A DNA stretch of 64,000 bases. Origin: an uncultured Gemmatimonadales bacterium (GTDB lineage: Bacteria > Gemmatimonadota > Gemmatimonadetes > Longimicrobiales > RSA9). Positions 1-64,000 of the stretch are shown piece by piece. The notes under the pieces were generated by a model. It was not told where the DNA came from. It saw only the letters and a program-made list of their open reading frames with translations, and ran no database searches. The position numbers and the translations under genes are program-made. Each line of letters starts with the position of its first letter. The first letter of the stretch is position 1. The stretch lies in assembly GCA_963783305.1 (NCBI GenBank), contig CAWAMW010000011.1, positions 96,001-160,000 of the forward strand. The letters run 5' to 3'.

Positions 1-1
1 G

Positions 2-322
2 GAGGCGGGCGGGACGGAGATCGAGCCGCTGGAGGTGCCCGAGGGAGCGCGGGCCCTGCTGGAGGAGCTACGGGGGGAGAAGACGGAGGTATCGGACCCG
101 GACCGGAACTTCTGGGAGCAGGTGGGGCAGATCCGGCTGCGGTCGCAGCTGGATCGGTGGGAGGAGCTCAACGAGCTCCTGAAGCGGGCGGAGGAGCCGG
201 ACAGGATGGCGCTGTACAAGGAGTTGACGGCGCTGAAGAAGGAGTTGAAGGGTCAGTCGTCGCAGCTGGAAAAGCTCGGGTCGAAGACCGTGAACCGGTT
301 TCGCCGGCATCTGAAACGCTGA
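2..322 (+). CDS. 3' end of a gene truncated by the window edge; possibly DNA primase C-terminal region
   Basis: Frame open from position 2 to TGA 322; helical charged C-terminus; identity inferred only from context. Confidence 0.35.
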   Translation, partial: EAGGTEIEPLEVPEGARALLEELRGEKTEVSDPDRNFWEQVGQIRLRSQLDRWEELNELLKRAEEPDRMALYKELTALKKELKGQSSQLEKLGSKTVNRFRRHLKR

Positions 323-341
323 GGGAGCCAAGAGGAGGATA

Positions 342-1049
342 ATGCAGGAGACTTACCAGGCACTGCTCGATCTTCAGGATCTGGACGAAAAGGTTTCGCA
401 GGCGCGGGAGCAGGTGCGGCAGTTCGAGCCGCAGCTGGAGGAAATCGAGGCGCCGCTGGAGGCCGCCGAGTCGGATGTGGGGTCGGTCCGCAAACGGCTG
501 GACGAGATGAAGGCCGACGTGCGCCGACTGGAGCGTGGAGCGGACGACAAGCGGGCGCAGCTGGCGAAGTACGAGGCTCGCCTGGAGCGGGTGCGAAACG
601 CCCGGGAGGAGGCGGCCGCGAAGGCCGAGATCGACCTGATCTCGAAGGCCGTGGAGGCGGACGAGTCCGATTACATCAACCTCGCGGACCAGATCAAGCG
701 GACCGAGCTGAAGCTGGACGAGCTCGAGAAGAACCTGGAGGCGCTGAAGGAAGACGCGGCGCCGCGCCGCACGGATCTCCTGGCGAAGAAGGACGAGGCC
801 GAGTCGCAGCTCAAGGTGCTGGCGGACCAGCGGCAGAACAAGCTGGTGCGGCTGAACGAGCCGGCGGCCCGGCTGTACGAGAGGATCCGTGGCGGCAAGA
901 CGCGCGTCGCACTCGCCGAGCTCACCCCTGATGGCGCGTGCGGCCACTGCTTCAGCATGATCCCGATCCAGGAGCGCAACGAGATCAAGCGAAAGGCGGC
1001 GCTCCACCGCTGTGAGGCGTGCGGCGTCATCCTGTACGCCGGGGAGTGA
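342..1049 (+). CDS. Coiled-coil protein with C4-type zinc ribbon (CT398/DUF164-like)
   Basis: Long coiled coil then CGHC...CEAC; GGAGG SD upstream. Confidence 0.85.
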   Translation: MQETYQALLDLQDLDEKVSQAREQVRQFEPQLEEIEAPLEAAESDVGSVRKRLDEMKADVRRLERGADDKRAQLAKYEARLERVRNAREEAAAKAEIDLISKAVEADESDYINLADQIKRTELKLDELEKNLEALKEDAAPRRTDLLAKKDEAESQLKVLADQRQNKLVRLNEPAARLYERIRGGKTRVALAELTPDGACGHCFSMIPIQERNEIKRKAALHRCEACGVILYAGE

Positions 1050-1088
1050 GGCCGCGTTGACCGCAGGTCCGCGGCCTTTCGCCGTTAC

Positions 1089-2825
1089 GTGAAGACGGTA
1101 CCGCCCCTGGCCCGCCGATGGATCGCGGCGGCGGCTCCGTCGGCGGAGGCGGTAGGGCGGCTGCACGCCGAGTTGCGCCTGCCTGAGCCGCTGTGCCGGC
1201 TCCTGGCCGCCCGTGGCTACGACACCCCGAGCTCCGCCCGCGCGTTTCTCCGCCCTTCCATCGACCTCCTGCACGACCCCGGCCTCCTGGCCGACATGGG
1301 CCCCGCGGTGGCACGTATCCGTGCCGCCATCGACGCCGGCGAGACCATCCTCGTCCATGGCGACTACAATGTGGATGGCATGTGCGCCACCGCCCTCTAC
1401 ACGCGCGCGCTGCGCCGCATGGGAGCCCGCGTGGTCCCGTTCGTCCCGCACCGGATGCGCGATGGATACGACCTCGGGCCGGGCGGAATCCGCCGCGCGG
1501 CGGAGGTCGAGGCCGGGCTCATCCTCACGGCCGACTGTGGCATTGTCGCCCATGAGGCCGTGGCCGCGGCCGCGCAGGTGGGTATGGACGTGATCGTCAC
1601 GGACCACCACTCGCCCGCCGCATCGCTGCCGCCCGCCGTGGCGGTGGTGAACCCGCGGCGCGCGGACTGTGGCTATCCCGACCCGTCGCTCTCAGGGACC
1701 GGCGTAGCGTTCAAGGTGGTCCTCGCGCTGGCGCGATCGTTCGGCCGCCCGGACGAGGAGACGCTCTACTACCTCGACCTGGTGGCGCTGGCCACGGTGG
1801 CGGACGTGATGCCGCTTCGGGGCGAGAACCGGGTCATGACGCGCTACGGACTGCGTGTGCTGGCGGAGACACGCAACGACGGGCTGCGTGCGCTGGTCCG
1901 GAGCGCCGGTCTCGAAGGGAAGACGCTCGGCGCCGGGCACCTGAGCCACGGGTTGGCGCCGCGCCTGAACGCCGTCGGTCGACTGGACGACGCGGGGCAG
2001 GGACTCCGTCTGCTGCTGGCCGGGGCCGAAGAGGAGCCCATCGATGCCGACGCGCTGGCCGCCGAGCTCGAGACGGTGAATGCCCGAAGGAAGGCCGTGG
2101 ATCGGGAGATCCTGGAGCAGGCGCTGGAGCTCCTTTCCGAGTACGACCCCGCCCGCGACCGCGGTGTGGTGCTCGCCCGGCAGGGCTGGCACCCCGGTGT
2201 CATCGGGATCGTGGCTTCCCGGGTAGTGGAGCGGATCCATCGGCCCACGGTTCTCATCTCTCTCCCCACCGACGGGGGCCTCGCCCGCGGCAGTGCGCGT
2301 TCGATCTCCGGCTTCGACCTGCTGGACGCCATCCGGTCATGCGGCGACCACCTGGAGCGGTTTGGCGGCCATCGCGCGGCGGCAGGATTCGACATCCGGC
2401 CGGACCGGATCGAGGCGTTTCGTGCGGCGTTCGCGACGGCGTCGCGGGAGCGGCTCGAGGACGCGCCGGTCCCGGAGCTCCGGATCGATGTGGACCTCCC
2501 GCTGGCAGAGGTCACGCCGGATCTCGTCCGCTACATGGTGCACGCCGGCCCATTCGGGATGGGCAACCCGACGCCCGTCTTCGCCTTCCGCGGAGTGCGC
2601 GCGGCGGCCGTACGGACCGTGGGCTCCAAGGGCGCGCACCTGAAGCTCCGGATCGTGGACGGGGATGCAACGCTGGACGGGATCGGATTCCGGATGACGG
2701 AGACACACGGCGCGCTGGCGCGGTCCGGCGAGCCGCTGGATGTGGCCGCGCGGCTCGAGGAGGATAGCTGGAACGGGCGCAGTCGCCTGCAGGCGAAGCT
2801 CGTGGACCTGCGACCGGCCCGCTGA
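1089..2825 (+). CDS. recJ: Single-stranded-DNA-specific exonuclease RecJ
   Basis: HGDYNVDG, TADCG, TDHH, LATVAD, PRLNAVGR, GSARS, FGGH, PFGMGNP motifs. Confidence 0.95.
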   Translation: MKTVPPLARRWIAAAAPSAEAVGRLHAELRLPEPLCRLLAARGYDTPSSARAFLRPSIDLLHDPGLLADMGPAVARIRAAIDAGETILVHGDYNVDGMCATALYTRALRRMGARVVPFVPHRMRDGYDLGPGGIRRAAEVEAGLILTADCGIVAHEAVAAAAQVGMDVIVTDHHSPAASLPPAVAVVNPRRADCGYPDPSLSGTGVAFKVVLALARSFGRPDEETLYYLDLVALATVADVMPLRGENRVMTRYGLRVLAETRNDGLRALVRSAGLEGKTLGAGHLSHGLAPRLNAVGRLDDAGQGLRLLLAGAEEEPIDADALAAELETVNARRKAVDREILEQALELLSEYDPARDRGVVLARQGWHPGVIGIVASRVVERIHRPTVLISLPTDGGLARGSARSISGFDLLDAIRSCGDHLERFGGHRAAAGFDIRPDRIEAFRAAFATASRERLEDAPVPELRIDVDLPLAEVTPDLVRYMVHAGPFGMGNPTPVFAFRGVRAAAVRTVGSKGAHLKLRIVDGDATLDGIGFRMTETHGALARSGEPLDVAARLEEDSWNGRSRLQAKLVDLRPAR

Positions 2826-3352
2826 TGCGCATCATCGCCGGCCGCTGGCGCGGCCACGGGATCCAGGCGCCACCGGACGACCGCACCCGCCCCACCACCG
2901 ACCGGGTCCGTGAAGCGTGGATGAGCATGATGCAGTCCGCCATCCCGGGCGCCCGGGTGCTGGACCTCTTCGCCGGGTCGGGAGGACTCGGCCTCGAGGC
3001 CCTCTCCAGGGGTGCCCGGCACGCGACCTTCGTGGAGAAGGGCGGCCGCGCCCTCAGGACGCTGCGCTCGAACATCCAGAAGCTGGAGGCGGCGGCCGAG
3101 ACCACCGTCGTCCGTGGCGACGCGCTGGAGTTCGCCGAGAAGGTCGAGCGAGGCGAGTACGAGATTGTCCTGGCCGATCCTCCCTATGACTCCGGTGCCG
3201 CCGAATCGCTGGCGCGCCTCTTTCTCCGCCGGCCCTTCGCCGACATGCTGTGGGTCGAGCATCGCGTGTCCGACGTGCTGCCGGAGGCCGAGGGCTCCGA
3301 GACCCGGCGCTACGGCGACACCCTCATCACCTACTACCTGGCCCCCCAATGA
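2825..3352 (+). CDS. rsmD: 16S rRNA m2G966 methyltransferase
   Basis: MRIIAG, TRPTTDRVRE, LDLFAGSG, DPPY. Confidence 0.95.
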   Translation: MRIIAGRWRGHGIQAPPDDRTRPTTDRVREAWMSMMQSAIPGARVLDLFAGSGGLGLEALSRGARHATFVEKGGRALRTLRSNIQKLEAAAETTVVRGDALEFAEKVERGEYEIVLADPPYDSGAAESLARLFLRRPFADMLWVEHRVSDVLPEAEGSETRRYGDTLITYYLAPQ

Positions 3353-3852
3353 CCAAGCCACGCCACTCCGCCGCCATCTACCCCGGCTCTTTCGACCCGA
3401 TCACGCGCGGGCACGAGGACATCGTGCGCCGGACGCTCACGTTCTGCGAGCGCGTGACCGTGGCGGTCGGGCACCGGGCCACGCAGCCGAAGGCCGGGCT
3501 CTTCAGCATTGAGGAGCGCGTGGCCATGATCGAGCATGTCTTCGCGGACGAGGAGCGGGTCGAGGTGGCCGCGTTCAGCGGGCTCCTCGTCGATTTCGCG
3601 AGTGAGCGGGACATCCACCTCATCGTCCGCGGTCTGCGGGCCGTCTCCGACTTCGAGTACGAGTTCCAGATGGCCCTCATGAACCGCAACCTGAACTCTG
3701 ACATCGAGACGCTGTTTCTGGCGCCCGACGCACAGTACTCCTACCTGTCCGCTTCACTGGTCCGCGAGATCGCGGCGCTGGACGGGGATGTGAGTAACTT
3801 CGTGACGCCGCACGTCCAGGCGCAGCTCACTGAGAAGCTGAAACCAACATGA
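3349..3852 (+). CDS. coaD: Pantetheine-phosphate adenylyltransferase
   Basis: [27 protein letters not shown] 3349 overlaps rsmD stop. Confidence 0.95.
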
Positions 3853-4850
3853 GCGCTTTTCTGGATAGCATTGCGGAGCGCGCCCGGGCGAACCCGCGGC
3901 GCATCGTATTTCCCGAGGGTCACGATCCTCGCACCATCGCTGCGGCCGTACAGCTCCGGAACGAGGAGCGGGTGGTGCCGCTCGTGCTCGGCCCGGCGGA
4001 GGCCGTGGGGGCCGCGCTGTCGGAGGCCGGCGCACCCTCCGACATCGAGGTCTACGACCCGGCGACGGACAGCCGCCACGACGCCTTCGTCGCCACCCTC
4101 CTCGAGCTCCGCAGGGACCGAGGGCTGACCGAGGACGAGGCGGCGCGATGGGCGCGCGACCCCCTCATCTTCGGCGCGCTCATGGTGCGCGCCGGCGAGG
4201 CTGCGGGTTCCGTGGCCGGCGCGGATCACCCTACCGGCGACATCATCCGGGCGGCCATCCGTTGCGTCGGGCTCCAGCCCGGGATCGCTACGGTCTCGTC
4301 CACCTTCTACATGGTGTGTCGTCCGTTCCGCGGCGGCGCGGCGGAGGAGGAGGTCCTCTCGTTCACCGATGGCGCCGTGGTTCCCGATCCGGACGCCCGT
4401 CAGCTCGCCGATATCGCCCGTGCCTCGGCCGAGGCGCGCCGGAAGATCGTGGGGGATGAGCCGGTGGTGGCCTTCCTCTCATTCTCCACGAAGGGGAGCG
4501 CCGACCACGAGCGGGTGGACAAGGTCCGGCAGGCCCTCGCGTACTTCCGGGAGGCGGAGCCGGACGTGCGCGCGGATGGCGAGATGCAGGTGGACGCGGC
4601 GCTGATCCCGGAGATCGGCCGGAGCAAGGCCCCGGGGTCGCCGGTCGCGGGTGAGGCGAACGTGCTGGTGTTCCCGGACCTGGACGCGGGCAACATCGCG
4701 TACAAGCTGGTGCAGCGGCTGGCGGGCGCAGAGGCCATCGGACCGCTGCTCCAGGGTCTGGCCCGCCCGTGCAATGACCTGTCGAGGGGTGCCACCGCCG
4801 CCGACATCGTCGCGGTGGCCAGTCTCACGGCATTGCAGGCGGGGTCCTGA
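3849..4850 (+). CDS. pta: Phosphate acetyltransferase
   Basis: [47 protein letters not shown]. Confidence 0.93.
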
Positions 4851-4912
4851 GGCGGCACTTTTCTTGCCCCACCAGCGACGGGATACTCAACCAAACGAGA
4901 GAGAGAGGCACG

Positions 4913-5245
4913 ATGGGCTTCGAAGTGACGAAGCAGGACGATGTGACCATCCTGGACGTGGAAGGCCAGCTGATCGTAGGCAACCGACAGGAGCTGAAGC
5001 AGAAGGTGCTCGAAGAGCTGGAGAACGGGGAGCGGAAGTTCCTGATCGACTTCGACCGCACCGGCTACATCGATTCGTCGGGCCTCGGCGTGCTGGTCAG
5101 CCTGTCGAAGAAGATCCGGGAGCAGGGGGGTGAGCTCCGGCTCGCGAACCTGAACGAGGATCTTCGCACGCTCTTCGAGCTCACCAAGCTCGACACACTG
5201 TTCCAGATCTCCAACAGCCGGGACGAAGCGCTCTCGTCCCTCTGA
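4913..5245 (+). CDS. STAS anti-sigma-factor antagonist (RsbV/SpoIIAA-like)
   Basis: YIDSSGLGVL phospho-Ser motif, 110 aa. Confidence 0.92.
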   Translation: MGFEVTKQDDVTILDVEGQLIVGNRQELKQKVLEELENGERKFLIDFDRTGYIDSSGLGVLVSLSKKIREQGGELRLANLNEDLRTLFELTKLDTLFQISNSRDEALSSL

Positions 5246-5320
5246 CCTACCGTGGCGGCGGGCGGCCCGGTTACGTTTGTACCGGCCCACCCCCACGCGC
5301 GTTAGGAGATCTGGAAGCCT

Positions 5321-5758
5321 ATGGAGTCCCGACACGTACTGGAGCTCCCGAACGACCTGGGCGCCATCGAGCGCAGCGTGGACTACCTCCTCGACCGCTG
5401 CCGTGATGCCGGGTTCGACGAGAGCCGTCTGCGGCTGAACTTCAGGGTGGGCGTCGCCGAGGCGCTCGCCAACGCCATGATGTACGGCAACAGCCGCGAC
5501 CCCGCGAAACACGTCAAGCTGGAGGCGTGGTGCGCGCCGGAGCGTGTCCGTATCCGCATCACCGACCAGGGCAGCGGCTTCGACCCCGCGGATCTCCCCG
5601 ACCCCACCTTGCCGCAGAACCTGAACCGGTCACGGGGCCGCGGCGTTTTCCTGATCCGCGAGCTGATGGACGAGGTGGCCTTCAACGACCAGGGCAATTC
5701 CGTGGACATGGTCCTATTCGCGCACCAGCCGGAGAACGGACGCGAGGCCGCTTCATGA
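5321..5758 (+). CDS. Anti-sigma factor Ser/Thr kinase (RsbW/SpoIIAB-like)
   Basis: EALANA, DQGSGFD, GRGVFLIRELMDEV. Confidence 0.9.
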   Translation: MESRHVLELPNDLGAIERSVDYLLDRCRDAGFDESRLRLNFRVGVAEALANAMMYGNSRDPAKHVKLEAWCAPERVRIRITDQGSGFDPADLPDPTLPQNLNRSRGRGVFLIRELMDEVAFNDQGNSVDMVLFAHQPENGREAAS

Positions 5759-7335
5759 CGGAGGTGCTGAGCACAGACCTTCCCCGGCTGCCGGAGCCCG
5801 TCGCCCGGCTCCTGGACGGGTACGGGATCTCCCGGCCGGACACGCGGGTACGGCTGTGGAGCCTGCAGCCCAGCGGTGAGTGGCTCTGCCTCTATCCGGA
5901 GACTTTTGGCTCGCCCGATGGCCCGGCCACCGGCGCGCGCGGTCGCCTCGACAGCACGGCCCACGGGAGCCTCGAGGTCGAGCTGGACGGGCCTGATGGC
6001 GAGCGCGAGGTGGGCTTCCTGGTATCGGTTCTCGACCAGCTGCTGGCGCACGAGAAGGAGGCGCGCTCGGCCGCCCACGAGCTGAGCGAGCGGTACGAGG
6101 AGATCAACCTTCTCTACTCCATCTCCGAGATCCTGGCGTCCTTCCTCTCGATGGAGAAGGCGACCACGCGAATCATGGAGGAGGTCACCGACGTCCTCGG
6201 GGCGCGGCGCGGCGCCCTGTGGGTGGCGGAGCAGGCGACGAACCGGCTGGTGCTGGCCGCCGCGGTGGGGGACGAGGGTCTGGACGGCCCCATCGACATC
6301 GACGAGGAGTCATCGGTGACGGCGCGGGTGTACCGCGAGCGGCAGCCCATCAACCTGGAGTGGGGAGACCAGCTCCCGCAGAGCACGCTGCGCGAGCCGC
6401 GTCCTCACGGGGAGGAGCCGTACCTGTCGGTGCCCGTCAACTACACGCCGCCCGACGGCGACAGCCGCACCGTGGGTGTGATCACGCTGGTGGGTCGCCG
6501 CACGGATGTCCGCTTCAGCGCGGGCGATCTCCGGCTCCTTACCGCCATCGCCAGCCAGGTGGCCGCGGCGCTGGAGACGCAGCGTCTGGTGAAGGAGAGC
6601 CTGCGCCGGGAGCGGGTGGAGCGCGAGCTCGAGCTGGCCCACGACCTCCAGCTCAAGCTGCTGCCCGACGCGGGCCGCTTCGGGCCGGGTGACCGCCTGG
6701 CGGCACGCTGCCTTCCCGCCGACTCCGTGGGAGGGGACCTCTACCACCTGTTCGACCTTTCGGACGGACGTCTCGGGGTGGTGATCGCGGATGTCTCGAG
6801 CCATGGCTTCTCGGCCGCGCTCATCATGGCGCTGACCATGAGCGCCATCGCCATTTACGCCCAGGAGGCGGATCAGCCGGGCGAGGTGCTCCGGAAGCTC
6901 CACCAGTCGCTGATCGACGAGCTCGAGTCCACGGAGATGTACATGACCATCCTCTTCGCCGTGCTCGATCCCGGCGCCGGGGAGATCGTCTACGCCAACG
7001 CGGGGCATCCCCACGCGTTCGTGGTGGGGGAGGGGGGTGCGGTGGACCGGCTGGGCGCCACCAGCCCGCCGCTCGGCACCTTCACGTTCCCGGAGTACGG
7101 CCAGCGGCGGGTGCCGATTCGATCGGGCGACCTGGTGCTCCTGTTCACCGACGGGCTCTCCGACGCCTTTTCCGGGGAAGCGGGGATCACGGGCGAGCAA
7201 CAGCTCCTGGCCGAAGTGATCGCGCTCCGCGAACAGACGCCGTTGGCGATCATGGATCACATCTTCGGCGCGGCGGGAACCGGCCAGAACCACGTGCCGC
7301 CGGATGATCGCACGGCCGTCATCCTCCGGAGCTGA
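5755..7335 (+). CDS. GAF + PP2C/SpoIIE phosphatase (RsbU-like)
   Basis: GAF domain; VGGDLY, IADVSSHG, YANAGH, LFTDG, DDRT; ATG overlaps upstream stop. Confidence 0.9.
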   Translation: MTEVLSTDLPRLPEPVARLLDGYGISRPDTRVRLWSLQPSGEWLCLYPETFGSPDGPATGARGRLDSTAHGSLEVELDGPDGEREVGFLVSVLDQLLAHEKEARSAAHELSERYEEINLLYSISEILASFLSMEKATTRIMEEVTDVLGARRGALWVAEQATNRLVLAAAVGDEGLDGPIDIDEESSVTARVYRERQPINLEWGDQLPQSTLREPRPHGEEPYLSVPVNYTPPDGDSRTVGVITLVGRRTDVRFSAGDLRLLTAIASQVAAALETQRLVKESLRRERVERELELAHDLQLKLLPDAGRFGPGDRLAARCLPADSVGGDLYHLFDLSDGRLGVVIADVSSHGFSAALIMALTMSAIAIYAQEADQPGEVLRKLHQSLIDELESTEMYMTILFAVLDPGAGEIVYANAGHPHAFVVGEGGAVDRLGATSPPLGTFTFPEYGQRRVPIRSGDLVLLFTDGLSDAFSGEAGITGEQQLLAEVIALREQTPLAIMDHIFGAAGTGQNHVPPDDRTAVILRS

Positions 7336-7342
7336 CCCCGCC

Positions 7343-8155
7343 GTGCGGGCGCGCGCCAAACGGTCGCTGGGCCAGAACTTCCTCGTGGATCCCAACCTCC
7401 AGCGAAAGATCGTGGAGGCCGTGGCGATCGTGCCGGGGGATACCGTGGTGGAGATCGGGCCGGGGCAGGGTGCGCTGACGGGGCACCTGGCGGAGCAGGC
7501 TGATCGTCTCGTGGCCGTGGAGCTCGACCACGTGCTGGCGGAGGCTCTTTCGGCCCGCTACCCCGAAAAGAGCGGCGTGCGTATCGTTCATCACGACATC
7601 CTGGACTGGGACCCGTCGGAGATCCTCTTGCGGTCGCCGGTCAAGGTCGTCGGCAACATCCCCTACAACATCACCTCGCCGATCCTCTTCCGCCTCATGG
7701 AATGGCGGCCCCGGCCGGAGCGCGTGGTGGTCATGGTCCAGAAGGAGGTGGCCGAGCGGCTCCAGGCCCCGCCCGGCGAGAAGGCGTACGGCGCACTCAC
7801 CGTGGGGATCCGGGCGGTCGCCGAGGTGGAGAAGCTCTTCGATGTGGGGCGGCAGGCGTTCCGGCCCGTGCCGAACGTGGACTCGTCCGTGATCCGGCTG
7901 CGTCCGCGGGACGGAGCGCGGAGTCCAGCAGAGGCGGAGGAGCTCCGCGCGCTGACGCGGGCCGCGTTCGGAATGCGTCGCAAGCAGCTGCAGAAGATCC
8001 TCCGGACCGCACCCGGATACGGTCTCGATCCGGAGGGTGCGGAGGCAGTGCTGGAGGGCGTGGGTGTGCGGCCGACGGACCGGCCGGAGGTGCTGGATCC
8101 GGAGACGTTCGTCGAGCTGGCGGCTGCTCTGGGACGACTGGGATACCCTCGATAG
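7343..8155 (+). CDS. rsmA: 16S rRNA dimethyladenosine transferase
   Basis: KRSLGQNFL, EIGPGQG, GNIPYNI, MVQKEVA; start GTG 7343 or ATG 7304. Confidence 0.95.
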   Translation: MRARAKRSLGQNFLVDPNLQRKIVEAVAIVPGDTVVEIGPGQGALTGHLAEQADRLVAVELDHVLAEALSARYPEKSGVRIVHHDILDWDPSEILLRSPVKVVGNIPYNITSPILFRLMEWRPRPERVVVMVQKEVAERLQAPPGEKAYGALTVGIRAVAEVEKLFDVGRQAFRPVPNVDSSVIRLRPRDGARSPAEAEELRALTRAAFGMRRKQLQKILRTAPGYGLDPEGAEAVLEGVGVRPTDRPEVLDPETFVELAAALGRLGYPR

Positions 8156-8166
8156 AAAGAGGTCGT

Positions 8167-9519
8167 GTGAGCGCGGACGGCGGCATCCTGCGAACCCTCG
8201 GGCTGCACCGGCGCGAGCTCCGCAGCTGGGCCATGTACGACTGGGCCAACTCGGCGTTCGCCACCACCATCATGGCGGCCGTCCTGCCCATCTACTATGT
8301 GCAGGTGGCCGGCTCGACGCTGCCGTCGAACGTCGCTCTCTCGTACTGGGCGTACACGGCGGCCATCGCCCTCTTCCTCATCGTCGTGGCCTCGCCCATC
8401 CTCGGCGCCATGGCCGACTACCTGGGGGCGAAGAAGAAGTTCCTGGCCGGGTTCCTGGCCCTCGGCGTGGCCGCCACCTTCGGCCTCAGCTTCGTCCAGA
8501 CCGGTGACTGGACCCTCGCGTCCCTCCTGTTCATTCTCGGGAACATCGGCTTCACGGGCTCCATCATCTTCTACTCGTCTCTGCTCCCCCACATCGCCAG
8601 CGATGACGAGCTCGACAGCGTGGCCACCGGCGGCTGGGCCGTCGGGTACGTGGGTGGGGGTCTGCTCCTGATCATCAACGCGGCCATGATCATCCGCCCC
8701 GACTGGTTCGGCCTCGCCGACGAGGGCGCCGCTTCACGCGCCACATTCGTCTCGGTCGCGCTCTGGTGGGCGCTGTTCTCGATCCCGCTCTTTCGCAATG
8801 TGGCGGAGCCGCCCCGGCGCATCGACGCCGCGGAGATCGGGCTGAATCTGAGCCCCGTCCGGATCGGGTTCCGCCGCCTGTCCGCCACGCTGCACGAGAT
8901 CCGACAGTATCGGCAGCTGGCGATCTTCCTCGCCGCCTTCTTCTTCTACAGCGATGGCATCGGGACCATCATCAAGATGGCCGCGGCCTACGGCAGCCAG
9001 ATCGGACTGGGCACCGCGGCGCTCATCGGTGCGCTCCTGGTCGTGCAGTTCGTGGGTGTGCCGTTCACCTTCGCCTTCGGCGCGCTTGCCGGCCGGATCG
9101 GGCCGAAGCGCGGAATACTGCTGGCTCTCGTCGTGTATTCCGCTATCTCGATTTTCGGCTACTTCGTCACCGAGGCGTGGCACTTCTGGGTGCTGGCGAT
9201 CGCGGTGGGCATGGTGCAGGGCGGCGCGCAGGCATTGAGCCGGGGTCTGTTCGCGTCCATGATTCCCCGGACCAGGTCGTCGCAGTTCTTCTCCTTCTAC
9301 AGCGTGTTCGAGAAGATGGCGGGCATCCTCGGACCGGTGGTGTTCGGTGTGGCCAGTCAGATCACGGGGACCGGTCGCATCGGGATCCTGGCGGTCATCG
9401 TGTTCTTCATTGCGGGCATCGTGCTGCTGAACCGCGTGGACGTGGATGAGGGACGTCGCGTGGCTCGCGCCGAGGATGCCGCCACGGAGGCGGCCGCCCT
9501 GGCCGCTACGGGAGCCTGA
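8167..9519 (+). CDS. MFS transporter (UMF1/Atg22-like)
   Basis: SWAMYDWANSAF N-terminal motif, about 12 hydrophobic segments; start estimated. Confidence 0.88.
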   Translation: MSADGGILRTLGLHRRELRSWAMYDWANSAFATTIMAAVLPIYYVQVAGSTLPSNVALSYWAYTAAIALFLIVVASPILGAMADYLGAKKKFLAGFLALGVAATFGLSFVQTGDWTLASLLFILGNIGFTGSIIFYSSLLPHIASDDELDSVATGGWAVGYVGGGLLLIINAAMIIRPDWFGLADEGAASRATFVSVALWWALFSIPLFRNVAEPPRRIDAAEIGLNLSPVRIGFRRLSATLHEIRQYRQLAIFLAAFFFYSDGIGTIIKMAAAYGSQIGLGTAALIGALLVVQFVGVPFTFAFGALAGRIGPKRGILLALVVYSAISIFGYFVTEAWHFWVLAIAVGMVQGGAQALSRGLFASMIPRTRSSQFFSFYSVFEKMAGILGPVVFGVASQITGTGRIGILAVIVFFIAGIVLLNRVDVDEGRRVARAEDAATEAAALAATGA

Positions 9520-9521
9520 CG

Positions 9522-10343
9522 GTGCCGCCCTCTGCGCTGCTCGTCGTGCTGGCAGCCGCCCTGGCGGCCGCCCTCGTCGCCGCATCCCTATTCGGATGGC
9601 TCTGGTTGCGCGAGCGTCGGCGCATCGTCGCGGTGGAAGAACGGGCACGGCAGCTGAGCGCGGATCTCGCCGAGGCCAGAACCGCTCGCGAGACCTTCTT
9701 CGACCTGGCCACCCACGAACTGCGCTCCCCGCTCACCGTGATCCTCGGCTACCAGGAGCTTCTCGAGGACGGCGCGTACGGCCCACTCGACGAGAACGCC
9801 GCGGACGCAGTGGAGCGCGTGGGACGCTCCGCGCACCACCTCCTGAACCTCATTGACGGCGTGGTGGAGCTCAGCCGGATCCGGTCCGGGACCGTCCGGC
9901 CCGATCTCGAGGACGTGAACCTGGGCGTGCTCTTCGCGTCCGTGGCCGACGCCTTCCGCACCCACACCAGCGACCGCGGACTCGAGGCACGCGTCCAGCT
10001 GCCGCCGTCGCTCCCCACCGTTCGCTCGGACCAGGGCCGTCTCGTGCGCGCCCTCGACCTCCTGGTCACCTCCGCGGTGAAGAACCCGGCCGACACCTGC
10101 CTCGGGCTCGAGGTCTCCGAGATCCCGGGCGGCGCCACCGCCCGCATCACCGGCACACGAATCCCCGTCCTCCACGAGATCGGCGCCCTAGAGCTCCAGC
10201 TGGGGATCCGCGTCGCCGTGGCCGACGCCATCGCGCGCGTCCTCGGCGGAGCCCTCGACCTGGAAAAGGACGAGGCCGGGGCGGTTCGGACCCTCTCTTT
10301 CCGGGTCCAGGCGTTCCGGCCGGGTCCCCTCGAGCGGCTTTGA
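9522..10343 (+). CDS. Membrane-anchored histidine-kinase-like protein with degenerate ATPase domain
   Basis: N-terminal TM, H-box THELRSPL; N-box Asn and G1/G2 boxes not recognisable. Confidence 0.7.
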   Translation: MPPSALLVVLAAALAAALVAASLFGWLWLRERRRIVAVEERARQLSADLAEARTARETFFDLATHELRSPLTVILGYQELLEDGAYGPLDENAADAVERVGRSAHHLLNLIDGVVELSRIRSGTVRPDLEDVNLGVLFASVADAFRTHTSDRGLEARVQLPPSLPTVRSDQGRLVRALDLLVTSAVKNPADTCLGLEVSEIPGGATARITGTRIPVLHEIGALELQLGIRVAVADAIARVLGGALDLEKDEAGAVRTLSFRVQAFRPGPLERL

Positions 10344-10368
10344 CGGCTATGGGGCCGACCCGTACTTT
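10340..10368 (+). promoter_or_regulatory. Sigma70-type promoter of rex
   Basis: TTGACG-17 bp-TACTTT. Confidence 0.7.
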
Positions 10369-10369
10369 C

Positions 10370-10387
10370 TTGTGAACGGGTTCACAA
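10370..10387. promoter_or_regulatory. Rex operator
   Basis: TTGTGAA-CGGG-TTCACAA, exact match to the Rex consensus, directly upstream of rex. Confidence 0.92.
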
Positions 10388-10412
10388 ACTATTCCGCACC
10401 GCAGTTCCCTAC

Positions 10413-11054
10413 ATGAAGAAGGTATCGGAGCCGACGATCGGTCGACTCTCCCTGTATCTCCGGCTGCTGATGGAGCTCTCGGACCGGGGCGTTGTCACGG
10501 TATCGAGCGAGGACCTGGCGGCTCGGAGCGGCACCACGGCCGCGCAGGTCAGGAAGGACCTGTCGCTATTCGGCAGCTTCGGCAAGCGGGGTCTCGGGTA
10601 CGCAGTCGGCGAGCTGGAAGGTCGATTGCGCCGGATCCTGGGCCTGGAGCGGCGCTGGGGCGTCGCCCTGATCGGGGCGGGTCGGATCGGCTCCGCACTG
10701 TTCGGCTATGACAATTTCCGCCGGCAGGGATTCCTGATCGAGGCGGTCTTCGATGCCAATCCCGACAAGGTGGGCCAGCGCTGGAACGGTCTCGTGGTGG
10801 AGCCGGACAGTGCCATGGAGAAGATTGTGTCGGAGCGGGGTATCGAGATCGCCGTGATCGCGGTGCCGGCGGAGGCCGCGCAGCGTGTGGTGGACCGGCT
10901 GGTGGCGGCGGGGGTGCGCGGGGTTCTGAACTTCGCGCCCACGCGCCTTACGGTACCGTCCGAAGTGGAGGTGAAGGCGGTGGACATGGCATTGGAGATG
11001 GAAGGGTTGTCATACGCGTTGACGCGGGCGGACAGGCGATCGGGCGTCGCATGA
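10413..11054 (+). CDS. rex: Redox-sensing transcriptional repressor Rex
   Basis: RLSLYLR, QVRKDLSLFGSFGKRGLGY, GAGRIG, LNFAP. Confidence 0.96.
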   Translation: MKKVSEPTIGRLSLYLRLLMELSDRGVVTVSSEDLAARSGTTAAQVRKDLSLFGSFGKRGLGYAVGELEGRLRRILGLERRWGVALIGAGRIGSALFGYDNFRRQGFLIEAVFDANPDKVGQRWNGLVVEPDSAMEKIVSERGIEIAVIAVPAEAAQRVVDRLVAAGVRGVLNFAPTRLTVPSEVEVKAVDMALEMEGLSYALTRADRRSGVA

Positions 11055-11064
11055 GGAGGTGGGG

Positions 11065-12312
11065 ATGAAGGAGCAGCGGGTACGTGTCACCAGCGAGATC
11101 GGTGCTCTACGACGTGTGATCTGCCACACGCCGGGCTCCGAGCTGCTGGCGGTGACGCCGAGCACCAAGGAAGACTTCCTCTACGACGACCTCCTCGACC
11201 TGGAGGAGGCGCGGCGGGAGCACAAGCGGTTCAAGGCGGTGCTGGCGCGGTTCGCAAAGGTGGAAGAGGTAGCGGATCTCATTCGCGACCTCATGGAGCT
11301 GCCGGAGGCGCGGTCGTTCCTCGTGGAGCGCGTCATGGATGTCACGCGCTCGGAGCCGCTGGCGAAGTTCCTCGAGGCGCTCCCGTCGAGCGAGCTGGTC
11401 AGCATGTTCATCGAGGGACGTGAGGTGGAGGAAGGCCCCCTCGCGCGGGTGCTGAACGTGGAGAGTTATGCCCTCCCACCGCTCCCGAACCTGTTCTTCA
11501 CGAGGGACGCGGCCATGGTGGTGGGCGAGGGGGTCATGATCGGCTCCATGCGCTACACCGTGCGCTGGACCGAGGAGATCCTGATGAAGGCGCTCTTCAC
11601 CTTCCACCCGGAGCTCCAGAACACCGGCCTCATCTACGACGGCAGCGAGGAGCGCCGCTCCGGCTACACGCTGGAAGGGGGCGATGTCCACGTGCTGCGT
11701 CCGGACACGGTCCTGATCGGCGTGTCGCAGCGATCGAGCCCCGTGGCGTTCGACGCCGTGGCGGAGGAGCTGTCGAAGAACCACGGGATCAGGCACATCA
11801 TCGTGGTGGTCCTGCCCATCGAGCGCGCCATGATCCACCTGGACATGGTGCTCACGATGGTCGACCGGAACCACCTCGTGATCTACCCGCCGGCCTTCGT
11901 CGGACCCGACCGTTACGCCGTCCTCTACTACAAGGCGGGGGAGTCGGCGGCCATGCAGGAAATGCCGAACCTGTTCGCGGCGCTCCGGGAGGTCGACCTG
12001 CCCATGGAGCCCATTTTCTGCGGGGGCGAGCGGCGTACCTTCCAGGAGCGTGAGCAGTGGTCGAGCGGGTGCAACTTCGTGGCGGTGCGGCCGGGTGTGG
12101 TTGTCGGGTACTCCCGCAACGAGCGCACGTACGCGGAGATGGAGCGTGAAGCGGGCTTCCGCATCCTGAAGGGGCACGACTTCCTCACCGGCGAGGTGGA
12201 GCTGAAGCCAGACGACCGCGCGGTCATCACCTTTGAAGGCGCGGAGCTGGTCCGCGGCGGGGGCGGCGGCCGCTGCATGACGCTCCCGGTGATCCGCGAG
12301 GATATCTGGTGA
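11065..12312 (+). CDS. arcA: Arginine deiminase
   Basis: SEIG, PNLFFTRD, EGGD, MIHLD, GGGGRCM catalytic motifs; GAGGAGG SD. Confidence 0.9.
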   Translation: MKEQRVRVTSEIGALRRVICHTPGSELLAVTPSTKEDFLYDDLLDLEEARREHKRFKAVLARFAKVEEVADLIRDLMELPEARSFLVERVMDVTRSEPLAKFLEALPSSELVSMFIEGREVEEGPLARVLNVESYALPPLPNLFFTRDAAMVVGEGVMIGSMRYTVRWTEEILMKALFTFHPELQNTGLIYDGSEERRSGYTLEGGDVHVLRPDTVLIGVSQRSSPVAFDAVAEELSKNHGIRHIIVVVLPIERAMIHLDMVLTMVDRNHLVIYPPAFVGPDRYAVLYYKAGESAAMQEMPNLFAALREVDLPMEPIFCGGERRTFQEREQWSSGCNFVAVRPGVVVGYSRNERTYAEMEREAGFRILKGHDFLTGEVELKPDDRAVITFEGAELVRGGGGGRCMTLPVIREDIW

Positions 12313-12983
12313 GCGGACCGGCGGAATACTATCCGCCCGTCGCGGAGGACCTGGCGCTCCACACCCTCGAGTACGCCGTGGTCGACTGCGAGACCACCGG
12401 CGGCTCGCCCGGCCGTGGCGACCGGATCACCGAGATCGCGGCCATCCGCGCCGACCGCAGCGGTCGCATCCTGGACGAGTTCTGCACGCTGGTGAACCCG
12501 GACCGCGCCATCCCCCGCGGGATTACGCGCATCACGCACATCGACGACGAGATGGTGGCCGAAGCGCCGTCGTTCCCGGAGATCGCACCCCGCGTCCAGG
12601 AGGTCCTCGCCGGCGCGGTGTTCGTGGCGCACAACGCGCCCTTCGACCTCCGCTTCGTGGAGTGGGAGATGCGCCGTGGCGACTTCGGCCCGCCCCGTGG
12701 GAAGGTGCTCTGCACCGCTCGCCTCGCGCGGAAGATGGCGCCGGAGATGCGCAGCCGATCCCTGGACGCGCTGATCCACCGCTGGGACATCCCGTGTGAG
12801 CCCCGGCACCGCGCCTATCCCGATGCGCGGGCCACGGTCGACATCCTGGTCCGACTCCTCGACATCGCCGCGGAGCGCGGGATCGGCGGCTGGGCCGAGC
12901 TGGACGCGGAGCTGAAGAGGCGGAAGAAGCGGCAGAAGCGGTCCGCACTGCCGCGATCGATGGACTACCCGGAGTGGGCGTAG
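12309..12983 (+). CDS. DEDDh 3'-5' exonuclease (DnaQ-like)
   Basis: VDCETTG, AHNAPFD, HRAYPDA. Confidence 0.9.
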   Translation: MSGPAEYYPPVAEDLALHTLEYAVVDCETTGGSPGRGDRITEIAAIRADRSGRILDEFCTLVNPDRAIPRGITRITHIDDEMVAEAPSFPEIAPRVQEVLAGAVFVAHNAPFDLRFVEWEMRRGDFGPPRGKVLCTARLARKMAPEMRSRSLDALIHRWDIPCEPRHRAYPDARATVDILVRLLDIAAERGIGGWAELDAELKRRKKRQKRSALPRSMDYPEWA

Positions 12984-13203
12984 GAGTCGGCCGCGCGCCG
13001 CGCGTCGACCGCGCTGAAGCGCGGCGTCGACCCGGCGGCCCACACCCGCCGCTCGCGCATGCCCCACTTCCCCTTTACGCTTCAGGTTCGACCCGTGAGG
13101 GCCACGCGGCCCGACCGATCGACAGTCAGCGCGCAGCGCCGCAGTCGACCAGGGAGCGAAGCGACCGATCGATGGCGTACCCAGGACTCAGCCGGAGCGA
13201 ACG

Positions 13204-14082
13204 ATGACGGACATCACGGATCTGCCACTGGTGCGGACGCGGAAGGTGGGATCGTACACGATCCACGCCCTCGAGGCGGGGCTTCAGCGGCTGGACGGCG
13301 GCGCCATGTTCGGCGTGGTGCCGAAGCCGCTCTGGGAGCGGCGGATCCCGGCCGATGATCGAAACCGGATCCCTCTCGGCCTTCGCTGCCTCCTGGTGGA
13401 GACGCCGGATGCGCTCGTGCTCGTGGATACGGGCGTGGGCAACAAGGAAGATGCGAAGTTCCACGACATCTACGGTATCCAGAACGACGGCTCGCCCACC
13501 CGGCTCGAGGACGCGATCCGGGCGGCGGGACACGCGCCGGCGGACGTGGACGTGCTCATCAGCACCCACCTGCATTTCGACCACGCGGGTGGAAACACCA
13601 TGGCGGAGCCCGATGGACGGATACGGCCGGCGTTCCCGGCGGCCCGGCACGTCGTGCAGAAGGCCGAGTTCGAGTTCGCGCAGATCCAGAACGAGCGGAT
13701 CCGGGCCAGCTACATGCCGCAGAATTACATGCCGGTGCAGGAGGCCGGGCTGTGGGACTTCGTGGAGGGGGACGTGGAGGTCGTGCCGGGCATACGCGTC
13801 ATGCGGACCCCGGGCCACACGCCCCACCACCAGTCCGTGGTGATCCGCTCCGAAGATGAGACCGCCTGTTTCCTGGCGGACCTCATTCCCACGGCCGCTC
13901 ACCTTCCGCTCCCCTGGATCATGGGCTACGACCTGGAGCCGCTGGTCACACTCGAGAGCAAGCGGTCGCTCATCGGGCGGGTCCGCGAAGAGGAGTGGCT
14001 GCTGATCTTCGAGCACGATCCGACCGTCCCCTGGGGGCGCCTGGACCCCTCCGAGAGGCGGCCCACGCTCATCGATCCGTAG
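13204..14082 (+). CDS. MBL-fold metallo-hydrolase
   Basis: LDGGAMFGVVPK, THLHFDHAG, GHT, FEHD. Confidence 0.9.
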   Translation: MTDITDLPLVRTRKVGSYTIHALEAGLQRLDGGAMFGVVPKPLWERRIPADDRNRIPLGLRCLLVETPDALVLVDTGVGNKEDAKFHDIYGIQNDGSPTRLEDAIRAAGHAPADVDVLISTHLHFDHAGGNTMAEPDGRIRPAFPAARHVVQKAEFEFAQIQNERIRASYMPQNYMPVQEAGLWDFVEGDVEVVPGIRVMRTPGHTPHHQSVVIRSEDETACFLADLIPTAAHLPLPWIMGYDLEPLVTLESKRSLIGRVREEEWLLIFEHDPTVPWGRLDPSERRPTLIDP

Positions 14083-14117
14083 TCGCCCAAGCGTACATCC
14101 CGGGGGCGTCTCGGCGA

Positions 14118-14147
14118 TTGGCCAGCCGGTCGCCGGCTCGCTATAAT
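14118..14147 (+). promoter_or_regulatory. Putative sigma70 promoter of thiolase operon
   Basis: TTGGCC-18 bp-TATAAT. Confidence 0.5.
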
Positions 14148-14211
14148 ACCGCGGCTTGTCGGCCCTCCCGGAGGGCCGCGAAAAACCGGACGCCTCGCGG
14201 GAGAGTGATAG

Positions 14212-15423
14212 ATGAGTGACCCGGCACGGACAGCCGTCATCGTATCGGCGGCACGCACCCCCATCGGACGCTTCCTCGGCGGGCTCAGTCCGCTCTCGGC
14301 CACGGAGCTCGGCGCGCGCGCCATCCGCGCTGCGCTCGACCGGTCCGGCGTCGATCCATCGGATATCGGCGATGTCATTCTCGGGAACGTGATCTCTGCC
14401 GGGCTCGGCCAGGCGCCGGCGCGCCAGGCGGCCATCGCGGGCGGTGTGCCGGAGAACGTGGGCGCCATGGCCGTGAGTCGCGTGTGCGGCTCGGGGCTCC
14501 AGGCGGTGATGTCGGCGGCGCAGGCGATCCGCGCGGGCGACGAGCGGGTCATGCTGGCGGGCGGGATGGAGTCCATGTCGAACGCGCCCTACTACCTGTT
14601 CGGCCACCGGACCGGTGTGAAGTTCGGGACGCAGCAGCTGGTGGACGGGCTGATCCACGACGGCCTCTGGTGCGCGTTCGGACAGTGCCACATGGGTGGA
14701 CACGCCGAGTACACCGCCGACAAGGCGGGCATCAGCCGCGAGGACGCAGACCGCTTCGCCTACGAGTCGCACCAGAAGGCGGTCAAGGCGCAGGACGAGG
14801 GATGGTTCGAGGCCGAGATGGTCCCGATCGATATCAGCTCACGGAAGGGGACCACCACCATAGCGGCCGACGAGTCGCCGCGCCGCGACACGTCCATGGA
14901 GGCGCTGGGCAAGCTCCGGCCGGCCTTCACGGGCGACATGCCCGAACACATCACCGAGCCGGTGGTGACGGCCGGCAACGCGCCCGGCCTGAACGATGGC
15001 GCCGCCGCGCTGGTGGTCACGAGCGAGGAGTACGCCCGCTCCAACGGGCTGGAGATCCTGGCCCGGATCAACGCCTACTCGAGCGGCGCAGTCACGCCTC
15101 AGGAGCTCTTCTTCGCACCCGTGCGGGCCGTTCGCCGGGTCATGGAGAAGGAGGGCACGTCCATTGGCGACTACGACCTGATCGAGGCCAACGAGGCCTT
15201 CGCCGTTCAGGCGCTCGCCGACGGCCGCGAGCTCGGCTGGGACTGGGATCGCGTGAACGTCCACGGAGGCGCGGTCGCCCTCGGCCACCCCATAGGCGCT
15301 TCCGGCGCTCGCGTCCTCGTCACGCTCATCCACGCCATGCGCGAGCGCGACGCCCGGACCGGCCTCGCCACCCTCTGCCTCGGGGGCGGGGACGCCGTCG
15401 CCCTTTCCGTAGAGAGGATCTGA
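14212..15423 (+). CDS. Acetyl-CoA C-acetyltransferase (thiolase)
   Basis: [23 protein letters not shown]. Confidence 0.95.
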
Positions 15424-15424
15424 T

Positions 15425-16012
15425 ATGCAGGAGACCATTTTCCGAATCCGGAACGCCGCTGCCCTCGAGCTTGTCCCGGACCGGAACGCCCGCCGCGTGC
15501 TGGCGGTGAGCGCCTTCGCGCTGGCCACGGCCCTCGGCGCCCACGTGGCCGTGCCTCTGACGCCCGTGCCCGTGACGCTCCAGACGCTCTTCGTGATCCT
15601 CGCCGGCGCCATGCTCGGACCGTCGCTGGGGGCGGCCTCCCAGATGGCCTATCTGGCCATGGGCGTGGCCGGAATGCCGGTCTTCGCCGGCGGCTTCGGG
15701 CTCGCGTACCTGGCCGGTCCCACCGGCGGGTACCTCCTGGCGTTCCCCGCCACCGCCTTCGTGGCCGGGATCGTCGCCCGCCGCGTCGCCGGACGCGGAG
15801 TCACGGCCGGGCTGGCCCTGTTCGTGGGCCTCTTCCTGGCGTCGCTGGTCACGCTGGGCGGCGGGACCGCGTGGCTCGCCGTCTACACGGGCGACCTGTC
15901 CGCCGCCGCTGCCGCGGGGCTCATTCCGTTCCTGGCGGGGGACGTGCTCAAGGTCGGGATCGCGACGCTCCTCGCCTGGCGCGGCCGCCATCGGACGCGC
16001 CGGCTGCTCTAG
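15425..16012 (+). CDS. bioY: Biotin transporter BioY
   Basis: [26 protein letters not shown]. Confidence 0.9.
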
Positions 16013-16021
16013 CCGTCGACC

Positions 16022-16951
16022 TTGAACGACGGGTGGCGCCCATGGTTCGTTCGAGAAGGCCGGCTCCGCACTCTGTGGCGTGTGCTGCTGTTCATTCTCG
16101 GCGTGATGGCCATCCTGCAGCTGGAGATGCTGCTGCTGCTCCCGGCGATAGGCCCGATCACCATGGAAGAGGACCGGCTCTCCGCCGGGCTGATCCTGCA
16201 GAGCGCACTGCTGCTGACCGCGGCCGTTCTGGCCGGCCGCGCCATGCTGCACTGGGTGGATCGGCGTCCCGGGGTCCGGCTCGGGTTCCCGCTGGACCGT
16301 CGCGCACCGCTGGAGCTCCTGGCGGGCGTCGGAGTGGGCGCGGGGATCGTGGCCGTGGTCGTGGCCATCCTGGCGCTGGCGGGCGCCTACCGCTACGTCG
16401 CCGAGGCCGGCTCACTCCTCGGCTGGATGAGCGTGGCCGGGGTCAGCCTGACGGCCCTGGCCATTCCCGCGGCCGCCGAGGAAGCGCTGTTTCGCGGCTA
16501 CATGCTCCGGACGCTCACCGAGGGCGCAGGCACCGCTACCGCGGTCGTGGTCACGAGCGTGCTCTTCACGCTGGTCCATGGCGCCAACCCGAACGTCACG
16601 ATGTTCGCCCTGCTCAACATCCTGCTGGCGGGAGTGCTCCTGGCGCTGGCGGTCCTGCGAACCGGCACTCTCTGGTTCGCTACGGCGCTGCACCTCGGGT
16701 GGAACTGGGTCATGGCCGGGCCGCTGGACCTGCCGGTCAGCGGGATCGGCGGGTACGATGTGCCGCTGTACGACGTGGCGGGAACCGATCCCGCATGGCT
16801 TACGGGTGGAAATTTCGGACCCGAGGGAGGATTCGCCGGCACGGCTGCGGCGCTGCTCGGGATCGCGCTGGTGATACGCCTGACCCGGCCCGGCGCCACG
16901 CTGGCCGGACACTACGTGAACGGGAGACATGAGCATGTCGAAGATCGATAG
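16022..16951 (+). CDS. CPBP/CAAX-family intramembrane glutamic endopeptidase
   Basis: EEALFRG, FTLVH, HLGWN; start uncertain. Confidence 0.88.
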   Translation: MNDGWRPWFVREGRLRTLWRVLLFILGVMAILQLEMLLLLPAIGPITMEEDRLSAGLILQSALLLTAAVLAGRAMLHWVDRRPGVRLGFPLDRRAPLELLAGVGVGAGIVAVVVAILALAGAYRYVAEAGSLLGWMSVAGVSLTALAIPAAAEEALFRGYMLRTLTEGAGTATAVVVTSVLFTLVHGANPNVTMFALLNILLAGVLLALAVLRTGTLWFATALHLGWNWVMAGPLDLPVSGIGGYDVPLYDVAGTDPAWLTGGNFGPEGGFAGTAAALLGIALVIRLTRPGATLAGHYVNGRHEHVEDR

Positions 16952-17783
16952 AATTGGCGTCGTGGGCGGCGGAACCATGGGGAACGGCATCGCCCACGTC
17001 TTCGCGCAGAACGGGCACGCGGTCACCCTGGTGGACGTGGACCGGGACAGGGTGGACACCGCGCTGGCGACGATCCGGAAGAATCTCGACCGGCAGGCGA
17101 AGAAGGGGATCATCGAAGAGTCCGCGGTCCAGGAGATCGTCGGGCGGATCCAGGGCGCTACGGAGATGTCGGCGATCGAGGGCGCCGACCTGGTGGTGGA
17201 GGCCGTTCCCGAGAAGCTCGAGCTGAAGGCCGGCATTCTCGAGAAGCTGGACGACATCGTCGGCGACGGGATCCTCGCCTCCAATACCTCCTCCATCTCC
17301 ATCACCGCCCTCGCCGCGCGGACGAAGCGGCCCGAGCGCGTCATCGGCATGCACTTCATGAACCCGGTGCCCGTGATGAAGCTGGTGGAGGTGATCCGCG
17401 GCCTGCAGACCAGCGATGACGTGACCCGCCGCGTGATGGAGGTCTCGGAATCCCTCGGGAAGACGCCCGTCGAGGTGAACGATTTCCCTGGCTTCGTGTC
17501 GAACCGGGTCCTCATGCCCATGATCAACGAGGCCGTGTTCGCCCTCATGGAGGGCGTCGCCGAGCCCGAGGCCATCGACACCGTCATGAAGCTGGGGATG
17601 AACCACCCCATGGGCCCCCTGGCACTCGCCGACCTCATCGGTCTGGACACGTGCCTCAACATCCTCGAGGTGCTCCACCGCGACATGGGCGACGACCGCT
17701 ACCGCCCCTGTCCTCTTCTCCGGAAATACGTGGACGCCGGCTGGCACGGCCGGAAGAGTGGGCGTGGATTCTATGGATATTGA
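16929..17783 (+). CDS. 3-hydroxybutyryl-CoA dehydrogenase
   Basis: [33 protein letters not shown]. Confidence 0.93.
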   Translation: MSMSKIDRIGVVGGGTMGNGIAHVFAQNGHAVTLVDVDRDRVDTALATIRKNLDRQAKKGIIEESAVQEIVGRIQGATEMSAIEGADLVVEAVPEKLELKAGILEKLDDIVGDGILASNTSSISITALAARTKRPERVIGMHFMNPVPVMKLVEVIRGLQTSDDVTRRVMEVSESLGKTPVEVNDFPGFVSNRVLMPMINEAVFALMEGVAEPEAIDTVMKLGMNHPMGPLALADLIGLDTCLNILEVLHRDMGDDRYRPCPLLRKYVDAGWHGRKSGRGFYGY

Positions 17784-18888
17784 CCTGGCCGAAATTACCG
17801 CCCTGGCGCAGCAGTTCGCGGAGGGCGAGCTGCGCCCGCACGTGGAGCGCTGGGACCGGGAGGCCGCGCTGGAGCCGGCGGTGCTGGAGCAGCTGGGGGA
17901 GCTCGGCTTCTTCGGCATGCTGGCGCCCGACGAGCATGGCGGCATGGACTTCGACCGCGAAACATACCTGGCCGTGCTGGAGGCGCTCTCCTGGGGCGAG
18001 CCCTCCATCGGGCTCACCCTGTCGATCCATAGCGCATTCGCCGTCTCCCTGCTCGTCCGCCACGGCACGCCCGAGCAGCGTGAGCGGTGGCTGCCCGAGC
18101 TCGCAGCGGGGGAGCGTCTGGGCTGCTTCGCCCTCTCCGAAGAGGGCGCCGGCTCGGATGCCGCGGCGGCGTCGGCCACGGCGGAGCGAGTGGACGCGGG
18201 CTGGGTCCTGAACGGCACGAAGAAATGGGTCACGAACGGTCGCATCGCGGGACTGGCGGTGGTGGTCGCCCGGACCGGTGGCGGGGGGGCGGCGGGACTG
18301 AGCGCCTTCCTGGTCCCTACGGACTCGAATGGATGGGTCGTCGAGGGTCGGGAGAACACGATGGGTATGCGGCCCGTCGAGGTGGTGACGGTCCGACTGG
18401 ACGCGCTTGAGCTGCCCGGCGATGCGCTGCTGGGCGAGGAGGGTGCTGGCTTCACGCTGGCGATGGAGGGGTTGGACCTGGGGCGGCTGGGGATCGCCGC
18501 CCAGGCGGTGGGGATCGCACGGGCCGCGCTGGACCACGCGGTGGCGTACGCGGACGAGCGTGAGCAGTTTGGTCACGCGCTGCGCGAGTTCGAGGCGATC
18601 CAGTTCAAGCTGGCGGACATGGCGACGAGGATCGCCGCCGCACGGTCGCTCCTCTACTGGGCGGCCGAACAGGGCACGACGCAGGCGTCCTCCATGGCCA
18701 AGCTGTTCTGCAGCGAGACGGCCATGGCGGTGACAACGGAGGCGGTGCAGATATTCGGCGGCTACGGCTACATGCGGGATTACCCCGTGGAGAAGCTGAT
18801 GCGGGACGCCAAGGCCACGGAGATCTACGAGGGAACCAACGAGATCCAGCGCGTGATCATCGCGCGGGACCTTTACCGGAACGGATAG
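17773..18888 (+). CDS. Acyl-CoA dehydrogenase
   Basis: [39 protein letters not shown]. Confidence 0.93.
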
Positions 18889-18896
18889 AGGAGATC

Positions 18897-19952
18897 ATGG
18901 AGATATTCGACAAGATCGAGAAGCACGGGCACGAGCAGGTCGTCTACTGGTACGACCCGGCTTCCGGCTACCGGGGGATCATCGCGATCCACAATACCAC
19001 CCTGGGACCGGCGCTCGGTGGCACACGCTTCTGGAACTACAAGAGCGATGCGGAAGCGCTCACGGACGTGCTCCGTCTTTCGCGCGGCATGACCTACAAG
19101 TCCGCAGCGGCCGGGCTCAACCTGGGCGGCGGGAAGTCGGTGATCATCGGCGACCCGAAGGCCAAGCGCCGGGAGATGATCTTCCGGGCCCACGGTCGCT
19201 TCGTGGAATCGCTGAAGGGCCGCTACATCACGGCGGAGGACGTGGGCACCAGTGTCGAGGACATGGACTACGTCCACATGGAGACGGAGTACGTGACCGG
19301 TCTGGCCGGCCGGAGCGGCGACCCGTCCCCCGTCACCGCCTACGGCACCTACCGCGGTATCAAGGCCGCCGCCAAAGCCAAGTACGGCAGCGATGACCTC
19401 GATGGCGTGACGGTCGCGGTGCAGGGCACCGGCCACGTGGGGTACTTCCTCTGTGAGGACCTGGCCGCCGAGGGTGCCAAGCTCATCGTCACCGACATCG
19501 ATGACGAGCGGGTGAAGCGCGTGGTGGACGAGTTCGGTGCGAAGGCGGTTGGCCCCGATGAGATCTACGGGGTCGACGCCCAGGTCTTCGCCCCGTGCGC
19601 GCTGGGAGCCGTGGTCAACGATGAGACGCTCCCACGCTTCAAGTTCGATATCATCGCCGGCGCGGCCAACAACCAGCTGGGCGAGGAGCGTCACGGCAAG
19701 GAGCTGAAGGAGAAGGGCATCCTCTACGCCCCGGACTATGTGATCAACGCCGGCGGCGTGATCAACGTCTACGGCGAGCTCAACGGCTGGAGCCTGGAGC
19801 GCTCCAAGCGGAAGGCCGGCGAGATCTACGACACCCTCGACCAGCTCTTCGAGCTCGCGGAGGAGGAGGGGCTGCCCACGAGCGACGCGGCCGACCGGGT
19901 CGCCGAACGGCGAATCGACCAGGTCGGGTTGATGCACCGGACCTGGCTGTAG
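18897..19952 (+). CDS. Leu/Val/Phe dehydrogenase
   Basis: [31 protein letters not shown]. Confidence 0.92.
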
Positions 19953-19961
19953 GGCGGATCC

Positions 19962-21230
19962 ATGGACGCACTCAGGTCGACCGACCCGGAGATCTTCGAT
20001 ACGGTCGCGAGGGAGGCCCGTCGTCAGCATGAGACGCTGGAGCTCATCGCGAGCGAGAACTTCACCTCGCCCGCCGTCCTCGAGGCGATGGGCACGGTGC
20101 TCACGAACAAGTACGCCGAGGGGTATCCGGGTCGCCGGTATTACGGCGGCTGTGAGGTGGTGGATGATACCGAGCGGCTCGCCATCGATCGCTGCAAGGC
20201 GCTCTTCGGCGCCGAGCACGCGAACGTCCAGCCCCATTCCGGGGCTCAGGCCAACATGGCGGCGTACATGGCGCTCATGCAGGCTGGCGACGGATTGCTG
20301 GGCATGAGCCTCAGCCACGGTGGCCACCTCACCCACGGCTCACCCGTAAATTTCAGCGGGCAGCTGTACGATGTGTCGGCGTATGGCGTGGACGAGGCCA
20401 CGGGCCGGATCGATTACGACCAGGTGCGGGATCTGGCGCGCGAGCGCCGGCCACGGGTGATCGTGGCCGGCGCCAGCGCCTATCCGCGGATCATCGACTT
20501 CGAGGCGTTCGGCGAGATCGCGCGCGAGGTCGATGCGGCGCTGGTGGTGGACATGGCGCACATCGCCGGCCTCATCGCCGGTGGGGTACACCCGAGTCCC
20601 GTGCCCCACGCCGATATCGTGACCTCCACGACGCACAAGACCCTGCGCGGACCGCGTGGTGGGATCGCCCTGGCGCGGGAGGACCACGCCAAGGCGCTGG
20701 ACAAGGCGGTGTTCCCCGGGATGCAGGGAGGTCCCCTGATGCACGTGATCGCCGCCAAGGCCGTGGCCTTGAAGGAGGCGTCCACCGAGGAGTTCCGCGA
20801 CTACGCTAGCCGGGTGGTGGCGAACGCCGCCGCACTGGCGGAAACCATCATGGAGCGTGGCTTCCAGCTCGTGAGCGGCGGGACGGACAACCATCTTCTG
20901 CTGCTGGACCTGAGCGACAGTGAGCTCACCGGCAAGGCGGCGGAGGCCGCGCTGGAGGCGGCGGGAATCACGACCAACAAGAATACGGTGCCCGGTGAGA
21001 AGCGCTCGCCCTTCGTTACGTCGGGTGTGCGGATCGGGACGGCCGCGCTGACCACGCGGGGAATGGATGAGGCGGACATGCGGCGGATCGGCAGCTGGAT
21101 GGCCGATGTGCTGGACGCCCCGGAGGACGAAGGAGTGCGCCGCAGGGTCAGGGAAGGGATCCGGGAGCTGACCGAGGCCTGGCCTCTCTATCCCGGCTGG
21201 CGCGCGGCACATTTCGAGGCGGCCGGCTGA
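19962..21230 (+). CDS. glyA: Serine hydroxymethyltransferase
   Basis: [34 protein letters not shown]. Confidence 0.97.
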
Positions 21231-21296
21231 CACGTTGCGTCCGGCGCGACCTTCCGCCAAATTTCTGTCGGAGTTTGACTTGCGCCATTGTAGATC

Positions 21297-21680
21297 ATGA
21301 ACGAGAGCATGGCATTTGCCGACGAGGTGATCGACCGTCTCCGTGAACGCCACCCGCGTTACCACGAGACGGCCTACCTCTTCATCCTGTCGGCCCTGCA
21401 CCACGTGCTGGAGCAGCTCGACCAGCCCCGGCACATCAGCGGGCGGGAGCTCGCCGAGGGCATGCGTGACCTGGCGCTCCGACGCTACGGGCCCATGGCC
21501 CGCACCGTTCTGGAGCACTGGGGCATCGAGCAGACCGCCGACGTTGGAGCGATCGTGTTCGCTCTCGTGGACGCCGGGATTCTCCTGAAGCAGGACGACG
21601 ACTCGCCCCATGATTTCGACTCCCTCTTCGATTTTGAGGAGGAGTTCGAGGAAAACTACCCATGGGGCGCCAGCATCTGA
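21297..21680 (+). CDS. Conserved hypothetical protein resembling the Minf_1886/TIGR04138 family
   Basis: AYLFI, RHISGREL, YGPMARTVLEHWGI, DVGAIVFALV pattern. Confidence 0.7.
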   Translation: MNESMAFADEVIDRLRERHPRYHETAYLFILSALHHVLEQLDQPRHISGRELAEGMRDLALRRYGPMARTVLEHWGIEQTADVGAIVFALVDAGILLKQDDDSPHDFDSLFDFEEEFEENYPWGASI

Positions 21681-21716
21681 TCGGTCGGGGCGTACCAGAG
21701 ACCCACACGGGAGGGG

Positions 21717-21917
21717 ATGAAGATGACTGAGGCGAGCTGGCCGGAATGCCAGAAGTGCGACTCGGGACGCATGCTGCCACTTTCGGACTATGGGCGGGAG
21801 GGTGCCGCCATTCGCTACAAGGCCTGGGTCTGTTCGAACCCGGAGTGCGGCTTCAACATCCGGATCGACAACGGCGAGATCAGCTTCGGGCGCGCCATCG
21901 GCCCCAGCTACAAGTAG
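21717..21917 (+). CDS. Small zinc-ribbon protein
   Basis: CQKC...CSNPEC; GGAGGG SD; start 21717 or 21723. Confidence 0.75.
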   Translation: MKMTEASWPECQKCDSGRMLPLSDYGREGAAIRYKAWVCSNPECGFNIRIDNGEISFGRAIGPSYK

Positions 21918-21930
21918 CCCGGGAAGGCTC

Positions 21931-23475
21931 GTGACCCGCTCGGTCTACGGTCGGGAGCACGTCGCCCTCCTCACCGCGGCAGAGTCCGCGGCCCTCGACG
22001 AACGGTCCGACCTGGAGGGCATCCCCGGCCGCGCTCTCATGGAGAACGCCGGCCGGGCAGCTGCGCAGGTGATCGATCGGCTGTACCCGCACGGCCGGAT
22101 CGTGGCCGTGGTCGGTGGCGGCAGCAACGGCGGCGACGCCCTCGTCGCGCTCCGCTGCCTCCGGCTCTGGGGCCGCGAGGTGGCCTACCTTCCCCTCGGC
22201 TCAGGCGACCCGGATCCGGACCTCCTCTGCGGCCACCCGCTCGCTCGCATCCCCGACGCACAGATCGACGCGGCCTTCGCCGGCGCCGCGGTCCTGGTCG
22301 ACGGGATCATGGGCACGGGCGCCCGCGGCGCGCCCCGCGCCCCCGCCGCGGACATCATCGAGCGCATGAACCGCGCTGGCCCACCGATCGTGGCCCTGGA
22401 CATCCCGAGTGGCGTGGATCCCAGCACCGGAGAGGTCCCGGGCATGGCCGTCGAGGCGGACGTCACCATCATGTTCGGCTGGCCGAAGACGGGGGCGCTC
22501 TTCCAGCCGGGTCGCTCGCTCTGCGGCCGTCTCCTGGCGGTGGAGATCGGGTTCCCTCCGCTGAGGGATGGGCAGGCCGCGGCCGCGCTGATCACGCCCG
22601 ACTGGGCGCGCGCGCGGCTCCCCGTCCGGACGCAGGATGCACACAAGAACTCGGTCGGCAGGGTGACCGTGGTGGCAGGGCGGAAGGGAATGGCGGGCGC
22701 CGCGGCCATTGCCGCCCAGTCGGCGATGCGGGCGGGAGCGGGCTACGTGCGCATCGTCACGGAGGAAGCGAACCGCGTGATCGTCCAGGGGGCGGTGCCC
22801 GAAGCCATCTTCGTGGACCGCTCAGACCAGGGCGCGGTGGTGGGGGCGGTAACGGACTGCGATGCGGTGCTGATGGGGCCCGCCATCGGCACGGGCCCGG
22901 ACGCGGAGTCACTCTTCGACACCGTCCTGGATGCCCTCGACGGCCGCGGCTGCGTCCTCGATGCGGATGCCCTCACCATCCTCGCCGGCCGGGGCACGGC
23001 CACCATGCACCGCCTGCCCTCCCGCGCCATCCTCACACCGCACCCGGGCGAGATGCAGCGGCTCACCCAGCGCTCCGCCGATTCCATCAGGACCGACCCC
23101 ATGGCAGCCGCGCAGTCCCTCGCCCAAGCCACCGGCGCCGTCGTCCTGCTCAAGGGAGCGCCCTCGGTCGTGGCCGCGCCGGGCGCACCGGTTCTCGTCT
23201 CCACCGTGGGGTCCTCCGATCTGGCCACCGCCGCCATGGGCGATCAGCTCGGAGCGGAGACCGTGGCGTTCCTCGCCGCTGGCGTGCCCGTCGCCGACGC
23301 GGCCGGGCTCGCGCTCTTCTACGGCGGGCGCGCCTCCGAGCTCGCGGACCGCGGGCGGTCGCTCACGCCGCACGATGTAGCCGACGCCCTCGGCTCGGCC
23401 TTTGCCGACCCGGGACCGCCACGCTCTACGCTCCACCTCCCATTCGTGATCTTCGATCAGCCGCCTCGATGGTGA
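21931..23475 (+). CDS. nnr: Bifunctional NAD(P)H-hydrate epimerase/dehydratase
   Basis: LMENAG, NGGD, DIPSG, HK, LDADAL, TPHPGE, LLKG; start estimated. Confidence 0.88.
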   Translation: MTRSVYGREHVALLTAAESAALDERSDLEGIPGRALMENAGRAAAQVIDRLYPHGRIVAVVGGGSNGGDALVALRCLRLWGREVAYLPLGSGDPDPDLLCGHPLARIPDAQIDAAFAGAAVLVDGIMGTGARGAPRAPAADIIERMNRAGPPIVALDIPSGVDPSTGEVPGMAVEADVTIMFGWPKTGALFQPGRSLCGRLLAVEIGFPPLRDGQAAAALITPDWARARLPVRTQDAHKNSVGRVTVVAGRKGMAGAAAIAAQSAMRAGAGYVRIVTEEANRVIVQGAVPEAIFVDRSDQGAVVGAVTDCDAVLMGPAIGTGPDAESLFDTVLDALDGRGCVLDADALTILAGRGTATMHRLPSRAILTPHPGEMQRLTQRSADSIRTDPMAAAQSLAQATGAVVLLKGAPSVVAAPGAPVLVSTVGSSDLATAAMGDQLGAETVAFLAAGVPVADAAGLALFYGGRASELADRGRSLTPHDVADALGSAFADPGPPRSTLHLPFVIFDQPPRW

Positions 23476-24430
23476 CACGACTGGCATCCGGTCGCGAGTT
23501 CGACCTGATCCGCTCGTTCCTCGACGGCCTGCCGGCCTCGGGCCCCGGCGTCCGCGTCGGGCCGGGCGATGACTGCGCGGTCGTCACCGGTCAGGGGATC
23601 GCGGTCTCCGTGGACATGGCCGTGGAGGACGTGCACTTCCGCAGGACGTGGTTGCCCGCCCCCGACATCGGGTATCACGCGACGGCCGGCGCCCTCAGCG
23701 ACCTCGCCGCGGTGGCGGCCCGGCCGATCGGGGTCCTGGCCTCACTGGCTCTCGGGCCGGGCGACGAGAACGGACTGGGCCGGCGACTCATGGGCGGCGT
23801 GGCCCGCGCCGCCGCCGATGCCGGCGGCATCCTTCTGGGGGGGGACCTGACTCGCTCTCCCGGTCCGCTCGTGATCGACATCACCGTGCTCGGCGAGGCC
23901 GCCTCCCCGGTCCTCCGAAGCGGCGCCCGCCCCGGCCACGAACTGTGGGTCACCGGCCGTCTGGGCGGGGCGGCCGCGGCGGTGAAGGCGTGGCTGGCGG
24001 ACCGTACGCCGGAGCGGAGCGCCTTCGATGCGTACGCCCTCCCGTCCCCCAGGATCCGCGAGGCGATCTGGCTCGCGGAGCGGGGGATCCCCACGGCCAT
24101 GGTCGATCTCTCCGATGGCATTGCCGGCGACGCGGGCCACATCGCCGCCGCCAGCGGCGTGCGCGTAGTGGTGTGGGCGTCGTGGTTGCCGATCGCCAAC
24201 GCCGCGGCCGGCTCCGACGGAGTGACCCTGGCCGCCGCGGGCGGCGAGGACTACGAGCTCTGCTTCACGGCGACTCCCGGGGCGGTGACGGCGGTTCGTG
24301 CCGAGTTCCAGACCACATTCGGCGTCCCGCTGACGCGGGTGGGCGAGGTGGTGGACGGGACGGGGGCTGTCGTGCTGGACGAAGATGGTGAGCCGTTGGA
24401 GCTGGACGCGTTCCAGCACTGGAGGAGCCG

Positions 24431-24434
<4 letters not shown>
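23469..24434 (+). CDS. thiL: Thiamine-monophosphate kinase
   Basis: EFDLI, GDDCA, LSDLAA, GGD, DLSDG, GGEDYEL. Confidence 0.93.
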
Positions 24435-26854
<2,420 letters not shown>

Positions 26855-26888
26855 CGGGCGCCGCCACCGTCGTATGCTCTACAATGGT

Positions 26889-26926
26889 GTAACACCCCGG
26901 AACCGAACCGTAACGCGTGAGTGACG
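26889..26926 (+). promoter_or_regulatory. Upstream motif shared by the two pilin genes (copy 1)
   Basis: GTAAC..GGAAC..CGTAAC-N6-GTGACG; same arrangement at 33071-33108. Confidence 0.55.
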
Positions 26927-27029
26927 CGCCGACCCATCTTACACGGCAGCAACGGCGGGGCCGCTCCCCGTCCCATAGTCAGACAGTAAACGTCACCGCG
27001 GCCTGCCGCGGGCCACACGGAGAGAGAAT

Positions 27030-27716
27030 ATGATGCGCAACGCACTCAGGGCCGGCTTCACGCTGATCGAGCTTCTGGTGACGCTGATCCTGCTGGGCCT
27101 CCTGACCGCAGTGGTGTTCCCGGTGGTCGTGCAGCAGATCGACGACGCCGAGCCCACCAAGGCCGCAAACGATTTTGCCAACATCAAGACCGGGATCGAA
27201 GTCTTCCACCTGAACCTCCGGCCCACCTGGCCGGGCGACCTGGAGGACCTGGTGCACCAGGTGGACGGGACCTTCGACAACGACGTGAACGCGAACAACT
27301 TCTCCAACCCGAACAAGTGGAACGGTCCATACGTCGATGCCGCCGTGGTACTCGGCACTGTTGGGGGGACGGGCGCCCAGGAGACCGGCGCCGCCGTCAC
27401 GACCGGCTTCGGGATGAGCATTCTCAACCAGATCGTCTGCTACAATGCGACGGCGAACACCTTCCAGCCCGCCGACGGCACCCAGAGCTGCACGGCCGGA
27501 ACGGACTTCGTGGCGCTCCTCGTGGACGGGTCGTTCTCAACCGCGGCTACCACCGACATTCCCAGCGAGTTCACCACGATCGACGAGCTCATCGACAACG
27601 AGGCTGACGGCTGGAGCACCGGCAAGGTACGCATGGCCAAGGCCACGGGCGCACTGTTTGATGGGACCGGCGCCCCCTCCTACATCGTCTACCTGGTGGC
27701 GCCGTACACCAGCTGA
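27030..27716 (+). CDS. Type IV pilin/GspG-like pseudopilin
   Basis: Class III signal RAG/FTLIELL; WPGDLEDL and WNGPY GspG-like motifs; two Cys. Confidence 0.88.
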   Translation: MMRNALRAGFTLIELLVTLILLGLLTAVVFPVVVQQIDDAEPTKAANDFANIKTGIEVFHLNLRPTWPGDLEDLVHQVDGTFDNDVNANNFSNPNKWNGPYVDAAVVLGTVGGTGAQETGAAVTTGFGMSILNQIVCYNATANTFQPADGTQSCTAGTDFVALLVDGSFSTAATTDIPSEFTTIDELIDNEADGWSTGKVRMAKATGALFDGTGAPSYIVYLVAPYTS

Positions 27717-27739
27717 TCCCGAACAGCGGAAACCTGAGA

Positions 27740-27782
27740 GAGGGGCCGGCCGCGATTCGATCGCGGCCGGCCCCTCGTTTTC
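27740..27782 (+). terminator. Intrinsic terminator
   Basis: 17-bp perfect stem GAGGGGCCGGCCGCGAT/ATCGCGGCCGGCCCCTC followed by GTTTTT. Confidence 0.85.
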
Positions 27783-27795
27783 ACCCCGTCGCCGG

Positions 27796-27823
27796 TTGAC
27801 ACCCCCGCCCTTTTCGATAGTTT
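27796..27823 (+). promoter_or_regulatory. Sigma70 promoter of tRNA-Met
   Basis: TTGACA-16 bp-TAGTTT. Confidence 0.65.
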
Positions 27824-27841
27824 TACCCGTCTGGCCAGCAT

Positions 27842-27913
27842 GGCAGGGTAGCTCAATCGGTAGAGCAACGGAATCATAATCCGTGCGTTGGGGGTTCGAG
27901 TCCCCCCCTGCTA
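27842..27913 (+). tRNA. tRNA-Met(CAT), probably elongator
   Basis: GCTC/GAGC D-stem, ACGGA-ATCATAA-TCCGT anticodon arm, GGGGG-TTCGAGT-CCCCC T-arm; 3' C run one short of canonical; CCA not encoded. Confidence 0.88.
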
Positions 27914-27919
27914 CTGGAA

Positions 27920-27957
27920 ACAGAAGCGCCCCGGCGGTTTACGCGGGGCGCTTCTGT
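27920..27957 (+). terminator. Hairpin/terminator after tRNA-Met
   Basis: 14-bp stem ACAGAAGCGCCCCG/CGGGGCGCTTCTGT. Confidence 0.7.
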
Positions 27958-28185
27958 CGTGTCGGGACTTCATCGCCGCTCCAGCGGCCACGAGTGTCGT
28001 GGCAGCGCGACAACGTGGGGGATCCGTACAGCGACCGCTCAGGACACACCGGCGGCACGACCTTCCCGGAGGCGTTGTCGCAGAGGCATATCCTGCGGAC
28101 GAGCCGCCCGACCTGGATTGGGAACGGTTCTTACAGTGAATGATGGGTCGATCGGTTGTGTTCCTGCCCCCGGGAGAATGGATCG

Positions 28186-28881
28186 ATGCCTATCAGAGCC
28201 GCAGCTGCACTCCTCGCCCTCGCGCTGAGCGCGAACGTCGCCCCCGCCCAGGTCTGGACCGACTGGCTGGTGGAGAGTCCGGGCACCGTGACGGGCGAGA
28301 TGGTCTTTTCTCAGGTCGTCGATGTGACATACACCGGGAACCACTATGGGGACCGGACCTACACCGACGATCCCGCGACCCCCTGGAGCTGGAACTACTC
28401 GGTCTACGAGATCGCGGGAGCAGGCAGCCAGCCCCCCACGACGGACCAGATCGGCTTCAGCGCGGCTTCCACGAATCGGCTGGTCTTCTCCCGGCCCGTG
28501 GTCGACCCGTTCATCGCGATCATGAGCCAGGGCCAGAGCGGATTACCCGTCCGCTACACGTTTACCGACCCCTTCACCGTCATCTCCGAAGGGGCCGGCT
28601 ACTGGGGCGACGGGACGTACATGACCGACGCCGGCTGCGGCCCGAACGGCGCGTGCGGCTCTCTCAGCAGCTGGATCGAGGGCAGGGAGTTCCACGGCAT
28701 GATCCAGTTCTCGGGGACGTACTCGGAGCTGAACTGGGTTTCCACCGCGGAGAACTGGCACTCGGTCACCGTGGGCGCCCACGGCGTAGTCCCGGAGCCC
28801 GCTACCCTGCTTCTGCTGGGCACCGGCCTGATCGGTTTGGCCGGATTGGCCTGGCGTCGCAAAGAGCGTGACGAGGAGTAG
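28186..28881 (+). CDS. PEP-CTERM sorting domain surface protein
   Basis: Signal peptide ending APA; C-terminal VPEPATLLLLGTGLIGLAGLAWRRK. Confidence 0.9.
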   Translation: MPIRAAAALLALALSANVAPAQVWTDWLVESPGTVTGEMVFSQVVDVTYTGNHYGDRTYTDDPATPWSWNYSVYEIAGAGSQPPTTDQIGFSAASTNRLVFSRPVVDPFIAIMSQGQSGLPVRYTFTDPFTVISEGAGYWGDGTYMTDAGCGPNGACGSLSSWIEGREFHGMIQFSGTYSELNWVSTAENWHSVTVGAHGVVPEPATLLLLGTGLIGLAGLAWRRKERDEE

Positions 28882-28914
28882 CCGGCACGCTTCCTCAGAG
28901 CCGGTCCAGGAGGC

Positions 28915-28946
28915 ACGGGCGCCCTGCTGGGAGGGGCGCCCGTTTT
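28915..28946 (+). terminator. Intrinsic terminator
   Basis: ACGGGCGCCC/GGGCGCCCGT stem followed by T run. Confidence 0.7.
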
Positions 28947-29018
28947 CCACTCCGTCCGTTCCGGATCGTAGTTGACGGCCGCGGCACCCCCCGCAGCAAA
29001 CCCCTCGGAGAGAGAACT

Positions 29019-29624
29019 ATGACCTGGCTTCGACAATGGCGCGTACTGGTGGCAGCAGTGGCAGCCACGCTGGCGATCGTGAATTCTCCCGCGCGTGCCC
29101 AGGTCTTTGTGGGCGATCTCGAAGGCGCTCAGGAGGTGCCTTCCAATATCTCGCCCGGAACGGGAACGGCGACGGTCACGCTCAGCGGCGACTTCCTGAA
29201 CGTCCAGGCCGTGTTTTCCGACCTCATTGGCACCACGGTGGCGGCGCACATCCACTGCTGCGCTCCGGCGGGCGCCAACGCTGGAGTGGCCAGCCCCGTG
29301 CCGAGCTTCCCTGGATTCCCGCTGGGCGTCACGAGCGGCATATACTCGCAGATCTTCGATCTGAGCCTGGCGAGCGCCTACAATCCTTCCTTCGTCACCG
29401 CCCAGGGGGGTCTGGCCGGAGCCCAGGCCGCATTCGTGGCGGGGCTGATCAGCGGGAACGCCTATTTCAACATTCACACGACCGCGTTCGCGGGTGGTGA
29501 GATCCGCGGCCAGCTCCTCCAGCAGACCACCGTCCCGGAGCCCGCGACACTGGTTCTGCTCCTGACCGGGCTGCTGGGCCTGGGCGTGGCGCGCAGGCGA
29601 CGCCGGGTTACAGACGACGAGTGA
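29019..29624 (+). CDS. CHRD-domain PEP-CTERM protein
   Basis: L.GAQEVP, AAHIH, YFNIHT...GGEIRGQL; VPEP-TM-RRRRR tail. Confidence 0.9.
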   Translation: MTWLRQWRVLVAAVAATLAIVNSPARAQVFVGDLEGAQEVPSNISPGTGTATVTLSGDFLNVQAVFSDLIGTTVAAHIHCCAPAGANAGVASPVPSFPGFPLGVTSGIYSQIFDLSLASAYNPSFVTAQGGLAGAQAAFVAGLISGNAYFNIHTTAFAGGEIRGQLLQQTTVPEPATLVLLLTGLLGLGVARRRRRVTDDE

Positions 29625-29760
29625 GGTGGGGCGGCCCGCGAGGTCGCTCCCACGATCGGATCGCGTGGCGGAGGAATCCGTGGCTCTGGGGGAAGCGCTT
29701 CGGGTCGGCTCCCCCGATGAACCCCGGGGCGTCCGCGTCGGTCCGGCAACGCGCCCGCGC

Positions 29761-31305
29761 TCAGTCCCTGAGCTCCCTGTCGATCCAGCTCATCAGCGCG
29801 GCGGCGGCCGCTTCCGAGTAGAGGACCGGCGTGCCCCCCATCTCGCGGATCCACGCCGCGTCTGCCTCCTCGAATACGCGGACGATAGTCGGCACCCCGC
29901 GCGCGTACTCCAGCAGCCGACGGTTGTCCTCCGGGCGGCGGATCGTTGAGGTGATGATGCGGGCCTCTCGCGCGCGCGCCTCGTGCAGCACCGCGAGGTC
30001 GCTGGCGTCCCCGCGGATCACGTGGAGATCCGCGTCCCGGAGTCGCGCCACCACGTCGGGGTCGTCATCCACCACCACCACCTCGTAGTCCGCGCCGAGG
30101 AGCGTCTCCAGGAGGGGCATCCCCGTGGCGCCCGACCCGAGCACCAGCACGTGGCCGGTGAGAGGGGGCATGGTGCGCGCCCGGCGCCGCACCGGGTGAA
30201 GGTGCATGAGCGCCCAGGCCACGCGGTCGGTGGCGAGGATGGGCGTCAGCAGCATGGTCAGGAGCGTCATCAGCGCGATCACCGTGAATACGCTCTGGGA
30301 GATCTGTCCCTCCATCATCCCGTGGAGCCCGACGACCAGCGAGAGCTCACTGGCCTGGGCGAGGAGGAGTCCGGACTCGATGGCCGGCCGCGCCGAGAGC
30401 CCCGCGCGCTCGGCGACGAGGGTCACGAGCGGAGGGGTCAGCACGATGAGCAGGGCGGCCAGGACCAGGGCCTGGAATATCTCCAGCGAGCTCGGGATCC
30501 CGATGAGGGCGCCCAGCGCCGTGAAGAAGATGGCCGAGAAGAAGTCGCCGATGGACGCCAGCTGCGGCCGGACCAGCGCGTCCACGGGGAACCCGGAGAG
30601 CGCCACGCCGGCCAGCAGTGCGCCCACCACCAGCGGGAGCCCGAGCCAGCCGGCGAGGGCGATGAACACGAACAGGAGCGCGAGCGTGGCGAGCAGGAGG
30701 GCCTCGTCGTCGCCGTCCAGCCGCACGAGCTGCGGCCCGACCCAGCGCCAGGCGGCGGCGGCCAGCAGCAGTAGCGCCGCCACTGATCCGAGCCCGTAGA
30801 CCAGCGCGCCGGGGCCCTCGGGTGTCCGGGTCATGAGCGGGATGAGCAAAATGACGAGCAGGTCCTGAAGCAGGAGCACGCCAATGACCAGGCGAGCGAA
30901 GGGCTCGAACATGCGCCGACGTCGCCGCAGCAGCCGCACGACGACGAGGGTGGAGCTGGCGGTGAGGGCCAGCGCCACGTAGGCGGCGCTGAGTGGATCG
31001 AGGCCGAGCAGCAGCGCCACGCCCAGGCCCGCGAGTCCGAGAATCGTGAACTGCACGAGACCTACGCGCAGGGCCGCGTCCCGCTGCCCGCCGGTCCGGC
31101 GCGGGCTGAGCTCGATCCCGGTGATGAAGAGGAGGAACGTGATCCCGAGGATCAGTGCCTCCTCCAGGAACTCGCCGGAGAGGCGGCCGGTCTGCGCGAG
31201 CGCCACCCCGGCGAGGAGGAGGAGCGGGACAGGAGGGGCATGGATCGCCTTGGCGAGGGCGTAGGCGACGGCGGCCGCGGTGAGGAGGAGCGCGATGGCC
31301 GTCAT
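29761..31305 (-). CDS. CPA2 (Kef-like) cation:proton antiporter with TrkA-N/RCK domain
   Basis: LLFITGIELS, SSTLVV, LLLQD, SELSLV; C-terminal VLVLGSGATG...GDA. Confidence 0.88.
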   Translation of the reverse strand: MTAIALLLTAAAVAYALAKAIHAPPVPLLLLAGVALAQTGRLSGEFLEEALILGITFLLFITGIELSPRRTGGQRDAALRVGLVQFTILGLAGLGVALLLGLDPLSAAYVALALTASSTLVVVRLLRRRRRMFEPFARLVIGVLLLQDLLVILLIPLMTRTPEGPGALVYGLGSVAALLLLAAAAWRWVGPQLVRLDGDDEALLLATLALLFVFIALAGWLGLPLVVGALLAGVALSGFPVDALVRPQLASIGDFFSAIFFTALGALIGIPSSLEIFQALVLAALLIVLTPPLVTLVAERAGLSARPAIESGLLLAQASELSLVVGLHGMMEGQISQSVFTVIALMTLLTMLLTPILATDRVAWALMHLHPVRRRARTMPPLTGHVLVLGSGATGMPLLETLLGADYEVVVVDDDPDVVARLRDADLHVIRGDASDLAVLHEARAREARIITSTIRRPEDNRRLLEYARGVPTIVRVFEEADAAWIREMGGTPVLYSEAAAAALMSWIDRELRD

Positions 31306-31307
31306 GC

Positions 31308-32942
31308 TCAGCCTATTACTCCTGCATCCCGCAGCGCTCCCGCGACCTGCCGGATGCCGTCGTACTTCGAGACCATGACGTGGGTGGCCCCCTCAGCGAG
31401 CAGCTCTTCCGCCAGGCTCGGGTCGAAGGCGTGGATGCTCGACGGTACCCCCGCCTGCCTGGAGCGGTAGGCGAGCAGCTTGTTGGCGTCCTCGATCTGG
31501 AGCGCCGAGACCAGCAGCCGCGCCCGGGGCAGCCTCGCCTCGGCCAGGACCGACGGGTGCTCGGTGCTGCCCTGGAGCGTCGGGCAGGGGAGGTCCGAGA
31601 GCTTCGCTGCGTCCACATCCAGTGCCAGAACCGTCTCCCCTCGCGCCACGAGATCCCGGACGATCCGACGGCCCAGCGAGTTCATGCCCACCACGATGAC
31701 GTGGTCCGCCAGCTCCGGCTCGCCCGCCGGCTCGGACGTGGGGGCTGCACGGAAGACGGCCAGGGCACCTCTCTTCCACAGCCGCTGGTACCACACATCT
31801 CCCGACTGGATCAGCGCGGCCGAGGTCCCCATGGTCACCAGACCGACCATGCCCACGACCGAGAGGAAGAGCTCGTCCACGAGACCGGCGCTGAACGCGA
31901 GCGCGGCCACAATGAAGGAGAACTCGCTGATCTGCCCGAGCGTGAGCGACGCCAGGAAGGCGGTGCGCTCGCCATAGCCGAAGCGGGGGATGAGCGCCAT
32001 GAGGATGGCGGGCTTCCCGATGAGCACGAATGCGGACAGCACGAGCACCATCGGCCACCGCTCCATCGCGGCGGCCGGGTCCATGTGGATCCCCAGCGTG
32101 ACGAAGAATACCGCCAGGAAGAAGTTGACGAGCGGGTGGACCCGGCGGATGAGCTCGTGATTGTAGCTCAGCTGCGCCAGACCGACGCCGGCGACGAACG
32201 CGCCGATCTCCACCGAGAGGCCGAGCGCCTGTGCCGCCAGGATGAATCCGAAGCACCACGTCAGGCTCCAGATGAAGAGCGCCTCCAGCGATCCGCTCAG
32301 CCAGCCGAACAGCGACGGCAGGACGAATCGGACCCCCAGATACGCCGCGACCACGAGCGCCGCCATCCCTACAGACGCCTGCAACAGGCCGCGACCGAGT
32401 GTCGCGACGCTCACCCCGCCCGCCGCCGGATCCTCCAGCCCCGCCAGGAGCGTGAGAGCCACCACGACCGCCACGTCCTGCACGAGGAGAATCCCCACGG
32501 CGATCCGGCCGTGCGTCGAGTCCAGCTCTCGGCGCCGGTCGAGCAGCTTCACAACCACCACCGTGCTGCTGAACGTCAGCCCCAGCGCCAGCAGCGCCGC
32601 GGGGAGTGCGTCGAGCCCCAGCACGAGGGCGAGCCCCCAGCCGATGAGCCCCGTGAGGACCAGCTGGGCGCCGCCGCCAAGGAGCGCGACTCGACCCACA
32701 TCACGGATCTTCTGAAGCGACAGCTCCAGCCCCACCAGGAAGAGCAGCAGCGCGACCCCGACCTCGGAGATCAGCTCCAGGCCCTCCGTCTCGTGCACCC
32801 ACCCGGTGAGTGGACCGAGGATGAGACCCGCCACCATGTACGCGATGATGAGCGGCACGCGGGCCGCGCGCGCCACGAGCCCTACCACCGCGGCGGCGGC
32901 CAGGATCAGCCCGAGGTCCAGAAGGAGGGGGAGGTCGGCCAT
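31308..32942 (-). CDS. CPA2 (Kef-like) cation:proton antiporter with TrkA-N/RCK domain
   Basis: LLFLVGLELS, SSTVVVVK, LLVQD, QISEFSF; start ATG 32942 (MADLPLL). Confidence 0.9.
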   Translation of the reverse strand: MADLPLLLDLGLILAAAAVVGLVARAARVPLIIAYMVAGLILGPLTGWVHETEGLELISEVGVALLLFLVGLELSLQKIRDVGRVALLGGGAQLVLTGLIGWGLALVLGLDALPAALLALGLTFSSTVVVVKLLDRRRELDSTHGRIAVGILLVQDVAVVVALTLLAGLEDPAAGGVSVATLGRGLLQASVGMAALVVAAYLGVRFVLPSLFGWLSGSLEALFIWSLTWCFGFILAAQALGLSVEIGAFVAGVGLAQLSYNHELIRRVHPLVNFFLAVFFVTLGIHMDPAAAMERWPMVLVLSAFVLIGKPAILMALIPRFGYGERTAFLASLTLGQISEFSFIVAALAFSAGLVDELFLSVVGMVGLVTMGTSAALIQSGDVWYQRLWKRGALAVFRAAPTSEPAGEPELADHVIVVGMNSLGRRIVRDLVARGETVLALDVDAAKLSDLPCPTLQGSTEHPSVLAEARLPRARLLVSALQIEDANKLLAYRSRQAGVPSSIHAFDPSLAEELLAEGATHVMVSKYDGIRQVAGALRDAGVIG

Positions 32943-33070
32943 GCGGATATGGTAGCGGTCGGTCGCTCCCGGCGGTATCCGCCGGCTATTCCCCCAGCTG
33001 CGGACCCCGCCCCGGCTTAAAGGGTAGATACCGACCGAGAAACGGCCCCGAGGGCCTTGCAACCTCCGGG

Positions 33071-33108
33071 ATAACGCGGTCCGGAACGAGCGTAACACCA
33101 GTGTGACG
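33071..33108 (+). promoter_or_regulatory. Upstream motif shared by the two pilin genes (copy 2)
   Basis: ATAAC..GGAAC..CGTAAC-N6-GTGACG. Confidence 0.55.
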
Positions 33109-33189
33109 GCCTGGCTGTAGCTTCCACACGGTCGAAGGAGACGGCGGCAGTGTGCTCGCCGCACGAACTGATAGAGGACGGAGATAGAG

Positions 33190-33801
33190 ATGCCGAAGAG
33201 GATCATCAACGCACGGCGCGGCGGGTTCACGCTGGTCGAAGTGCTCGTCACCCTCGTGCTGATCGCGCTGCTGGTGGGAGTCGTCCTGCCCTCGGTGGTG
33301 AACCAGCTCGACCGCGGCGAGCCGACCCGGGTCACCGCGGACCTCGAAGCGATCCGGGCGGGCGCGAAGATGTTCCGGATCGACGTCAAGCGGTATCCGG
33401 CCACGCTCGAACAGCTGAGCGAGGCGCCGGACGCGTCGGGTGCGGCCTGGACCCGCACCACCGACTTCAATGGCGCGCAGATCGGCCCTGGCCTGCTCAC
33501 GAACTGGGGCGGGCCGTACATCGAGGGCTCCAGTGTCGCTGATGAGTCCACCACCCTCTCCACCGTGCTCGGCGGCGAGATCCAGCCGATCTTCATCGAC
33601 TCCCTCACGATGGCCGGTGTGCCCTACCTGGCCGTCGAGGTCACCGGGCTCGATTCGGCGTCCATCGCCCGGATCAATGAGGCTGTGGATGGACTGGCCG
33701 CCGCGTCCATGACCAACCCGGACATAGAGGGACGGATCCGGATGGCCGAGGATGTGGCCGACGATTTCCGGCTCTACTTCATGGCGCTGCCGATCAACTG
33801 A
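33190..33801 (+). CDS. Type IV pilin/GspG-like pseudopilin, paralog of 27030-27716
   Basis: RGG/FTLVEVLVTL; YPATLEQL; WGGPY. Confidence 0.88.
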   Translation: MPKRIINARRGGFTLVEVLVTLVLIALLVGVVLPSVVNQLDRGEPTRVTADLEAIRAGAKMFRIDVKRYPATLEQLSEAPDASGAAWTRTTDFNGAQIGPGLLTNWGGPYIEGSSVADESTTLSTVLGGEIQPIFIDSLTMAGVPYLAVEVTGLDSASIARINEAVDGLAAASMTNPDIEGRIRMAEDVADDFRLYFMALPIN

Positions 33802-33867
33802 TCCGCGCCTGTCCAACCGGTGCCGGGGTCGCGTGATCCTGGCAACCGGGACGCGGATGGTGCACCA

Positions 33868-33901
33868 GAAGGGCCCTGCGGCTTCTGCCGACGGGCCCTT
33901 C
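33868..33901 (+). terminator. Hairpin downstream of pilin 2
   Basis: GAAGGGCCC...GGGCCCTTC stem with inner CGGC/GCCG; no T tract. Confidence 0.5.
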
Positions 33902-33996
33902 GCCGTCCGGTCCGGTGGTCGGCCTTTCGGGACGTCGGCGAGGCCCGTATCGTACCCGAAGCGAAGTGCACTGCCTCGACCAGCCGAGCCGATACC

Positions 33997-34524
33997 ATGG
34001 AACAGCCTCCGCGTGAGGCCCTCGAGAGAGGGCAGCGATTCCTGGCCCGCCGCCGTGAGCGGCTGGCGCACCTGATCCAGGGACCGCTGGACCTGCCCAC
34101 GGGGCGGGGCGACCTGCCCGCCGACCGCCGCCAGTTCCTGCTGGAGGAGGCCGAAGAGCTGTACTGGAACGAGCTCTCCTGGGAGCAGGTGACGGAGGAG
34201 GAGGGGCTGGCCGACCGGGGGCTCGTGGAGCTGACGTTCCCGGGGTTCCTCGCATTCATCGAGGGACTCCTGTTGAAAGAGGTCATGCCCGACTCCCTCG
34301 CTCCCGCCAGTCCGCGCCCGGAGGTCGTGGAGGACATCCTGCTCTTCCTCGCCGCACGGTCGGTGCAGCTGGACGAGAACGAGGAGCCGGACGCCCGGAT
34401 CGAGCGGGAGGTAACGGTCCGGCTCATCGACCTGGTGCTCTACCGTCAGCACGACATCGACGTGGAGGAGTTCGAACGACTGGAGGAGGAGGGGACCCCC
34501 AGCCCGGACCTCGACGGGCCGTGA
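33997..34524 (+). CDS. Hypothetical acidic protein
   Basis: Typical codon usage; stop overlaps next start. Confidence 0.7.
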   Translation: MEQPPREALERGQRFLARRRERLAHLIQGPLDLPTGRGDLPADRRQFLLEEAEELYWNELSWEQVTEEEGLADRGLVELTFPGFLAFIEGLLLKEVMPDSLAPASPRPEVVEDILLFLAARSVQLDENEEPDARIEREVTVRLIDLVLYRQHDIDVEEFERLEEEGTPSPDLDGP

Positions 34525-35366
34525 GGCCGACGCCGGACCACGACTCCCTGCGCGGCGGCCCGCTCCTGATCGGCCATCGCGGCGCTGCCGGTCTCGCCCC
34601 CGAAAACACGATGCCCTCGTTCCGTGAGGCAGTGGAGCGCTGGGCGGTGGACATGATCGAGCTGGATGTCCGCGCCACCGCCGACGGCAAGTGCGTCATC
34701 ATTCACGATGAGACCGTGGACCGCACCACGGACGGTACCGGAGCGGTCTCCCGGCGCACGCTGGCGGAGCTCAGGGATCTCGATGCCGGGTTCCGCTTCA
34801 GGGACGAGCGCGGGGAGCACCCGTTCCGCGCTCAGGGCATAGCGATCCCCACGCTGGACGAGGTCCTCACCACGTTCCCCGACACGCGCTTGACCGTGGA
34901 GATCAAGGACGGCGCGGTGCAGGAGGTGCTTCGGGACACGCTGCGGCGACACGACGCGGCGGACCGGGTCGTCGTCGCAGGGATGAACTACCGCGATCAG
35001 GCCCTCTTCCGGGACTATCCCGGCGCCCGGAGCGCTCCCATGCTGGTCGCCGGCATCTTCTACGCCCTCCACCGGATCCACCTGTCCCGGCTCTGGCCAC
35101 GCCTCGCCGACGTGTTCCAGGTCTCAGAGCTGCACCCGCACGACGGCAGCGAGGACCAGGGCGCCCGGCGGATCGTCACGCGGCGATTCGTCCGGGACGC
35201 GGCACGGCGCGGGGTTCCCGTCCACGTCTGGACCGTCAACGATGCCGGGGACATGTGGCGGCTCCTGGACTGGGGGGTGGACGGGCTCATCACGGATCGA
35301 CCGGACATCGCCGCCGGTGTGCTCGCGGAGTTCGCCGGTCGGCCGCTGCCCCCCGGCCACAGCTAG
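34521..35366 (+). CDS. Glycerophosphodiester phosphodiesterase
   Basis: IGHRG, APENT, ELDV, IHD, EIK, WTVND, ITDRP. Confidence 0.92.
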   Translation: MRPTPDHDSLRGGPLLIGHRGAAGLAPENTMPSFREAVERWAVDMIELDVRATADGKCVIIHDETVDRTTDGTGAVSRRTLAELRDLDAGFRFRDERGEHPFRAQGIAIPTLDEVLTTFPDTRLTVEIKDGAVQEVLRDTLRRHDAADRVVVAGMNYRDQALFRDYPGARSAPMLVAGIFYALHRIHLSRLWPRLADVFQVSELHPHDGSEDQGARRIVTRRFVRDAARRGVPVHVWTVNDAGDMWRLLDWGVDGLITDRPDIAAGVLAEFAGRPLPPGHS

Positions 35367-35367
35367 C

Positions 35368-36732
35368 ATGGCCCGGCCGCCGACCGATGCCGGCCGCCTC
35401 CCGGAACACGTCCGGCGTCACCTGGAGGAGGGCGACCTGCTGCGGCGCGGGCAGGCGGTCGTGGTCGCGCTGTCGGGCGGGCTCGACTCCATGGTGCTCC
35501 TCCACCTCCTGCGCTTCCCCCTGAACCACCTCGGGCTCCGCCTTACCGCGGCGCACCTCGATCACGCCATGCGACCCGGGAGCGGCGCCGATGCCCTGTG
35601 GGTGAGCGGCGTCTGCACCGCCTGGGGGGTCCCGTGCCATCAGCGACGCCTCGACCCGGCAGCCCGGTCGGAAGCGGACGCCCGTGACCGCCGATACGCA
35701 TTCCTCGAGGATGTCGCGGGGGCGGATGCCACGGCTGCCATCGCCACCGCTCACCACCAGGACGACCAGGCCGAGACGGTGCTCTTCCGAGCGATCCGGG
35801 GAACCGGCATCCGCGGCCTCCGCGGGATCGCGCCCCGGCGCGGCCGTGTGATCCGGCCCCTGCTGCCGTTCGGACGCGCGGAGCTGGCCGGGTATGCGGA
35901 AGCGGTCGGTCTGCGCTATCGCGTGGATCCCACGAACCGGGACCTTTCCTACGCACGAAACCGGATCCGCCACGAAGCGCTCCCGGTCCTGGAGGCCGCG
36001 CACCCCGGAGCCGCCCGGTCGCTCGCCCGCCTCGCCGATCGGGCGCGCGCGGAAGAACGCTCCTGGCACGCGGTCCTGGAGCGGCTCGAGGCCGAGGTCG
36101 TCATCGCGAGCGATTCAACGGGCGCCGTCCTTGCCCGCCCGGTGCTCCACTCCTATCATCCCGCCCTGCGGGTCCGGGTGGTGCGCCATCTGCTGCGCCG
36201 CCATGGGAGCGCGCCCGGGCGGGCGGGAACCCATGCGGCGTTGAAGTTTATTAGCTCCGGACGGAGCGGGGGGGAGCTCCACCTGACCAGTGGGGTGCGC
36301 CTGGTCCGGGACTTCGATGAGATCCGGATCGTCTCCGGGGAAGCGCCGTCGGAGCCGGATCAGCCGCTGACGATCCCCGGGCCGGAGCCGGGAACGGGAC
36401 GCGCCCGGATCGGGGGGCGCCGGGTGGAGGTGGTATGGGGCGGGGCGGTCGCGGGATCGGATCCCTGCCGGATCTCGCTCGCCGATCCGTCGTTCCCGCT
36501 CACGATCCGGGGATGGCGTCCCGGCGATCGTATCCGCTTCCAGTACGGTGGGAAGAAGCTGAAGGAGCTGTTCCGGGAGCGCCGGCTGGATCGGCGCGCT
36601 CGACGGGCGGCCCCGGTGGTGGTGGACGGGACGGGCAGGATCGTGTGGGTTGCAGGTGTCGCGCGCGCGGAGGGCGTGGGCGAGGATGGCGTGGGCTTCC
36701 ATATCGCGGTGAGTGATGCGCGACAGCGTTGA
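35368..36732 (+). CDS. tilS: tRNA(Ile)-lysidine synthetase
   Basis: SGGLDS, AHHQDDQAET, RPLL, RNRIRH, KKLKELF. Confidence 0.94.
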   Translation: MARPPTDAGRLPEHVRRHLEEGDLLRRGQAVVVALSGGLDSMVLLHLLRFPLNHLGLRLTAAHLDHAMRPGSGADALWVSGVCTAWGVPCHQRRLDPAARSEADARDRRYAFLEDVAGADATAAIATAHHQDDQAETVLFRAIRGTGIRGLRGIAPRRGRVIRPLLPFGRAELAGYAEAVGLRYRVDPTNRDLSYARNRIRHEALPVLEAAHPGAARSLARLADRARAEERSWHAVLERLEAEVVIASDSTGAVLARPVLHSYHPALRVRVVRHLLRRHGSAPGRAGTHAALKFISSGRSGGELHLTSGVRLVRDFDEIRIVSGEAPSEPDQPLTIPGPEPGTGRARIGGRRVEVVWGGAVAGSDPCRISLADPSFPLTIRGWRPGDRIRFQYGGKKLKELFRERRLDRRARRAAPVVVDGTGRIVWVAGVARAEGVGEDGVGFHIAVSDARQR

Positions 36733-37282
36733 GACGAGAGCACGGACAGGCGGGGCGGAGCTGGAGCGGGTCGTCTATACCGCTGAGGACATCGCGGTTC
36801 GGGTCGCCGAGATGGGCCGGGAGATTGGCGCGTCGTACCCGGCGACCGAGCCGATCCTGGCCCTCGGGCTGCTCAAGGGCTCGTTCATCTTCATGGCCGA
36901 CCTGGTTCGGGATATCGAGAGACCCGTTACATTGGACTTCCTGGTCGCGTCGAGTTACGGCTCGGGGACGGTCACGAGTGGGGACGTGCAGCTTCTGTAC
37001 GATCCGGAGAATACGCTCGAGGGAAAGCACGTGATCCTGGTGGAGGACATCGTGGACAGCGGCACCACCATGAACCGTCTCATCCCGATGCTGGAGCGGC
37101 GCGGGCCCCGGTCCCTCGAGATCTGTGCGCTGCTCCACAAGCACTTGGCGCCGAACCTGGTCAAGGAGCCTCGTTGGGTGGGTTTTGACGCACCCCACGA
37201 GTTCCTGATCGGGTACGGCCTTGATCATAGCGAGAACTTCAGGAACCTGCCGTTCATCGGCAGCCTGAAGACACCCGAGTAG
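36716..37282 (+). CDS. hpt: Hypoxanthine phosphoribosyltransferase
   Basis: LKGSFIFMADL, VEDIVDSGTT, IGYGLD, RNLPFI. Confidence 0.95.
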   Translation: MRDSVETRARTGGAELERVVYTAEDIAVRVAEMGREIGASYPATEPILALGLLKGSFIFMADLVRDIERPVTLDFLVASSYGSGTVTSGDVQLLYDPENTLEGKHVILVEDIVDSGTTMNRLIPMLERRGPRSLEICALLHKHLAPNLVKEPRWVGFDAPHEFLIGYGLDHSENFRNLPFIGSLKTPE

Positions 37283-37291
37283 CAGGAGCCG

Positions 37292-39367
<2,076 letters not shown>

Positions 39368-39374
39368 GGCGGTC

Positions 39375-40304
39375 ATGAGGAGCGATCTGCTTCCGTCCGC
39401 GGCGAAGTACGGCCCCGAGAGCACGGGGATCGGCTCCACATCCGGAGCCGATCCCCGTTCTGCTATGTGGGCCACGGCGGTGGCGCCGCTCGACCTCGGC
39501 CGGCCGCGGATCATGGGGATCCTCAACGTCACCCCCGACTCGTTCTGGGACGGCGGGCGTTACGAGGGCGTGGACGCGGCGCTGCGGCGGGCGGAGCGAA
39601 TGCTCGATGAGGGCGCCGACCTCCTGGACGTGGGCGGGGAGTCCACGCGCCCGGGAGCGGTCCAGGTCCAGGGCGCTGCCGAGCGTGATCGGGTAGTGCC
39701 GGTCGTGGAGGCGCTCGTGCGCGAATGGCCCCGGGTGCTGGTGTCCGTCGATACCGTCAAGGCCGAGGTGGCACGCGCGGCCCTCGATTCGGGTGCCGCG
39801 GTGGTGAACGACGTTTCTGGGTTCCGGCTGGACCCCGACCTGGGACCGCTCTGCGCCGATCGCCGCGCGGGCGTGGTTCTCATGCACTCGCGCGGCTCCA
39901 TGGAGCAGATGGCGAGCTACGACACGGCCGTGTACGGGGCGGACCCCGTGGGAGAGGTGGTGGCCGAGCTGGAGGCGGCGCTGGCGCGTGCCCGGAGGGC
40001 GGGCGTGGACGACCAGGCCATCGTCCTGGATCCGGGACTGGGGTTCTCCAAACGCACGGCGGACAGCGCCGCGGTCCTGCGGTCGCTGGACCGGCTCCTG
40101 GCGTTGGGCCGACCCGTGCTCCTCGGTCCGTCTCGGAAACGCTTCATCGGGGAGCTGGCGGGGGGCGTTCCCCTGGAGGAGCGGCTGAGCGGGACGGTGG
40201 CCGCGTGTGTGGTGGGGTATCTCGCCGGCGCACGGATCTTCCGGGTCCATGACGTGGCGCCCGTACGGCAGGCGCTGGCCGTGGCCGAGGCGGTGCGCCC
40301 GTGA
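39375..40304 (+). CDS. folP: Dihydropteroate synthase
   Basis: MGILNVTPDSF, GGESTRPG, DPGLGF, SRKRF, RVHD; true start may be further downstream. Confidence 0.94.
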   Translation: MRSDLLPSAAKYGPESTGIGSTSGADPRSAMWATAVAPLDLGRPRIMGILNVTPDSFWDGGRYEGVDAALRRAERMLDEGADLLDVGGESTRPGAVQVQGAAERDRVVPVVEALVREWPRVLVSVDTVKAEVARAALDSGAAVVNDVSGFRLDPDLGPLCADRRAGVVLMHSRGSMEQMASYDTAVYGADPVGEVVAELEAALARARRAGVDDQAIVLDPGLGFSKRTADSAAVLRSLDRLLALGRPVLLGPSRKRFIGELAGGVPLEERLSGTVAACVVGYLAGARIFRVHDVAPVRQALAVAEAVRP

Positions 40305-41092
40305 GCGACCTGTTCGACGTCCTCTACCGCTACGAATTCCTGCTGCCCGGCCTCTGGGACATCTTCCAGATCGTCATTGTCGCGGTAGGCATCTTCTACA
40401 TCCTGAAGCTGCTGGCCCGGACCCGGGCCATGCAGATGCTCTTCGGACTCCTGCTGCTGGCGGTCATCTACTTCGCCGCGCAGTTCCTCGGACTCGACCT
40501 CCTGCGTACGATCCTGGAGGCCGGGTTCCAGTACGGGGTCATCGCCGCGCTCATCGTGTTCCAGCCGGAGCTGCGGAGCGCGCTGGCCCGTCTCGGTCAG
40601 AGCCGGATGCTGCGACTCTTCAACAAGATGGAGGAGAGCGAAGTGGTGGAGGAGCTCGTGGAGGCCGTCGAGCGCCTCTCCCGGGCCAAGATCGGCGCGA
40701 TCATCGCCATGCAGCGCGATGTGGGCCTCGATGAGTATGCCGACACGGGGACGCGGATCCAGGCCCGGGTCTCCAGCGACATCATCCTCAGCATTTTTGC
40801 GCCCTACGGCCCGCTCCATGATGGCGCCGTACTGGTCAGTGGGGATACATTGATCGCGGCAGGCGTGATCCTCCCGCTCACGCAGTTCCCCGTGGCGGAT
40901 CGGAGCCTGGGCACCCGGCATCGGGCGGCGATCGGGCTGTCCGAAGAGACCGACGCCCTGGTGATCGTGGTGAGCGAGGAGACCGCGCAGGTCTCCATGG
41001 CTCAGAGGGGTCGGCTGGAGCGAAACGTGTCCCCGGAACGCCTTCGCGCCACCCTCGCCGGGGTGGCCGGCACAGTGCCGGTACCCGAGTGA
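40301..41092 (+). CDS. cdaA: Diadenylate cyclase CdaA/DacA
   Basis: Three N-terminal TMs, FQPELR, PLHDGA, GTRHRAA, VSEET. Confidence 0.94.
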   Translation: MSDLFDVLYRYEFLLPGLWDIFQIVIVAVGIFYILKLLARTRAMQMLFGLLLLAVIYFAAQFLGLDLLRTILEAGFQYGVIAALIVFQPELRSALARLGQSRMLRLFNKMEESEVVEELVEAVERLSRAKIGAIIAMQRDVGLDEYADTGTRIQARVSSDIILSIFAPYGPLHDGAVLVSGDTLIAAGVILPLTQFPVADRSLGTRHRAAIGLSEETDALVIVVSEETAQVSMAQRGRLERNVSPERLRATLAGVAGTVPVPE

Positions 41093-41099
41093 CTTCGCG

Positions 41100-41128
41100 T
41101 TGACATGATTCAGGGCGCCCGGTACATT
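41100..41128 (+). promoter_or_regulatory. Sigma70 promoter of exbB operon
   Basis: TTGACA-17 bp-TACATT. Confidence 0.75.
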
Positions 41129-41204
41129 CACCCCGATTCCGGCCAAAATAAGCAGACGGAACGGCTCATGGAGTCGCACACCTCGGCCTTAGCTGGCGAA
41201 TGAA

Positions 41205-42014
41205 ATGAACCAAGAAGCAGCTCAAGCAACTCAGGATGGGTTCAACTTCCTGAATCTGTTCGCGGATGGTGGGGCCATGATGTACCCCCTCATCATCTCG
41301 TCGCTCCTGGCTTTCGGGGTCATTATCGCGAAGGCGTGGACCCTCTGGGTCGCGCACAAGGAATCGCGCGGTCTCCTCGATGAGGTCGAGGGACTCACCC
41401 GTGAGGGCCGTATCGATGACGCGCTGCGCCTCGCCGAAGAGCGGCCGGGTCCGGTCGCTGCGATCCTCTATGCGGGGCTTCGCCGCGTGCGGGACCAGCG
41501 CAGCACGGGCGCCACGGTGGACAAGGCGATTCAGACCACCGGCGTCATCGAGCTCGGATTCCTCGAGCGCGGCCTGATCGTCCTCGCCACTATCGCGAAC
41601 GTGGCGCCACTCATGGGCTTCCTCGGCACCGTGGCCGGCATGATCTCGGCTTTCGGCGCCATCGCCGAAGCCGGACAGGTCGATGCCACCCTCGTGGCCG
41701 GCGGGATCAAGGTGGCGCTGATCACCACGGCGGCCGGCCTCATCGTGGCCGTGCCCGTCAACATCGCCTACAACTTCTTCGTGACGAGGATCGACAAGCT
41801 GATCATCGACATGGAGGAGGGGACCGGCGCGGTGCTCCGCATGACCTGGGCGCTCGGCGCCGACATGGCCCCCGCCACCGCGGGTGGAACCACGCCCGCA
41901 CGGCCGGTTACCAAGAGGCACGAGGTCGCCGAGTCCATTCACGATACGGATCCGGAGGAGCGCCCGTTCCGCGAACCGCGCTCACACCCGCCCGAAGACA
42001 CACAGATCGACTGA
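41205..42014 (+). CDS. exbB: MotA/TolQ/ExbB proton channel protein
   Basis: APLMGFLGTVAGMI, GIKVALITTAAGL. Confidence 0.9.
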   Translation: MNQEAAQATQDGFNFLNLFADGGAMMYPLIISSLLAFGVIIAKAWTLWVAHKESRGLLDEVEGLTREGRIDDALRLAEERPGPVAAILYAGLRRVRDQRSTGATVDKAIQTTGVIELGFLERGLIVLATIANVAPLMGFLGTVAGMISAFGAIAEAGQVDATLVAGGIKVALITTAAGLIVAVPVNIAYNFFVTRIDKLIIDMEEGTGAVLRMTWALGADMAPATAGGTTPARPVTKRHEVAESIHDTDPEERPFREPRSHPPEDTQID

Positions 42015-42023
42015 GGAGCATCC

Positions 42024-42446
42024 ATGTCAATACTGAGAAGGCGCTCTCGGGCGTCGGGTGAGATCTCCACGGCGGGAATGGCGGACATCTCCTTCCTGCT
42101 GCTGGTCTTCTTCCTCGTCACCACCATCTTCGACGAGGAGAAGGGACTGAGCATCGTGCTGCCGGAGACCGGCAATGAGGCCGAGGTGTCTCAGAAGAAC
42201 GTCCTCCATCTCGCGATCCAGCCCAACGGGATCGTGCAGGTGCGGCGCGGTGAGAGCCCGCAGGTGCAGCCGGTGAACGCGTCGGAGATCGGGACTCTGT
42301 GGCGGCTCGAGGTGAGCCAGAATCCGAACCTGATCGCCGCGGTCAAGACGGCGCCGAACGCGCCGTACCGCTACATGGTGGACGTGCTCGACCAGCTGCA
42401 GGCGGTCGGCGCTGAGCGTGTGAACCTGGCACTCCTGGAAGAATAG
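42024..42446 (+). CDS. exbD: Biopolymer transporter ExbD
   Basis: MADISFLLLVFFLVTT TM with conserved Asp. Confidence 0.9.
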   Translation: MSILRRRSRASGEISTAGMADISFLLLVFFLVTTIFDEEKGLSIVLPETGNEAEVSQKNVLHLAIQPNGIVQVRRGESPQVQPVNASEIGTLWRLEVSQNPNLIAAVKTAPNAPYRYMVDVLDQLQAVGAERVNLALLEE

Positions 42447-42449
42447 CCG

Positions 42450-42893
42450 ATGATTACGGGTGGAGGACTAGAACGGAAGTCGAAGGCATCGAGCGAGATC
42501 CCCTCATCGTCGCTCGCGGACATGGCCTTCCTGCTGCTCATCTTCTTCATGGTGAGCACCACGTTCCCACAGGAGCAGCCGCGCCGCATGCCGTGGCCGG
42601 AGGCCCAGGCCACGGAAAAGCTGGACGAGCAGCGGAAGAACATCCTGCACGTGTTCGTGACCGAAGATGGCAACATCTTCATCAACGATCAGCTGATCCC
42701 CATCACACAGGTGTCCAACCTGATCGCACCGTTGTACCGGGACAACCGCCAGCTCCTGATCTCGCTGCGCGCTGATCGGAACACTCCGTACAGCACGATT
42801 TACAACATACAGGAGGAGTTGCAGGAGGCGGGCGCGCTGCGCCTCACCTTCTACACCGACCTCGAAGAACGTGTGACCCGGGAGCGGAGGTAG
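42450..42893 (+). CDS. exbD: Biopolymer transporter ExbD (second copy)
   Basis: LADMAFLLLIFFMVST, LRAD. Confidence 0.9.
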   Translation: MITGGGLERKSKASSEIPSSSLADMAFLLLIFFMVSTTFPQEQPRRMPWPEAQATEKLDEQRKNILHVFVTEDGNIFINDQLIPITQVSNLIAPLYRDNRQLLISLRADRNTPYSTIYNIQEELQEAGALRLTFYTDLEERVTRERR

Positions 42894-42896
42894 AGC

Positions 42897-43583
42897 ATGG
42901 CGGCCATAAACACGGGGAAGACGGAGAACACCGCCGTCCACGAAACGGAGAACGATCGGTTCAAGCGGGGCTTCAACGATTGGTTCTGGATCGCGCTGAG
43001 CCTCGCTACGCTGCTCCACTTTGCGCTGTTCCTCGCCTCGCCTACGTTCGGCACCCAGGACTACAGCTTCGCGGCATCCGAGCTGGAGTCCATCGAGCTC
43101 CCGGACGAGATCGAGATTCCGCCGCCACCCGAGGCCATCGCGCGGCCGGCGACGCCCGTGATCACGGACGCCACGATCGACGAGGACATTACGATCGCGC
43201 CGACCACGTTCGAGGACAATCCCATCGAGAACCTCCCGCCGCCGCCCAGCGGCGAAGGTCAGGACATCGCGGCGGCTCCGACCTTCACGCCCATGACGGT
43301 GCGGCCTCAGCTGAAGAACCAGCGCGAGGTCTCGCGCGCTCTCATGCGCTACTACCCGCCCATGCTGCGGGACGCGGGGCTGGGGGGTACCGTGAAGGTG
43401 TGGTTCTTCATTGACGAGAACGGCCGGGTCCAGGACACGCGGATCAACACATCGAGCGGCTACGACGCCTTCGACCAGGCGGCGCTGCAGGTGGCGGATC
43501 TCATGGAGTTCTCGCCGGCGTACAACCGGGAGCAGAGGGTGCCGGTGTGGGTGGCGTTGGACGTGACCTTCGAGGTTCAGTAG
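42897..43583 (+). CDS. tonB: Energy transducer TonB
   Basis: TM with S-x3-H...H, Pro-rich linker, YP, SSG..FD.AA C-terminal domain. Confidence 0.88.
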   Translation: MAAINTGKTENTAVHETENDRFKRGFNDWFWIALSLATLLHFALFLASPTFGTQDYSFAASELESIELPDEIEIPPPPEAIARPATPVITDATIDEDITIAPTTFEDNPIENLPPPPSGEGQDIAAAPTFTPMTVRPQLKNQREVSRALMRYYPPMLRDAGLGGTVKVWFFIDENGRVQDTRINTSSGYDAFDQAALQVADLMEFSPAYNREQRVPVWVALDVTFEVQ

Positions 43584-43620
43584 GCCGCTTCTGGCGAATA
43601 CGGCCGCGAGAGCGGCCGGA

Positions 43621-43660
43621 GAGGGACGGGGCCCGGCGCGAGCCGGCCCCGTCCCTCGTT
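43621..43660 (+). terminator. Intrinsic terminator
   Basis: 13-bp stem GAGGGACGGGGCC/GGCCCCGTCCCTC then GTT. Confidence 0.7.
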
Positions 43661-43730
43661 CGTTCCACCACGCCGCGCGGCCGCTCCGGACGTTGCCCTT
43701 TGCCTTCATCTCGCCTAACATTGCGCCGTC

Positions 43731-44432
43731 ATGTGGGATAGCCGATTGAAAGAAACGCTCCCCGATGTGCGAGAGCGCATCCAGCGGGCTCTGGAGCGCG
43801 GCGGTCGGGACGAGGAGGTCCAGATCGTCGCGGTCACGAAGGGGCACCCGGTGGAGGCTGTGGAGGCCGCGATCCGCGCGGGTCTGCGGGTGGTGGGGGA
43901 GAACCGGATCCAGGAGCTCGAGGACAAGATCACGATCCTCGGTCGCGAGGCCGCGGAGTGGCACATGATCGGCCACCTCCAGCGTAACAAGGCGCGTCTG
44001 GGAGTGCCGCTGTTCGACCGGATCCATTCCCTGGACTCGGTCCGTCTCGCCCGCACGCTGTCGAAGGAGGCGGGGCGGGCCGATCTGGTGGTCCGGGGGT
44101 ACGTGCAGGTGAACGTGTCCGGGGAGGACTCGAAGGGCGGGATCGATGGCGACGCGGCTGTCGATGCCCTGGGAGCCATGGCCGAGCTGGACCGCCTGCA
44201 GGTGCACGGCCTCATGACCATGGCGCCGTTCACCGACGATGAGCACGTACTCCGCCGGACGTTTCGCGAAATGCGGCGGCTGCTGGAGCGGCTGCGCCGG
44301 GAAGTGCCGCAGGCACTCCACGCGCATGAGCTGTCCATGGGCATGAGTAATGATTTCGAGATCGCGATCGAGGAGGGCGCCACCAGCGTCCGACTCGGTA
44401 CGGTCCTCTTCGGGGACAGGAGCTACACATGA
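43731..44432 (+). CDS. yggS: PLP homeostasis protein YggS
   Basis: VAVTK, GENRIQE, WHMIGHLQRNK, LSMGMS, VRLGTVLFG. Confidence 0.95.
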   Translation: MWDSRLKETLPDVRERIQRALERGGRDEEVQIVAVTKGHPVEAVEAAIRAGLRVVGENRIQELEDKITILGREAAEWHMIGHLQRNKARLGVPLFDRIHSLDSVRLARTLSKEAGRADLVVRGYVQVNVSGEDSKGGIDGDAAVDALGAMAELDRLQVHGLMTMAPFTDDEHVLRRTFREMRRLLERLRREVPQALHAHELSMGMSNDFEIAIEEGATSVRLGTVLFGDRSYT

Positions 44433-45070
44433 TCGATCTGACACCTCTCGAGGTCCGTCAGAAAAAGGGAGACTTTCGCCGGGCTGTTCGCGGATACGAC
44501 GCGGAGCTGGTGAACGACTTTCTGGACCTGGTGGCCGACCGGATGGAGGAGCTCGTCAAGCAGAATATGGGGCTTCGGGACTCCGTGGAATCGATGGAGG
44601 GGGAGCTGGAGGAGTATCGCAAGAAGCAAGGGGCACTCTCGGACGCGCTCATGACGGCGCAGAAGCTCCGCGAGGACGCCCGGAGCCACGCGGAGAAAGA
44701 AGGCGAGCTTCTGGTGAGGGAAGCGCACCTGGCCGCCGAGACGGCGCGGCAGGATGGGGCGCGGGCGCTGCTCCGCGAGGAGGATGCGCTCCGACAGGTG
44801 CGGGCACGGCGGGCGCAGCTCGTACAGTCGTTCCGGCGGCTGTTGGAGCGGGAGCTCAGTGAGCTCGAGGCTGTCGAGGAGACGCTGGAGCTCGAAAGGC
44901 CGCAGCCGTCCCGGCGCCCCCGGGTGCCGGAGGGCGGGAAAGCTGCGGGGACGAAGACCGCCAGACCCCACTCTCCTCCGCCGGAGAAGCCGGCTGTGGA
45001 GGAGAGGCCAGCGCAGGCCGCGGATGAGGACGAGGAGGAGGACTGGTTGAAGTCGCTGGTGGAGGAATGA
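44429..45070 (+). CDS. DivIVA domain protein
   Basis: LTPLEV...F.RAVRGYD...V.DFLD then coiled coil. Confidence 0.9.
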   Translation: MIDLTPLEVRQKKGDFRRAVRGYDAELVNDFLDLVADRMEELVKQNMGLRDSVESMEGELEEYRKKQGALSDALMTAQKLREDARSHAEKEGELLVREAHLAAETARQDGARALLREEDALRQVRARRAQLVQSFRRLLERELSELEAVEETLELERPQPSRRPRVPEGGKAAGTKTARPHSPPPEKPAVEERPAQAADEDEEEDWLKSLVEE

Positions 45071-45098
45071 GCGGATCGAGTCGAGGACGAAGAGCGGA

Positions 45099-48000
45099 AT
45101 GAGATACCCGGAGTTCCCGGAAACCCACCGAGCGCTGGAGGAGGACGTTCTCCAGCGTTGGCGCGATGAAGAACTGTTCGCCCGCACGTTGGAAGCCACG
45201 GCGGAGGGGGAGCCGTTCGTCTTTTATGAGGGTCCGCCCACGGCGAACGGACGGCCGGGGATCCATCATGTCTTCGCGCGCACGCTGAAGGACCTCGTCT
45301 GCCGGTACCAGACCATGCAGGGCCGGCACGTGACGCGGAAGGCGGGGTGGGACACGCACGGCCTCCCTGTGGAGATCGAGGCGGAGAAGAAGCTCGGGAT
45401 CAGCGGCAAGCGGGAGATCGAGGAGCTGGGCGTCGCCCGCTTCAACGAGGTCTGCCGGGAGAGCGTTTTCACGTACAAGGAGGAGTGGGAGCGGCTGAGC
45501 GAGCGGATCGGGTACTGGCTCGACTACTCCGATCCCTACGTCACGTTCGAGCCCGAGTATATCGAGACGGTCTGGTGGCTGCTCAAGCAGCTGGACGACC
45601 GGAACCTCATCTATCGCGGCTACCGCAGCGTGCCGTACTGCCCACGGTGCGGCACGGCGCTCAGCTCGCACGAGGTAGCGCAGGGCTATCGCGAGGTGGA
45701 AGATCCCTCCGTGCATGTCCTCTGCCGCGTCCTCGGCCTCGACGGCGAGCCGACGGACCGCGCGCTCCTGGCCTGGACCACGACCCCGTGGACGATCCCG
45801 TCCAACTCGGCGCTGGCGGTGAACCCCGATCTCACGTACGCGGAAGTCGAGCACGATGGGCTGCGCGTGGTGGTCGCCGATGCCCTCGTGGAACGCGTGT
45901 TCGGAGAGGGGGCCGAGCCGGTCCGGCGCCTGCCTGCGTCCGAGCTCATCGGCCTGCGCTACCAGCGCCCGCTCGACCTGATCGATGTGGACGACGCCCA
46001 GCGGGAGGCCGGCTGGAAGGTGGTCCCCGCCGATTTCGTGAGCGATGAGGACGGCACCGGGGTCGTGCACATTGCACCGGCGTTCGGTTCCGACGACTAC
46101 GCGGCCGGGCAGACACACAGGCTTCCCATGCTGCGGCCCATCGACGATGCGGGGCGTTTCGAGGAGGGCATCCCGCGGGTGGGCGGGATGTTCGTGAAGG
46201 ACGCGGACCCGCTCCTGCTGGCCGCCATGGAAGAGGAGGGAGTCCTGTTCCGGAAGGGTCGGGTGAAGCACTCCTATCCGCACTGCTGGCGCTGCGACAG
46301 CCCGCTCATCTACATGGCCCGGGACTCCTGGTACATCCGGACCACCGCCGTGAAGGAGGCGATGCTCGCCAACAACCGGCGGGTGGGGTGGAACCCGCCG
46401 GAAATCGGCACCGGCCGGTTCGGCGAGTGGCTGGAGGGCAACATCGACTGGGCGCTCTCCCGTGACCGCTACTGGGGCACGCCCCTCCCGGTCTGGCTGT
46501 GTGACGCGAACGCGGAGCACCGCGAGGTGGTGGGATCGTTCGCGGAGCTGGCGGAGCGCGCCGGCGAGCTGCCTTCGGACTTCGACCCGCACAAGCCGTT
46601 CATCGATGAGCTGACGTGGCCGTGCCCCGCGTGTGAGGGCACCATGCACCGCACGCCGGAGGTGATCGACGCGTGGTTCGACTCGGGCGCCATGCCCTTC
46701 GCACAGTGGCACTACCCGTTCGGGGACCCCGACGCCTGGGAGCGCCACTACCCCGCGGACTTCATCGCCGAGGGGCTCGACCAGACGCGCGGCTGGTTCT
46801 ACAGCCTCATGGCCATCTCCACGATGCTGGATCCGGAGCCACAGGGGCCGGTCTATCGGAATGTCCTGGTGAACGGACTGGTTCTGGATCGCGACGGGCA
46901 GAAGATGTCGAAGTCGCGCGGCAACACGGTGAACCCATGGGACGCCATCGAGACGTTCGGTGCCGATGCCATCCGCTGGTACCTCGTGACCGTGAGTCAG
47001 CCGTGGGCGCCCAAGCGATGGGACGAGGAGGCGCTGGGCGAGACTGTTCGGCGCACGTTCGACACCCTGGCGAACACGTACCGGTTCTTCGCCATGTACG
47101 CCAACCTGGAGGAGTGGTCCCCGCCCGAGAGCCCGCATGGCGCCGACCGACCGACCGCTCATGGATCGGTGGCTCCTGTCCAGACAGGCGGAGCTGGTGG
47201 GCGAGGTGCGTCGCGCCCTGGACGGCTATGACCTCACGCGGGCCGCCCGGCTCATCGCGGATTTCGTGGTGGATGATCTGTCCAACTGGTACATCCGCAG
47301 GGGCCGCGACCGCTTCTGGGGATCGGCGGACGCCACCGATACGCGCTCCGCGTTCCAGTCGCTCTGGGAGGCGCTGGTGACCGTGAGCCGGCTCATGGCC
47401 CCGATCACGCCCTTTCTCTCCGACTGGATCCACCGGGCGCTGGGCCTCGAGTCGGTCCACCTCGCCGCGTACCCCGAGCGCCACCAGGGGCTGCGCGACG
47501 AGGCGCTGGACGCCGGGATGGAGGGTGTGCGCACCCTGGCCAGCCTGGGACGCGCCGCGCGCGAGCAGGTGCAGATCCGCGTCCGGCAGCCCCTCGCCAC
47601 CCTCTACGCCGTCACCCCGCGGAAGCTCGATCTTTCCCCGGAACTGCTGGCGGTGCTGAAGGACGAGCTGAACGTGAAGACCGTGGAGTTCCTGGACGTG
47701 GCCGAGGAGCTGGTCACCCTGGAGGCGAAGCCGAACTTCAGGCTTCTGGGTCAGAAATTCGGCAGCCACACGCAGGAGGCCGCGGCGGGCATCCGCGCGT
47801 TGAGCAGCGACGCCCTCTGGGCGTTCCAGTCCGGGGAGCAGATCGTGATCGAAGTGAACGGCGAGTCCCACGACCTCCAGCCGGACGACCTCGAGATCCA
47901 GAAGGTGGCCAGGGGAGAGCTGGTGGTGGAGACGGGGGACGGCTTCACGGTGGCCCTGGACCCCACCCTCGACCGAGACCTGCGACTCGAGGGACTGGGC

Positions 48001-48273
48001 CGGGAGCTGGTGAACCGAACGCAGCGGCTCCGTCGCGACGCCGGGCTCGAGGTGAGCGACCGGATCGAGCTCTGGATCAGCGGCGACGAGGACGCGGTCA
48101 CGGCCGCCCGGCTCCACGCCGACTACATCACGGGCGAGACGCTCGCCACGACCCTGGAGGTCGCGGCGCCGCCGGAATCCGACGCGATCCATACCCGCGA
48201 CGTGGAGCTGGACGACGTCGCGGCGTCCATCGCGCTGCGGCGATCCGGGGGTGGCGATGCCGCTGACGGCTGA
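45099..48273 (+). CDS. ileS: Isoleucine--tRNA ligase, type 2, split by a frameshift near 47130-47157
   Basis: EGPPTANG, GIHH, GWDTHGLP, WTTTPWT, GTGVVHIAP, KMSKS in 45099-47231; anticodon domain DRWLLS...LSNWYIRR in frame 47137-48273. Confidence 0.93.
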
Positions 48274-48628
48274 GCAGCGCGAGACGCTGGGCGCAATCCT
48301 CGACCGCGAGCGCCGTAAGCTCGTGCGTCGGCTTCGCCGTTTCGGTGAGGAAGTGGGCGAGCGGGAGGCGGCAGGATTCTCGCAGCACATGGCGGACGCC
48401 GCGGCGTCCATGACCGAGCGGGAGACCGCCGCGCTCATGGCGAGCGAGGAGGGGCGTCGTCTGGTGGAGGTGGACCGCGCCCTCGACCGGTTGACCCGGG
48501 CGCCGGAATCGTTCGGCGTCTGCCGGTCGTGTGAAGACGAGATCGTCTTCGAACGGCTGGAGGCTCTGCCATACACGGATCTGTGCATCGACTGCAAGCG
48601 CGGCGAGGAGAGGGGAGACGGCCGGTGA
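48257..48628 (+). CDS. TraR/DksA-family C4 zinc-finger protein
   Basis: HMADAA tip, FGVCRSC, RLEALPYTDLCIDC. Confidence 0.88.
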   Translation: MPLTAEQRETLGAILDRERRKLVRRLRRFGEEVGEREAAGFSQHMADAAASMTERETAALMASEEGRRLVEVDRALDRLTRAPESFGVCRSCEDEIVFERLEALPYTDLCIDCKRGEERGDGR

Positions 48629-49167
48629 ACGGAGGTGAAGCGGGGGCGGACCCCGTGCGCATCGGCAACTGGGGCCGCGGCAAGGTGGGACTCCTGGCCG
48701 GGGTCCTGACGGCCGTCGTGGCCTTCGACGTGGTCACAAAACTGATGATCCAGCGCACGTTCCGGCTGTATCAGCAGGTGGATCTGGTGGGCGACTATGT
48801 GCGCCTCACCTACATCTACAATCCCGGTGCGGCATTCGGGATCCATGTCGGTGACTACTCGCGCGCCATCTTCCTCGTACTCTCTGTCGTCGCCCTCGCC
48901 GCGCTCCTGGGAATGTACTGGGCGACGCCCGCCCGCGACCGCGTACGGCTGACCTCCATCGCGCTCATCTGCGCGGGTGCCATTGGCAACCTCATCGATC
49001 GGGTCCGCTCGGAGGCGGGAGTGGTGGATTTCCTGGACGTGGGCGTGGGCGACATGCGCTGGCCCGTGTTCAACGTGGCCGACATCGCGGTGACGACCGG
49101 GGCCATCTTCCTGGCCCTCTCGCTCTGGCGGGAGGACCAGCGGCCGCGACGGAAACGCAGTGGGTAG
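48625..49167 (+). CDS. lspA: Lipoprotein signal peptidase II
   Basis: NPGAAF, GNLIDR, VVDF, FNVAD. Confidence 0.95.
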   Translation: MNGGEAGADPVRIGNWGRGKVGLLAGVLTAVVAFDVVTKLMIQRTFRLYQQVDLVGDYVRLTYIYNPGAAFGIHVGDYSRAIFLVLSVVALAALLGMYWATPARDRVRLTSIALICAGAIGNLIDRVRSEAGVVDFLDVGVGDMRWPVFNVADIAVTTGAIFLALSLWREDQRPRRKRSG

Positions 49168-50125
49168 CGCGCGGCGGCTGGAGGTGGACGAGGCCGCTGT
49201 CGGCGAGCGCCTCGACGCCCACGTAGCGGAGCGGGTACCGGAGCTCTCGCGGAGTCGCGTCGTGCAGCTCATCGGGGACGGCCGGATCCGCCTGAACGGC
49301 GCCGAAGCCCGGAAGAGCGCGCGGCTGGAGCCGGGGGACGTCATCAATGTTGAGATCCCGGACCCGGAGCCGAGCGAGGTCGAGGCGGAGGACATTCCGC
49401 TGGAGATCGTATTCGAGGACCGGGACCTGCTGGTGGTGAACAAGCCGAGCGGCCTGGTGGTTCACCCGGCACCCGGTCATCGGAGCGGGACCATGGTGAA
49501 CGCGCTGCTGCACCACGTGGACGACCTGTCCGGCATCGGTGGCGTGAAGCGGCCCGGCATCGTGCACCGGTTGGACAAGGACACGTCCGGTCTGCTCATC
49601 GTGGCAAAGCACGACCGCGCCCACCGCAAGCTGTCCGCGGCGCTGAAGCGGCGCGACATCCACCGGATCTATCTCACCGTCTGCTGGGGCCACCTGGAGG
49701 AGGACCGGCTGAGCGTGGAGGCGCCGGTCGGCCGCTCGAACCGCAACCGGAAGCGGATGGCGGTCGTGGAGTCCGGACGCCGGGCGCTCACGCACTTCGA
49801 GCGGGTCCAGCGCTGGGTCGCCGCCGACCTGCTGCGCGCCCGCCTGGAGACGGGTCGCACGCACCAGATCCGCGTCCACCTCGCCCATATCGGCCACCCG
49901 GTCGTGGGCGACAAGCAGTACGCCGGCGGCGGCGCTCGCGGGATCAGCGGGACGGGACACCTCTGGGCGCGCGAGCTGGAGCGCCGGGTGCCAACCCACT
50001 TCCTCCACGCCCATCGCCTCGAGTTCGAGCACCCCAGGACGGGGCAGCCGATGGAGTTCGAAGCGCCGCTCCCTTCCACCCTGGCGGGGGCGGCCGAATG
50101 GGCGGCCGAGACGAGCGCGCGTTGA
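49160..50125 (+). CDS. rluD: RluA/RluD-family pseudouridine synthase
   Basis: S4 domain, HRLDKDTSG, TGRTHQIRVH. Confidence 0.92.
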   Translation: MGSARRLEVDEAAVGERLDAHVAERVPELSRSRVVQLIGDGRIRLNGAEARKSARLEPGDVINVEIPDPEPSEVEAEDIPLEIVFEDRDLLVVNKPSGLVVHPAPGHRSGTMVNALLHHVDDLSGIGGVKRPGIVHRLDKDTSGLLIVAKHDRAHRKLSAALKRRDIHRIYLTVCWGHLEEDRLSVEAPVGRSNRNRKRMAVVESGRRALTHFERVQRWVAADLLRARLETGRTHQIRVHLAHIGHPVVGDKQYAGGGARGISGTGHLWARELERRVPTHFLHAHRLEFEHPRTGQPMEFEAPLPSTLAGAAEWAAETSAR

Positions 50126-50151
50126 CCCGTTCCCGTCCGTCGGGATATCTT
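50122..50151 (+). promoter_or_regulatory. Putative sigma70 promoter of the TPR-Mgl operon
   Basis: TTGACC-18 bp-TATCTT. Confidence 0.55.
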
Positions 50152-50186
50152 CCATCCTCTCCCCCCGCACACGCACCCGACCGCCC

Positions 50187-52796
50187 ATGATCCAACGGCC
50201 CGAGGCCGTCACAGGCGCCGGACCCGAGGCCGGGGGCCGTCCCCGAGCGGCTCGTCGCTCGGCCATGTCCGAACGCGACGTGTCCATTCTCCGCTCGTTG
50301 GCCGACCGCATCGACCCCGGGGACGCTGGCGCCCACAACAACCTCGGAGTCCTCTTCTTTCAGAAGGGGCTCTTCGACGACGCGGTGGCCGCCTTCGAAC
50401 GGGCGCTCGAGCTCGATCCGCGACTGGAAGTGGCGCGCCAGAACGCCGAGATCGCGTTCAAGGAGAGCGGCCATTTCGAAGAGCGCGTGCGCTCGCTTCG
50501 CGAGGCTCTCCGCGCCGACCCCGCCAGCGCCGACAGCCGCGACGCCCTCGCCCGCACCTACCTGATGGGCGGCGACCCCGCGAGTGCGGCGGCCGAGTGG
50601 ACGGCGCTGCTCCGGCAGTACCCCCAGAGTACTCCGCTCCACATGAAGCTGGCGTACGCGGAAGCCGAACGCGGCCGCGTGCAGGTGGCGGTCCACCTGC
50701 TGGAGGAGGCCGCGCGCCTCTCCCCGGAGTTGGCCGCCGTCCGGCTCCAGCTCGCCGAGCTGATGCTGGACACCGGAATGCCCGTCCGGGCCGAGCGCGA
50801 GGTGCGGCGCGCCGTCGCACTGGATCCGATGGCGTCGCGGGCGCAGCAGTTCCTCGCTCGCCTGCTGGAGGAGACCGGCCGGACGGAGGAGGCCACGGAG
50901 GCGCTGGAGCGGGCGAAGGAGCTGGACCCGGCGGCGGGCAGCTCGACCGGGCATCTGTCCCTCGACCGGTACCGCTCCGCGGCGCGGGCAAAACGCAGGC
51001 GCGAGGGTCGGCCCGAGCCGGTGACAGAGGCGGGGCTCGGCGGTCTGGCACGCGCGACGGAGCTCCGCCGGAACGGCAACCTGCGGGGCGCCGCGGAGGA
51101 GCTGGAACGGGAGCTGACGGCCGGCGACGCGTCGCTGGAGGTCCGGCAGGCGAGCGCCGAGATCCACCTTCTCATGGGCGACCTCGAGGCGGCGGCCGAC
51201 GCCTACGGTGCTCTGGTGGCGGAACGGGAGGACAGCCCCAAGCTCTGGAATGAGCGCGGGGTCGCCGTTCACCGTCTCGCCCGGTTCGATGAGGCCGTGC
51301 ACGCGTACCGCCGCACCGTTGCCCTCGACCACGCCTACTCCCTCGGCTGGAACAACCTGGGGGTGGCGCTGGCTCAGAGGGGGGAAGAGGGAGCGGCCGA
51401 GCGAGCGCTCCGACAGGCGACCGCGGGGACGGCGCCGCCCGAGATTCTGTGGAATCTGGGGTTGTTCCTCACCCGCTTGGAGCGTCCTGATGAGGCGGTG
51501 GAGACCTATCGGGAGGCGCTTGAGATCGACCGCTCCTCCGCCGAGTCGTGGGCACGCCTCGGGAGCGCTCTCTTCCAGGCACGAGAGCCGGCGGGCGCAC
51601 GGGACGCGCTGCTCCAGGCGCTGGAGCGCGATCCGGATCTGGCGGACGCCCGCTATCAGTTGGGCTTCGCCCTCTCCGCCCTCGGAGACTTCCGCGGCGC
51701 GTTGAGGGAGACACAGCGCGCGCTGGAGCAGGCGCCCGTCATCCCTACCCCACAGTACCAGCTGCTCATCGACGCCCAGTTCGAGGACGGCACGCTCCCA
51801 GCGCCCGAGACTACCGAGGGGGAGCGGGTTCCATCCGGATCCCCCGTGGCCGGGTTCGATTTCGAACCGAAGTCTCTCGACAATGCCTTCGCCGGGTTCA
51901 GGCCCCGGGACCCCTCGCCGGGCACCGCGGAGATCCAGACGTTCGTCGACGAGGGCCGGACCGCGCTCCGCCGTGGCCAGCTCAGGAAGGCCGCGGCGGC
52001 GGCAAGCCGCGCGGTGCGGGCGGCGCCAGAGGCGCTGGATCCGCGGCTGATCGAGGGGGAGGTGCTCCTCCGACAGGGGCTGGCGGGCGAGGCGCTCGAG
52101 CGATTCGAGGGCGTGCTCAGGGGCGAGGCCGATACCCGGCAGGTGCGGGAGGCGCTCACCGGCCGCGCCCGTGCGCTCCTCGACCTGGGTCGAGCCAAGG
52201 ACGCGATTGCGGCCGCGCGTGCGGTGGAGGACGCCGGGGGCGGGGGATCGTTCACGGCGCGGGCGCTCCTCGCCGCCGAGCGGTGGACGGACGCAGTGTC
52301 GGCGTTCGAGCGGGCGGTCCAGAACGGCGAAGTGGACGCTACCACCCTGGCAGGGTACGGCAGTGCGCTGCTCGGCGCAGGCCGACCGGCGGACGCGCGA
52401 AAAGTGTTTACCCGATCGCTGGCCACCAGCCCCTCCGTAGCCGCGCGGGTGGGTCTGGGGCAAGCTCTCGAGGCCCTGGGCGACCGCCCTGGCGCCATGA
52501 GGGCGTACCGGGAAGGAGTCACCGCGCTGCCGAGTTACGGCCCGGCCGTCCTGAGGCTCGCCATGGCGGAGTGGCGATCGGGGAAGGCCCAGGACGCCGT
52601 CCGATCACTGGTCCAGTTCCTCGACCTCGACCCGACGCACGTGGCCGCGCTGGTCCAGCTGGGCACCTGGCTCGGAGAGCTCGGACGGGTCGAGCAGGCG
52701 CTGCGGTCGCTCCATCGAGCGTTGAGCCTCGATGCGGGGAACGCAGAGGCGCGCCGGGAGCTCGAGCGCTTGAGCGCCGCCGGAAGGGGGGGCTGA
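50187..52796 (+). CDS. Large multi-TPR protein
   Basis: Many TPR units (AHNNLGV, LWNERGV, GWNNLGV, ARYQLG); start 50187 or 50265. Confidence 0.9.
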   Translation: MIQRPEAVTGAGPEAGGRPRAARRSAMSERDVSILRSLADRIDPGDAGAHNNLGVLFFQKGLFDDAVAAFERALELDPRLEVARQNAEIAFKESGHFEERVRSLREALRADPASADSRDALARTYLMGGDPASAAAEWTALLRQYPQSTPLHMKLAYAEAERGRVQVAVHLLEEAARLSPELAAVRLQLAELMLDTGMPVRAEREVRRAVALDPMASRAQQFLARLLEETGRTEEATEALERAKELDPAAGSSTGHLSLDRYRSAARAKRRREGRPEPVTEAGLGGLARATELRRNGNLRGAAEELERELTAGDASLEVRQASAEIHLLMGDLEAAADAYGALVAEREDSPKLWNERGVAVHRLARFDEAVHAYRRTVALDHAYSLGWNNLGVALAQRGEEGAAERALRQATAGTAPPEILWNLGLFLTRLERPDEAVETYREALEIDRSSAESWARLGSALFQAREPAGARDALLQALERDPDLADARYQLGFALSALGDFRGALRETQRALEQAPVIPTPQYQLLIDAQFEDGTLPAPETTEGERVPSGSPVAGFDFEPKSLDNAFAGFRPRDPSPGTAEIQTFVDEGRTALRRGQLRKAAAAASRAVRAAPEALDPRLIEGEVLLRQGLAGEALERFEGVLRGEADTRQVREALTGRARALLDLGRAKDAIAAARAVEDAGGGGSFTARALLAAERWTDAVSAFERAVQNGEVDATTLAGYGSALLGAGRPADARKVFTRSLATSPSVAARVGLGQALEALGDRPGAMRAYREGVTALPSYGPAVLRLAMAEWRSGKAQDAVRSLVQFLDLDPTHVAALVQLGTWLGELGRVEQALRSLHRALSLDAGNAEARRELERLSAAGRGG

Positions 52797-53915
52797 GTGC
52801 CCATCGAGGGACCGCTGAAGGAGCTCGGGATCCAGGACGTGCTCCAGATGCTCGACCTGGCGCAGAAGACCGGCATCCTGACCGTGCGCTCGCAGCGCAT
52901 GATGGATGAGGCGGTGGTCCATATGCTGGACGGTGAGCTCGTCTTCGCAAGCCGTCGTCGGTCCATGCGCCTTCTCGGTCAGCAGCTGCTCCGGGACGGG
53001 AAGCTGACGGAGAAGGAGCTCGAGCGGGCGCTCGAAATGCAGCGTCGCGACTCGAAGCAGCGGCTGGGAGCCATCCTCGTGGAGATGGGGAGCGTGGATC
53101 GGAGCGAGCTCGACCGGCAGCTCCGGTTCCAGATCGAGGAGACGATCTACGACCTGCTGGCGTGGGATGAGGGCTATTTCCATTTCGAGGAGACCGACGA
53201 GACGCCACCGGGACCCGTGCGGGTCCGGGTGGATTCGCTCCTGATGGAAGGCGCTCGCCGGATCGACGAGTGGACGCGGCTGGAATCGCGGGTCCCCAGC
53301 TCCGACGCCGTGCCCGTACTCTTCGCGAAGGAAGGGGACAGCGGGCTCATCGACCTCCGCCCGGAGCAGTGGGAGGTGCTGGCGGAGATCGACGGAGAAC
53401 GGGACCTCCGCCTGATCGCCAGCGAGCTGGGGCGGAGCGCGTTCGACGTGGCCAAGATCGTGTACGGGCTCGTGACCATGAACGTGGTCAGCGTCAGCGA
53501 GCGCCCGCTGAAGATCAAGGACGAGGCCCTGATCCCGATCCTCGACGAGCTGGAGCTCATGCTGGCCGATGGCGAGCTGGAGGCGGCCGAGCGGCGCGCA
53601 AGGGAGATCCAGAAGGAGTACCCCGATCGCGTCGAGCTGCCGCTCCTGACGGGCCGCGCCCTCGCCGCTCAGGGCCGGCTGAGGGCCGCCGCCGAATCCT
53701 TCGATCGGGCGGTGACCCTCGACCCGCTGTCCCCGGACGCCCATTATCAACTGGGACTCGCCGCAGCCAGAGCGGGCGAGATCGACCGCGCCATGGAGGC
53801 ATGGTCCACTTTTCTACGGCTGAACCTGGGCGGCGACCGACGCACGTTCGTCGAGGCCGCCTTCGATGCGATGACCGATCTGAAACACGCCCTCGACGCC
53901 GCGCCCACGGAATGA
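52797..53915 (+). CDS. DUF4388 protein with MshEN-like motifs and C-terminal TPR
   Basis: G.L.E....DVLQ.L...KTG.L N-terminus; LLMEGARRIDEW; TPR tail. Confidence 0.82.
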   Translation: MPIEGPLKELGIQDVLQMLDLAQKTGILTVRSQRMMDEAVVHMLDGELVFASRRRSMRLLGQQLLRDGKLTEKELERALEMQRRDSKQRLGAILVEMGSVDRSELDRQLRFQIEETIYDLLAWDEGYFHFEETDETPPGPVRVRVDSLLMEGARRIDEWTRLESRVPSSDAVPVLFAKEGDSGLIDLRPEQWEVLAEIDGERDLRLIASELGRSAFDVAKIVYGLVTMNVVSVSERPLKIKDEALIPILDELELMLADGELEAAERRAREIQKEYPDRVELPLLTGRALAAQGRLRAAAESFDRAVTLDPLSPDAHYQLGLAAARAGEIDRAMEAWSTFLRLNLGGDRRTFVEAAFDAMTDLKHALDAAPTE

Positions 53916-54778
53916 CTGAACGCGATCTGCAGCGCTGGAGCAGGGAGGTGGCCGAGGACCCCGGCGCCCCCTCGTTCGTCCGCCTGGCCCGCGCGTGTCG
54001 CCGGCAGGGCCGGCACCAGGCCGCACGCGACATCGTGCACGGCGGCCTCACCCGGCATCCCGAGCACGTGGACGCACACGCGCTCCTCGCCCTCATCCAT
54101 ATCGATGGCGGCCAGCGTCAGCAGGCACGCGACGAGTGGGAGACCGTTCTCCGCCTCGATCCCGGGAACTTCGATGCCAGCCGCGGACTCGGGTTCCTGG
54201 CTCTCGAGCGCAACGATCTGATCGCCGCCCGCCGTCACCTGGATGCCGCCGCCGCCGCGCGCCCCGATGACCCGGCGGTCTCTCAGGCGCGGCAGGTGCT
54301 CGATCGGCGGGAGGACGCCGCCGCTCCCTCCGACCTCCCGGGCGCGCGCGTCCACACCGGCGCCCGTGACCCCGCGCGCACCGGAGCCCGTGACCCCGCG
54401 CGCACCGGAGCCCGTGACCCCGCGCGGCTCTTTACCGCCCTCGCCGCGGAGGCCCCCTTCAAGGGCGCCCTCGTGCTCGACGACCAGGGAATGGTCCTGG
54501 CCGGAGGACTGGACAGCGATGCCCTGTCCGATGACCTCCTCGGCGCGCTCCTCACTACCACGGTCGCGGAGGCCAGCCGAACGACCGGAATGCTTCAACT
54601 CGGCGATTGGAACGAAATGCTGATCGAGACGGATTCGGCCACACTCCACCTTACCGCCCTCCCCGGCGCCGCGGTCCTGGTGGTCGTGGCGGAGCCGGAC
54701 ACGCCCGCCGGATGGGTGGTTCGGGCCGCCGGCAGGGCGGCGGAGATGGCCCGGCGCTTCATGGAGGTGGGGACATGA
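53912..54778 (+). CDS. TPR + Roadblock/LC7 fusion protein
   Basis: N-terminal TPRs; C-terminal GALVLDDQGMVLA...LQLGDW..MLIET Roadblock fold. Confidence 0.8.
   Translation: MTERDLQRWSREVAEDPGAPSFVRLARACRRQGRHQAARDIVHGGLTRHPEHVDAHALLALIHIDGGQRQQARDEWETVLRLDPGNFDASRGLGFLALERNDLIAARRHLDAAAAARPDDPAVSQARQVLDRREDAAAPSDLPGARVHTGARDPARTGARDPARTGARDPARLFTALAAEAPFKGALVLDDQGMVLAGGLDSDALSDDLLGALLTTTVAEASRTTGMLQLGDWNEMLIETDSATLHLTALPGAAVLVVVAEPDTPAGWVVRAAGRAAEMARRFMEVGT
54355..54426 (+). repeat. 3 x 24-bp in-frame tandem repeat (TGARDPAR)
   Basis: CACCGG(C/A)GCCCGTGACCCCGCGCG three times, one mismatch. Confidence 0.95.
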
Positions 54779-55125
54779 ATGGAGCCGTAGAGCGGGCGCT
54801 GAGTACGCTGACCCGGATCGATGGGGTGCGGGGTGCCATGGTAGTGGACAGAGAGGGAGGGGTGCCCGTCCTGGCGAAGCTGACCACCGGGGTGCCCGAG
54901 ACGGCGCTGGCGGCCATGTCGGGGCTGCTCTTCGGCCGGACCACGGAGGCTTCACAGTCGGCGGGATTCGGCCGACTGGGTGTGCTCCAGCTTCAGGCGG
55001 ACGGGGGGCATATGGTCCTGGCGGGGGCGGGACCGCTCCTGGTCGTGGTTTTGACGGAGGCCGACGCGCGACTGGGTCTGGTGCGGGTCCAGGCGGCGCG
55101 GGCCGCGGGCGAGCTGAGCGAATGA
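54775..55125 (+). CDS. Roadblock/LC7 protein (MglB/MglC-like)
   Basis: GVRGAMVVDREGGV, LAAM, ARLGLVR; 116 aa. Confidence 0.85.
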   Translation: MNGAVERALSTLTRIDGVRGAMVVDREGGVPVLAKLTTGVPETALAAMSGLLFGRTTEASQSAGFGRLGVLQLQADGGHMVLAGAGPLLVVVLTEADARLGLVRVQAARAAGELSE

Positions 55126-55607
55126 GACGCGAAGATGTGAAGCGCGTGGCCGAAGCACTTGCCGAGCCGATGAAGACGTTCGTGCGGGACTCCCGTGTCC
55201 GAACGGCCGTGCTCGTCAACCGGAGTGGGCAGGTGCTGGCGCACCACGGGTTTGGTCAGAGCTACGACATCGGGAACGTGGCCACACTGGCGGCGGCTGC
55301 GCACTCCTCCGCGCACGCGCTGGCACAGCTCACCGGCGCTGGCCGCTGGATGCACCTCCATCACGCCGGCAAGGAGAACCAGCTCTTCCTGGCGCCCTTC
55401 GTCGCCGGCTCCGAGGAGCTGGTGCTGGTGGCCATCTTCGACAACGATTCCACGCTGGGCCTCGTCCAGCTCTTCTTCGACCGCCTCGCCGAGGCCATCC
55501 AGCAAATACCCGAGCTCGGGGGCGCCCTCGTGCCGGGCGATGTCGAGGCGTTCGAGAGTGATCTCGAGGCGGGGCTCGACCGACTGCTGCCCGAGAGCGG
55601 CGACTGA
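55122..55607 (+). CDS. mglB: MglB-like Roadblock GTPase regulator
   Basis: AVLVNRSGQVLA, ATLAAA, LHHAG, VAIFDNDSTLGLV; directly upstream of mglA. Confidence 0.8.
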   Translation: MRREDVKRVAEALAEPMKTFVRDSRVRTAVLVNRSGQVLAHHGFGQSYDIGNVATLAAAAHSSAHALAQLTGAGRWMHLHHAGKENQLFLAPFVAGSEELVLVAIFDNDSTLGLVQLFFDRLAEAIQQIPELGGALVPGDVEAFESDLEAGLDRLLPESGD

Positions 55608-56209
55608 TGCCCGTGGTCCAGTACTCTTCTCGGGAGATCCTGTGCAAGATCGTGTACTACGGTCCGGCCAGGAGCGGCAAGACCACCAACCTGCAGTGGG
55701 TCCACCGTTCACTCCCCGATGGGCGGAGCAGTGAAATGGTCTCCCTGGCCACCGAGAACGATCGCACCCTCTTCTTCGACTTCCTGCCCCTCGACCTGGG
55801 CGAGATCTCGGGCTTCCGCACACGGCTCCAACTCTACACCGTCCCCGGCCAGGTCTACTACAACGCTACACGTCGGCTGGTACTGAGGGGCGCCGATGGC
55901 GTCGTCTTCGTGGCGGACTCGGAGCCACGGCGCCGGCGAGACAACATGGAGAGCCTGCGCAACCTCCAGGAGAACCTGCTGGAGAACGACTTCGACATCC
56001 GGGAGCTTCCGCTGGTCCTCCAGTACAACAAGCAGGACCTGGAGGGGGCCCGGCCGAAGTCCGAGATGGACGACGAGCTGAACTTTCGCGACGTCCCGTC
56101 GCACGGGGCGTCCGCCGTCCAGGGTGTGGGGGTCATTCCCACGCTGCGCTCGGTGAGCGAGATGGTGCTCCACAGCGTATCACGGCGCTTCGCCTCGCCC
56201 ACGGCCTGA
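55607..56209 (+). CDS. mglA: MglA-family small GTPase
   Basis: KIVYYGP..SGKTTNL, DRTLFFDF, YTVPGQ, GADGVVFVADS, NKQD. Confidence 0.93.
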   Translation: MPVVQYSSREILCKIVYYGPARSGKTTNLQWVHRSLPDGRSSEMVSLATENDRTLFFDFLPLDLGEISGFRTRLQLYTVPGQVYYNATRRLVLRGADGVVFVADSEPRRRRDNMESLRNLQENLLENDFDIRELPLVLQYNKQDLEGARPKSEMDDELNFRDVPSHGASAVQGVGVIPTLRSVSEMVLHSVSRRFASPTA

Positions 56210-56216
56210 CCGCAGC

Positions 56217-58040
56217 ATGCCCCTAGACCTGGATCCGCGCTTCACCTTCGACTCCTTCGTGGTCGGCCCCGCCAACCGTCTGGCGGTGGCCGCCGCCCGC
56301 CGCGTCTCGGACGCACCCGGCACCACGTACAACCCGCTCTTCATCTACAGCGGGTCGGGGCTCGGGAAGACCCATCTCCTCGGCGCCATCGGTCACCAGA
56401 TCGAGAGGGTCCATGGGATGAAGGTGGTCTCTGACACGATGGAGCACCTCATGGAGGCCATCAGCGCAGCCGTCGAAGCCGGAGAGCGCGACGCCTTCCG
56501 GGGGGCGCTCCGGGAGGCGGGGCTCCTGCTCCTCGACGATGTACAGTTCCTGGCCGGTCAGCGGCAGATCCAGGAAGAGCTGCTCCGCATCTGGGATGCG
56601 CTGGCAGCCCGCGGCACACAGGTGGTTCTCACCAGCGATCGCCAACCGCAGGAGATCGACGGAATCGATGACCGCCTCCTGAGCCGGCTCTCCGGCGGCC
56701 TCATTGTCGACATCAGCGCCCCCGACTACGAGACGCGGGTCGCCATCGCCCGGCGAAAGGCCGAAGAGCGCGGGAGCATCCTGGCCCAGGGAGTGTTTCA
56801 GTCGCTGGCGCGGATCGCGTTCACGAACGTGCGGGAGCTCCAGGGTGCGCTGAACCGCATCATCGCCGTGCAGGAGCTCGAGGGCAGGGAAGTCACGCCC
56901 GACGACGTGCCGGAGCTCCTGGGATCCGCCGCCGACCGCGGACGGGACGAGTTCGGCGAGTTCCTCTCCGACATCACCGGCTCGGTGGACGACGTGGTGC
57001 AGCGGGCCGACCGCTACATCGCGGACGCCATCCTGGCGTGGGAAGGAGAATCCTACCGCACCCGGCGACTCGACAGCGCTCTCACCGGCCATGTCACCGG
57101 GGCGGAGGCGCAGGAGGTGGTGCGGCGGTTCGAGCAGGACATCGTTCGGCTCCGGGAGATCGAGAACGAGATACGGCAGCTGGACCCGGCAGCCCGGGAG
57201 CTCGAGAGTTCCGTGTTGCGGGACCCCGACCGCGTGGCCGAAGCCGAATCGCTCCTCAGCACCGTCCGTGAGCGCCAGTCACCGCCCCCCGCTCCCCCCG
57301 AGGGTCTCGCCCTGGGCGAGCTGGATGGCGCGGAGACGCTCGCAGTTCGCGCGGCCCTGTCGGTCGCCGACCAGCCGGGCAGCGCGTTCAACCCGCTGTA
57401 CGTGCTCGGGCCGGCCGGCTCCGGGCGCTCGACCCTGCTGATCGCCCTGGCCAATGCCCTCGTGGGACGGGGGTTGACGGTGGCGTACATGGACGGCGCC
57501 ACGTTTGCCGAGGAGCTGATTGACGCGCTGGAACGGAGCCGCCTCGAGGCATGGCGCGCCCGGCTCAGGGGAGCCGACGTGCTGGTCCTCGACGACCTGC
57601 ACGAGCTGGCCGGCCTGGAGCGCGGGTACGAAGAGCTCTTTCACCTCATCGACGGGCTCCACCGGGAGGGCCGCCAGCTGGTGTTCTCCGCCAACGTGCC
57701 GCCGCAGGCGCTGCCGTTCCCATCACGTTTGCAGAGCCGCCTCGAGGCCGGGCTCGTCGTGGAGCTCCAGCCGCCGACCCAACGGCAGGCGCCGACCCCG
57801 GACGCGGTGTACGCCGGATCCCCGGAACCCGCGGTGGGGGCGGTGGACGGCATGGGGGCGGCTGAGCCGGGTTCCCAGAAGGCCGCGGACCGGCCGGACG
57901 CGACGGCAACGAGCGAGACCGCGCCTGCCGGCGAACAGGGCCGCTCGGCAAGACACGCCGCGCACTGGATTCTCAGCCGCGAAAAGGTCCTGTGGGAATG
58001 GCCCTACTCACAGGACTGGATCGAGGAGGACCCGGACTGA
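56217..58040 (+). CDS. Protein with two DnaA/Hda-type AAA+ modules, lacking DnaA domains I and IV
   Basis: FTFDSFVVG..N, YNPLFIY.GSGLGKTHLL, DDVQF, RLLSR, NVREL.GAL; second FNPLYVLGPAGSGRS, DDLHEL, RLQSR. Confidence 0.85.
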   Translation: MPLDLDPRFTFDSFVVGPANRLAVAAARRVSDAPGTTYNPLFIYSGSGLGKTHLLGAIGHQIERVHGMKVVSDTMEHLMEAISAAVEAGERDAFRGALREAGLLLLDDVQFLAGQRQIQEELLRIWDALAARGTQVVLTSDRQPQEIDGIDDRLLSRLSGGLIVDISAPDYETRVAIARRKAEERGSILAQGVFQSLARIAFTNVRELQGALNRIIAVQELEGREVTPDDVPELLGSAADRGRDEFGEFLSDITGSVDDVVQRADRYIADAILAWEGESYRTRRLDSALTGHVTGAEAQEVVRRFEQDIVRLREIENEIRQLDPAARELESSVLRDPDRVAEAESLLSTVRERQSPPPAPPEGLALGELDGAETLAVRAALSVADQPGSAFNPLYVLGPAGSGRSTLLIALANALVGRGLTVAYMDGATFAEELIDALERSRLEAWRARLRGADVLVLDDLHELAGLERGYEELFHLIDGLHREGRQLVFSANVPPQALPFPSRLQSRLEAGLVVELQPPTQRQAPTPDAVYAGSPEPAVGAVDGMGAAEPGSQKAADRPDATATSETAPAGEQGRSARHAAHWILSREKVLWEWPYSQDWIEEDPD

Positions 58041-59659
58041 TGGCGATCAAGGGCAGTCTCCGCGAGGCGGGGCTGGCGGACGTGTGCCAGCTCCTCTCCA
58101 TGGGCCAGAAGACGGGGCGGCTATCGGTCACCGACGGCTCTCGCTTCGGACAGATCTATTTCGACCGCGGCCGCATCAATTTCGCCACCATCGTGAACCG
58201 GCGCGACCGACTCGGCGACCTCCTGGTGCGCGACGGGGCCGTGCGGCACGACCAGCTCATGGAAGCGGTGGACGCGCAGGCGGAGCGGCCCGACCGGCGC
58301 CTGGGCGAGATCCTGCTCGAGCGCGGCCTCATCGACAGCGCCACCCTCACGGCCTCGATCGAGCGGCAGATCGAGGAGGCCATCTACTACCTGTTCACCT
58401 GGAAGCAGGGCAGCTTCTACTTCGAGCCGGGGAAGGCGCCGGAGAGCGGTGAGATCCTGATCCGCGTGAATCCGGAGAACCTGCTGCTCGAGGGCGCTCG
58501 CCGAGTCGATGAGTGGGGCGTGATCGAGAAGAAGGTCCCCTCCATGAACCTCATCTTCGGCCTGGACCGTGAGCGCATGGAGGATGCGGACGTGCAGTTG
58601 ACGCCGAGTCAGCGCGCCCTCGTGCCGCTGATCGATGGCGACCGTACGGTGGAGGACCTGGCAGAGGAATCTGGGCTCGGGGAGTTCGCCACGGGAAAGG
58701 CCCTCTACGGGCTGATCCAGGCCGGCTTCGCGTTCCGCGTGGGCCGCCGGGCCGGCGCGGAGCCGGTGGAGGCCGGGGATGTGGACGAGGCTCGAAACCT
58801 GGGCGCCGCGTTCTACGAGACGGCGATGCTCGATGACGCCGAGCGCGAGTTCCGCCGGGCGCTGCGGAGTCGCCCGCACGACGTCACCGCCCGGCACTTC
58901 ATGGCGCTCATCGCGCTGCGGAAAGGTGAGGCCGCCGAGGCGATCCGGCGCCTCTCCGCCCTCCTCGAGGACGCCGGACCACGGACCGGCGTGTTCCTGA
59001 ACCTGGCCTTCGCACTCCGACTCGAGCGTCGGTACTCCGATGCACTCCGCGTCCTCGACGCGGCTCAGAAGTCCGCGCCGAACGATCCGCGGGTCCGGCT
59101 CGCGCGGGGCGCGACCCTGCTCTTCGCGGGCGAGATCGCCGCCGCCGCCGAAGCGCTCGACGAGTACCGCACCATGCTCCACCCCGACACGCTCCCGCCC
59201 GCGCCCTACTACTACTGCGTCGGGCTCGCCGCCACCGTGGCCGGCCGCATGGAGGACGCCGACGCTCTCCTCGATGAGGCGCTCGGGGCCCATCCCGCAT
59301 CGCCGCCGCTCCACCTCCTGGCCGGGAACCTGGCGGAGAGGCGGGCCGATATGGCGGCGGCCGAGCGCTCCTACCAGCAGGCCGCCGAAGAGGACCCGGC
59401 GCTCGCACAGGCGCATCGAAATCTCGGCGACCTGGCAAGCCGGCGGGGCGTGGACCGAGAGGCCCTCGAGCACTATCGCCGGGCCGCCGAAGTGGACGCC
59501 TCGCTGGGGGACGAGCTCTACATGCGGCTCGCCGACCTGCACTACCGCCACAACGCCCGGGAGGAGGCGATCCGCTGCTGGAGGCGTGCCCTGGAGCTGA
59601 ACCCCGGGAACCAGGTGGCTCGGAACCACCTCGAGCTGGTGGCCCGTGCCGCCCGCTGA
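58040..59659 (+). CDS. DUF4388 protein with tandem MshEN-like motif and TPR array
   Basis: Paralogous N-terminus to 52797-53915; LLLEGARRVDEW; several TPRs. Confidence 0.82.
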   Translation: MAIKGSLREAGLADVCQLLSMGQKTGRLSVTDGSRFGQIYFDRGRINFATIVNRRDRLGDLLVRDGAVRHDQLMEAVDAQAERPDRRLGEILLERGLIDSATLTASIERQIEEAIYYLFTWKQGSFYFEPGKAPESGEILIRVNPENLLLEGARRVDEWGVIEKKVPSMNLIFGLDRERMEDADVQLTPSQRALVPLIDGDRTVEDLAEESGLGEFATGKALYGLIQAGFAFRVGRRAGAEPVEAGDVDEARNLGAAFYETAMLDDAEREFRRALRSRPHDVTARHFMALIALRKGEAAEAIRRLSALLEDAGPRTGVFLNLAFALRLERRYSDALRVLDAAQKSAPNDPRVRLARGATLLFAGEIAAAAEALDEYRTMLHPDTLPPAPYYYCVGLAATVAGRMEDADALLDEALGAHPASPPLHLLAGNLAERRADMAAAERSYQQAAEEDPALAQAHRNLGDLASRRGVDREALEHYRRAAEVDASLGDELYMRLADLHYRHNAREEAIRCWRRALELNPGNQVARNHLELVARAAR

Positions 59660-60074
59660 CAAGAGCGGCTCGGGCCGGCCCAGGGAGGGCCCGCAGAACG
59701 AACGGGCCCGCGCCCTCGTGTGGAGGAGCGGAGATGCCCTCCTGGCCGTTCCTCTGGCCGCGGTGCTGGAGATCGCCGCCCCCGACGCCGACGGGCGCGT
59801 TCGGAGCCGCGTCGGGTCCCTCCCTGTCAGCACGGTCCCCGGATTGCCGCCGGCCGCGAACCCACCCCGCGCGGTCGTGATACGGGCGGGAGGCGCCACC
59901 GTGGCTCTCGCCGCGGATGATGTGGAAGGGGTTCGCGAGTACACCGCGCGCGAGAGTGCCCGCACACCGCCCTGGCTCCGGCTGCTCAACATTGACCATC
60001 TCGCGGGTCTGGTGAGGCTCGACGAGGGTCGTGTCGCCGCCCTGCTCGCCGTCGAAACCCTGCACCCGTCGTGA
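59646..60074 (+). CDS. Short CheW-like protein
   Basis: LLAVPLAAVLEI, VALAADDVEGV, GLVRLDEGRVAALL CheW-type strands. Confidence 0.6.
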   Translation: MPPADKSGSGRPREGPQNERARALVWRSGDALLAVPLAAVLEIAAPDADGRVRSRVGSLPVSTVPGLPPAANPPRAVVIRAGGATVALAADDVEGVREYTARESARTPPWLRLLNIDHLAGLVRLDEGRVAALLAVETLHPS

Positions 60075-61102
60075 ATCCGCCGCGACGCGGTCGTTGCGCC
60101 AACCGGCGGCTCGTTCCCGCCGCGCTGCTGCTCACCGCCTTCTGTGCCCTCGCGACCTCCTTCGCCCCTGTGTCCGCCCAGGATGCGGTCCGGGCCGGAG
60201 AAGTGACGCTCCACTTCTGGCCACAGCAGCGGGCGCTCGCGACGCAGATCGTTACGCGGATGGCGGAGCAGCTTCCGCTCCCCGCACTGCCCGATTCGGT
60301 CCTCGTCGGCGGCACCGTCGACGTGTACCTGGCCTATGATGCAGCGCGGTGGGACAGCCTTACCGGCGGTGCGGCACCGGAGTGGGGCGCGGGTGTCGCC
60401 GACCCGGCCGCGGGTCTCATCGTCCTCCCGACCTTCGACTGGGAGCGCACCCCGCCGCACACGATCTACCGCACGCTCCGGCACGAGCTCGCCCACGTGG
60501 CGCTCCAGCGCTACCTCGGCGAGGCCAGAATCCCGCGGTGGTTCAGCGAGGGGTACGCGCAGTGGGCGGCGGGGGAGTGGCGCTGGGAATCCGCATGGCA
60601 GCTGCGGATGGCCTTCGTCCGCAGCGACTCGCCGCCCCTCGACTCCCTGACCCTCCACTGGCCCGTCGCGGAGACCGACGCTCGCCTGGCGTACCTGCTG
60701 TCTGCCAGCGCCGTGGCCTACCTGGTGGAGCGAAGCGGTGAGCGGGGCATTCGCATCCTGCTGGAGCAGTGGCGGGAGGATGTCGACTTCGATGCCGCCT
60801 TCCGCTCCGTCTACGGCCTCACGATCGGCCAGTTCGAGGAAGACTGGCGGGCGTACGTGAAGCGCACCTACGGCTGGACCGTCGTCCTCGGCCACTCCCT
60901 CTTCTTCTGGGTGATCGCCGCCGTCCTTCTGCTGGTCCTCTTCTTCATTCGACGACGACGCGACCGCGCCCGACTCGACACGCTCAGGGCCACCGAGCCC
61001 CCGGACGATCCCGCCTACTGGGAGATCGACTTCGACCCGCCGCTTCCGCCCCGCCCCGGCGAACCCGCGCCGCCGGGTCCGCACGTTGACCCGGGCGGAT
61101 GA
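60071..61102 (+). CDS. Membrane-anchored HExxH metallopeptidase (peptidase MA-like)
   Basis: Signal peptide, RHELAH, PRWFSEGYA, C-terminal TM followed by RRRR. Confidence 0.8.
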   Translation: MNPPRRGRCANRRLVPAALLLTAFCALATSFAPVSAQDAVRAGEVTLHFWPQQRALATQIVTRMAEQLPLPALPDSVLVGGTVDVYLAYDAARWDSLTGGAAPEWGAGVADPAAGLIVLPTFDWERTPPHTIYRTLRHELAHVALQRYLGEARIPRWFSEGYAQWAAGEWRWESAWQLRMAFVRSDSPPLDSLTLHWPVAETDARLAYLLSASAVAYLVERSGERGIRILLEQWREDVDFDAAFRSVYGLTIGQFEEDWRAYVKRTYGWTVVLGHSLFFWVIAAVLLLVLFFIRRRRDRARLDTLRATEPPDDPAYWEIDFDPPLPPRPGEPAPPGPHVDPGG

Positions 61103-61113
61103 TCGGCTATCTT
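61086..61113 (+). promoter_or_regulatory. Sigma70 promoter, likely giving a leaderless mRNA
   Basis: TTGACC-16 bp-TATCTT, 6 nt before ATG 61120. Confidence 0.6.
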
Positions 61114-61119
61114 TCCCCC

Positions 61120-61320
61120 ATGATTCAACAGAAAACGCACGTACAGAAGCACCTCCCCCCGTCTCTCAAGTGGACCTCGGTCAACTACGGTCTCATGGGA
61201 GCGGGGCTGCTGTCCCTGGTCGGGGGGTTCTTCCTGCTGGCGAACGCCTCGACCGTGGCCGCGCCCCTGCTGCTGGCCCTCGGATACGTGGTGCTGATCC
61301 CACTCGGGATCGTCCGGTAG
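61120..61320 (+). CDS. Small two-TM membrane protein (DUF3098-like)
   Basis: NY.L...G, APLLL.LGYVV pattern. Confidence 0.65.
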   Translation: MIQQKTHVQKHLPPSLKWTSVNYGLMGAGLLSLVGGFFLLANASTVAAPLLLALGYVVLIPLGIVR

Positions 61321-61335
61321 ACACAACCCGGTTTC

Positions 61336-61410
61336 GGGCGCGTAGCTCAGCTGGTCCAGAGCGCCTGCTTTACACGCAGGATGTCGGGGGTTCGAATCCC
61401 TCCGCGCCCA
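61336..61410 (+). tRNA. tRNA-Val(TAC)
   Basis: GGGCGCG/CGCGCCC acceptor, CCTGC-TTTACAC-GCAGG anticodon arm, TTCGAAT T-loop. Confidence 0.96.
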
Positions 61411-61441
61411 CTTCTCCCTCCACCCTGACACTCAGGCGACC

Positions 61442-61834
61442 ATGCCGTTCAAGGTCCGGCTCATAGAGCAGGGGGCGGTCCTCCTCGTCCGCGCCGTGGG
61501 CGTAGCCGAACCCCGAGACTGGTTCGACCTCGCCGACCGCGCACGCATGGATGGGCGTTCCCCTCGTGGTCTCATCATTGACCTGCGACGCAGGGAGACC
61601 CTGCCCTCGGCCGACCAGGCGCGCGAAACCGGCAGCGGGCTCGCCGGTGTGGCCGTGCACCGATTCGACGCCATCGCGCTCGTGGCTCGCCCCGGCGCCC
61701 AGTTCGGACTCGCCCGCATGGTGGCCCTGTTGACGGAGCTCGAGGAGCTGTCCACAGCTGCGTTCCAGGAGCCGAAGCCGGCGCTGGAGTGGATCCGGCA
61801 GCGACTCGAGGAACGGGCGGTGGGCGGCTCCTGA
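61442..61834 (+). CDS. Hypothetical protein, possibly STAS/SEC14-like fold
   Basis: LIIDLR, IALVA, FGLARM, AF....ALEWI pattern. Confidence 0.55.
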   Translation: MPFKVRLIEQGAVLLVRAVGVAEPRDWFDLADRARMDGRSPRGLIIDLRRRETLPSADQARETGSGLAGVAVHRFDAIALVARPGAQFGLARMVALLTELEELSTAAFQEPKPALEWIRQRLEERAVGGS

Positions 61835-61996
61835 GGGGCTGAGCCATACCCCCTGCGGAGGGGACCACCCGTCACCCGGGGCAGGGGTCTCACCGACGCC
61901 CGGATGGGGGTTTTCCCCCCTTGTTGTGCGTCATGGCTCGTGCGAGGTTTCCCCCGTCGCAAGGAACGACTCGGACGGGCGGGGAAAAGGGAAATA

Positions 61997-63109
61997 ATGG
62001 CGACGAACGAGGCCAGGGCGTCGGGTGGAACCGGAATCGTGCTGCTGAACCTCGGCGGTCCGGAGACCGTCGAGGATGTCGGGCCGTTCCTCCTGGAGCT
62101 GTTCGCGGACCGCGAGATCATCCAGCTCCCCTTCCAGGGTTTCCTCGGACCGTTCATCGCGAAGCGGCGGACGAAGGGGGTCCAGGAGCTGTACGAGGGG
62201 ATCGGCGGCGGCTCTCCCATCCTGCACTGGACGCGACTTCAGGGTGAGGGGATGGTGGAGCGGCTGGATCGGCTGAGCCCGGATACGGCCCCTCACCGGT
62301 TCTACGTCGCGTTCCGCTACGTCCAGCCCACGAGCGAGGACGCGCTGCGGCAGATGAAGGCCGACGGGGTGGAGCGGGCGGTGGCGTTCACGCAGTACCA
62401 GCAGTTCTCCTGCGCGACCACGGGCTCCAGCCTGAACGAGCTCTGGCGCGCCGCCGCTCGCGTCGGAATGGCGGAGGACTTCACCTGGAGCGTGATCGAC
62501 CGCTGGCCCACCCACCCCGGCTTCATCCAGGCCATGGCCAAGAAGGTCCGGGAAGGGTTGGAGCAGTTCCCCGAAGAGGAGCGTGACGACGTCCTCCTCC
62601 TCTTCAGCGCGCATTCGCTGCCGCTCTCGGTGATCGAGCGCGGGGACCCGTACCCGCAGGAAGTGGGTGCGAGTGTTCACGAGGTCATGAAGGCCGGCGG
62701 CTTCGATAACCAGTTCATCCTCTGCTATCAGTCAGAGGTGGGGCCCGTGCGCTGGCAGGGGGCCAGCACTGAGCAGGTGATCAAGGACCTGGGCGCCCGG
62801 GGCACGAAGAACGTGCTCGTGGTGGGGATCGCGTTCACCAGCGACCACATCGAGACCCTGAGCGAGATCGACATCGAGTACGCGGAGCTGGCGCACGAAG
62901 TGGGAATCGAGCGCTTCGAGCGGGCGCCGTCGCTGAATGGCGATGAGGACTTCCAGGACGCACTGGCCGATATCGTCCTGAGACACCTCCAGAGCGGCGA
63001 GGCGTGCAGTCGACAGTACGGGCTGAGGTGCCCCGGCTGCGAGAACCCGCAGTGCCGGAACATCCTGAATCCCGTCGCACCCTACGACAGGACGCCGCTG
63101 AAGGCCTGA
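61997..63109 (+). CDS. hemH: Ferrochelatase with C-terminal [2Fe-2S] Cys motif
   Basis: LLNLGGP, IGGGSP, FSAHSLP, FTSDHIETL.EID, CPGCENPQC. Confidence 0.95.
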   Translation: MATNEARASGGTGIVLLNLGGPETVEDVGPFLLELFADREIIQLPFQGFLGPFIAKRRTKGVQELYEGIGGGSPILHWTRLQGEGMVERLDRLSPDTAPHRFYVAFRYVQPTSEDALRQMKADGVERAVAFTQYQQFSCATTGSSLNELWRAAARVGMAEDFTWSVIDRWPTHPGFIQAMAKKVREGLEQFPEEERDDVLLLFSAHSLPLSVIERGDPYPQEVGASVHEVMKAGGFDNQFILCYQSEVGPVRWQGASTEQVIKDLGARGTKNVLVVGIAFTSDHIETLSEIDIEYAELAHEVGIERFERAPSLNGDEDFQDALADIVLRHLQSGEACSRQYGLRCPGCENPQCRNILNPVAPYDRTPLKA

Positions 63110-63118
63110 GGAGAACCC

Positions 63119-63958
63119 GTGCAATCTACGCTCGCGATCCTGAACGGCTTTCTCCCACTGGGCTACCTGCTGGGTCTCGTGGCGTATCTCGGAGTGTTCG
63201 TGGAGCGCACGGGCCGGATGGAGCGCGTGGCCACCCCGCTGGCGTGGGGGGTCGTGGTAATCCACGGCGCTTACCTGGTCCTCGGTGCCCTGGCGTTCGG
63301 CCATGTCCCCACCGCCAACACGTGGGAGAGCCTGACGTTCATTGCGTTCTGTCTGGCGCTCGTCTACCTGGTGCTCGAGTGGCGCCAGGGGGAGCGTTCC
63401 ACGGGGGTGTTCCTGCTTTCCGTCTCACTCCTGCTCCAGACGCTGTCCAGCGCCTTCATCAGCCACACCCGTGATGTGCCGGACATCCTGCGCTCGCCCA
63501 TGTTCGGCGTGCACGTGACGGCTGCCCTCATGGGCTATGTCGCGCTCGCCGTCTCGGCCGTCTACGGCGTCATGTACCTGATCCAGTACCGGCAGCTCAA
63601 GAAGCAGAAGGTGGGATTGCTCTTCCAGCGACTGCCGAACCTCGAAACGTTGTCGCGGCTGAACATCGGCGCCCTCGCGTTCGGATGGCTCGGACTCACG
63701 GTGGCGATCCTGGCCGGAGCGACGTGGGCCACCACGCTGGAGGTGCAGGGGCGGATCGAGGGGAATTTCCTGACCGACCCCAAGTTCCTCCTGACCGTGG
63801 CTCTATGGCTGCTCTACGGGATCTGCCTCGGCGGACGCTACGTGTTCCGGTGGGCGAACCGCACGCTCGCTACCGCATCGATCCTGGGGTTCGCTCTCAT
63901 GCTCACGTCCTCGCTGATGGTCGCGCTCGCCCTGCGCACCTTCCACGACTTCAGTTAG
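63119..63958 (+). CDS. CcsA/HemX-like cytochrome c assembly membrane protein
   Basis: About 8 TMs, HV, RLPNLETL, DPK motif; upstream of hemA. Confidence 0.82.
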   Translation: MQSTLAILNGFLPLGYLLGLVAYLGVFVERTGRMERVATPLAWGVVVIHGAYLVLGALAFGHVPTANTWESLTFIAFCLALVYLVLEWRQGERSTGVFLLSVSLLLQTLSSAFISHTRDVPDILRSPMFGVHVTAALMGYVALAVSAVYGVMYLIQYRQLKKQKVGLLFQRLPNLETLSRLNIGALAFGWLGLTVAILAGATWATTLEVQGRIEGNFLTDPKFLLTVALWLLYGICLGGRYVFRWANRTLATASILGFALMLTSSLMVALALRTFHDFS

Positions 63959-63962
63959 CGTC

Positions 63963-64000
63963 ATGGAGCTAATCGTCCTCGGGTCCAGTCACCACACGGC
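63963..64000 (+). CDS. hemA: Probable glutamyl-tRNA reductase, 5' fragment
   Basis: MELIVLGSSHHT resembles the HemA N-terminus; heme-gene context. Confidence 0.65.
   Translation, partial: MELIVLGSSHHT

Follow-up and report, generated by a model that had tools for sequence, protein, structure and literature searches.

In Myxococcus xanthus, cell polarity for type IV pilus and gliding motility is set by the MglA/MglB(/MglC, RomR-RomX, RomY) module, which receives input from the Frz chemosensory pathway and has the TPR protein SgmX as an effector. The system is built on a group-1 MglA GTPase and its Roadblock GAP, together with extra Roadblock paralogs and large TPR proteins (PMC4316618, PMC7519303, PMC4719450, PMC9481161), and type IV pili are stimulated by MglA with the TPR protein SgmX (PMC7519303). 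Group-1 MglA proteins have a GxxxxGKT P-loop, an intrinsic arginine beside the switch-I threonine, a TVPGQ motif (G3) and an NKxD motif (G4) (PMC4316618). In the cyanobacterial Tax/Pix systems (PixG, PixE, PatA type), thought to aim type IV pili, PATAN domains are encoded with Che-type genes, and PATAN-REC proteins bind PilB1 (PMC9090330; 10.1101/2021.06.11.447907). In the conservons of actinobacteria (CvnA-D), a conserved operon hard-wires a sensory kinase to a Roadblock protein and a GTPase of the MglA family (PMC4316618). A further element, the c-di-GMP-binding MshEN receptor of Vibrio cholerae MshE and PilB N-domains, is defined by a tandem 24-residue motif, RLGxx(L/V/I)(L/V/I)xxG..LxxxLxxQ (PMC5013675).

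Here we describe a gene string that combines these elements, in a window of 64,000 nucleotides (the whole stretch of DNA that was analyzed; GCA_963783305.1 CAWAMW010000011.1:96001-160000) from an uncultured member of the Gemmatimonadales. The host is a soil Gemmatimonadota bacterium. The string shares with Myxococcus the group-1 MglA, Roadblock proteins and large TPR proteins, but all of its parts lie together, whereas Myxococcus mglA is not near its partners in the account given in PMC4316618. We saw neither RomR nor RomX nor a FrzZ-like gene in the operon; its additions are a DnaA-derived ATPase, a membrane peptidase and a pair of PATAN-TPR proteins. The Che-type input of Frz-Mgl is shared only by relatives of the window; the window version is without Che genes, and its MglA is an additional paralog. 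Relatives also share with Tax/Pix the encoding of PATAN alongside Che-type genes, but PATAN is fused here to TPR rather than to a receiver domain, carries an MshEN-type insert and is accompanied by a GTPase/GAP pair and an AAA+ protein. Conservons, in contrast, have a group 2 MglA and a histidine kinase instead of CheA, and as outlined in PMC4316618 contain no PATAN, TPR or AAA+ protein. No description of this operon type was found in the literature searched, in agreement with a first-pass annotation that knew of no characterized system with this architecture; the MglA/MglB/PATAN neighborhood is already noted in PMC4316618.

A ten-gene string with an accessory MglA

The string consists of ten plus-strand ORFs, g01-g10 (50187..61102), and Pfam confirmed the composition and close packing claimed in the first-pass annotation (Table 1). 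Junctions range from a 14-bp overlap to a 7-bp gap, or to a 49-bp overlap if g08 begins at the GTG at 57992, which gives the longest ORF, rather than at the likelier ATG at 58040. Between 49900 and 61500 we found 2 promoter-like sites (0.3 expected), both at the ends of the string only. The upstream site, a consensus match only, lies 36 bp 5' of g01 and overlaps the end of rluD, matching the single putative promoter proposed earlier, with none internal to the string; the downstream site has the same hexamers and marks where the following unit, which comprises tRNA-Val and a small membrane ORF, would start. Because the junctions are tight and promoter-like sites occur at the ends only, the ten genes are likely one operon. 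GC3 is 0.82-0.88 in eight of the ten genes; the values for g03 and g04 (0.67 and 0.72) refer to longer ORFs containing them and do not cover their spans as called.

Table 1. Features of the gene string, with Pfam matches and presence of each gene among Gemmatimonadota loci (80 loci; denominators vary by gene).
Feature	Coordinates	Strand	Description	Junction with next gene	Loci with gene
Promoter-like site	50122..50151	+	TTGACC, 18-nt spacer, TATCTT		
g01	50187..52796	+	869-aa cytoplasmic TPR protein; TPR_2 E 2.7e-62	abutting	57/57 informative
g02	52797..53915	+	DUF4388/PATAN E 1.3e-31 with MshEN-like insert, C-terminal TPR	4-bp overlap	63/63
g03	53912..54778	+	TPR domain fused to Robl_LC7 (E 1.2e-7)	4-bp overlap	65/65
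g03 linker repeat	54355-54426		24-nt x3 tandem repeat between TPR and Roadblock		
g04	54775..55125	+	116 aa, single Robl_LC7, 24.3 bits vs cut-off 23	4-bp overlap	48/70 (detected)
g05	55122..55607	+	Robl_LC7 E 8.9e-9; adjoins g06	1-bp overlap	72/72
g06	55607..56209	+	MglA small GTPase, group-1-type	7-bp gap	73/73
g07	56217..58040	+	Bac_DnaA in two stretches, E 6.9e-84	1-bp (or 49-bp) overlap	
g08	58040..59659	+	PATAN/DUF4388 E 1.8e-36 and long TPR domain	14-bp overlap	66/66
g09	59646..60074	+	half-length CheW-like; 33.3 bits vs cut-off 23.5, profile positions 59-133 of 138	4-bp overlap	
g10	60071..61102	+	MA-clan peptidase, HELAH; Peptidase_MA_2 E 1.2e-13, 51.8 bits vs cut-off 32.4		41/45
Second promoter-like site	61086..61113	+	same hexamers as first site		

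The GTPase g06 has every hallmark of a group-1 MglA: it matched M. xanthus MglA (5ymx) at 228 bits with the P-loop, DRTLFFDF, TVPGQ and NKQD motifs aligned, and G24 K25 T26, R53 T54, T78-Q82 and N141 K142 D144 were invariant in 31 cluster-linked homologs. The genome has a canonical mglBA pair at another site (C16, after dnaX-ybaB-recR), its MglA scoring 290 bits against the 228 of g06, and two MglA proteins are encoded in each of the cluster-bearing genomes G017, G019 and G040; g06 is a second, extra paralog. The best solved relatives of g05 were MglB chains (6izw_B and 3t1r_A, E about 2e-11, best 1.9e-11), and its score against the NCBIfam MglB equivalog (NF052242) was 47.9 bits, far below the cut-off of 200. 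We therefore regard g05 as MglB-like rather than the equivalog, and as the predicted GAP of g06. The MglA/MglB-type switch of the first-pass annotation is present to this extent, as an additional paralogous module beside the canonical pair. The best solved relatives of g04 were Roadblock/LC7 chains (E 4.6e-6), suggesting a small MglB paralog comparable in kind to MglC.

The large TPR protein g01 could be a scaffold or an effector, by analogy with SgmX. Both DUF4388 proteins scored well above the PATAN (PF14332) gathering score of 25 bits (g02, 109.6; g08, 125.3), and the proposal that they are c-di-GMP-type sensors was borne out at the level of motifs. Both exceeded the 38-bit cut-off of the MshEN-type family NF053729 (g08, 46.4; g02, 41.5), and g08 matched residues 6-62 of the MshE N-domain (5htl_A, E 1e-4); PilB N-domains were likewise among the sequence hits. 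Two strict 24-residue MshEN motifs were found in g08, at aa 57 and 87, and one in g02, at aa 89, where the first copy has L for R. Unlike the described receptors, the motif is inserted in PATAN rather than placed N-terminally on a secretion ATPase, its spacer is 6 residues instead of 5, and it is not kept in most homologs across the phylum: at least one motif occurs in 23/70 g08 homologs. Because the full two-motif pattern is present in only 11/70, c-di-GMP sensing may be lineage-specific. The translation of g10 shows a signal-like segment at the N-terminus and a single C-terminal membrane helix, from which we predict a membrane-anchored, periplasmic metallopeptidase with a cytoplasmic tail.

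Conservation and the Che-embedded form of the operon

The arrangement of g01-g10 is conserved far beyond chance. Gene order was the same in 15/18 loci from relatives, and presence counts among the 80 Gemmatimonadota loci were high (Table 1), so that the co-conservation on which the first-pass annotation had staked its reading was observed. The same loci contained CheR (59/64), CheD (60/63) and CheB (50/55). In most Gemmatimonadota the operon takes the form CheW-CheY-CheA-CheC, then these genes, then CheR-CheD-CheB-CheW-TPR-peptidase; the upstream CheY-CheA-CheC genes were identified with Pfam, and were also seen in 6/9 family-spread loci. The g07 module occurs in 275/401 phylum genomes (a tally that includes the unpublished G186) and in 105/146 genera, and g07-g08-g10 are kept together without g01-g06 in L020, L023, L025, G312 and G346.

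CheA and CheY are not encoded with the window's module, where rluD abuts g01. The close relatives show the same pattern, with CheR/D/B absent in 6/6 and rluD directly before g01 in 4/4. The CheW-like g09, which had been taken for an orphan CheW, has no NCBIfam match and falls short of a full-length CheW domain; it is missing in 4/6 close relatives, being present only in the window and L036, and we read it as a relic of the lost Che genes. The window cluster is a reduced form of the phylum-wide operon, its Che genes having been lost here and in close relatives, and what was described as an "expanded" operon is instead a trimmed derivative of a larger one.

The loss of Che genes on both sides, together with the half-length g09 that is gone in 4/6 close relatives, could mean that the cluster in this genus is a decaying, functionless leftover. 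We consider this very unlikely, as g01-g08 and g10 are intact ORFs, GC3 stays at 0.82-0.88 in eight of the ten genes, the AAA+1 and MglA catalytic residues are all kept, and the genes keep their order, with amino-acid identities of 54-81%, in L036, L042 and the congeners G001, G004, G005 and G006.

CheA with a P2 domain, CheC/X and CheD, the types that flank the module in relatives, are often tied to flagella. CheC/X and CheD are among those flanking genes, the window's genome has FlhA with a Che cluster some 20 kb away, and g10 weakly resembles flagellinolysin (38 bits, where the cut-off is 205). The module might on these grounds tune flagellar motility, in relatives by relaying the output of a flagellar-type Che operon and here by acting on the contig C7 flagellum. 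However, its phyletic pattern does not follow that of flagella. In family f4, the g07 module was present in 161/166 genomes and FlhA in 33/166; the module was found without FlhA throughout f3 (4/4 vs 0/4), f8 (5/5 vs 0/5) and f3, f6 and f8 taken together (11/11 vs 0/11), and the all-flagellate family f10 showed the reverse (module 0/12, FlhA 12/12). Most cluster-bearing genomes sampled have no FlhA, among them G006, of the same genus as the window. Flagella are an unlikely target, and we give this explanation very little weight.

A DnaA-derived ATPase

The protein encoded by g07 comprises an intact DnaA domain III (aa 1-235), a helical module (~237-355), a second AAA+ base domain (~375-520), a disordered linker and an acidic C-terminal tail; residues 240-607 hold the helical module, second AAA+ domain and tail. 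Its first part superimposes on B. subtilis DnaA domain III (TMt 0.95, rmsd 1.5 Å, 42% identity), aligns with DnaA domain III without gaps at 42-46% identity and, by eye, has an N-terminus resembling the start of that domain. The Walker A, Walker B, sensor I, box VII arginine and sensor II arginine of this AAA+1 domain were invariant in 38/38 family members. The second AAA+ domain is degenerate: its Walker A lysine is present in 22/38 and its second Walker B aspartate in 21/38, so its own ATP site is often lost, whereas its arginine finger (R504) is kept in 38/38. The "double DnaA-type ATPase" of the first-pass annotation holds in that there are two Bac_DnaA stretches, but the second half is degenerate in many members. 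The acidic tail is conserved and ends E-[ES]-x-[DEG] (EEVD in L020).

Compared with DnaA and Hda, g07 shares the initiator-clade AAA+ fold, all nucleotide and arginine-finger motifs and ~42% identity to DnaA, but is without domains I, II and IV, adds the helical module, degenerate AAA+ and tail, and sits in a signaling rather than a replication context. No Bac_DnaA_C or DnaA_N match was detected with Pfam at E <= 0.01, pointing to loss of domains I and IV. These features suggest, as had been proposed, a repurposed initiator ATPase in which domain III remains and the DNA-binding parts have been stripped.

We also weighed a role in replication, in which g07 would co-oligomerize with or cap DnaA in an Hda-like manner and the operon would couple polarity, c-di-GMP or chemosensory state to initiation. 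The gap-free similarity to DnaA domain III, the intact arginine finger and the invariant AAA+1 motifs are compatible with such a role. Public annotations name g07-type proteins "chromosomal replication initiator protein" or "DnaA/Hda family protein", and g07 exceeds the NCBIfam DnaA cut-off (TIGR00362; 384.9 vs 343.9 bits), covering only profile positions 103-338 of 437. Yet it falls below the Hda cut-off (TIGR03420; 155.3 vs 194.8 bits), has neither domain I nor domain IV, and coexists with a normal dnaA elsewhere in this genome (C2). In the loci examined, g07 always lies between mglA and a PATAN-TPR gene and never with replication genes. The lysine that follows the DnaA Walker B motif has a role in single-strand binding; it is present in 4/4 solved DnaAs and in 1/38 g07 family members. 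A replication function is, on balance, quite improbable.

Proposed role in polarity control

Taken together, these conserved and tightly coupled genes, which are likely to form one operon, encode an accessory MglA-type GTPase module. We propose, with a probability of roughly 55%, that the module decides where or when a polar machine of the envelope is active, type IV pili being the most probable candidate. We infer the link to pili from the characterized relatives of its parts. In this model, g05 would confine MglA-GTP through its GAP activity, with g03 and g04 assisting or adjusting it, and the TPR proteins would be effectors recruited by MglA-GTP, like SgmX in Myxococcus. As in cyanobacteria, the pilus motor would be contacted by the PATAN domains, which would also report c-di-GMP. 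The ATPase g07 would serve as an ATP-gated oligomerizing adaptor whose acidic C-terminus docks in one of the TPR domains, with g08 as the likeliest partner. The switch would be reset by CheA-CheY in relatives; this genus would be left with c-di-GMP and the nucleotide states as inputs.

The genome encodes PilB (with MshEN), PilT and PilC. PilT was above cut-off in 385/401 phylum genomes, including 166/166 in f4, and because it is almost universal in the phylum, its co-occurrence with the cluster does not discriminate. Pili also occur without the cluster, with PilM in 4/5 cluster-less genomes.

The same GTPase/Roadblock/PATAN/ATPase logic could instead drive another polar or envelope process, such as gliding, polysaccharide or adhesin export, division or budding, or activation of g10, an alternative to which we assign a modest but real chance. 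No pilus gene was found within the operon with Pfam, and the pilus genes of this genome are on a contig other than the cluster's; g10 is kept with the cluster in 41/45 loci and stays with g07-g08 even in the minimal form; and MglA family members serve several outputs (PMC4316618). Against it, the characterized partners of PATAN domains and MglA-TPR pairs in the accounts we drew on are pilus motors only, and gliding or export genes were not seen beside the cluster in any locus examined.

The window's string is a trimmed copy of a phylum-wide, Che-linked operon for which we found no published description; our preferred function for it is polarity control, and it likely steers type IV pili. More tentatively, and with only a small chance in our estimate, g07 may be a polarity ATPase: a non-DNA initiator-clade AAA+ protein that assembles head-to-tail with ATP, uses its dead second domain as an arginine-finger donor and forms a platform or timer for MglA, the Roadblock proteins and PATAN-TPR, giving a three-nucleotide (GTP, ATP, c-di-GMP) switch with possible DnaA cross-talk. 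If true, this would be a new kind of polarity ATPase, within a switch that computes cell polarity from GTP, ATP and c-di-GMP.

Composition and flanks of the gene string

ORF calling resolved ten co-oriented genes (g01–g10), and Pfam matched every domain that the first-pass annotation had named in them (Table). GC3 lay between 0.82 and 0.88 in eight of the ten, the other two being g03 and g04. Both of these were re-delimited to ATG starts that overlap the preceding stop by 4 bp, and g08 likely begins at an ATG sharing one base with the g07 stop, and most relatives' alignments begin at residue 17 of the longer ORF. Only two promoter-like sites were found (0.3 expected), and no convincing terminator was seen within the gene string. 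The cluster is preceded by ileS, lspA and rluD and followed by a small membrane ORF, tRNA-Val and hemH.

The promoter-like hexamers TTGACC / TATCTT are common to the 3′ site and the operon's own upstream site. The window's ileS is read as two overlapping ORFs where relatives have a single ORF of 1056–1099 aa, and the frame shift, probably due to an indel in the assembly, coincides with a run of CCGA x3. In g03, a 24-nt unit present three times (97% matches) codes for a peptide repeat within the segment that links the TPR domain to the Roadblock domain. Among public sequencing runs, one DNA run, a soil metagenome, contained the stretch and no RNA run was listed; two runs from the same study contained next to none of its sequence words. 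The PADLOC matches were all weak and of a generic P-loop or TPR kind, and an anti-phage defence reading of the cluster was rejected.

Table. Features of the cluster, its flanks and related loci. Positions are those of the window unless a contig or locus is named; G000 is the window's own genome. Neighbour counts are loci with the gene / loci with enough flank (informative loci), among the 80 loci retained from the pattern scan.
Feature	Position	Pfam match or content	Neighbour count
ileS	45099-48273	frame shift between 47120 and 47161	
Promoter-like site, 5′	50122-50151		
Ten-gene string	50187-61102	g01 to g10	
g01		TPR	57/57
g02		DUF4388 + TPR	63/63
g03	ATG 53912	TPR + Roadblock	65/65
Repeat in g03	54355-54426	24-nt unit x3	
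g04	ATG 54775	Roadblock	48/70
g05		Roadblock	72/72
g06		small GTPase	73/73
g07		two Bac_DnaA stretches	
g08	ATG 58040 (likely)	DUF4388 + TPR	66/66
CheR			59/64
CheD			60/63
CheB			50/55
g09		partial CheW	
g10		Peptidase_MA_2	41/45
Promoter-like site, 3′	61086-61113		
Unit 3′ of operon	61086-61411	small two-helix membrane ORF, then tRNA-Val	
tRNA-Val	61336-61411		
Third PATAN protein	G000:C2 ~806354-806647, minus strand (locus L032 8316-10979)	TPR, HD_5, PATAN; 887 aa	
Second mglB-mglA pair	G000:C16:615645-616686 (locus L029 8343-10672)		
Cluster mglA of one relative	L048 8646-9227	internal stop	
Fragmented f4 locus	L120 (G399:C4)	several cluster and flanking genes in pieces	

Conservation of the operon and its Che-less form

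A pattern scan with the helical module of g07 returned 155 relatives, 80 of which were retained for neighbour counts; these loci are titled Gemmatimonadota (several orders) or 'uncultured bacterium'. That the genes belong together, as the first-pass annotation had it, was borne out by this survey across the phylum, in which they were co-conserved (for example g05, g06 and g08 at every informative locus; Table). Among 18 relatives' loci, 15 had the order g01 to g08 followed by g10, and the remaining three had g07-g08-g10 with no g01–g06 within the fetched stretch. Most relatives carry cheR, cheD and cheB in the interval between g08 and g10, often alongside a TPR gene and one cheW or two, and 5′ of g01 they carry cheW, cheY, a P2-containing cheA and cheC/X, before which stand the same ileS-lspA-rluD. 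A receiver-domain match 5′ of g01, read from the result rows, was present in 45 of the 80 loci. When nine loci were picked by family, six had the Che-Mgl string in full (families f4, f5, f6 and f8), one f4 locus was fragmented, and both f2 loci had rluD-g07-g08-g10 only. The broken genes of L120 in f4 and the internal stop in the cluster mglA of another relative (L048) could be assembly errors or decay.

The profile of the g07 module matched 275 of the 401 Gemmatimonadota genomes sampled and 105 of 146 genera (a tally that takes in the unpublished G186); in families f9–f12 it matched no genome out of 22. Named relatives were Gemmatimonadota or unclassified, both among the 80 loci of the 155 in the pattern scan and in word-based searches (83 proteins; best 120 of 361 matches). 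They include P0082, a family member from Gaopeijia maritima, and Longimicrobium MAGs, in which the operon is present.

The window is a natural Che-less form of this operon. In the window and its five close relatives (G001, G004, G005, L036 and L042), cheR, cheD and cheB were absent 3′ of g08 (6/6), and rluD adjoins g01 wherever the upstream flank is visible (4/4). Apart from g09 the operon genes are intact, and the close relatives keep them at 54–81% identity, which argues against decay. Among these six, g09 occurs only in the window and L036: the g08-to-g10 gap of 86–158 bp in G001, G004 and G005 leaves no room for it, and L042 gave no match. The orphan CheW of the first-pass annotation thus stands as a CheW match, but to a partial domain, and given its restriction to two loci and the loss of the Che genes it is best read as a Che relic.

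As a whole, the operon is an undescribed variant of a chemosensory-to-MglA circuit. According to PMC4316618, part of the group-1 and group-5 mglA genes are close to PATAN (DUF4388) genes; for MglB-PATAN neighbourhoods it refers to Makarova et al. 2006, the PATAN paper cited also in PMC11580455, so an MglA/MglB-PATAN neighbourhood was already known; Table S2 of PMC4316618, on gene neighbourhoods, may already contain a Gemmatimonas-type locus. Literature searches found nothing joining 'DnaA-like' with MglA, only unrelated topics for 'PATAN' with 'DnaA' among the matches listed, and only PMC4316618 for Gemmatimonadetes/Gemmatimonadota with MglA.

A DnaA-derived ATPase and its helical module

The first 235 residues of g07 superposed on domain III of B. 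subtilis DnaA with a TM-score of 0.95 on the target (rmsd 1.5 Å, 42% identity), and g07 domain III aligned gap-free with four solved DnaAs. Pfam detected neither DnaA domain I nor domain IV in g07. In public annotation such proteins appear as 'DnaA/Hda family protein' or as 'chromosomal replication initiator protein'. The same genome has a normal dnaA, on contig C2, and a replication role for g07, a reading of low probability, finds no support from context. The first AAA+ domain retains the Walker A Lys, Walker B DD, sensor I Asp, box VII Arg and sensor II Arg in 38/38 members. The tandem AAA+ architecture proposed for g07 held as two Bac_DnaA stretches, but in the second the Walker A Lys is kept in only 22/38 members (the window's own g07 has Arg there) and the second Walker B Asp in 21/38. 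Box VII arginine R504 is present in all 38, and from this residue pattern the second domain would be a dead domain retained as an arginine-finger donor. In some families a short form of ~390 residues has the helical module and tail without this domain. On single-strand DNA contacts, a literature search for the residues named in A. aeolicus found nothing relevant; for the B/H motif, PMC9198467 gives E. coli DnaA residues V211 and R245, and the position of R245 varies among the solved DnaAs aligned with g07.

AlphaFold modelled the single domains of g07 with confidence (mean pLDDT 85.8) but left their arrangement uncertain (pTM 0.50), and residues 523–593 were disordered. The extreme C-terminus is acidic in all members, ending E-[ES]-x-[DEG] (EEVD in one relative), which we take to resemble C-terminal peptides bound by TPR clamp domains. 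Complex prediction for MglA with g07 residues 1–375 scored 0.24 (mark 0.32).

The helical module (~237–355) was modelled as a three-helix bundle (pLDDT 88.6). Foldseek returned no solved relative at E ≤ 0.001 and an ESM Atlas look-up gave no usable match; since the best VIA-align Z, 7.1 to EzrA, lies inside the range common for helical bundles, we assigned the module to no known fold. An exhaustive profile search, whose matches carry no organism names, returned 391 representative proteins at E ≤ 0.001, and among the best 150 of these, 24 proteins of 501–3090 aa contained tandem arrays of 4–19 copies. Array proteins, mostly unnamed and metagenomic, include P0153, P0160, P0165, P0217 and P0240, with a unit of ~100 residues; among eight looked up, the only named one is a Methylacidiphilaceae MAG protein. 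We scanned six of the 24 for domains: one terminates in a zinc ribbon, another begins with a KaiC-like ATPase that the array follows, and three have no Pfam domain. In P0153 the array precedes a terminal DnaA domain III 43% identical to that of g07, and its module matched that of g07 with an hhalign probability of 87.5% and a common W-x-x-EGY-x-T ... DPD pattern. By these sequence matches, the module looks like a family of repeats that has no name, joined to DnaA-type ATPases at least twice and in differing order.

GTPase, c-di-GMP motifs and proposed output

The GTPase g06 aligned with M. xanthus MglA over 191 residues (228 bits) and retains the P-loop, the DRTLFFDF segment that holds the intrinsic arginine, the G3 motif TVPGQ and NKQD, residues that are invariant among 31 cluster-linked homologues and whose meaning for group-1 MglA is set out in PMC4316618. 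MglB chains matched g05 at E ~2e-11; g05 is MglB-like and falls far under the NCBIfam MglB equivalog cut-off, and additional Roadblock domains are found in g04 and at the C-terminus of g03. On contig C16 a second, more canonical mglB-mglA pair directly follows dnaX-ybaB-recR, and its MglA is nearer the Myxococcus protein (290 bits), so g06 is an accessory paralogue. Two MglA also occur in three other cluster-bearing genomes; among five cluster-less genomes, two have one and three have none. The longer open frame around the C16 pair has one internal TGA in the search row.

Both DUF4388 proteins exceeded the cut-off (38) of the NCBIfam model for the MshE-related c-di-GMP motif (g02, 41.5 bits; g08, 46.4 bits), which upholds the suggestion of c-di-GMP-type sensors as predicted binding. 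By the 24-residue definition in PMC5013675, g02 has one strict copy and g08 two, spaced by 6 rather than 5 residues; g08 also matches MshE and PilB N-domains. The motif is patchy in the phylum, with two strict copies in 11 of the 70 homologues of g08 and one or more in 23. The third PATAN protein of the genome contains HHERWDGAGYPDGL, a motif of HD-GYP-type domains, and a plain search of its residues 431–620 found no 'HD' pair; judged by its domains, it is a predicted further tie between PATAN and c-di-GMP.

We infer that the cluster likely acts in type IV pilus control, from PATAN partners, MglA with SgmX, and the pil genes of the genome. The sole PATAN partners described in accessible literature are cyanobacterial pilus motor proteins (PMC9090330), and in Myxococcus type IV pili are stimulated by MglA with the TPR protein SgmX (PMC7519303). 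Genes for PilB, which has an MshEN domain, and for PilT and PilC are present in the window's genome. PilT was found in 385 of the 401 phylum genomes, and being near-universal is compatible with the pilus reading without discriminating. PilT-family matches per genome, not corrected for relatedness, were mostly 3–5 in cluster-rich f4 and f5 and mostly one in cluster-poor genera g20, g22 and g75. A flagellar output fares badly, as the g07 module and FlhA part ways: the module was found in 161/166 f4 genomes but FlhA in 33/166, in f3, f6 and f8 the counts were 11/11 against 0/11, and in f10 the module was in 0/12 whereas FlhA was in 12/12.

Hardly any knowledge of how MglA controls polarity comes from outside Myxococcus, in which the genes for the polarity partners lie far apart and were found singly. 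In Gemmatimonadota the whole circuit stands together in a single conserved string of genes: GTPase, three Roadblock proteins, TPR/PATAN adaptors, a DnaA-derived ATPase, a membrane peptidase and, in relatives, a sensor kinase and adaptation enzymes. Tests can thus start from a complete list of parts and from deletion variants that nature provides, and the full, Che-less (window) and Mgl-less (f2) forms are useful for asking how chemosensing, c-di-GMP and a small GTPase connect. We know of no role for a DnaA-type AAA+ domain outside replication and transposition; the cluster would provide the first, no counter-example having been found in the literature. The surface behaviour of Gemmatimonadota is of interest in itself, as these bacteria abound in soil and have received little study.

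Follow-up and report, generated by a model that had tools for sequence, protein, structure and literature searches.

The replication initiator DnaA is built around an AAA+ ATPase, domain III, which has been solved for Bacillus subtilis (8bv3, 8btg), Thermotoga maritima (2z4r) and Aquifex aeolicus (1l8q, 2hcb, 3r8f). Its head-to-tail assembly depends on ATP, and the residues V211, K243 and R245 of the Escherichia coli protein are assigned roles in single-stranded DNA binding or its interface in the accessible part of PMC5742627. Hda of E. coli (5x06, 3bos) is likewise an AAA+ protein of the DnaA clade that lacks domains I and IV and keeps an arginine finger. Small GTPase, roadblock, TPR and PATAN proteins are known to act on the pilus motor in the Myxococcus MglA/MglB-SgmX-SopA system (PMC11580455) and among the cyanobacterial PATAN regulators (10.1101/2021.06.11.447907); the available text of these accounts describes neither a DnaA-type ATPase nor a bipartite peptide adaptor. 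Group 1 MglA has been reported from Gemmatimonadetes with occasional PATAN neighbours, the supplement giving GAU_1115 of G. aurantiaca as 'MglB>MglA>' (Wuichet and Sogaard-Andersen, PMC4316618), and the accessible sections of PMC5847659 treat DUF835 as an inactive KaiC output domain and leave DnaA unmentioned. Here we describe a protein from Gemmatimonadota that carries DnaA domain III twice and is encoded in an operon of polarity and chemosensory genes. No description of it was found in the literature searched, subscription papers excepted, and it is a real, conserved and apparently undescribed reuse of the DnaA ATPase, i.e. of a replication-initiator ATPase in signalling.

The window, by which we mean the whole 64,000-nt stretch of DNA analysed, contains on its forward strand an ORF at 56217..58040 that encodes a DnaA-derived protein of 607 aa, hereafter the adaptor (identified from the ORF list, Pfam and homologs). 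It starts 7 bp past the stop of a gene for a small GTPase (55607..56209; Arf and small_GTP profile matches), which we take to be MglA-like from its position after mglB and from the general character of the family. Both the frame and the 7-bp gap had been given in a preliminary description of this DNA and are confirmed, and every motif named there was found at its place. Upstream on the same strand lie genes for an MglB-like roadblock protein (55122..55607; Robl_LC7 match, with NF052242 below its cut-off) and, from profile matches, a second roadblock protein (54775..55125), a TPR-roadblock protein (53912..54778), a first DUF4388-MshEN-TPR protein (52797..53915) and a large TPR protein of 869 aa (50187..52796). 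Downstream, the adaptor stop overlaps the start of a gene for a 539-aa protein composed of DUF4388 (PATAN), a c-di-GMP-type MshEN motif and TPRs (58040..59659), which profiles and a complex model identify as the predicted partner. It is followed by a degenerate CheW-like remnant (59646..60074, where relatives hold cheR-cheD-cheB-cheW-TPR) and by a Peptidase MA-family gene (60071..61102), the end of the conserved cluster in 38 of 41 loci, both on the forward strand as well. The two DUF4388 proteins of the window exceed the cut-off of the model for the MshE-type c-di-GMP motif, and TPR domains are present in four neighbours of the adaptor. The cheW-cheY-cheA-cheC genes that precede the large TPR gene in relatives are absent from the window locus, which retains no che gene except the CheW remnant; elsewhere the window genome has other che clusters, two pilT genes, one flhA and a separate mglA paralog.

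The adaptor consists of two AAA+ modules, an inter-module region and a C-terminal tail. Module 1 (residues 5-235; 56229..56921), delimited by alignment and Foldseek, is a complete DnaA domain III including the lid, with the same fold and nucleotide-site residues as the solved structures: Walker A K51, Walker B D107/D108, sensor I D141, box VII R153, arginine finger R157 and sensor II R206 are all intact. Among the 116 homologs of at least 500 aa (out of 120 listed), K51, D107, D108, D141 and R206 are invariant, while R153 is present in 115 and R157 in 113. Comparison with B. subtilis domain III (8bv3) gave an E value of 2e-54 and a Foldseek rmsd of 1.6 Å over 233 columns. The inter-module region begins with motif A (residues about 243-262; 56943..57002), an EFxxFLxD amphipathic helix defined by profiles and retained in the mini-proteins described below, and continues with a single copy of a helical repeat of ~95 aa (57003..57278; profiles and structure prediction), which forms tandem arrays in Thermoplasmata-type proteins, some of them with DnaA domain III. 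This helical domain is predicted with pLDDT >90 over most of its length. A fold comparison gave a best Z of 6.6 (helical bundles of EzrA, Embp and EbhA), inside the range of common arrangements, and an Atlas search with the repeat returned no usable match.

Module 2 (residues about 372-518; 57330..57770; alignment and predicted structure) is reduced to the base subdomain. Its Walker A ends in GRS (57408-57431), sensor I is Asn, and the module stops after box VII, without lid, sensor II or NVREL; it thus does not repeat all the signatures of module 1, as had been proposed. The box VII arginines R504 and R508 are both found in 116 of 116 homologs. The Lys-to-Arg change in Walker A is present in the window protein, yet it is lineage-specific and not a family trait, since Lys occurs in 71 of the 116 homologs (Arg in 40, other residues in 5). 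Moreover, the change alone is no proof of a dead site, because E. coli Hda has Arg-Ser at this position and binds ADP (PMC5397184, available text); the missing lid is the stronger sign that the module 2 site is dead. A low-complexity spacer follows (residues about 521-581; 57777..57959), recognized by alignment and by pLDDT <50 at 525-583, and its position is filled by the lid subdomain in most Gemmatimonadales-type homologs. The low-complexity linker noted earlier is confined to this stretch, the inter-module region being occupied by motif A and the folded repeat. The protein ends in motif B, a Trp-containing tail with the pattern EKxxWxWP...EE (residues 582-607; 57960..58037), which was found in 79 of 79 loci and is the part engaged in the complex model. 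The acidic end of this tail is encoded where the downstream DUF4388-TPR gene has its ribosome-binding site, and conservation of the tail may partly be due to this overlap.

Among 8000 candidates scored, 295 homologs were recovered for residues 225-607, and those that bear organism names belong to Longimicrobiales, Gemmatimonadaceae and other Gemmatimonadota, which points to this phylum as the source of the window. A profile built on the region between the modules was positive in 202 of 301 Gemmatimonadota genomes (a set that includes one unpublished genome, G153, on which nothing else here depends), almost always in one copy, compared with 196 genomes for a single-sequence query; the repeat profile had no match in the other 99. 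By family the positives were 121/125 in f4, 56/71 in f5, 12/49 in f2 and 0/41 in five other families. The operon thus occurs in roughly two of every three genomes sampled from this phylum, which is widespread and has hardly been studied. Gene order was compared in 40 fetched loci plus the window (41 in total), and the usual order is cheW-cheY-cheA-cheC, large TPR, DUF4388-TPR, TPR-roadblock, roadblock, mglB, mglA, adaptor, DUF4388-TPR, cheR-cheD-cheB-cheW-TPR and peptidase MA, with the upstream che block in 9 of 10 extended loci. The DUF4388-TPR gene lies directly downstream of the adaptor in all 41 loci (frameshifted in one) and mglA directly upstream in 36. Reciprocally, when the best 80 DUF4388-TPR loci from GTDB were taken, all 67 with at least 1.6 kb of upstream DNA held an adaptor gene, mglA was upstream in 58 of 59 with enough flank, and cheR or cheD was downstream in 64 of 71. 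In f2, the identical 12 of 49 genomes carry both the repeat and DUF4388. The linkage to mglA stressed in the preliminary description is therefore real, but the emphasis was misplaced: the constant partner of the adaptor is the downstream DUF4388(PATAN)-TPR gene. The reading frame is split in five of the 41 loci; these come from low-contig assemblies, and sequencing indels may be the cause. An assembly artefact or a recent duplication was considered and discarded, as homologs are full-length across the class, the codon-position GC of the adaptor agrees with that of its neighbour genes, and the clades of both modules span both orders.

These counts bear on the most durable of the alternative readings, namely that the adaptor is primarily a direct effector or regulator of MglA, acting through motif A or module 1, with TPR docking secondary. 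Such a function is partly compatible with that of a docking adaptor. Besides the 36 of 41 adjacent positions and the 58 of 59 DUF4388-TPR loci with mglA, it draws on the start of five of eight mini genes at the mglA stop and on the mglA paralogs: the five f2 genomes tested keep a separate paralog, four of them shown to be without the operon copy, and the window genome likewise has one. We nonetheless regard it as unlikely, because mglA is not next to the adaptor gene in five of the 41 loci, nor in L277, L279, L281 and L283, whereas the adaptor gene is always beside DUF4388-TPR in the loci seen, and because it encodes neither a roadblock nor a TPR domain detectable with Pfam, the TPR array of an SgmX-type MglA effector being absent.

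The relation to the constant partner was addressed with a complex model of the full DUF4388-TPR protein and adaptor residues 240-607 (368 residues offered). The complex score was 0.79, against 0.01 for the best of three controls. Of solved pairs, 116 of 157 come up to the mark for this score, and of mismatched pairs 2 of 215; as we used alignments of our own, these counts are only approximate here. Model runs shared at least 61% of contacts, and the pLDDT of the partner was at least 69. Confident contacts are confined to adaptor residues 582-607 and partner TPR residues 259-493, motif A making none, so that in the model a short conserved terminal peptide occupies the TPR superhelix in the manner of a TPR-groove ligand. 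Conservation of the interface columns does not significantly exceed that of the remaining TPR columns (0.62 vs 0.59, p 0.23). Partner residues N321, Q457, R460 (Lys in the consensus) and N461 fall in columns conserved at 85-91%, and at 426-427 the consensus Asn-Asn is replaced by Leu-Leu in the window partner. Since solved structures include many TPR-peptide complexes, the high score may partly reflect likeness to these. The Trp tail is thus predicted to dock in the TPR groove of the protein encoded immediately downstream, which provides a concrete, testable interaction.

The ATPase content of the adaptor varies in a way that amounts to a natural deletion series. Of 80 loci, 64 had at least 2.3 kb of upstream DNA (16 were dropped for short flanks), and these encode two lidded modules in 45 cases, a lidless second module in 15 and one module in 4, with motif A, the repeat and motif B present in all 64. 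The earlier emphasis on a degenerate second P-loop is misplaced: it is no hallmark of the family, in which module 2 is complete with its lid in these 45 loci. Fifteen genomes have DUF4388 yet are repeat-negative, and 10 of them were examined: one keeps both modules, another retains the tail and one degenerate module, and the other eight (from four genera, Gemmatimonadaceae-type) have at the adaptor position an ORF of 60-73 aa comprising motifs A and B only. Seven of these eight mini ORFs abut the DUF4388-TPR start and, as mentioned, five start at the mglA stop. Profiles made from full-length proteins only recognized motif A in 7/8 and motif B in 7/8 of them (shuffles 0/1660), and matches to AAA profiles stayed at noise level (best 5.7 bits vs 3.9 for shuffles). 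An alignment of the mini-proteins retrieved 1071 proteins of 33-128 aa among 2657 candidates, some of which may be fragments of long forms; in the best 120 of these, 119 are 70-76 aa long and 114 have both motifs (shuffles 0/1200), and those with organism names are Gemmatimonadaceae hypothetical proteins. As to specificity, the adaptor gene is the sole match of the motif A profile in the window genome, and the motif B profile gave 34 bits for the adaptor and at most 13 bits at each of five other places.

The shrinkage of the gene to 60-73 residues with two short motifs indicates that the ATPases are dispensable in the eight Gemmatimonadaceae-type genomes, and that the lasting core is the pair of motifs beside the DUF4388-TPR gene. 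The mini forms hence indicate which parts are essential and allow a direct test of what the ATPase does. The same series weighs against a true tandem AAA+ motor or remodeller, which would build up or take apart a polar signalling complex at the expense of ATP. The invariant arginine fingers and the 45 of 64 loci with both modules complete are what such a machine would call for. The 15 loci in which the second module has no lid, the 4 with a single module and the mini forms with none are not. Foldseek comparison of the whole chain with double ATPases of the p97/Rix7 type was also poor (TM 0.25-0.31, rmsd about 20 Å or more, with the modelled domain orientation uncertain at pTM 0.49), and we consider a motor quite unlikely.

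Next to these readings stands the question of whether the protein belongs to DnaA or Hda at all. The preliminary description had expected two Bac_DnaA matches, no domain I or IV and a true dnaA elsewhere in the genome, and the searches bore this out. Pfam reports two Bac_DnaA stretches (E 6.9e-84), Bac_DnaA being the best match of either module, and neither DnaA_N nor Bac_DnaA_C matched the adaptor at E<=0.01. There is no room for domain I, since domain III begins at residue 5, and a domain IV profile of our own matched 0 of 78 non-dnaA candidates. The true dnaA, G000:C2:891096-892478 on the minus strand, is complete and is the only other strong match in the window genome; the single Bac_DnaA_C match in that genome is on the same contig, C2. 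Beside it lies a gene that we presume from its sequence type to be dnaN-like, with DnaA-box-like sites in between. At the adaptor locus there is no dnaN or oriC context, and no DnaA box was found in the 64,000-nt window. A dnaA gene was present in 41 of 41 genomes checked. At the positions of E. coli V211, K243 and R245, module 1 has S, Q and Q, i.e. the residues for single-stranded DNA are altered, and module 2 has I, R and L, which keeps them in part. In addition to these positions and the absent domains, the adaptor differs from DnaA in its duplicated core, helical repeat, docking tail and signalling operon. It matches DnaA (E 2e-54) far better than it does Hda (E 1e-6 to 3e-4), and the Hda profile TIGR03420 gave 155 bits, under its cut-off of 194.8. 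By these measures of membership the adaptor is neither DnaA nor Hda. It nevertheless exceeds the DnaA cut-off of TIGR00362 (384.9 vs 343.9 bits, two stretches summed), which makes its mislabelling as dnaA a real risk; as had been foreseen for annotation pipelines, 'chromosomal replication initiator protein' or 'DnaA/Hda family protein' is the annotation of many homologs. Such labels can mislead origin prediction and marker-gene phylogenies.

An Hda-like function, in which the arginine fingers would act on the cell's DnaA and so tie polarity signalling to replication initiation, had also been suggested. It is in keeping with the lack of domains I and IV, with Arg-Ser at the Walker A of module 2 as in E. 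coli Hda, with the box VII arginine finger (R157 in 113 and R508 in 116 of the 116 homologs) and with a tree test that does not reject a shared origin with the phylum's own DnaA (p-AU 0.42). Unlike Hda, the adaptor has two modules and a dispensable ATPase, and it has no clamp-binding motif: the pattern, taken from the definition in the accessible part of PMC5397184, detects the motif of E. coli Hda and nothing in the window protein, and a loose form of it occurs in 4 of 120 homologs, at internal sites. The gene outlives the total loss of AAA+ modules, and the adaptor was not found by the repeat profile in 99 of 301 genomes, compared with dnaA in 41 of 41. Similar domain-IV-less cores occur, furthermore, in proteins labelled Thermoplasmata, archaea that initiate replication with Orc1/Cdc6. 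We therefore judge a link to replication very unlikely. Although module 2, and in some lineages module 1, has decayed and frames are split in 5 of 41 loci, a functionless dnaA duplicate carried along in the operon is hardly credible for a gene found once in most of 202 of 301 genomes, with invariant catalytic residues and two motifs kept after all else was lost.

The remaining reading, which we hold to be probable, is that the protein serves a polarity or chemosensory signalling module as a docking adaptor, that its assembly is switched by ATP, and that type IV pili are probably the target. That an initiator fold has been co-opted as a signalling or scaffold ATPase was proposed in the preliminary description, and the operon, the mini forms without ATPase and the predicted complex of tail and TPR all speak for it; the protein most likely works as a peptide adaptor with an optional ATP switch. 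In the scheme that we envisage, the C-terminal tail would bind in the TPR groove of the next protein to be translated, DUF4388(PATAN)-MshEN-TPR, as modelled and as backed by the evolution of the genes. Motif A may serve as a second docking helix, in which case the adaptor would bridge two partners or two copies of one. By analogy with the biochemistry of DnaA, module 1 would bind and hydrolyse ATP and assemble head to tail via the arginine fingers, thereby clustering the docked PATAN protein in a nucleotide-dependent manner, with the lidless module 2 of the window protein probably contributing only an arginine-finger face. Because several lineages have dropped it, the ATPase part would tune the system and not form its core. 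Finally, the PATAN protein may relay the Che/MglAB signal to the type IV pilus motor, much as, in the available accounts, PATAN domains of Synechocystis bind PilB1 and PilC (10.1101/2021.06.11.447907) and a MglA-SgmX-PilB pathway operates in Myxococcus (PMC11580455); one difference from these systems is that the genes described here sit in a che cluster with cheC and cheD.

The genomic data on the pilus were mixed. In f2, where six candidates were scored per genome, 2-4 PilT-family matches were found in 12 of 12 module-positive genomes and 0-1 in 37 of 37 negative ones, 30 of the latter coming from two genera. This pattern is weak: related genomes do not count as independent, and PilT occurs almost everywhere (292 of 301 genomes), so that its presence does not discriminate. 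Families f10-f12 mostly have two PilT matches though the module is absent, and for these reasons together the pilus output is put forward as an analogy. The flhA gene and the other che clusters of the window genome make another output possible.

The AAA+ modules were also placed among DnaA domains by phylogeny, using 107 and then 56 of 238 domains in unrooted trees with a biased sample of canonical DnaAs. As the preliminary description had asked of both modules, their relationship could be traced: modules 1 and 2 are sister clades (96/91), away from the phylum's DnaA, and each clade spans both orders, which places the duplication before the split of the two orders. A further branch (91/86) has 25 canonical DnaAs and two domain-IV-less rows on one side. 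The AU test that left grouping with the phylum's DnaA standing notwithstanding, the trees lean to a separate domain-IV-less lineage for the adaptor ATPase. Other members of such a lineage may be domain-IV-less DnaA cores in several fusions: with the helical repeat and a zinc ribbon, with DUF835 or with a T2SSE ATPase (Thermoplasmata-labelled), and with MshEN, where the core occurs two times in each chain. They resemble the adaptor in their intact DnaA domain III, in signalling or pilus-type partner domains and, in one group, in the shared helical repeat, and differ from it in domain order, in having up to 10 repeats and in lacking motif B. Profile-profile comparison of the repeat between the adaptor and the repeat proteins gave a probability of 96 (E 5e-9). 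The adaptor and these fusions may share a common origin.

We tentatively raise the possibility, which we think may well prove wrong, that DnaA domain III has a second, so far unrecognised role as a general ATP-controlled clustering switch in signalling. An old domain-IV-less lineage would be at work in both Gemmatimonadota and Thermoplasmata, often fused to the 95-residue repeat and to a PATAN, MshEN, DUF835 or pilus-ATPase domain. In Gemmatimonadota it would polymerise much like DnaA at oriC, only without DNA, and would thereby cluster a PATAN-TPR effector at the cell pole. It would then have been reduced stepwise, from two ATPases to one and a half, one and none, to a 60-residue peptide of two motifs. 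If so, nature would have supplied a set of deletions with which the contribution of the ATPase can be tested.

A few observations on the wider family may be added. In the Atlas listing an archaeal cluster with Bac_DnaA+DUF835 came top, ahead of Gemmatimonadota clusters; as all of them scored under 0.9, they are to be taken as leads only. Of two metagenome scans for loci of the Thermoplasmata type, one had no matches and the second gave 80 canonical dnaA loci. A single record, P0301, in which a DnaA-like protein appears fused to DUF4388, was set aside because the tail end and the start of DUF4388 are missing and it may be chimeric. The repeat profile also matches large proteins, with up to 25 matching stretches; Bac_DnaA follows the repeats in 5 of 27 repeat proteins scanned, and several have zinc ribbons. 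One repeat-DUF835 protein and a 90% cluster-mate of one repeat-DnaA protein are labelled as from a Thermoplasmata archaeon, and another repeat protein is labelled Wallbacteria.

Gemmatimonadaceae-type genomes encode a family of mini-proteins of 60–76 aa without a Pfam match, with ORFs in the loci of relatives at L274:10927-11148, L275:15130-15345, L276:10824-11042, L277:6744-6926, L280:9778-9987, L281:9903-10085, L282:6694-6912 and L283:2094-2312. This family is what remains of the adaptor gene, of which two motifs only are kept. The end of the partner DUF4388-TPR protein is shortened in 8/8 of these genomes, and its residues ~56-110, the MshEN-like motif region, are absent in 7/8.

The che genes that relatives carry at this locus are missing from the window, namely the upstream cheW-cheY-cheA-cheC at 50125-50187 and the downstream cheR-cheD-cheB at 59646-60074; a degenerate CheW-like ORF is their sole remainder at the latter. 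The che cluster of relatives (loci L072-L081 with L032-L071) contains CheC, CheD and several CheW; the scan of conserved ORFs in these loci recognised none as a chemoreceptor gene. The yggS-divIVA-ileS-dksA/traR-lspA-rluD block (window 43731-50125; the names yggS, ileS and lspA are presumptive) stands before the signalling operon here, as it likewise does in most relatives, and includes a DivIVA-family gene in a diderm. Its ileS-like gene (45099-48273) consists of two overlapping frames split near 47137-47231, probably by an assembly indel. The window also carries tRNA-Met(cat) at 27841-27914 and tRNA-Val(tac) at 61336-61411.

A second mglA paralog, 57% identical, lies at G000:C16:616093-616671 in the same genome, preceded by what we take to be dnaX-like and recR-like genes; it is retained also in genomes of family f2 that have lost the operon copy.

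Profile searches recovered a helical repeat of ~95 aa that matches no Pfam family and is strung together in as many as 25 copies (proteins P0121-P0134, P0227 and P0246). Its carriers include proteins labelled Thermoplasmata or Wallbacteria, in which it is fused to DnaA domain III, to DUF835 or to zinc ribbons. Proteins P0287-P0293 and P0295 (1870-2000 aa) carry two copies of DnaA domain III, separated by a long helical stretch, with MshEN ahead of the first; their tree position marks this tandem DnaA-core architecture as independent. In P0303, labelled as from a Thermoplasmata archaeon, a type II/IV secretion ATPase is joined to DnaA domain III.
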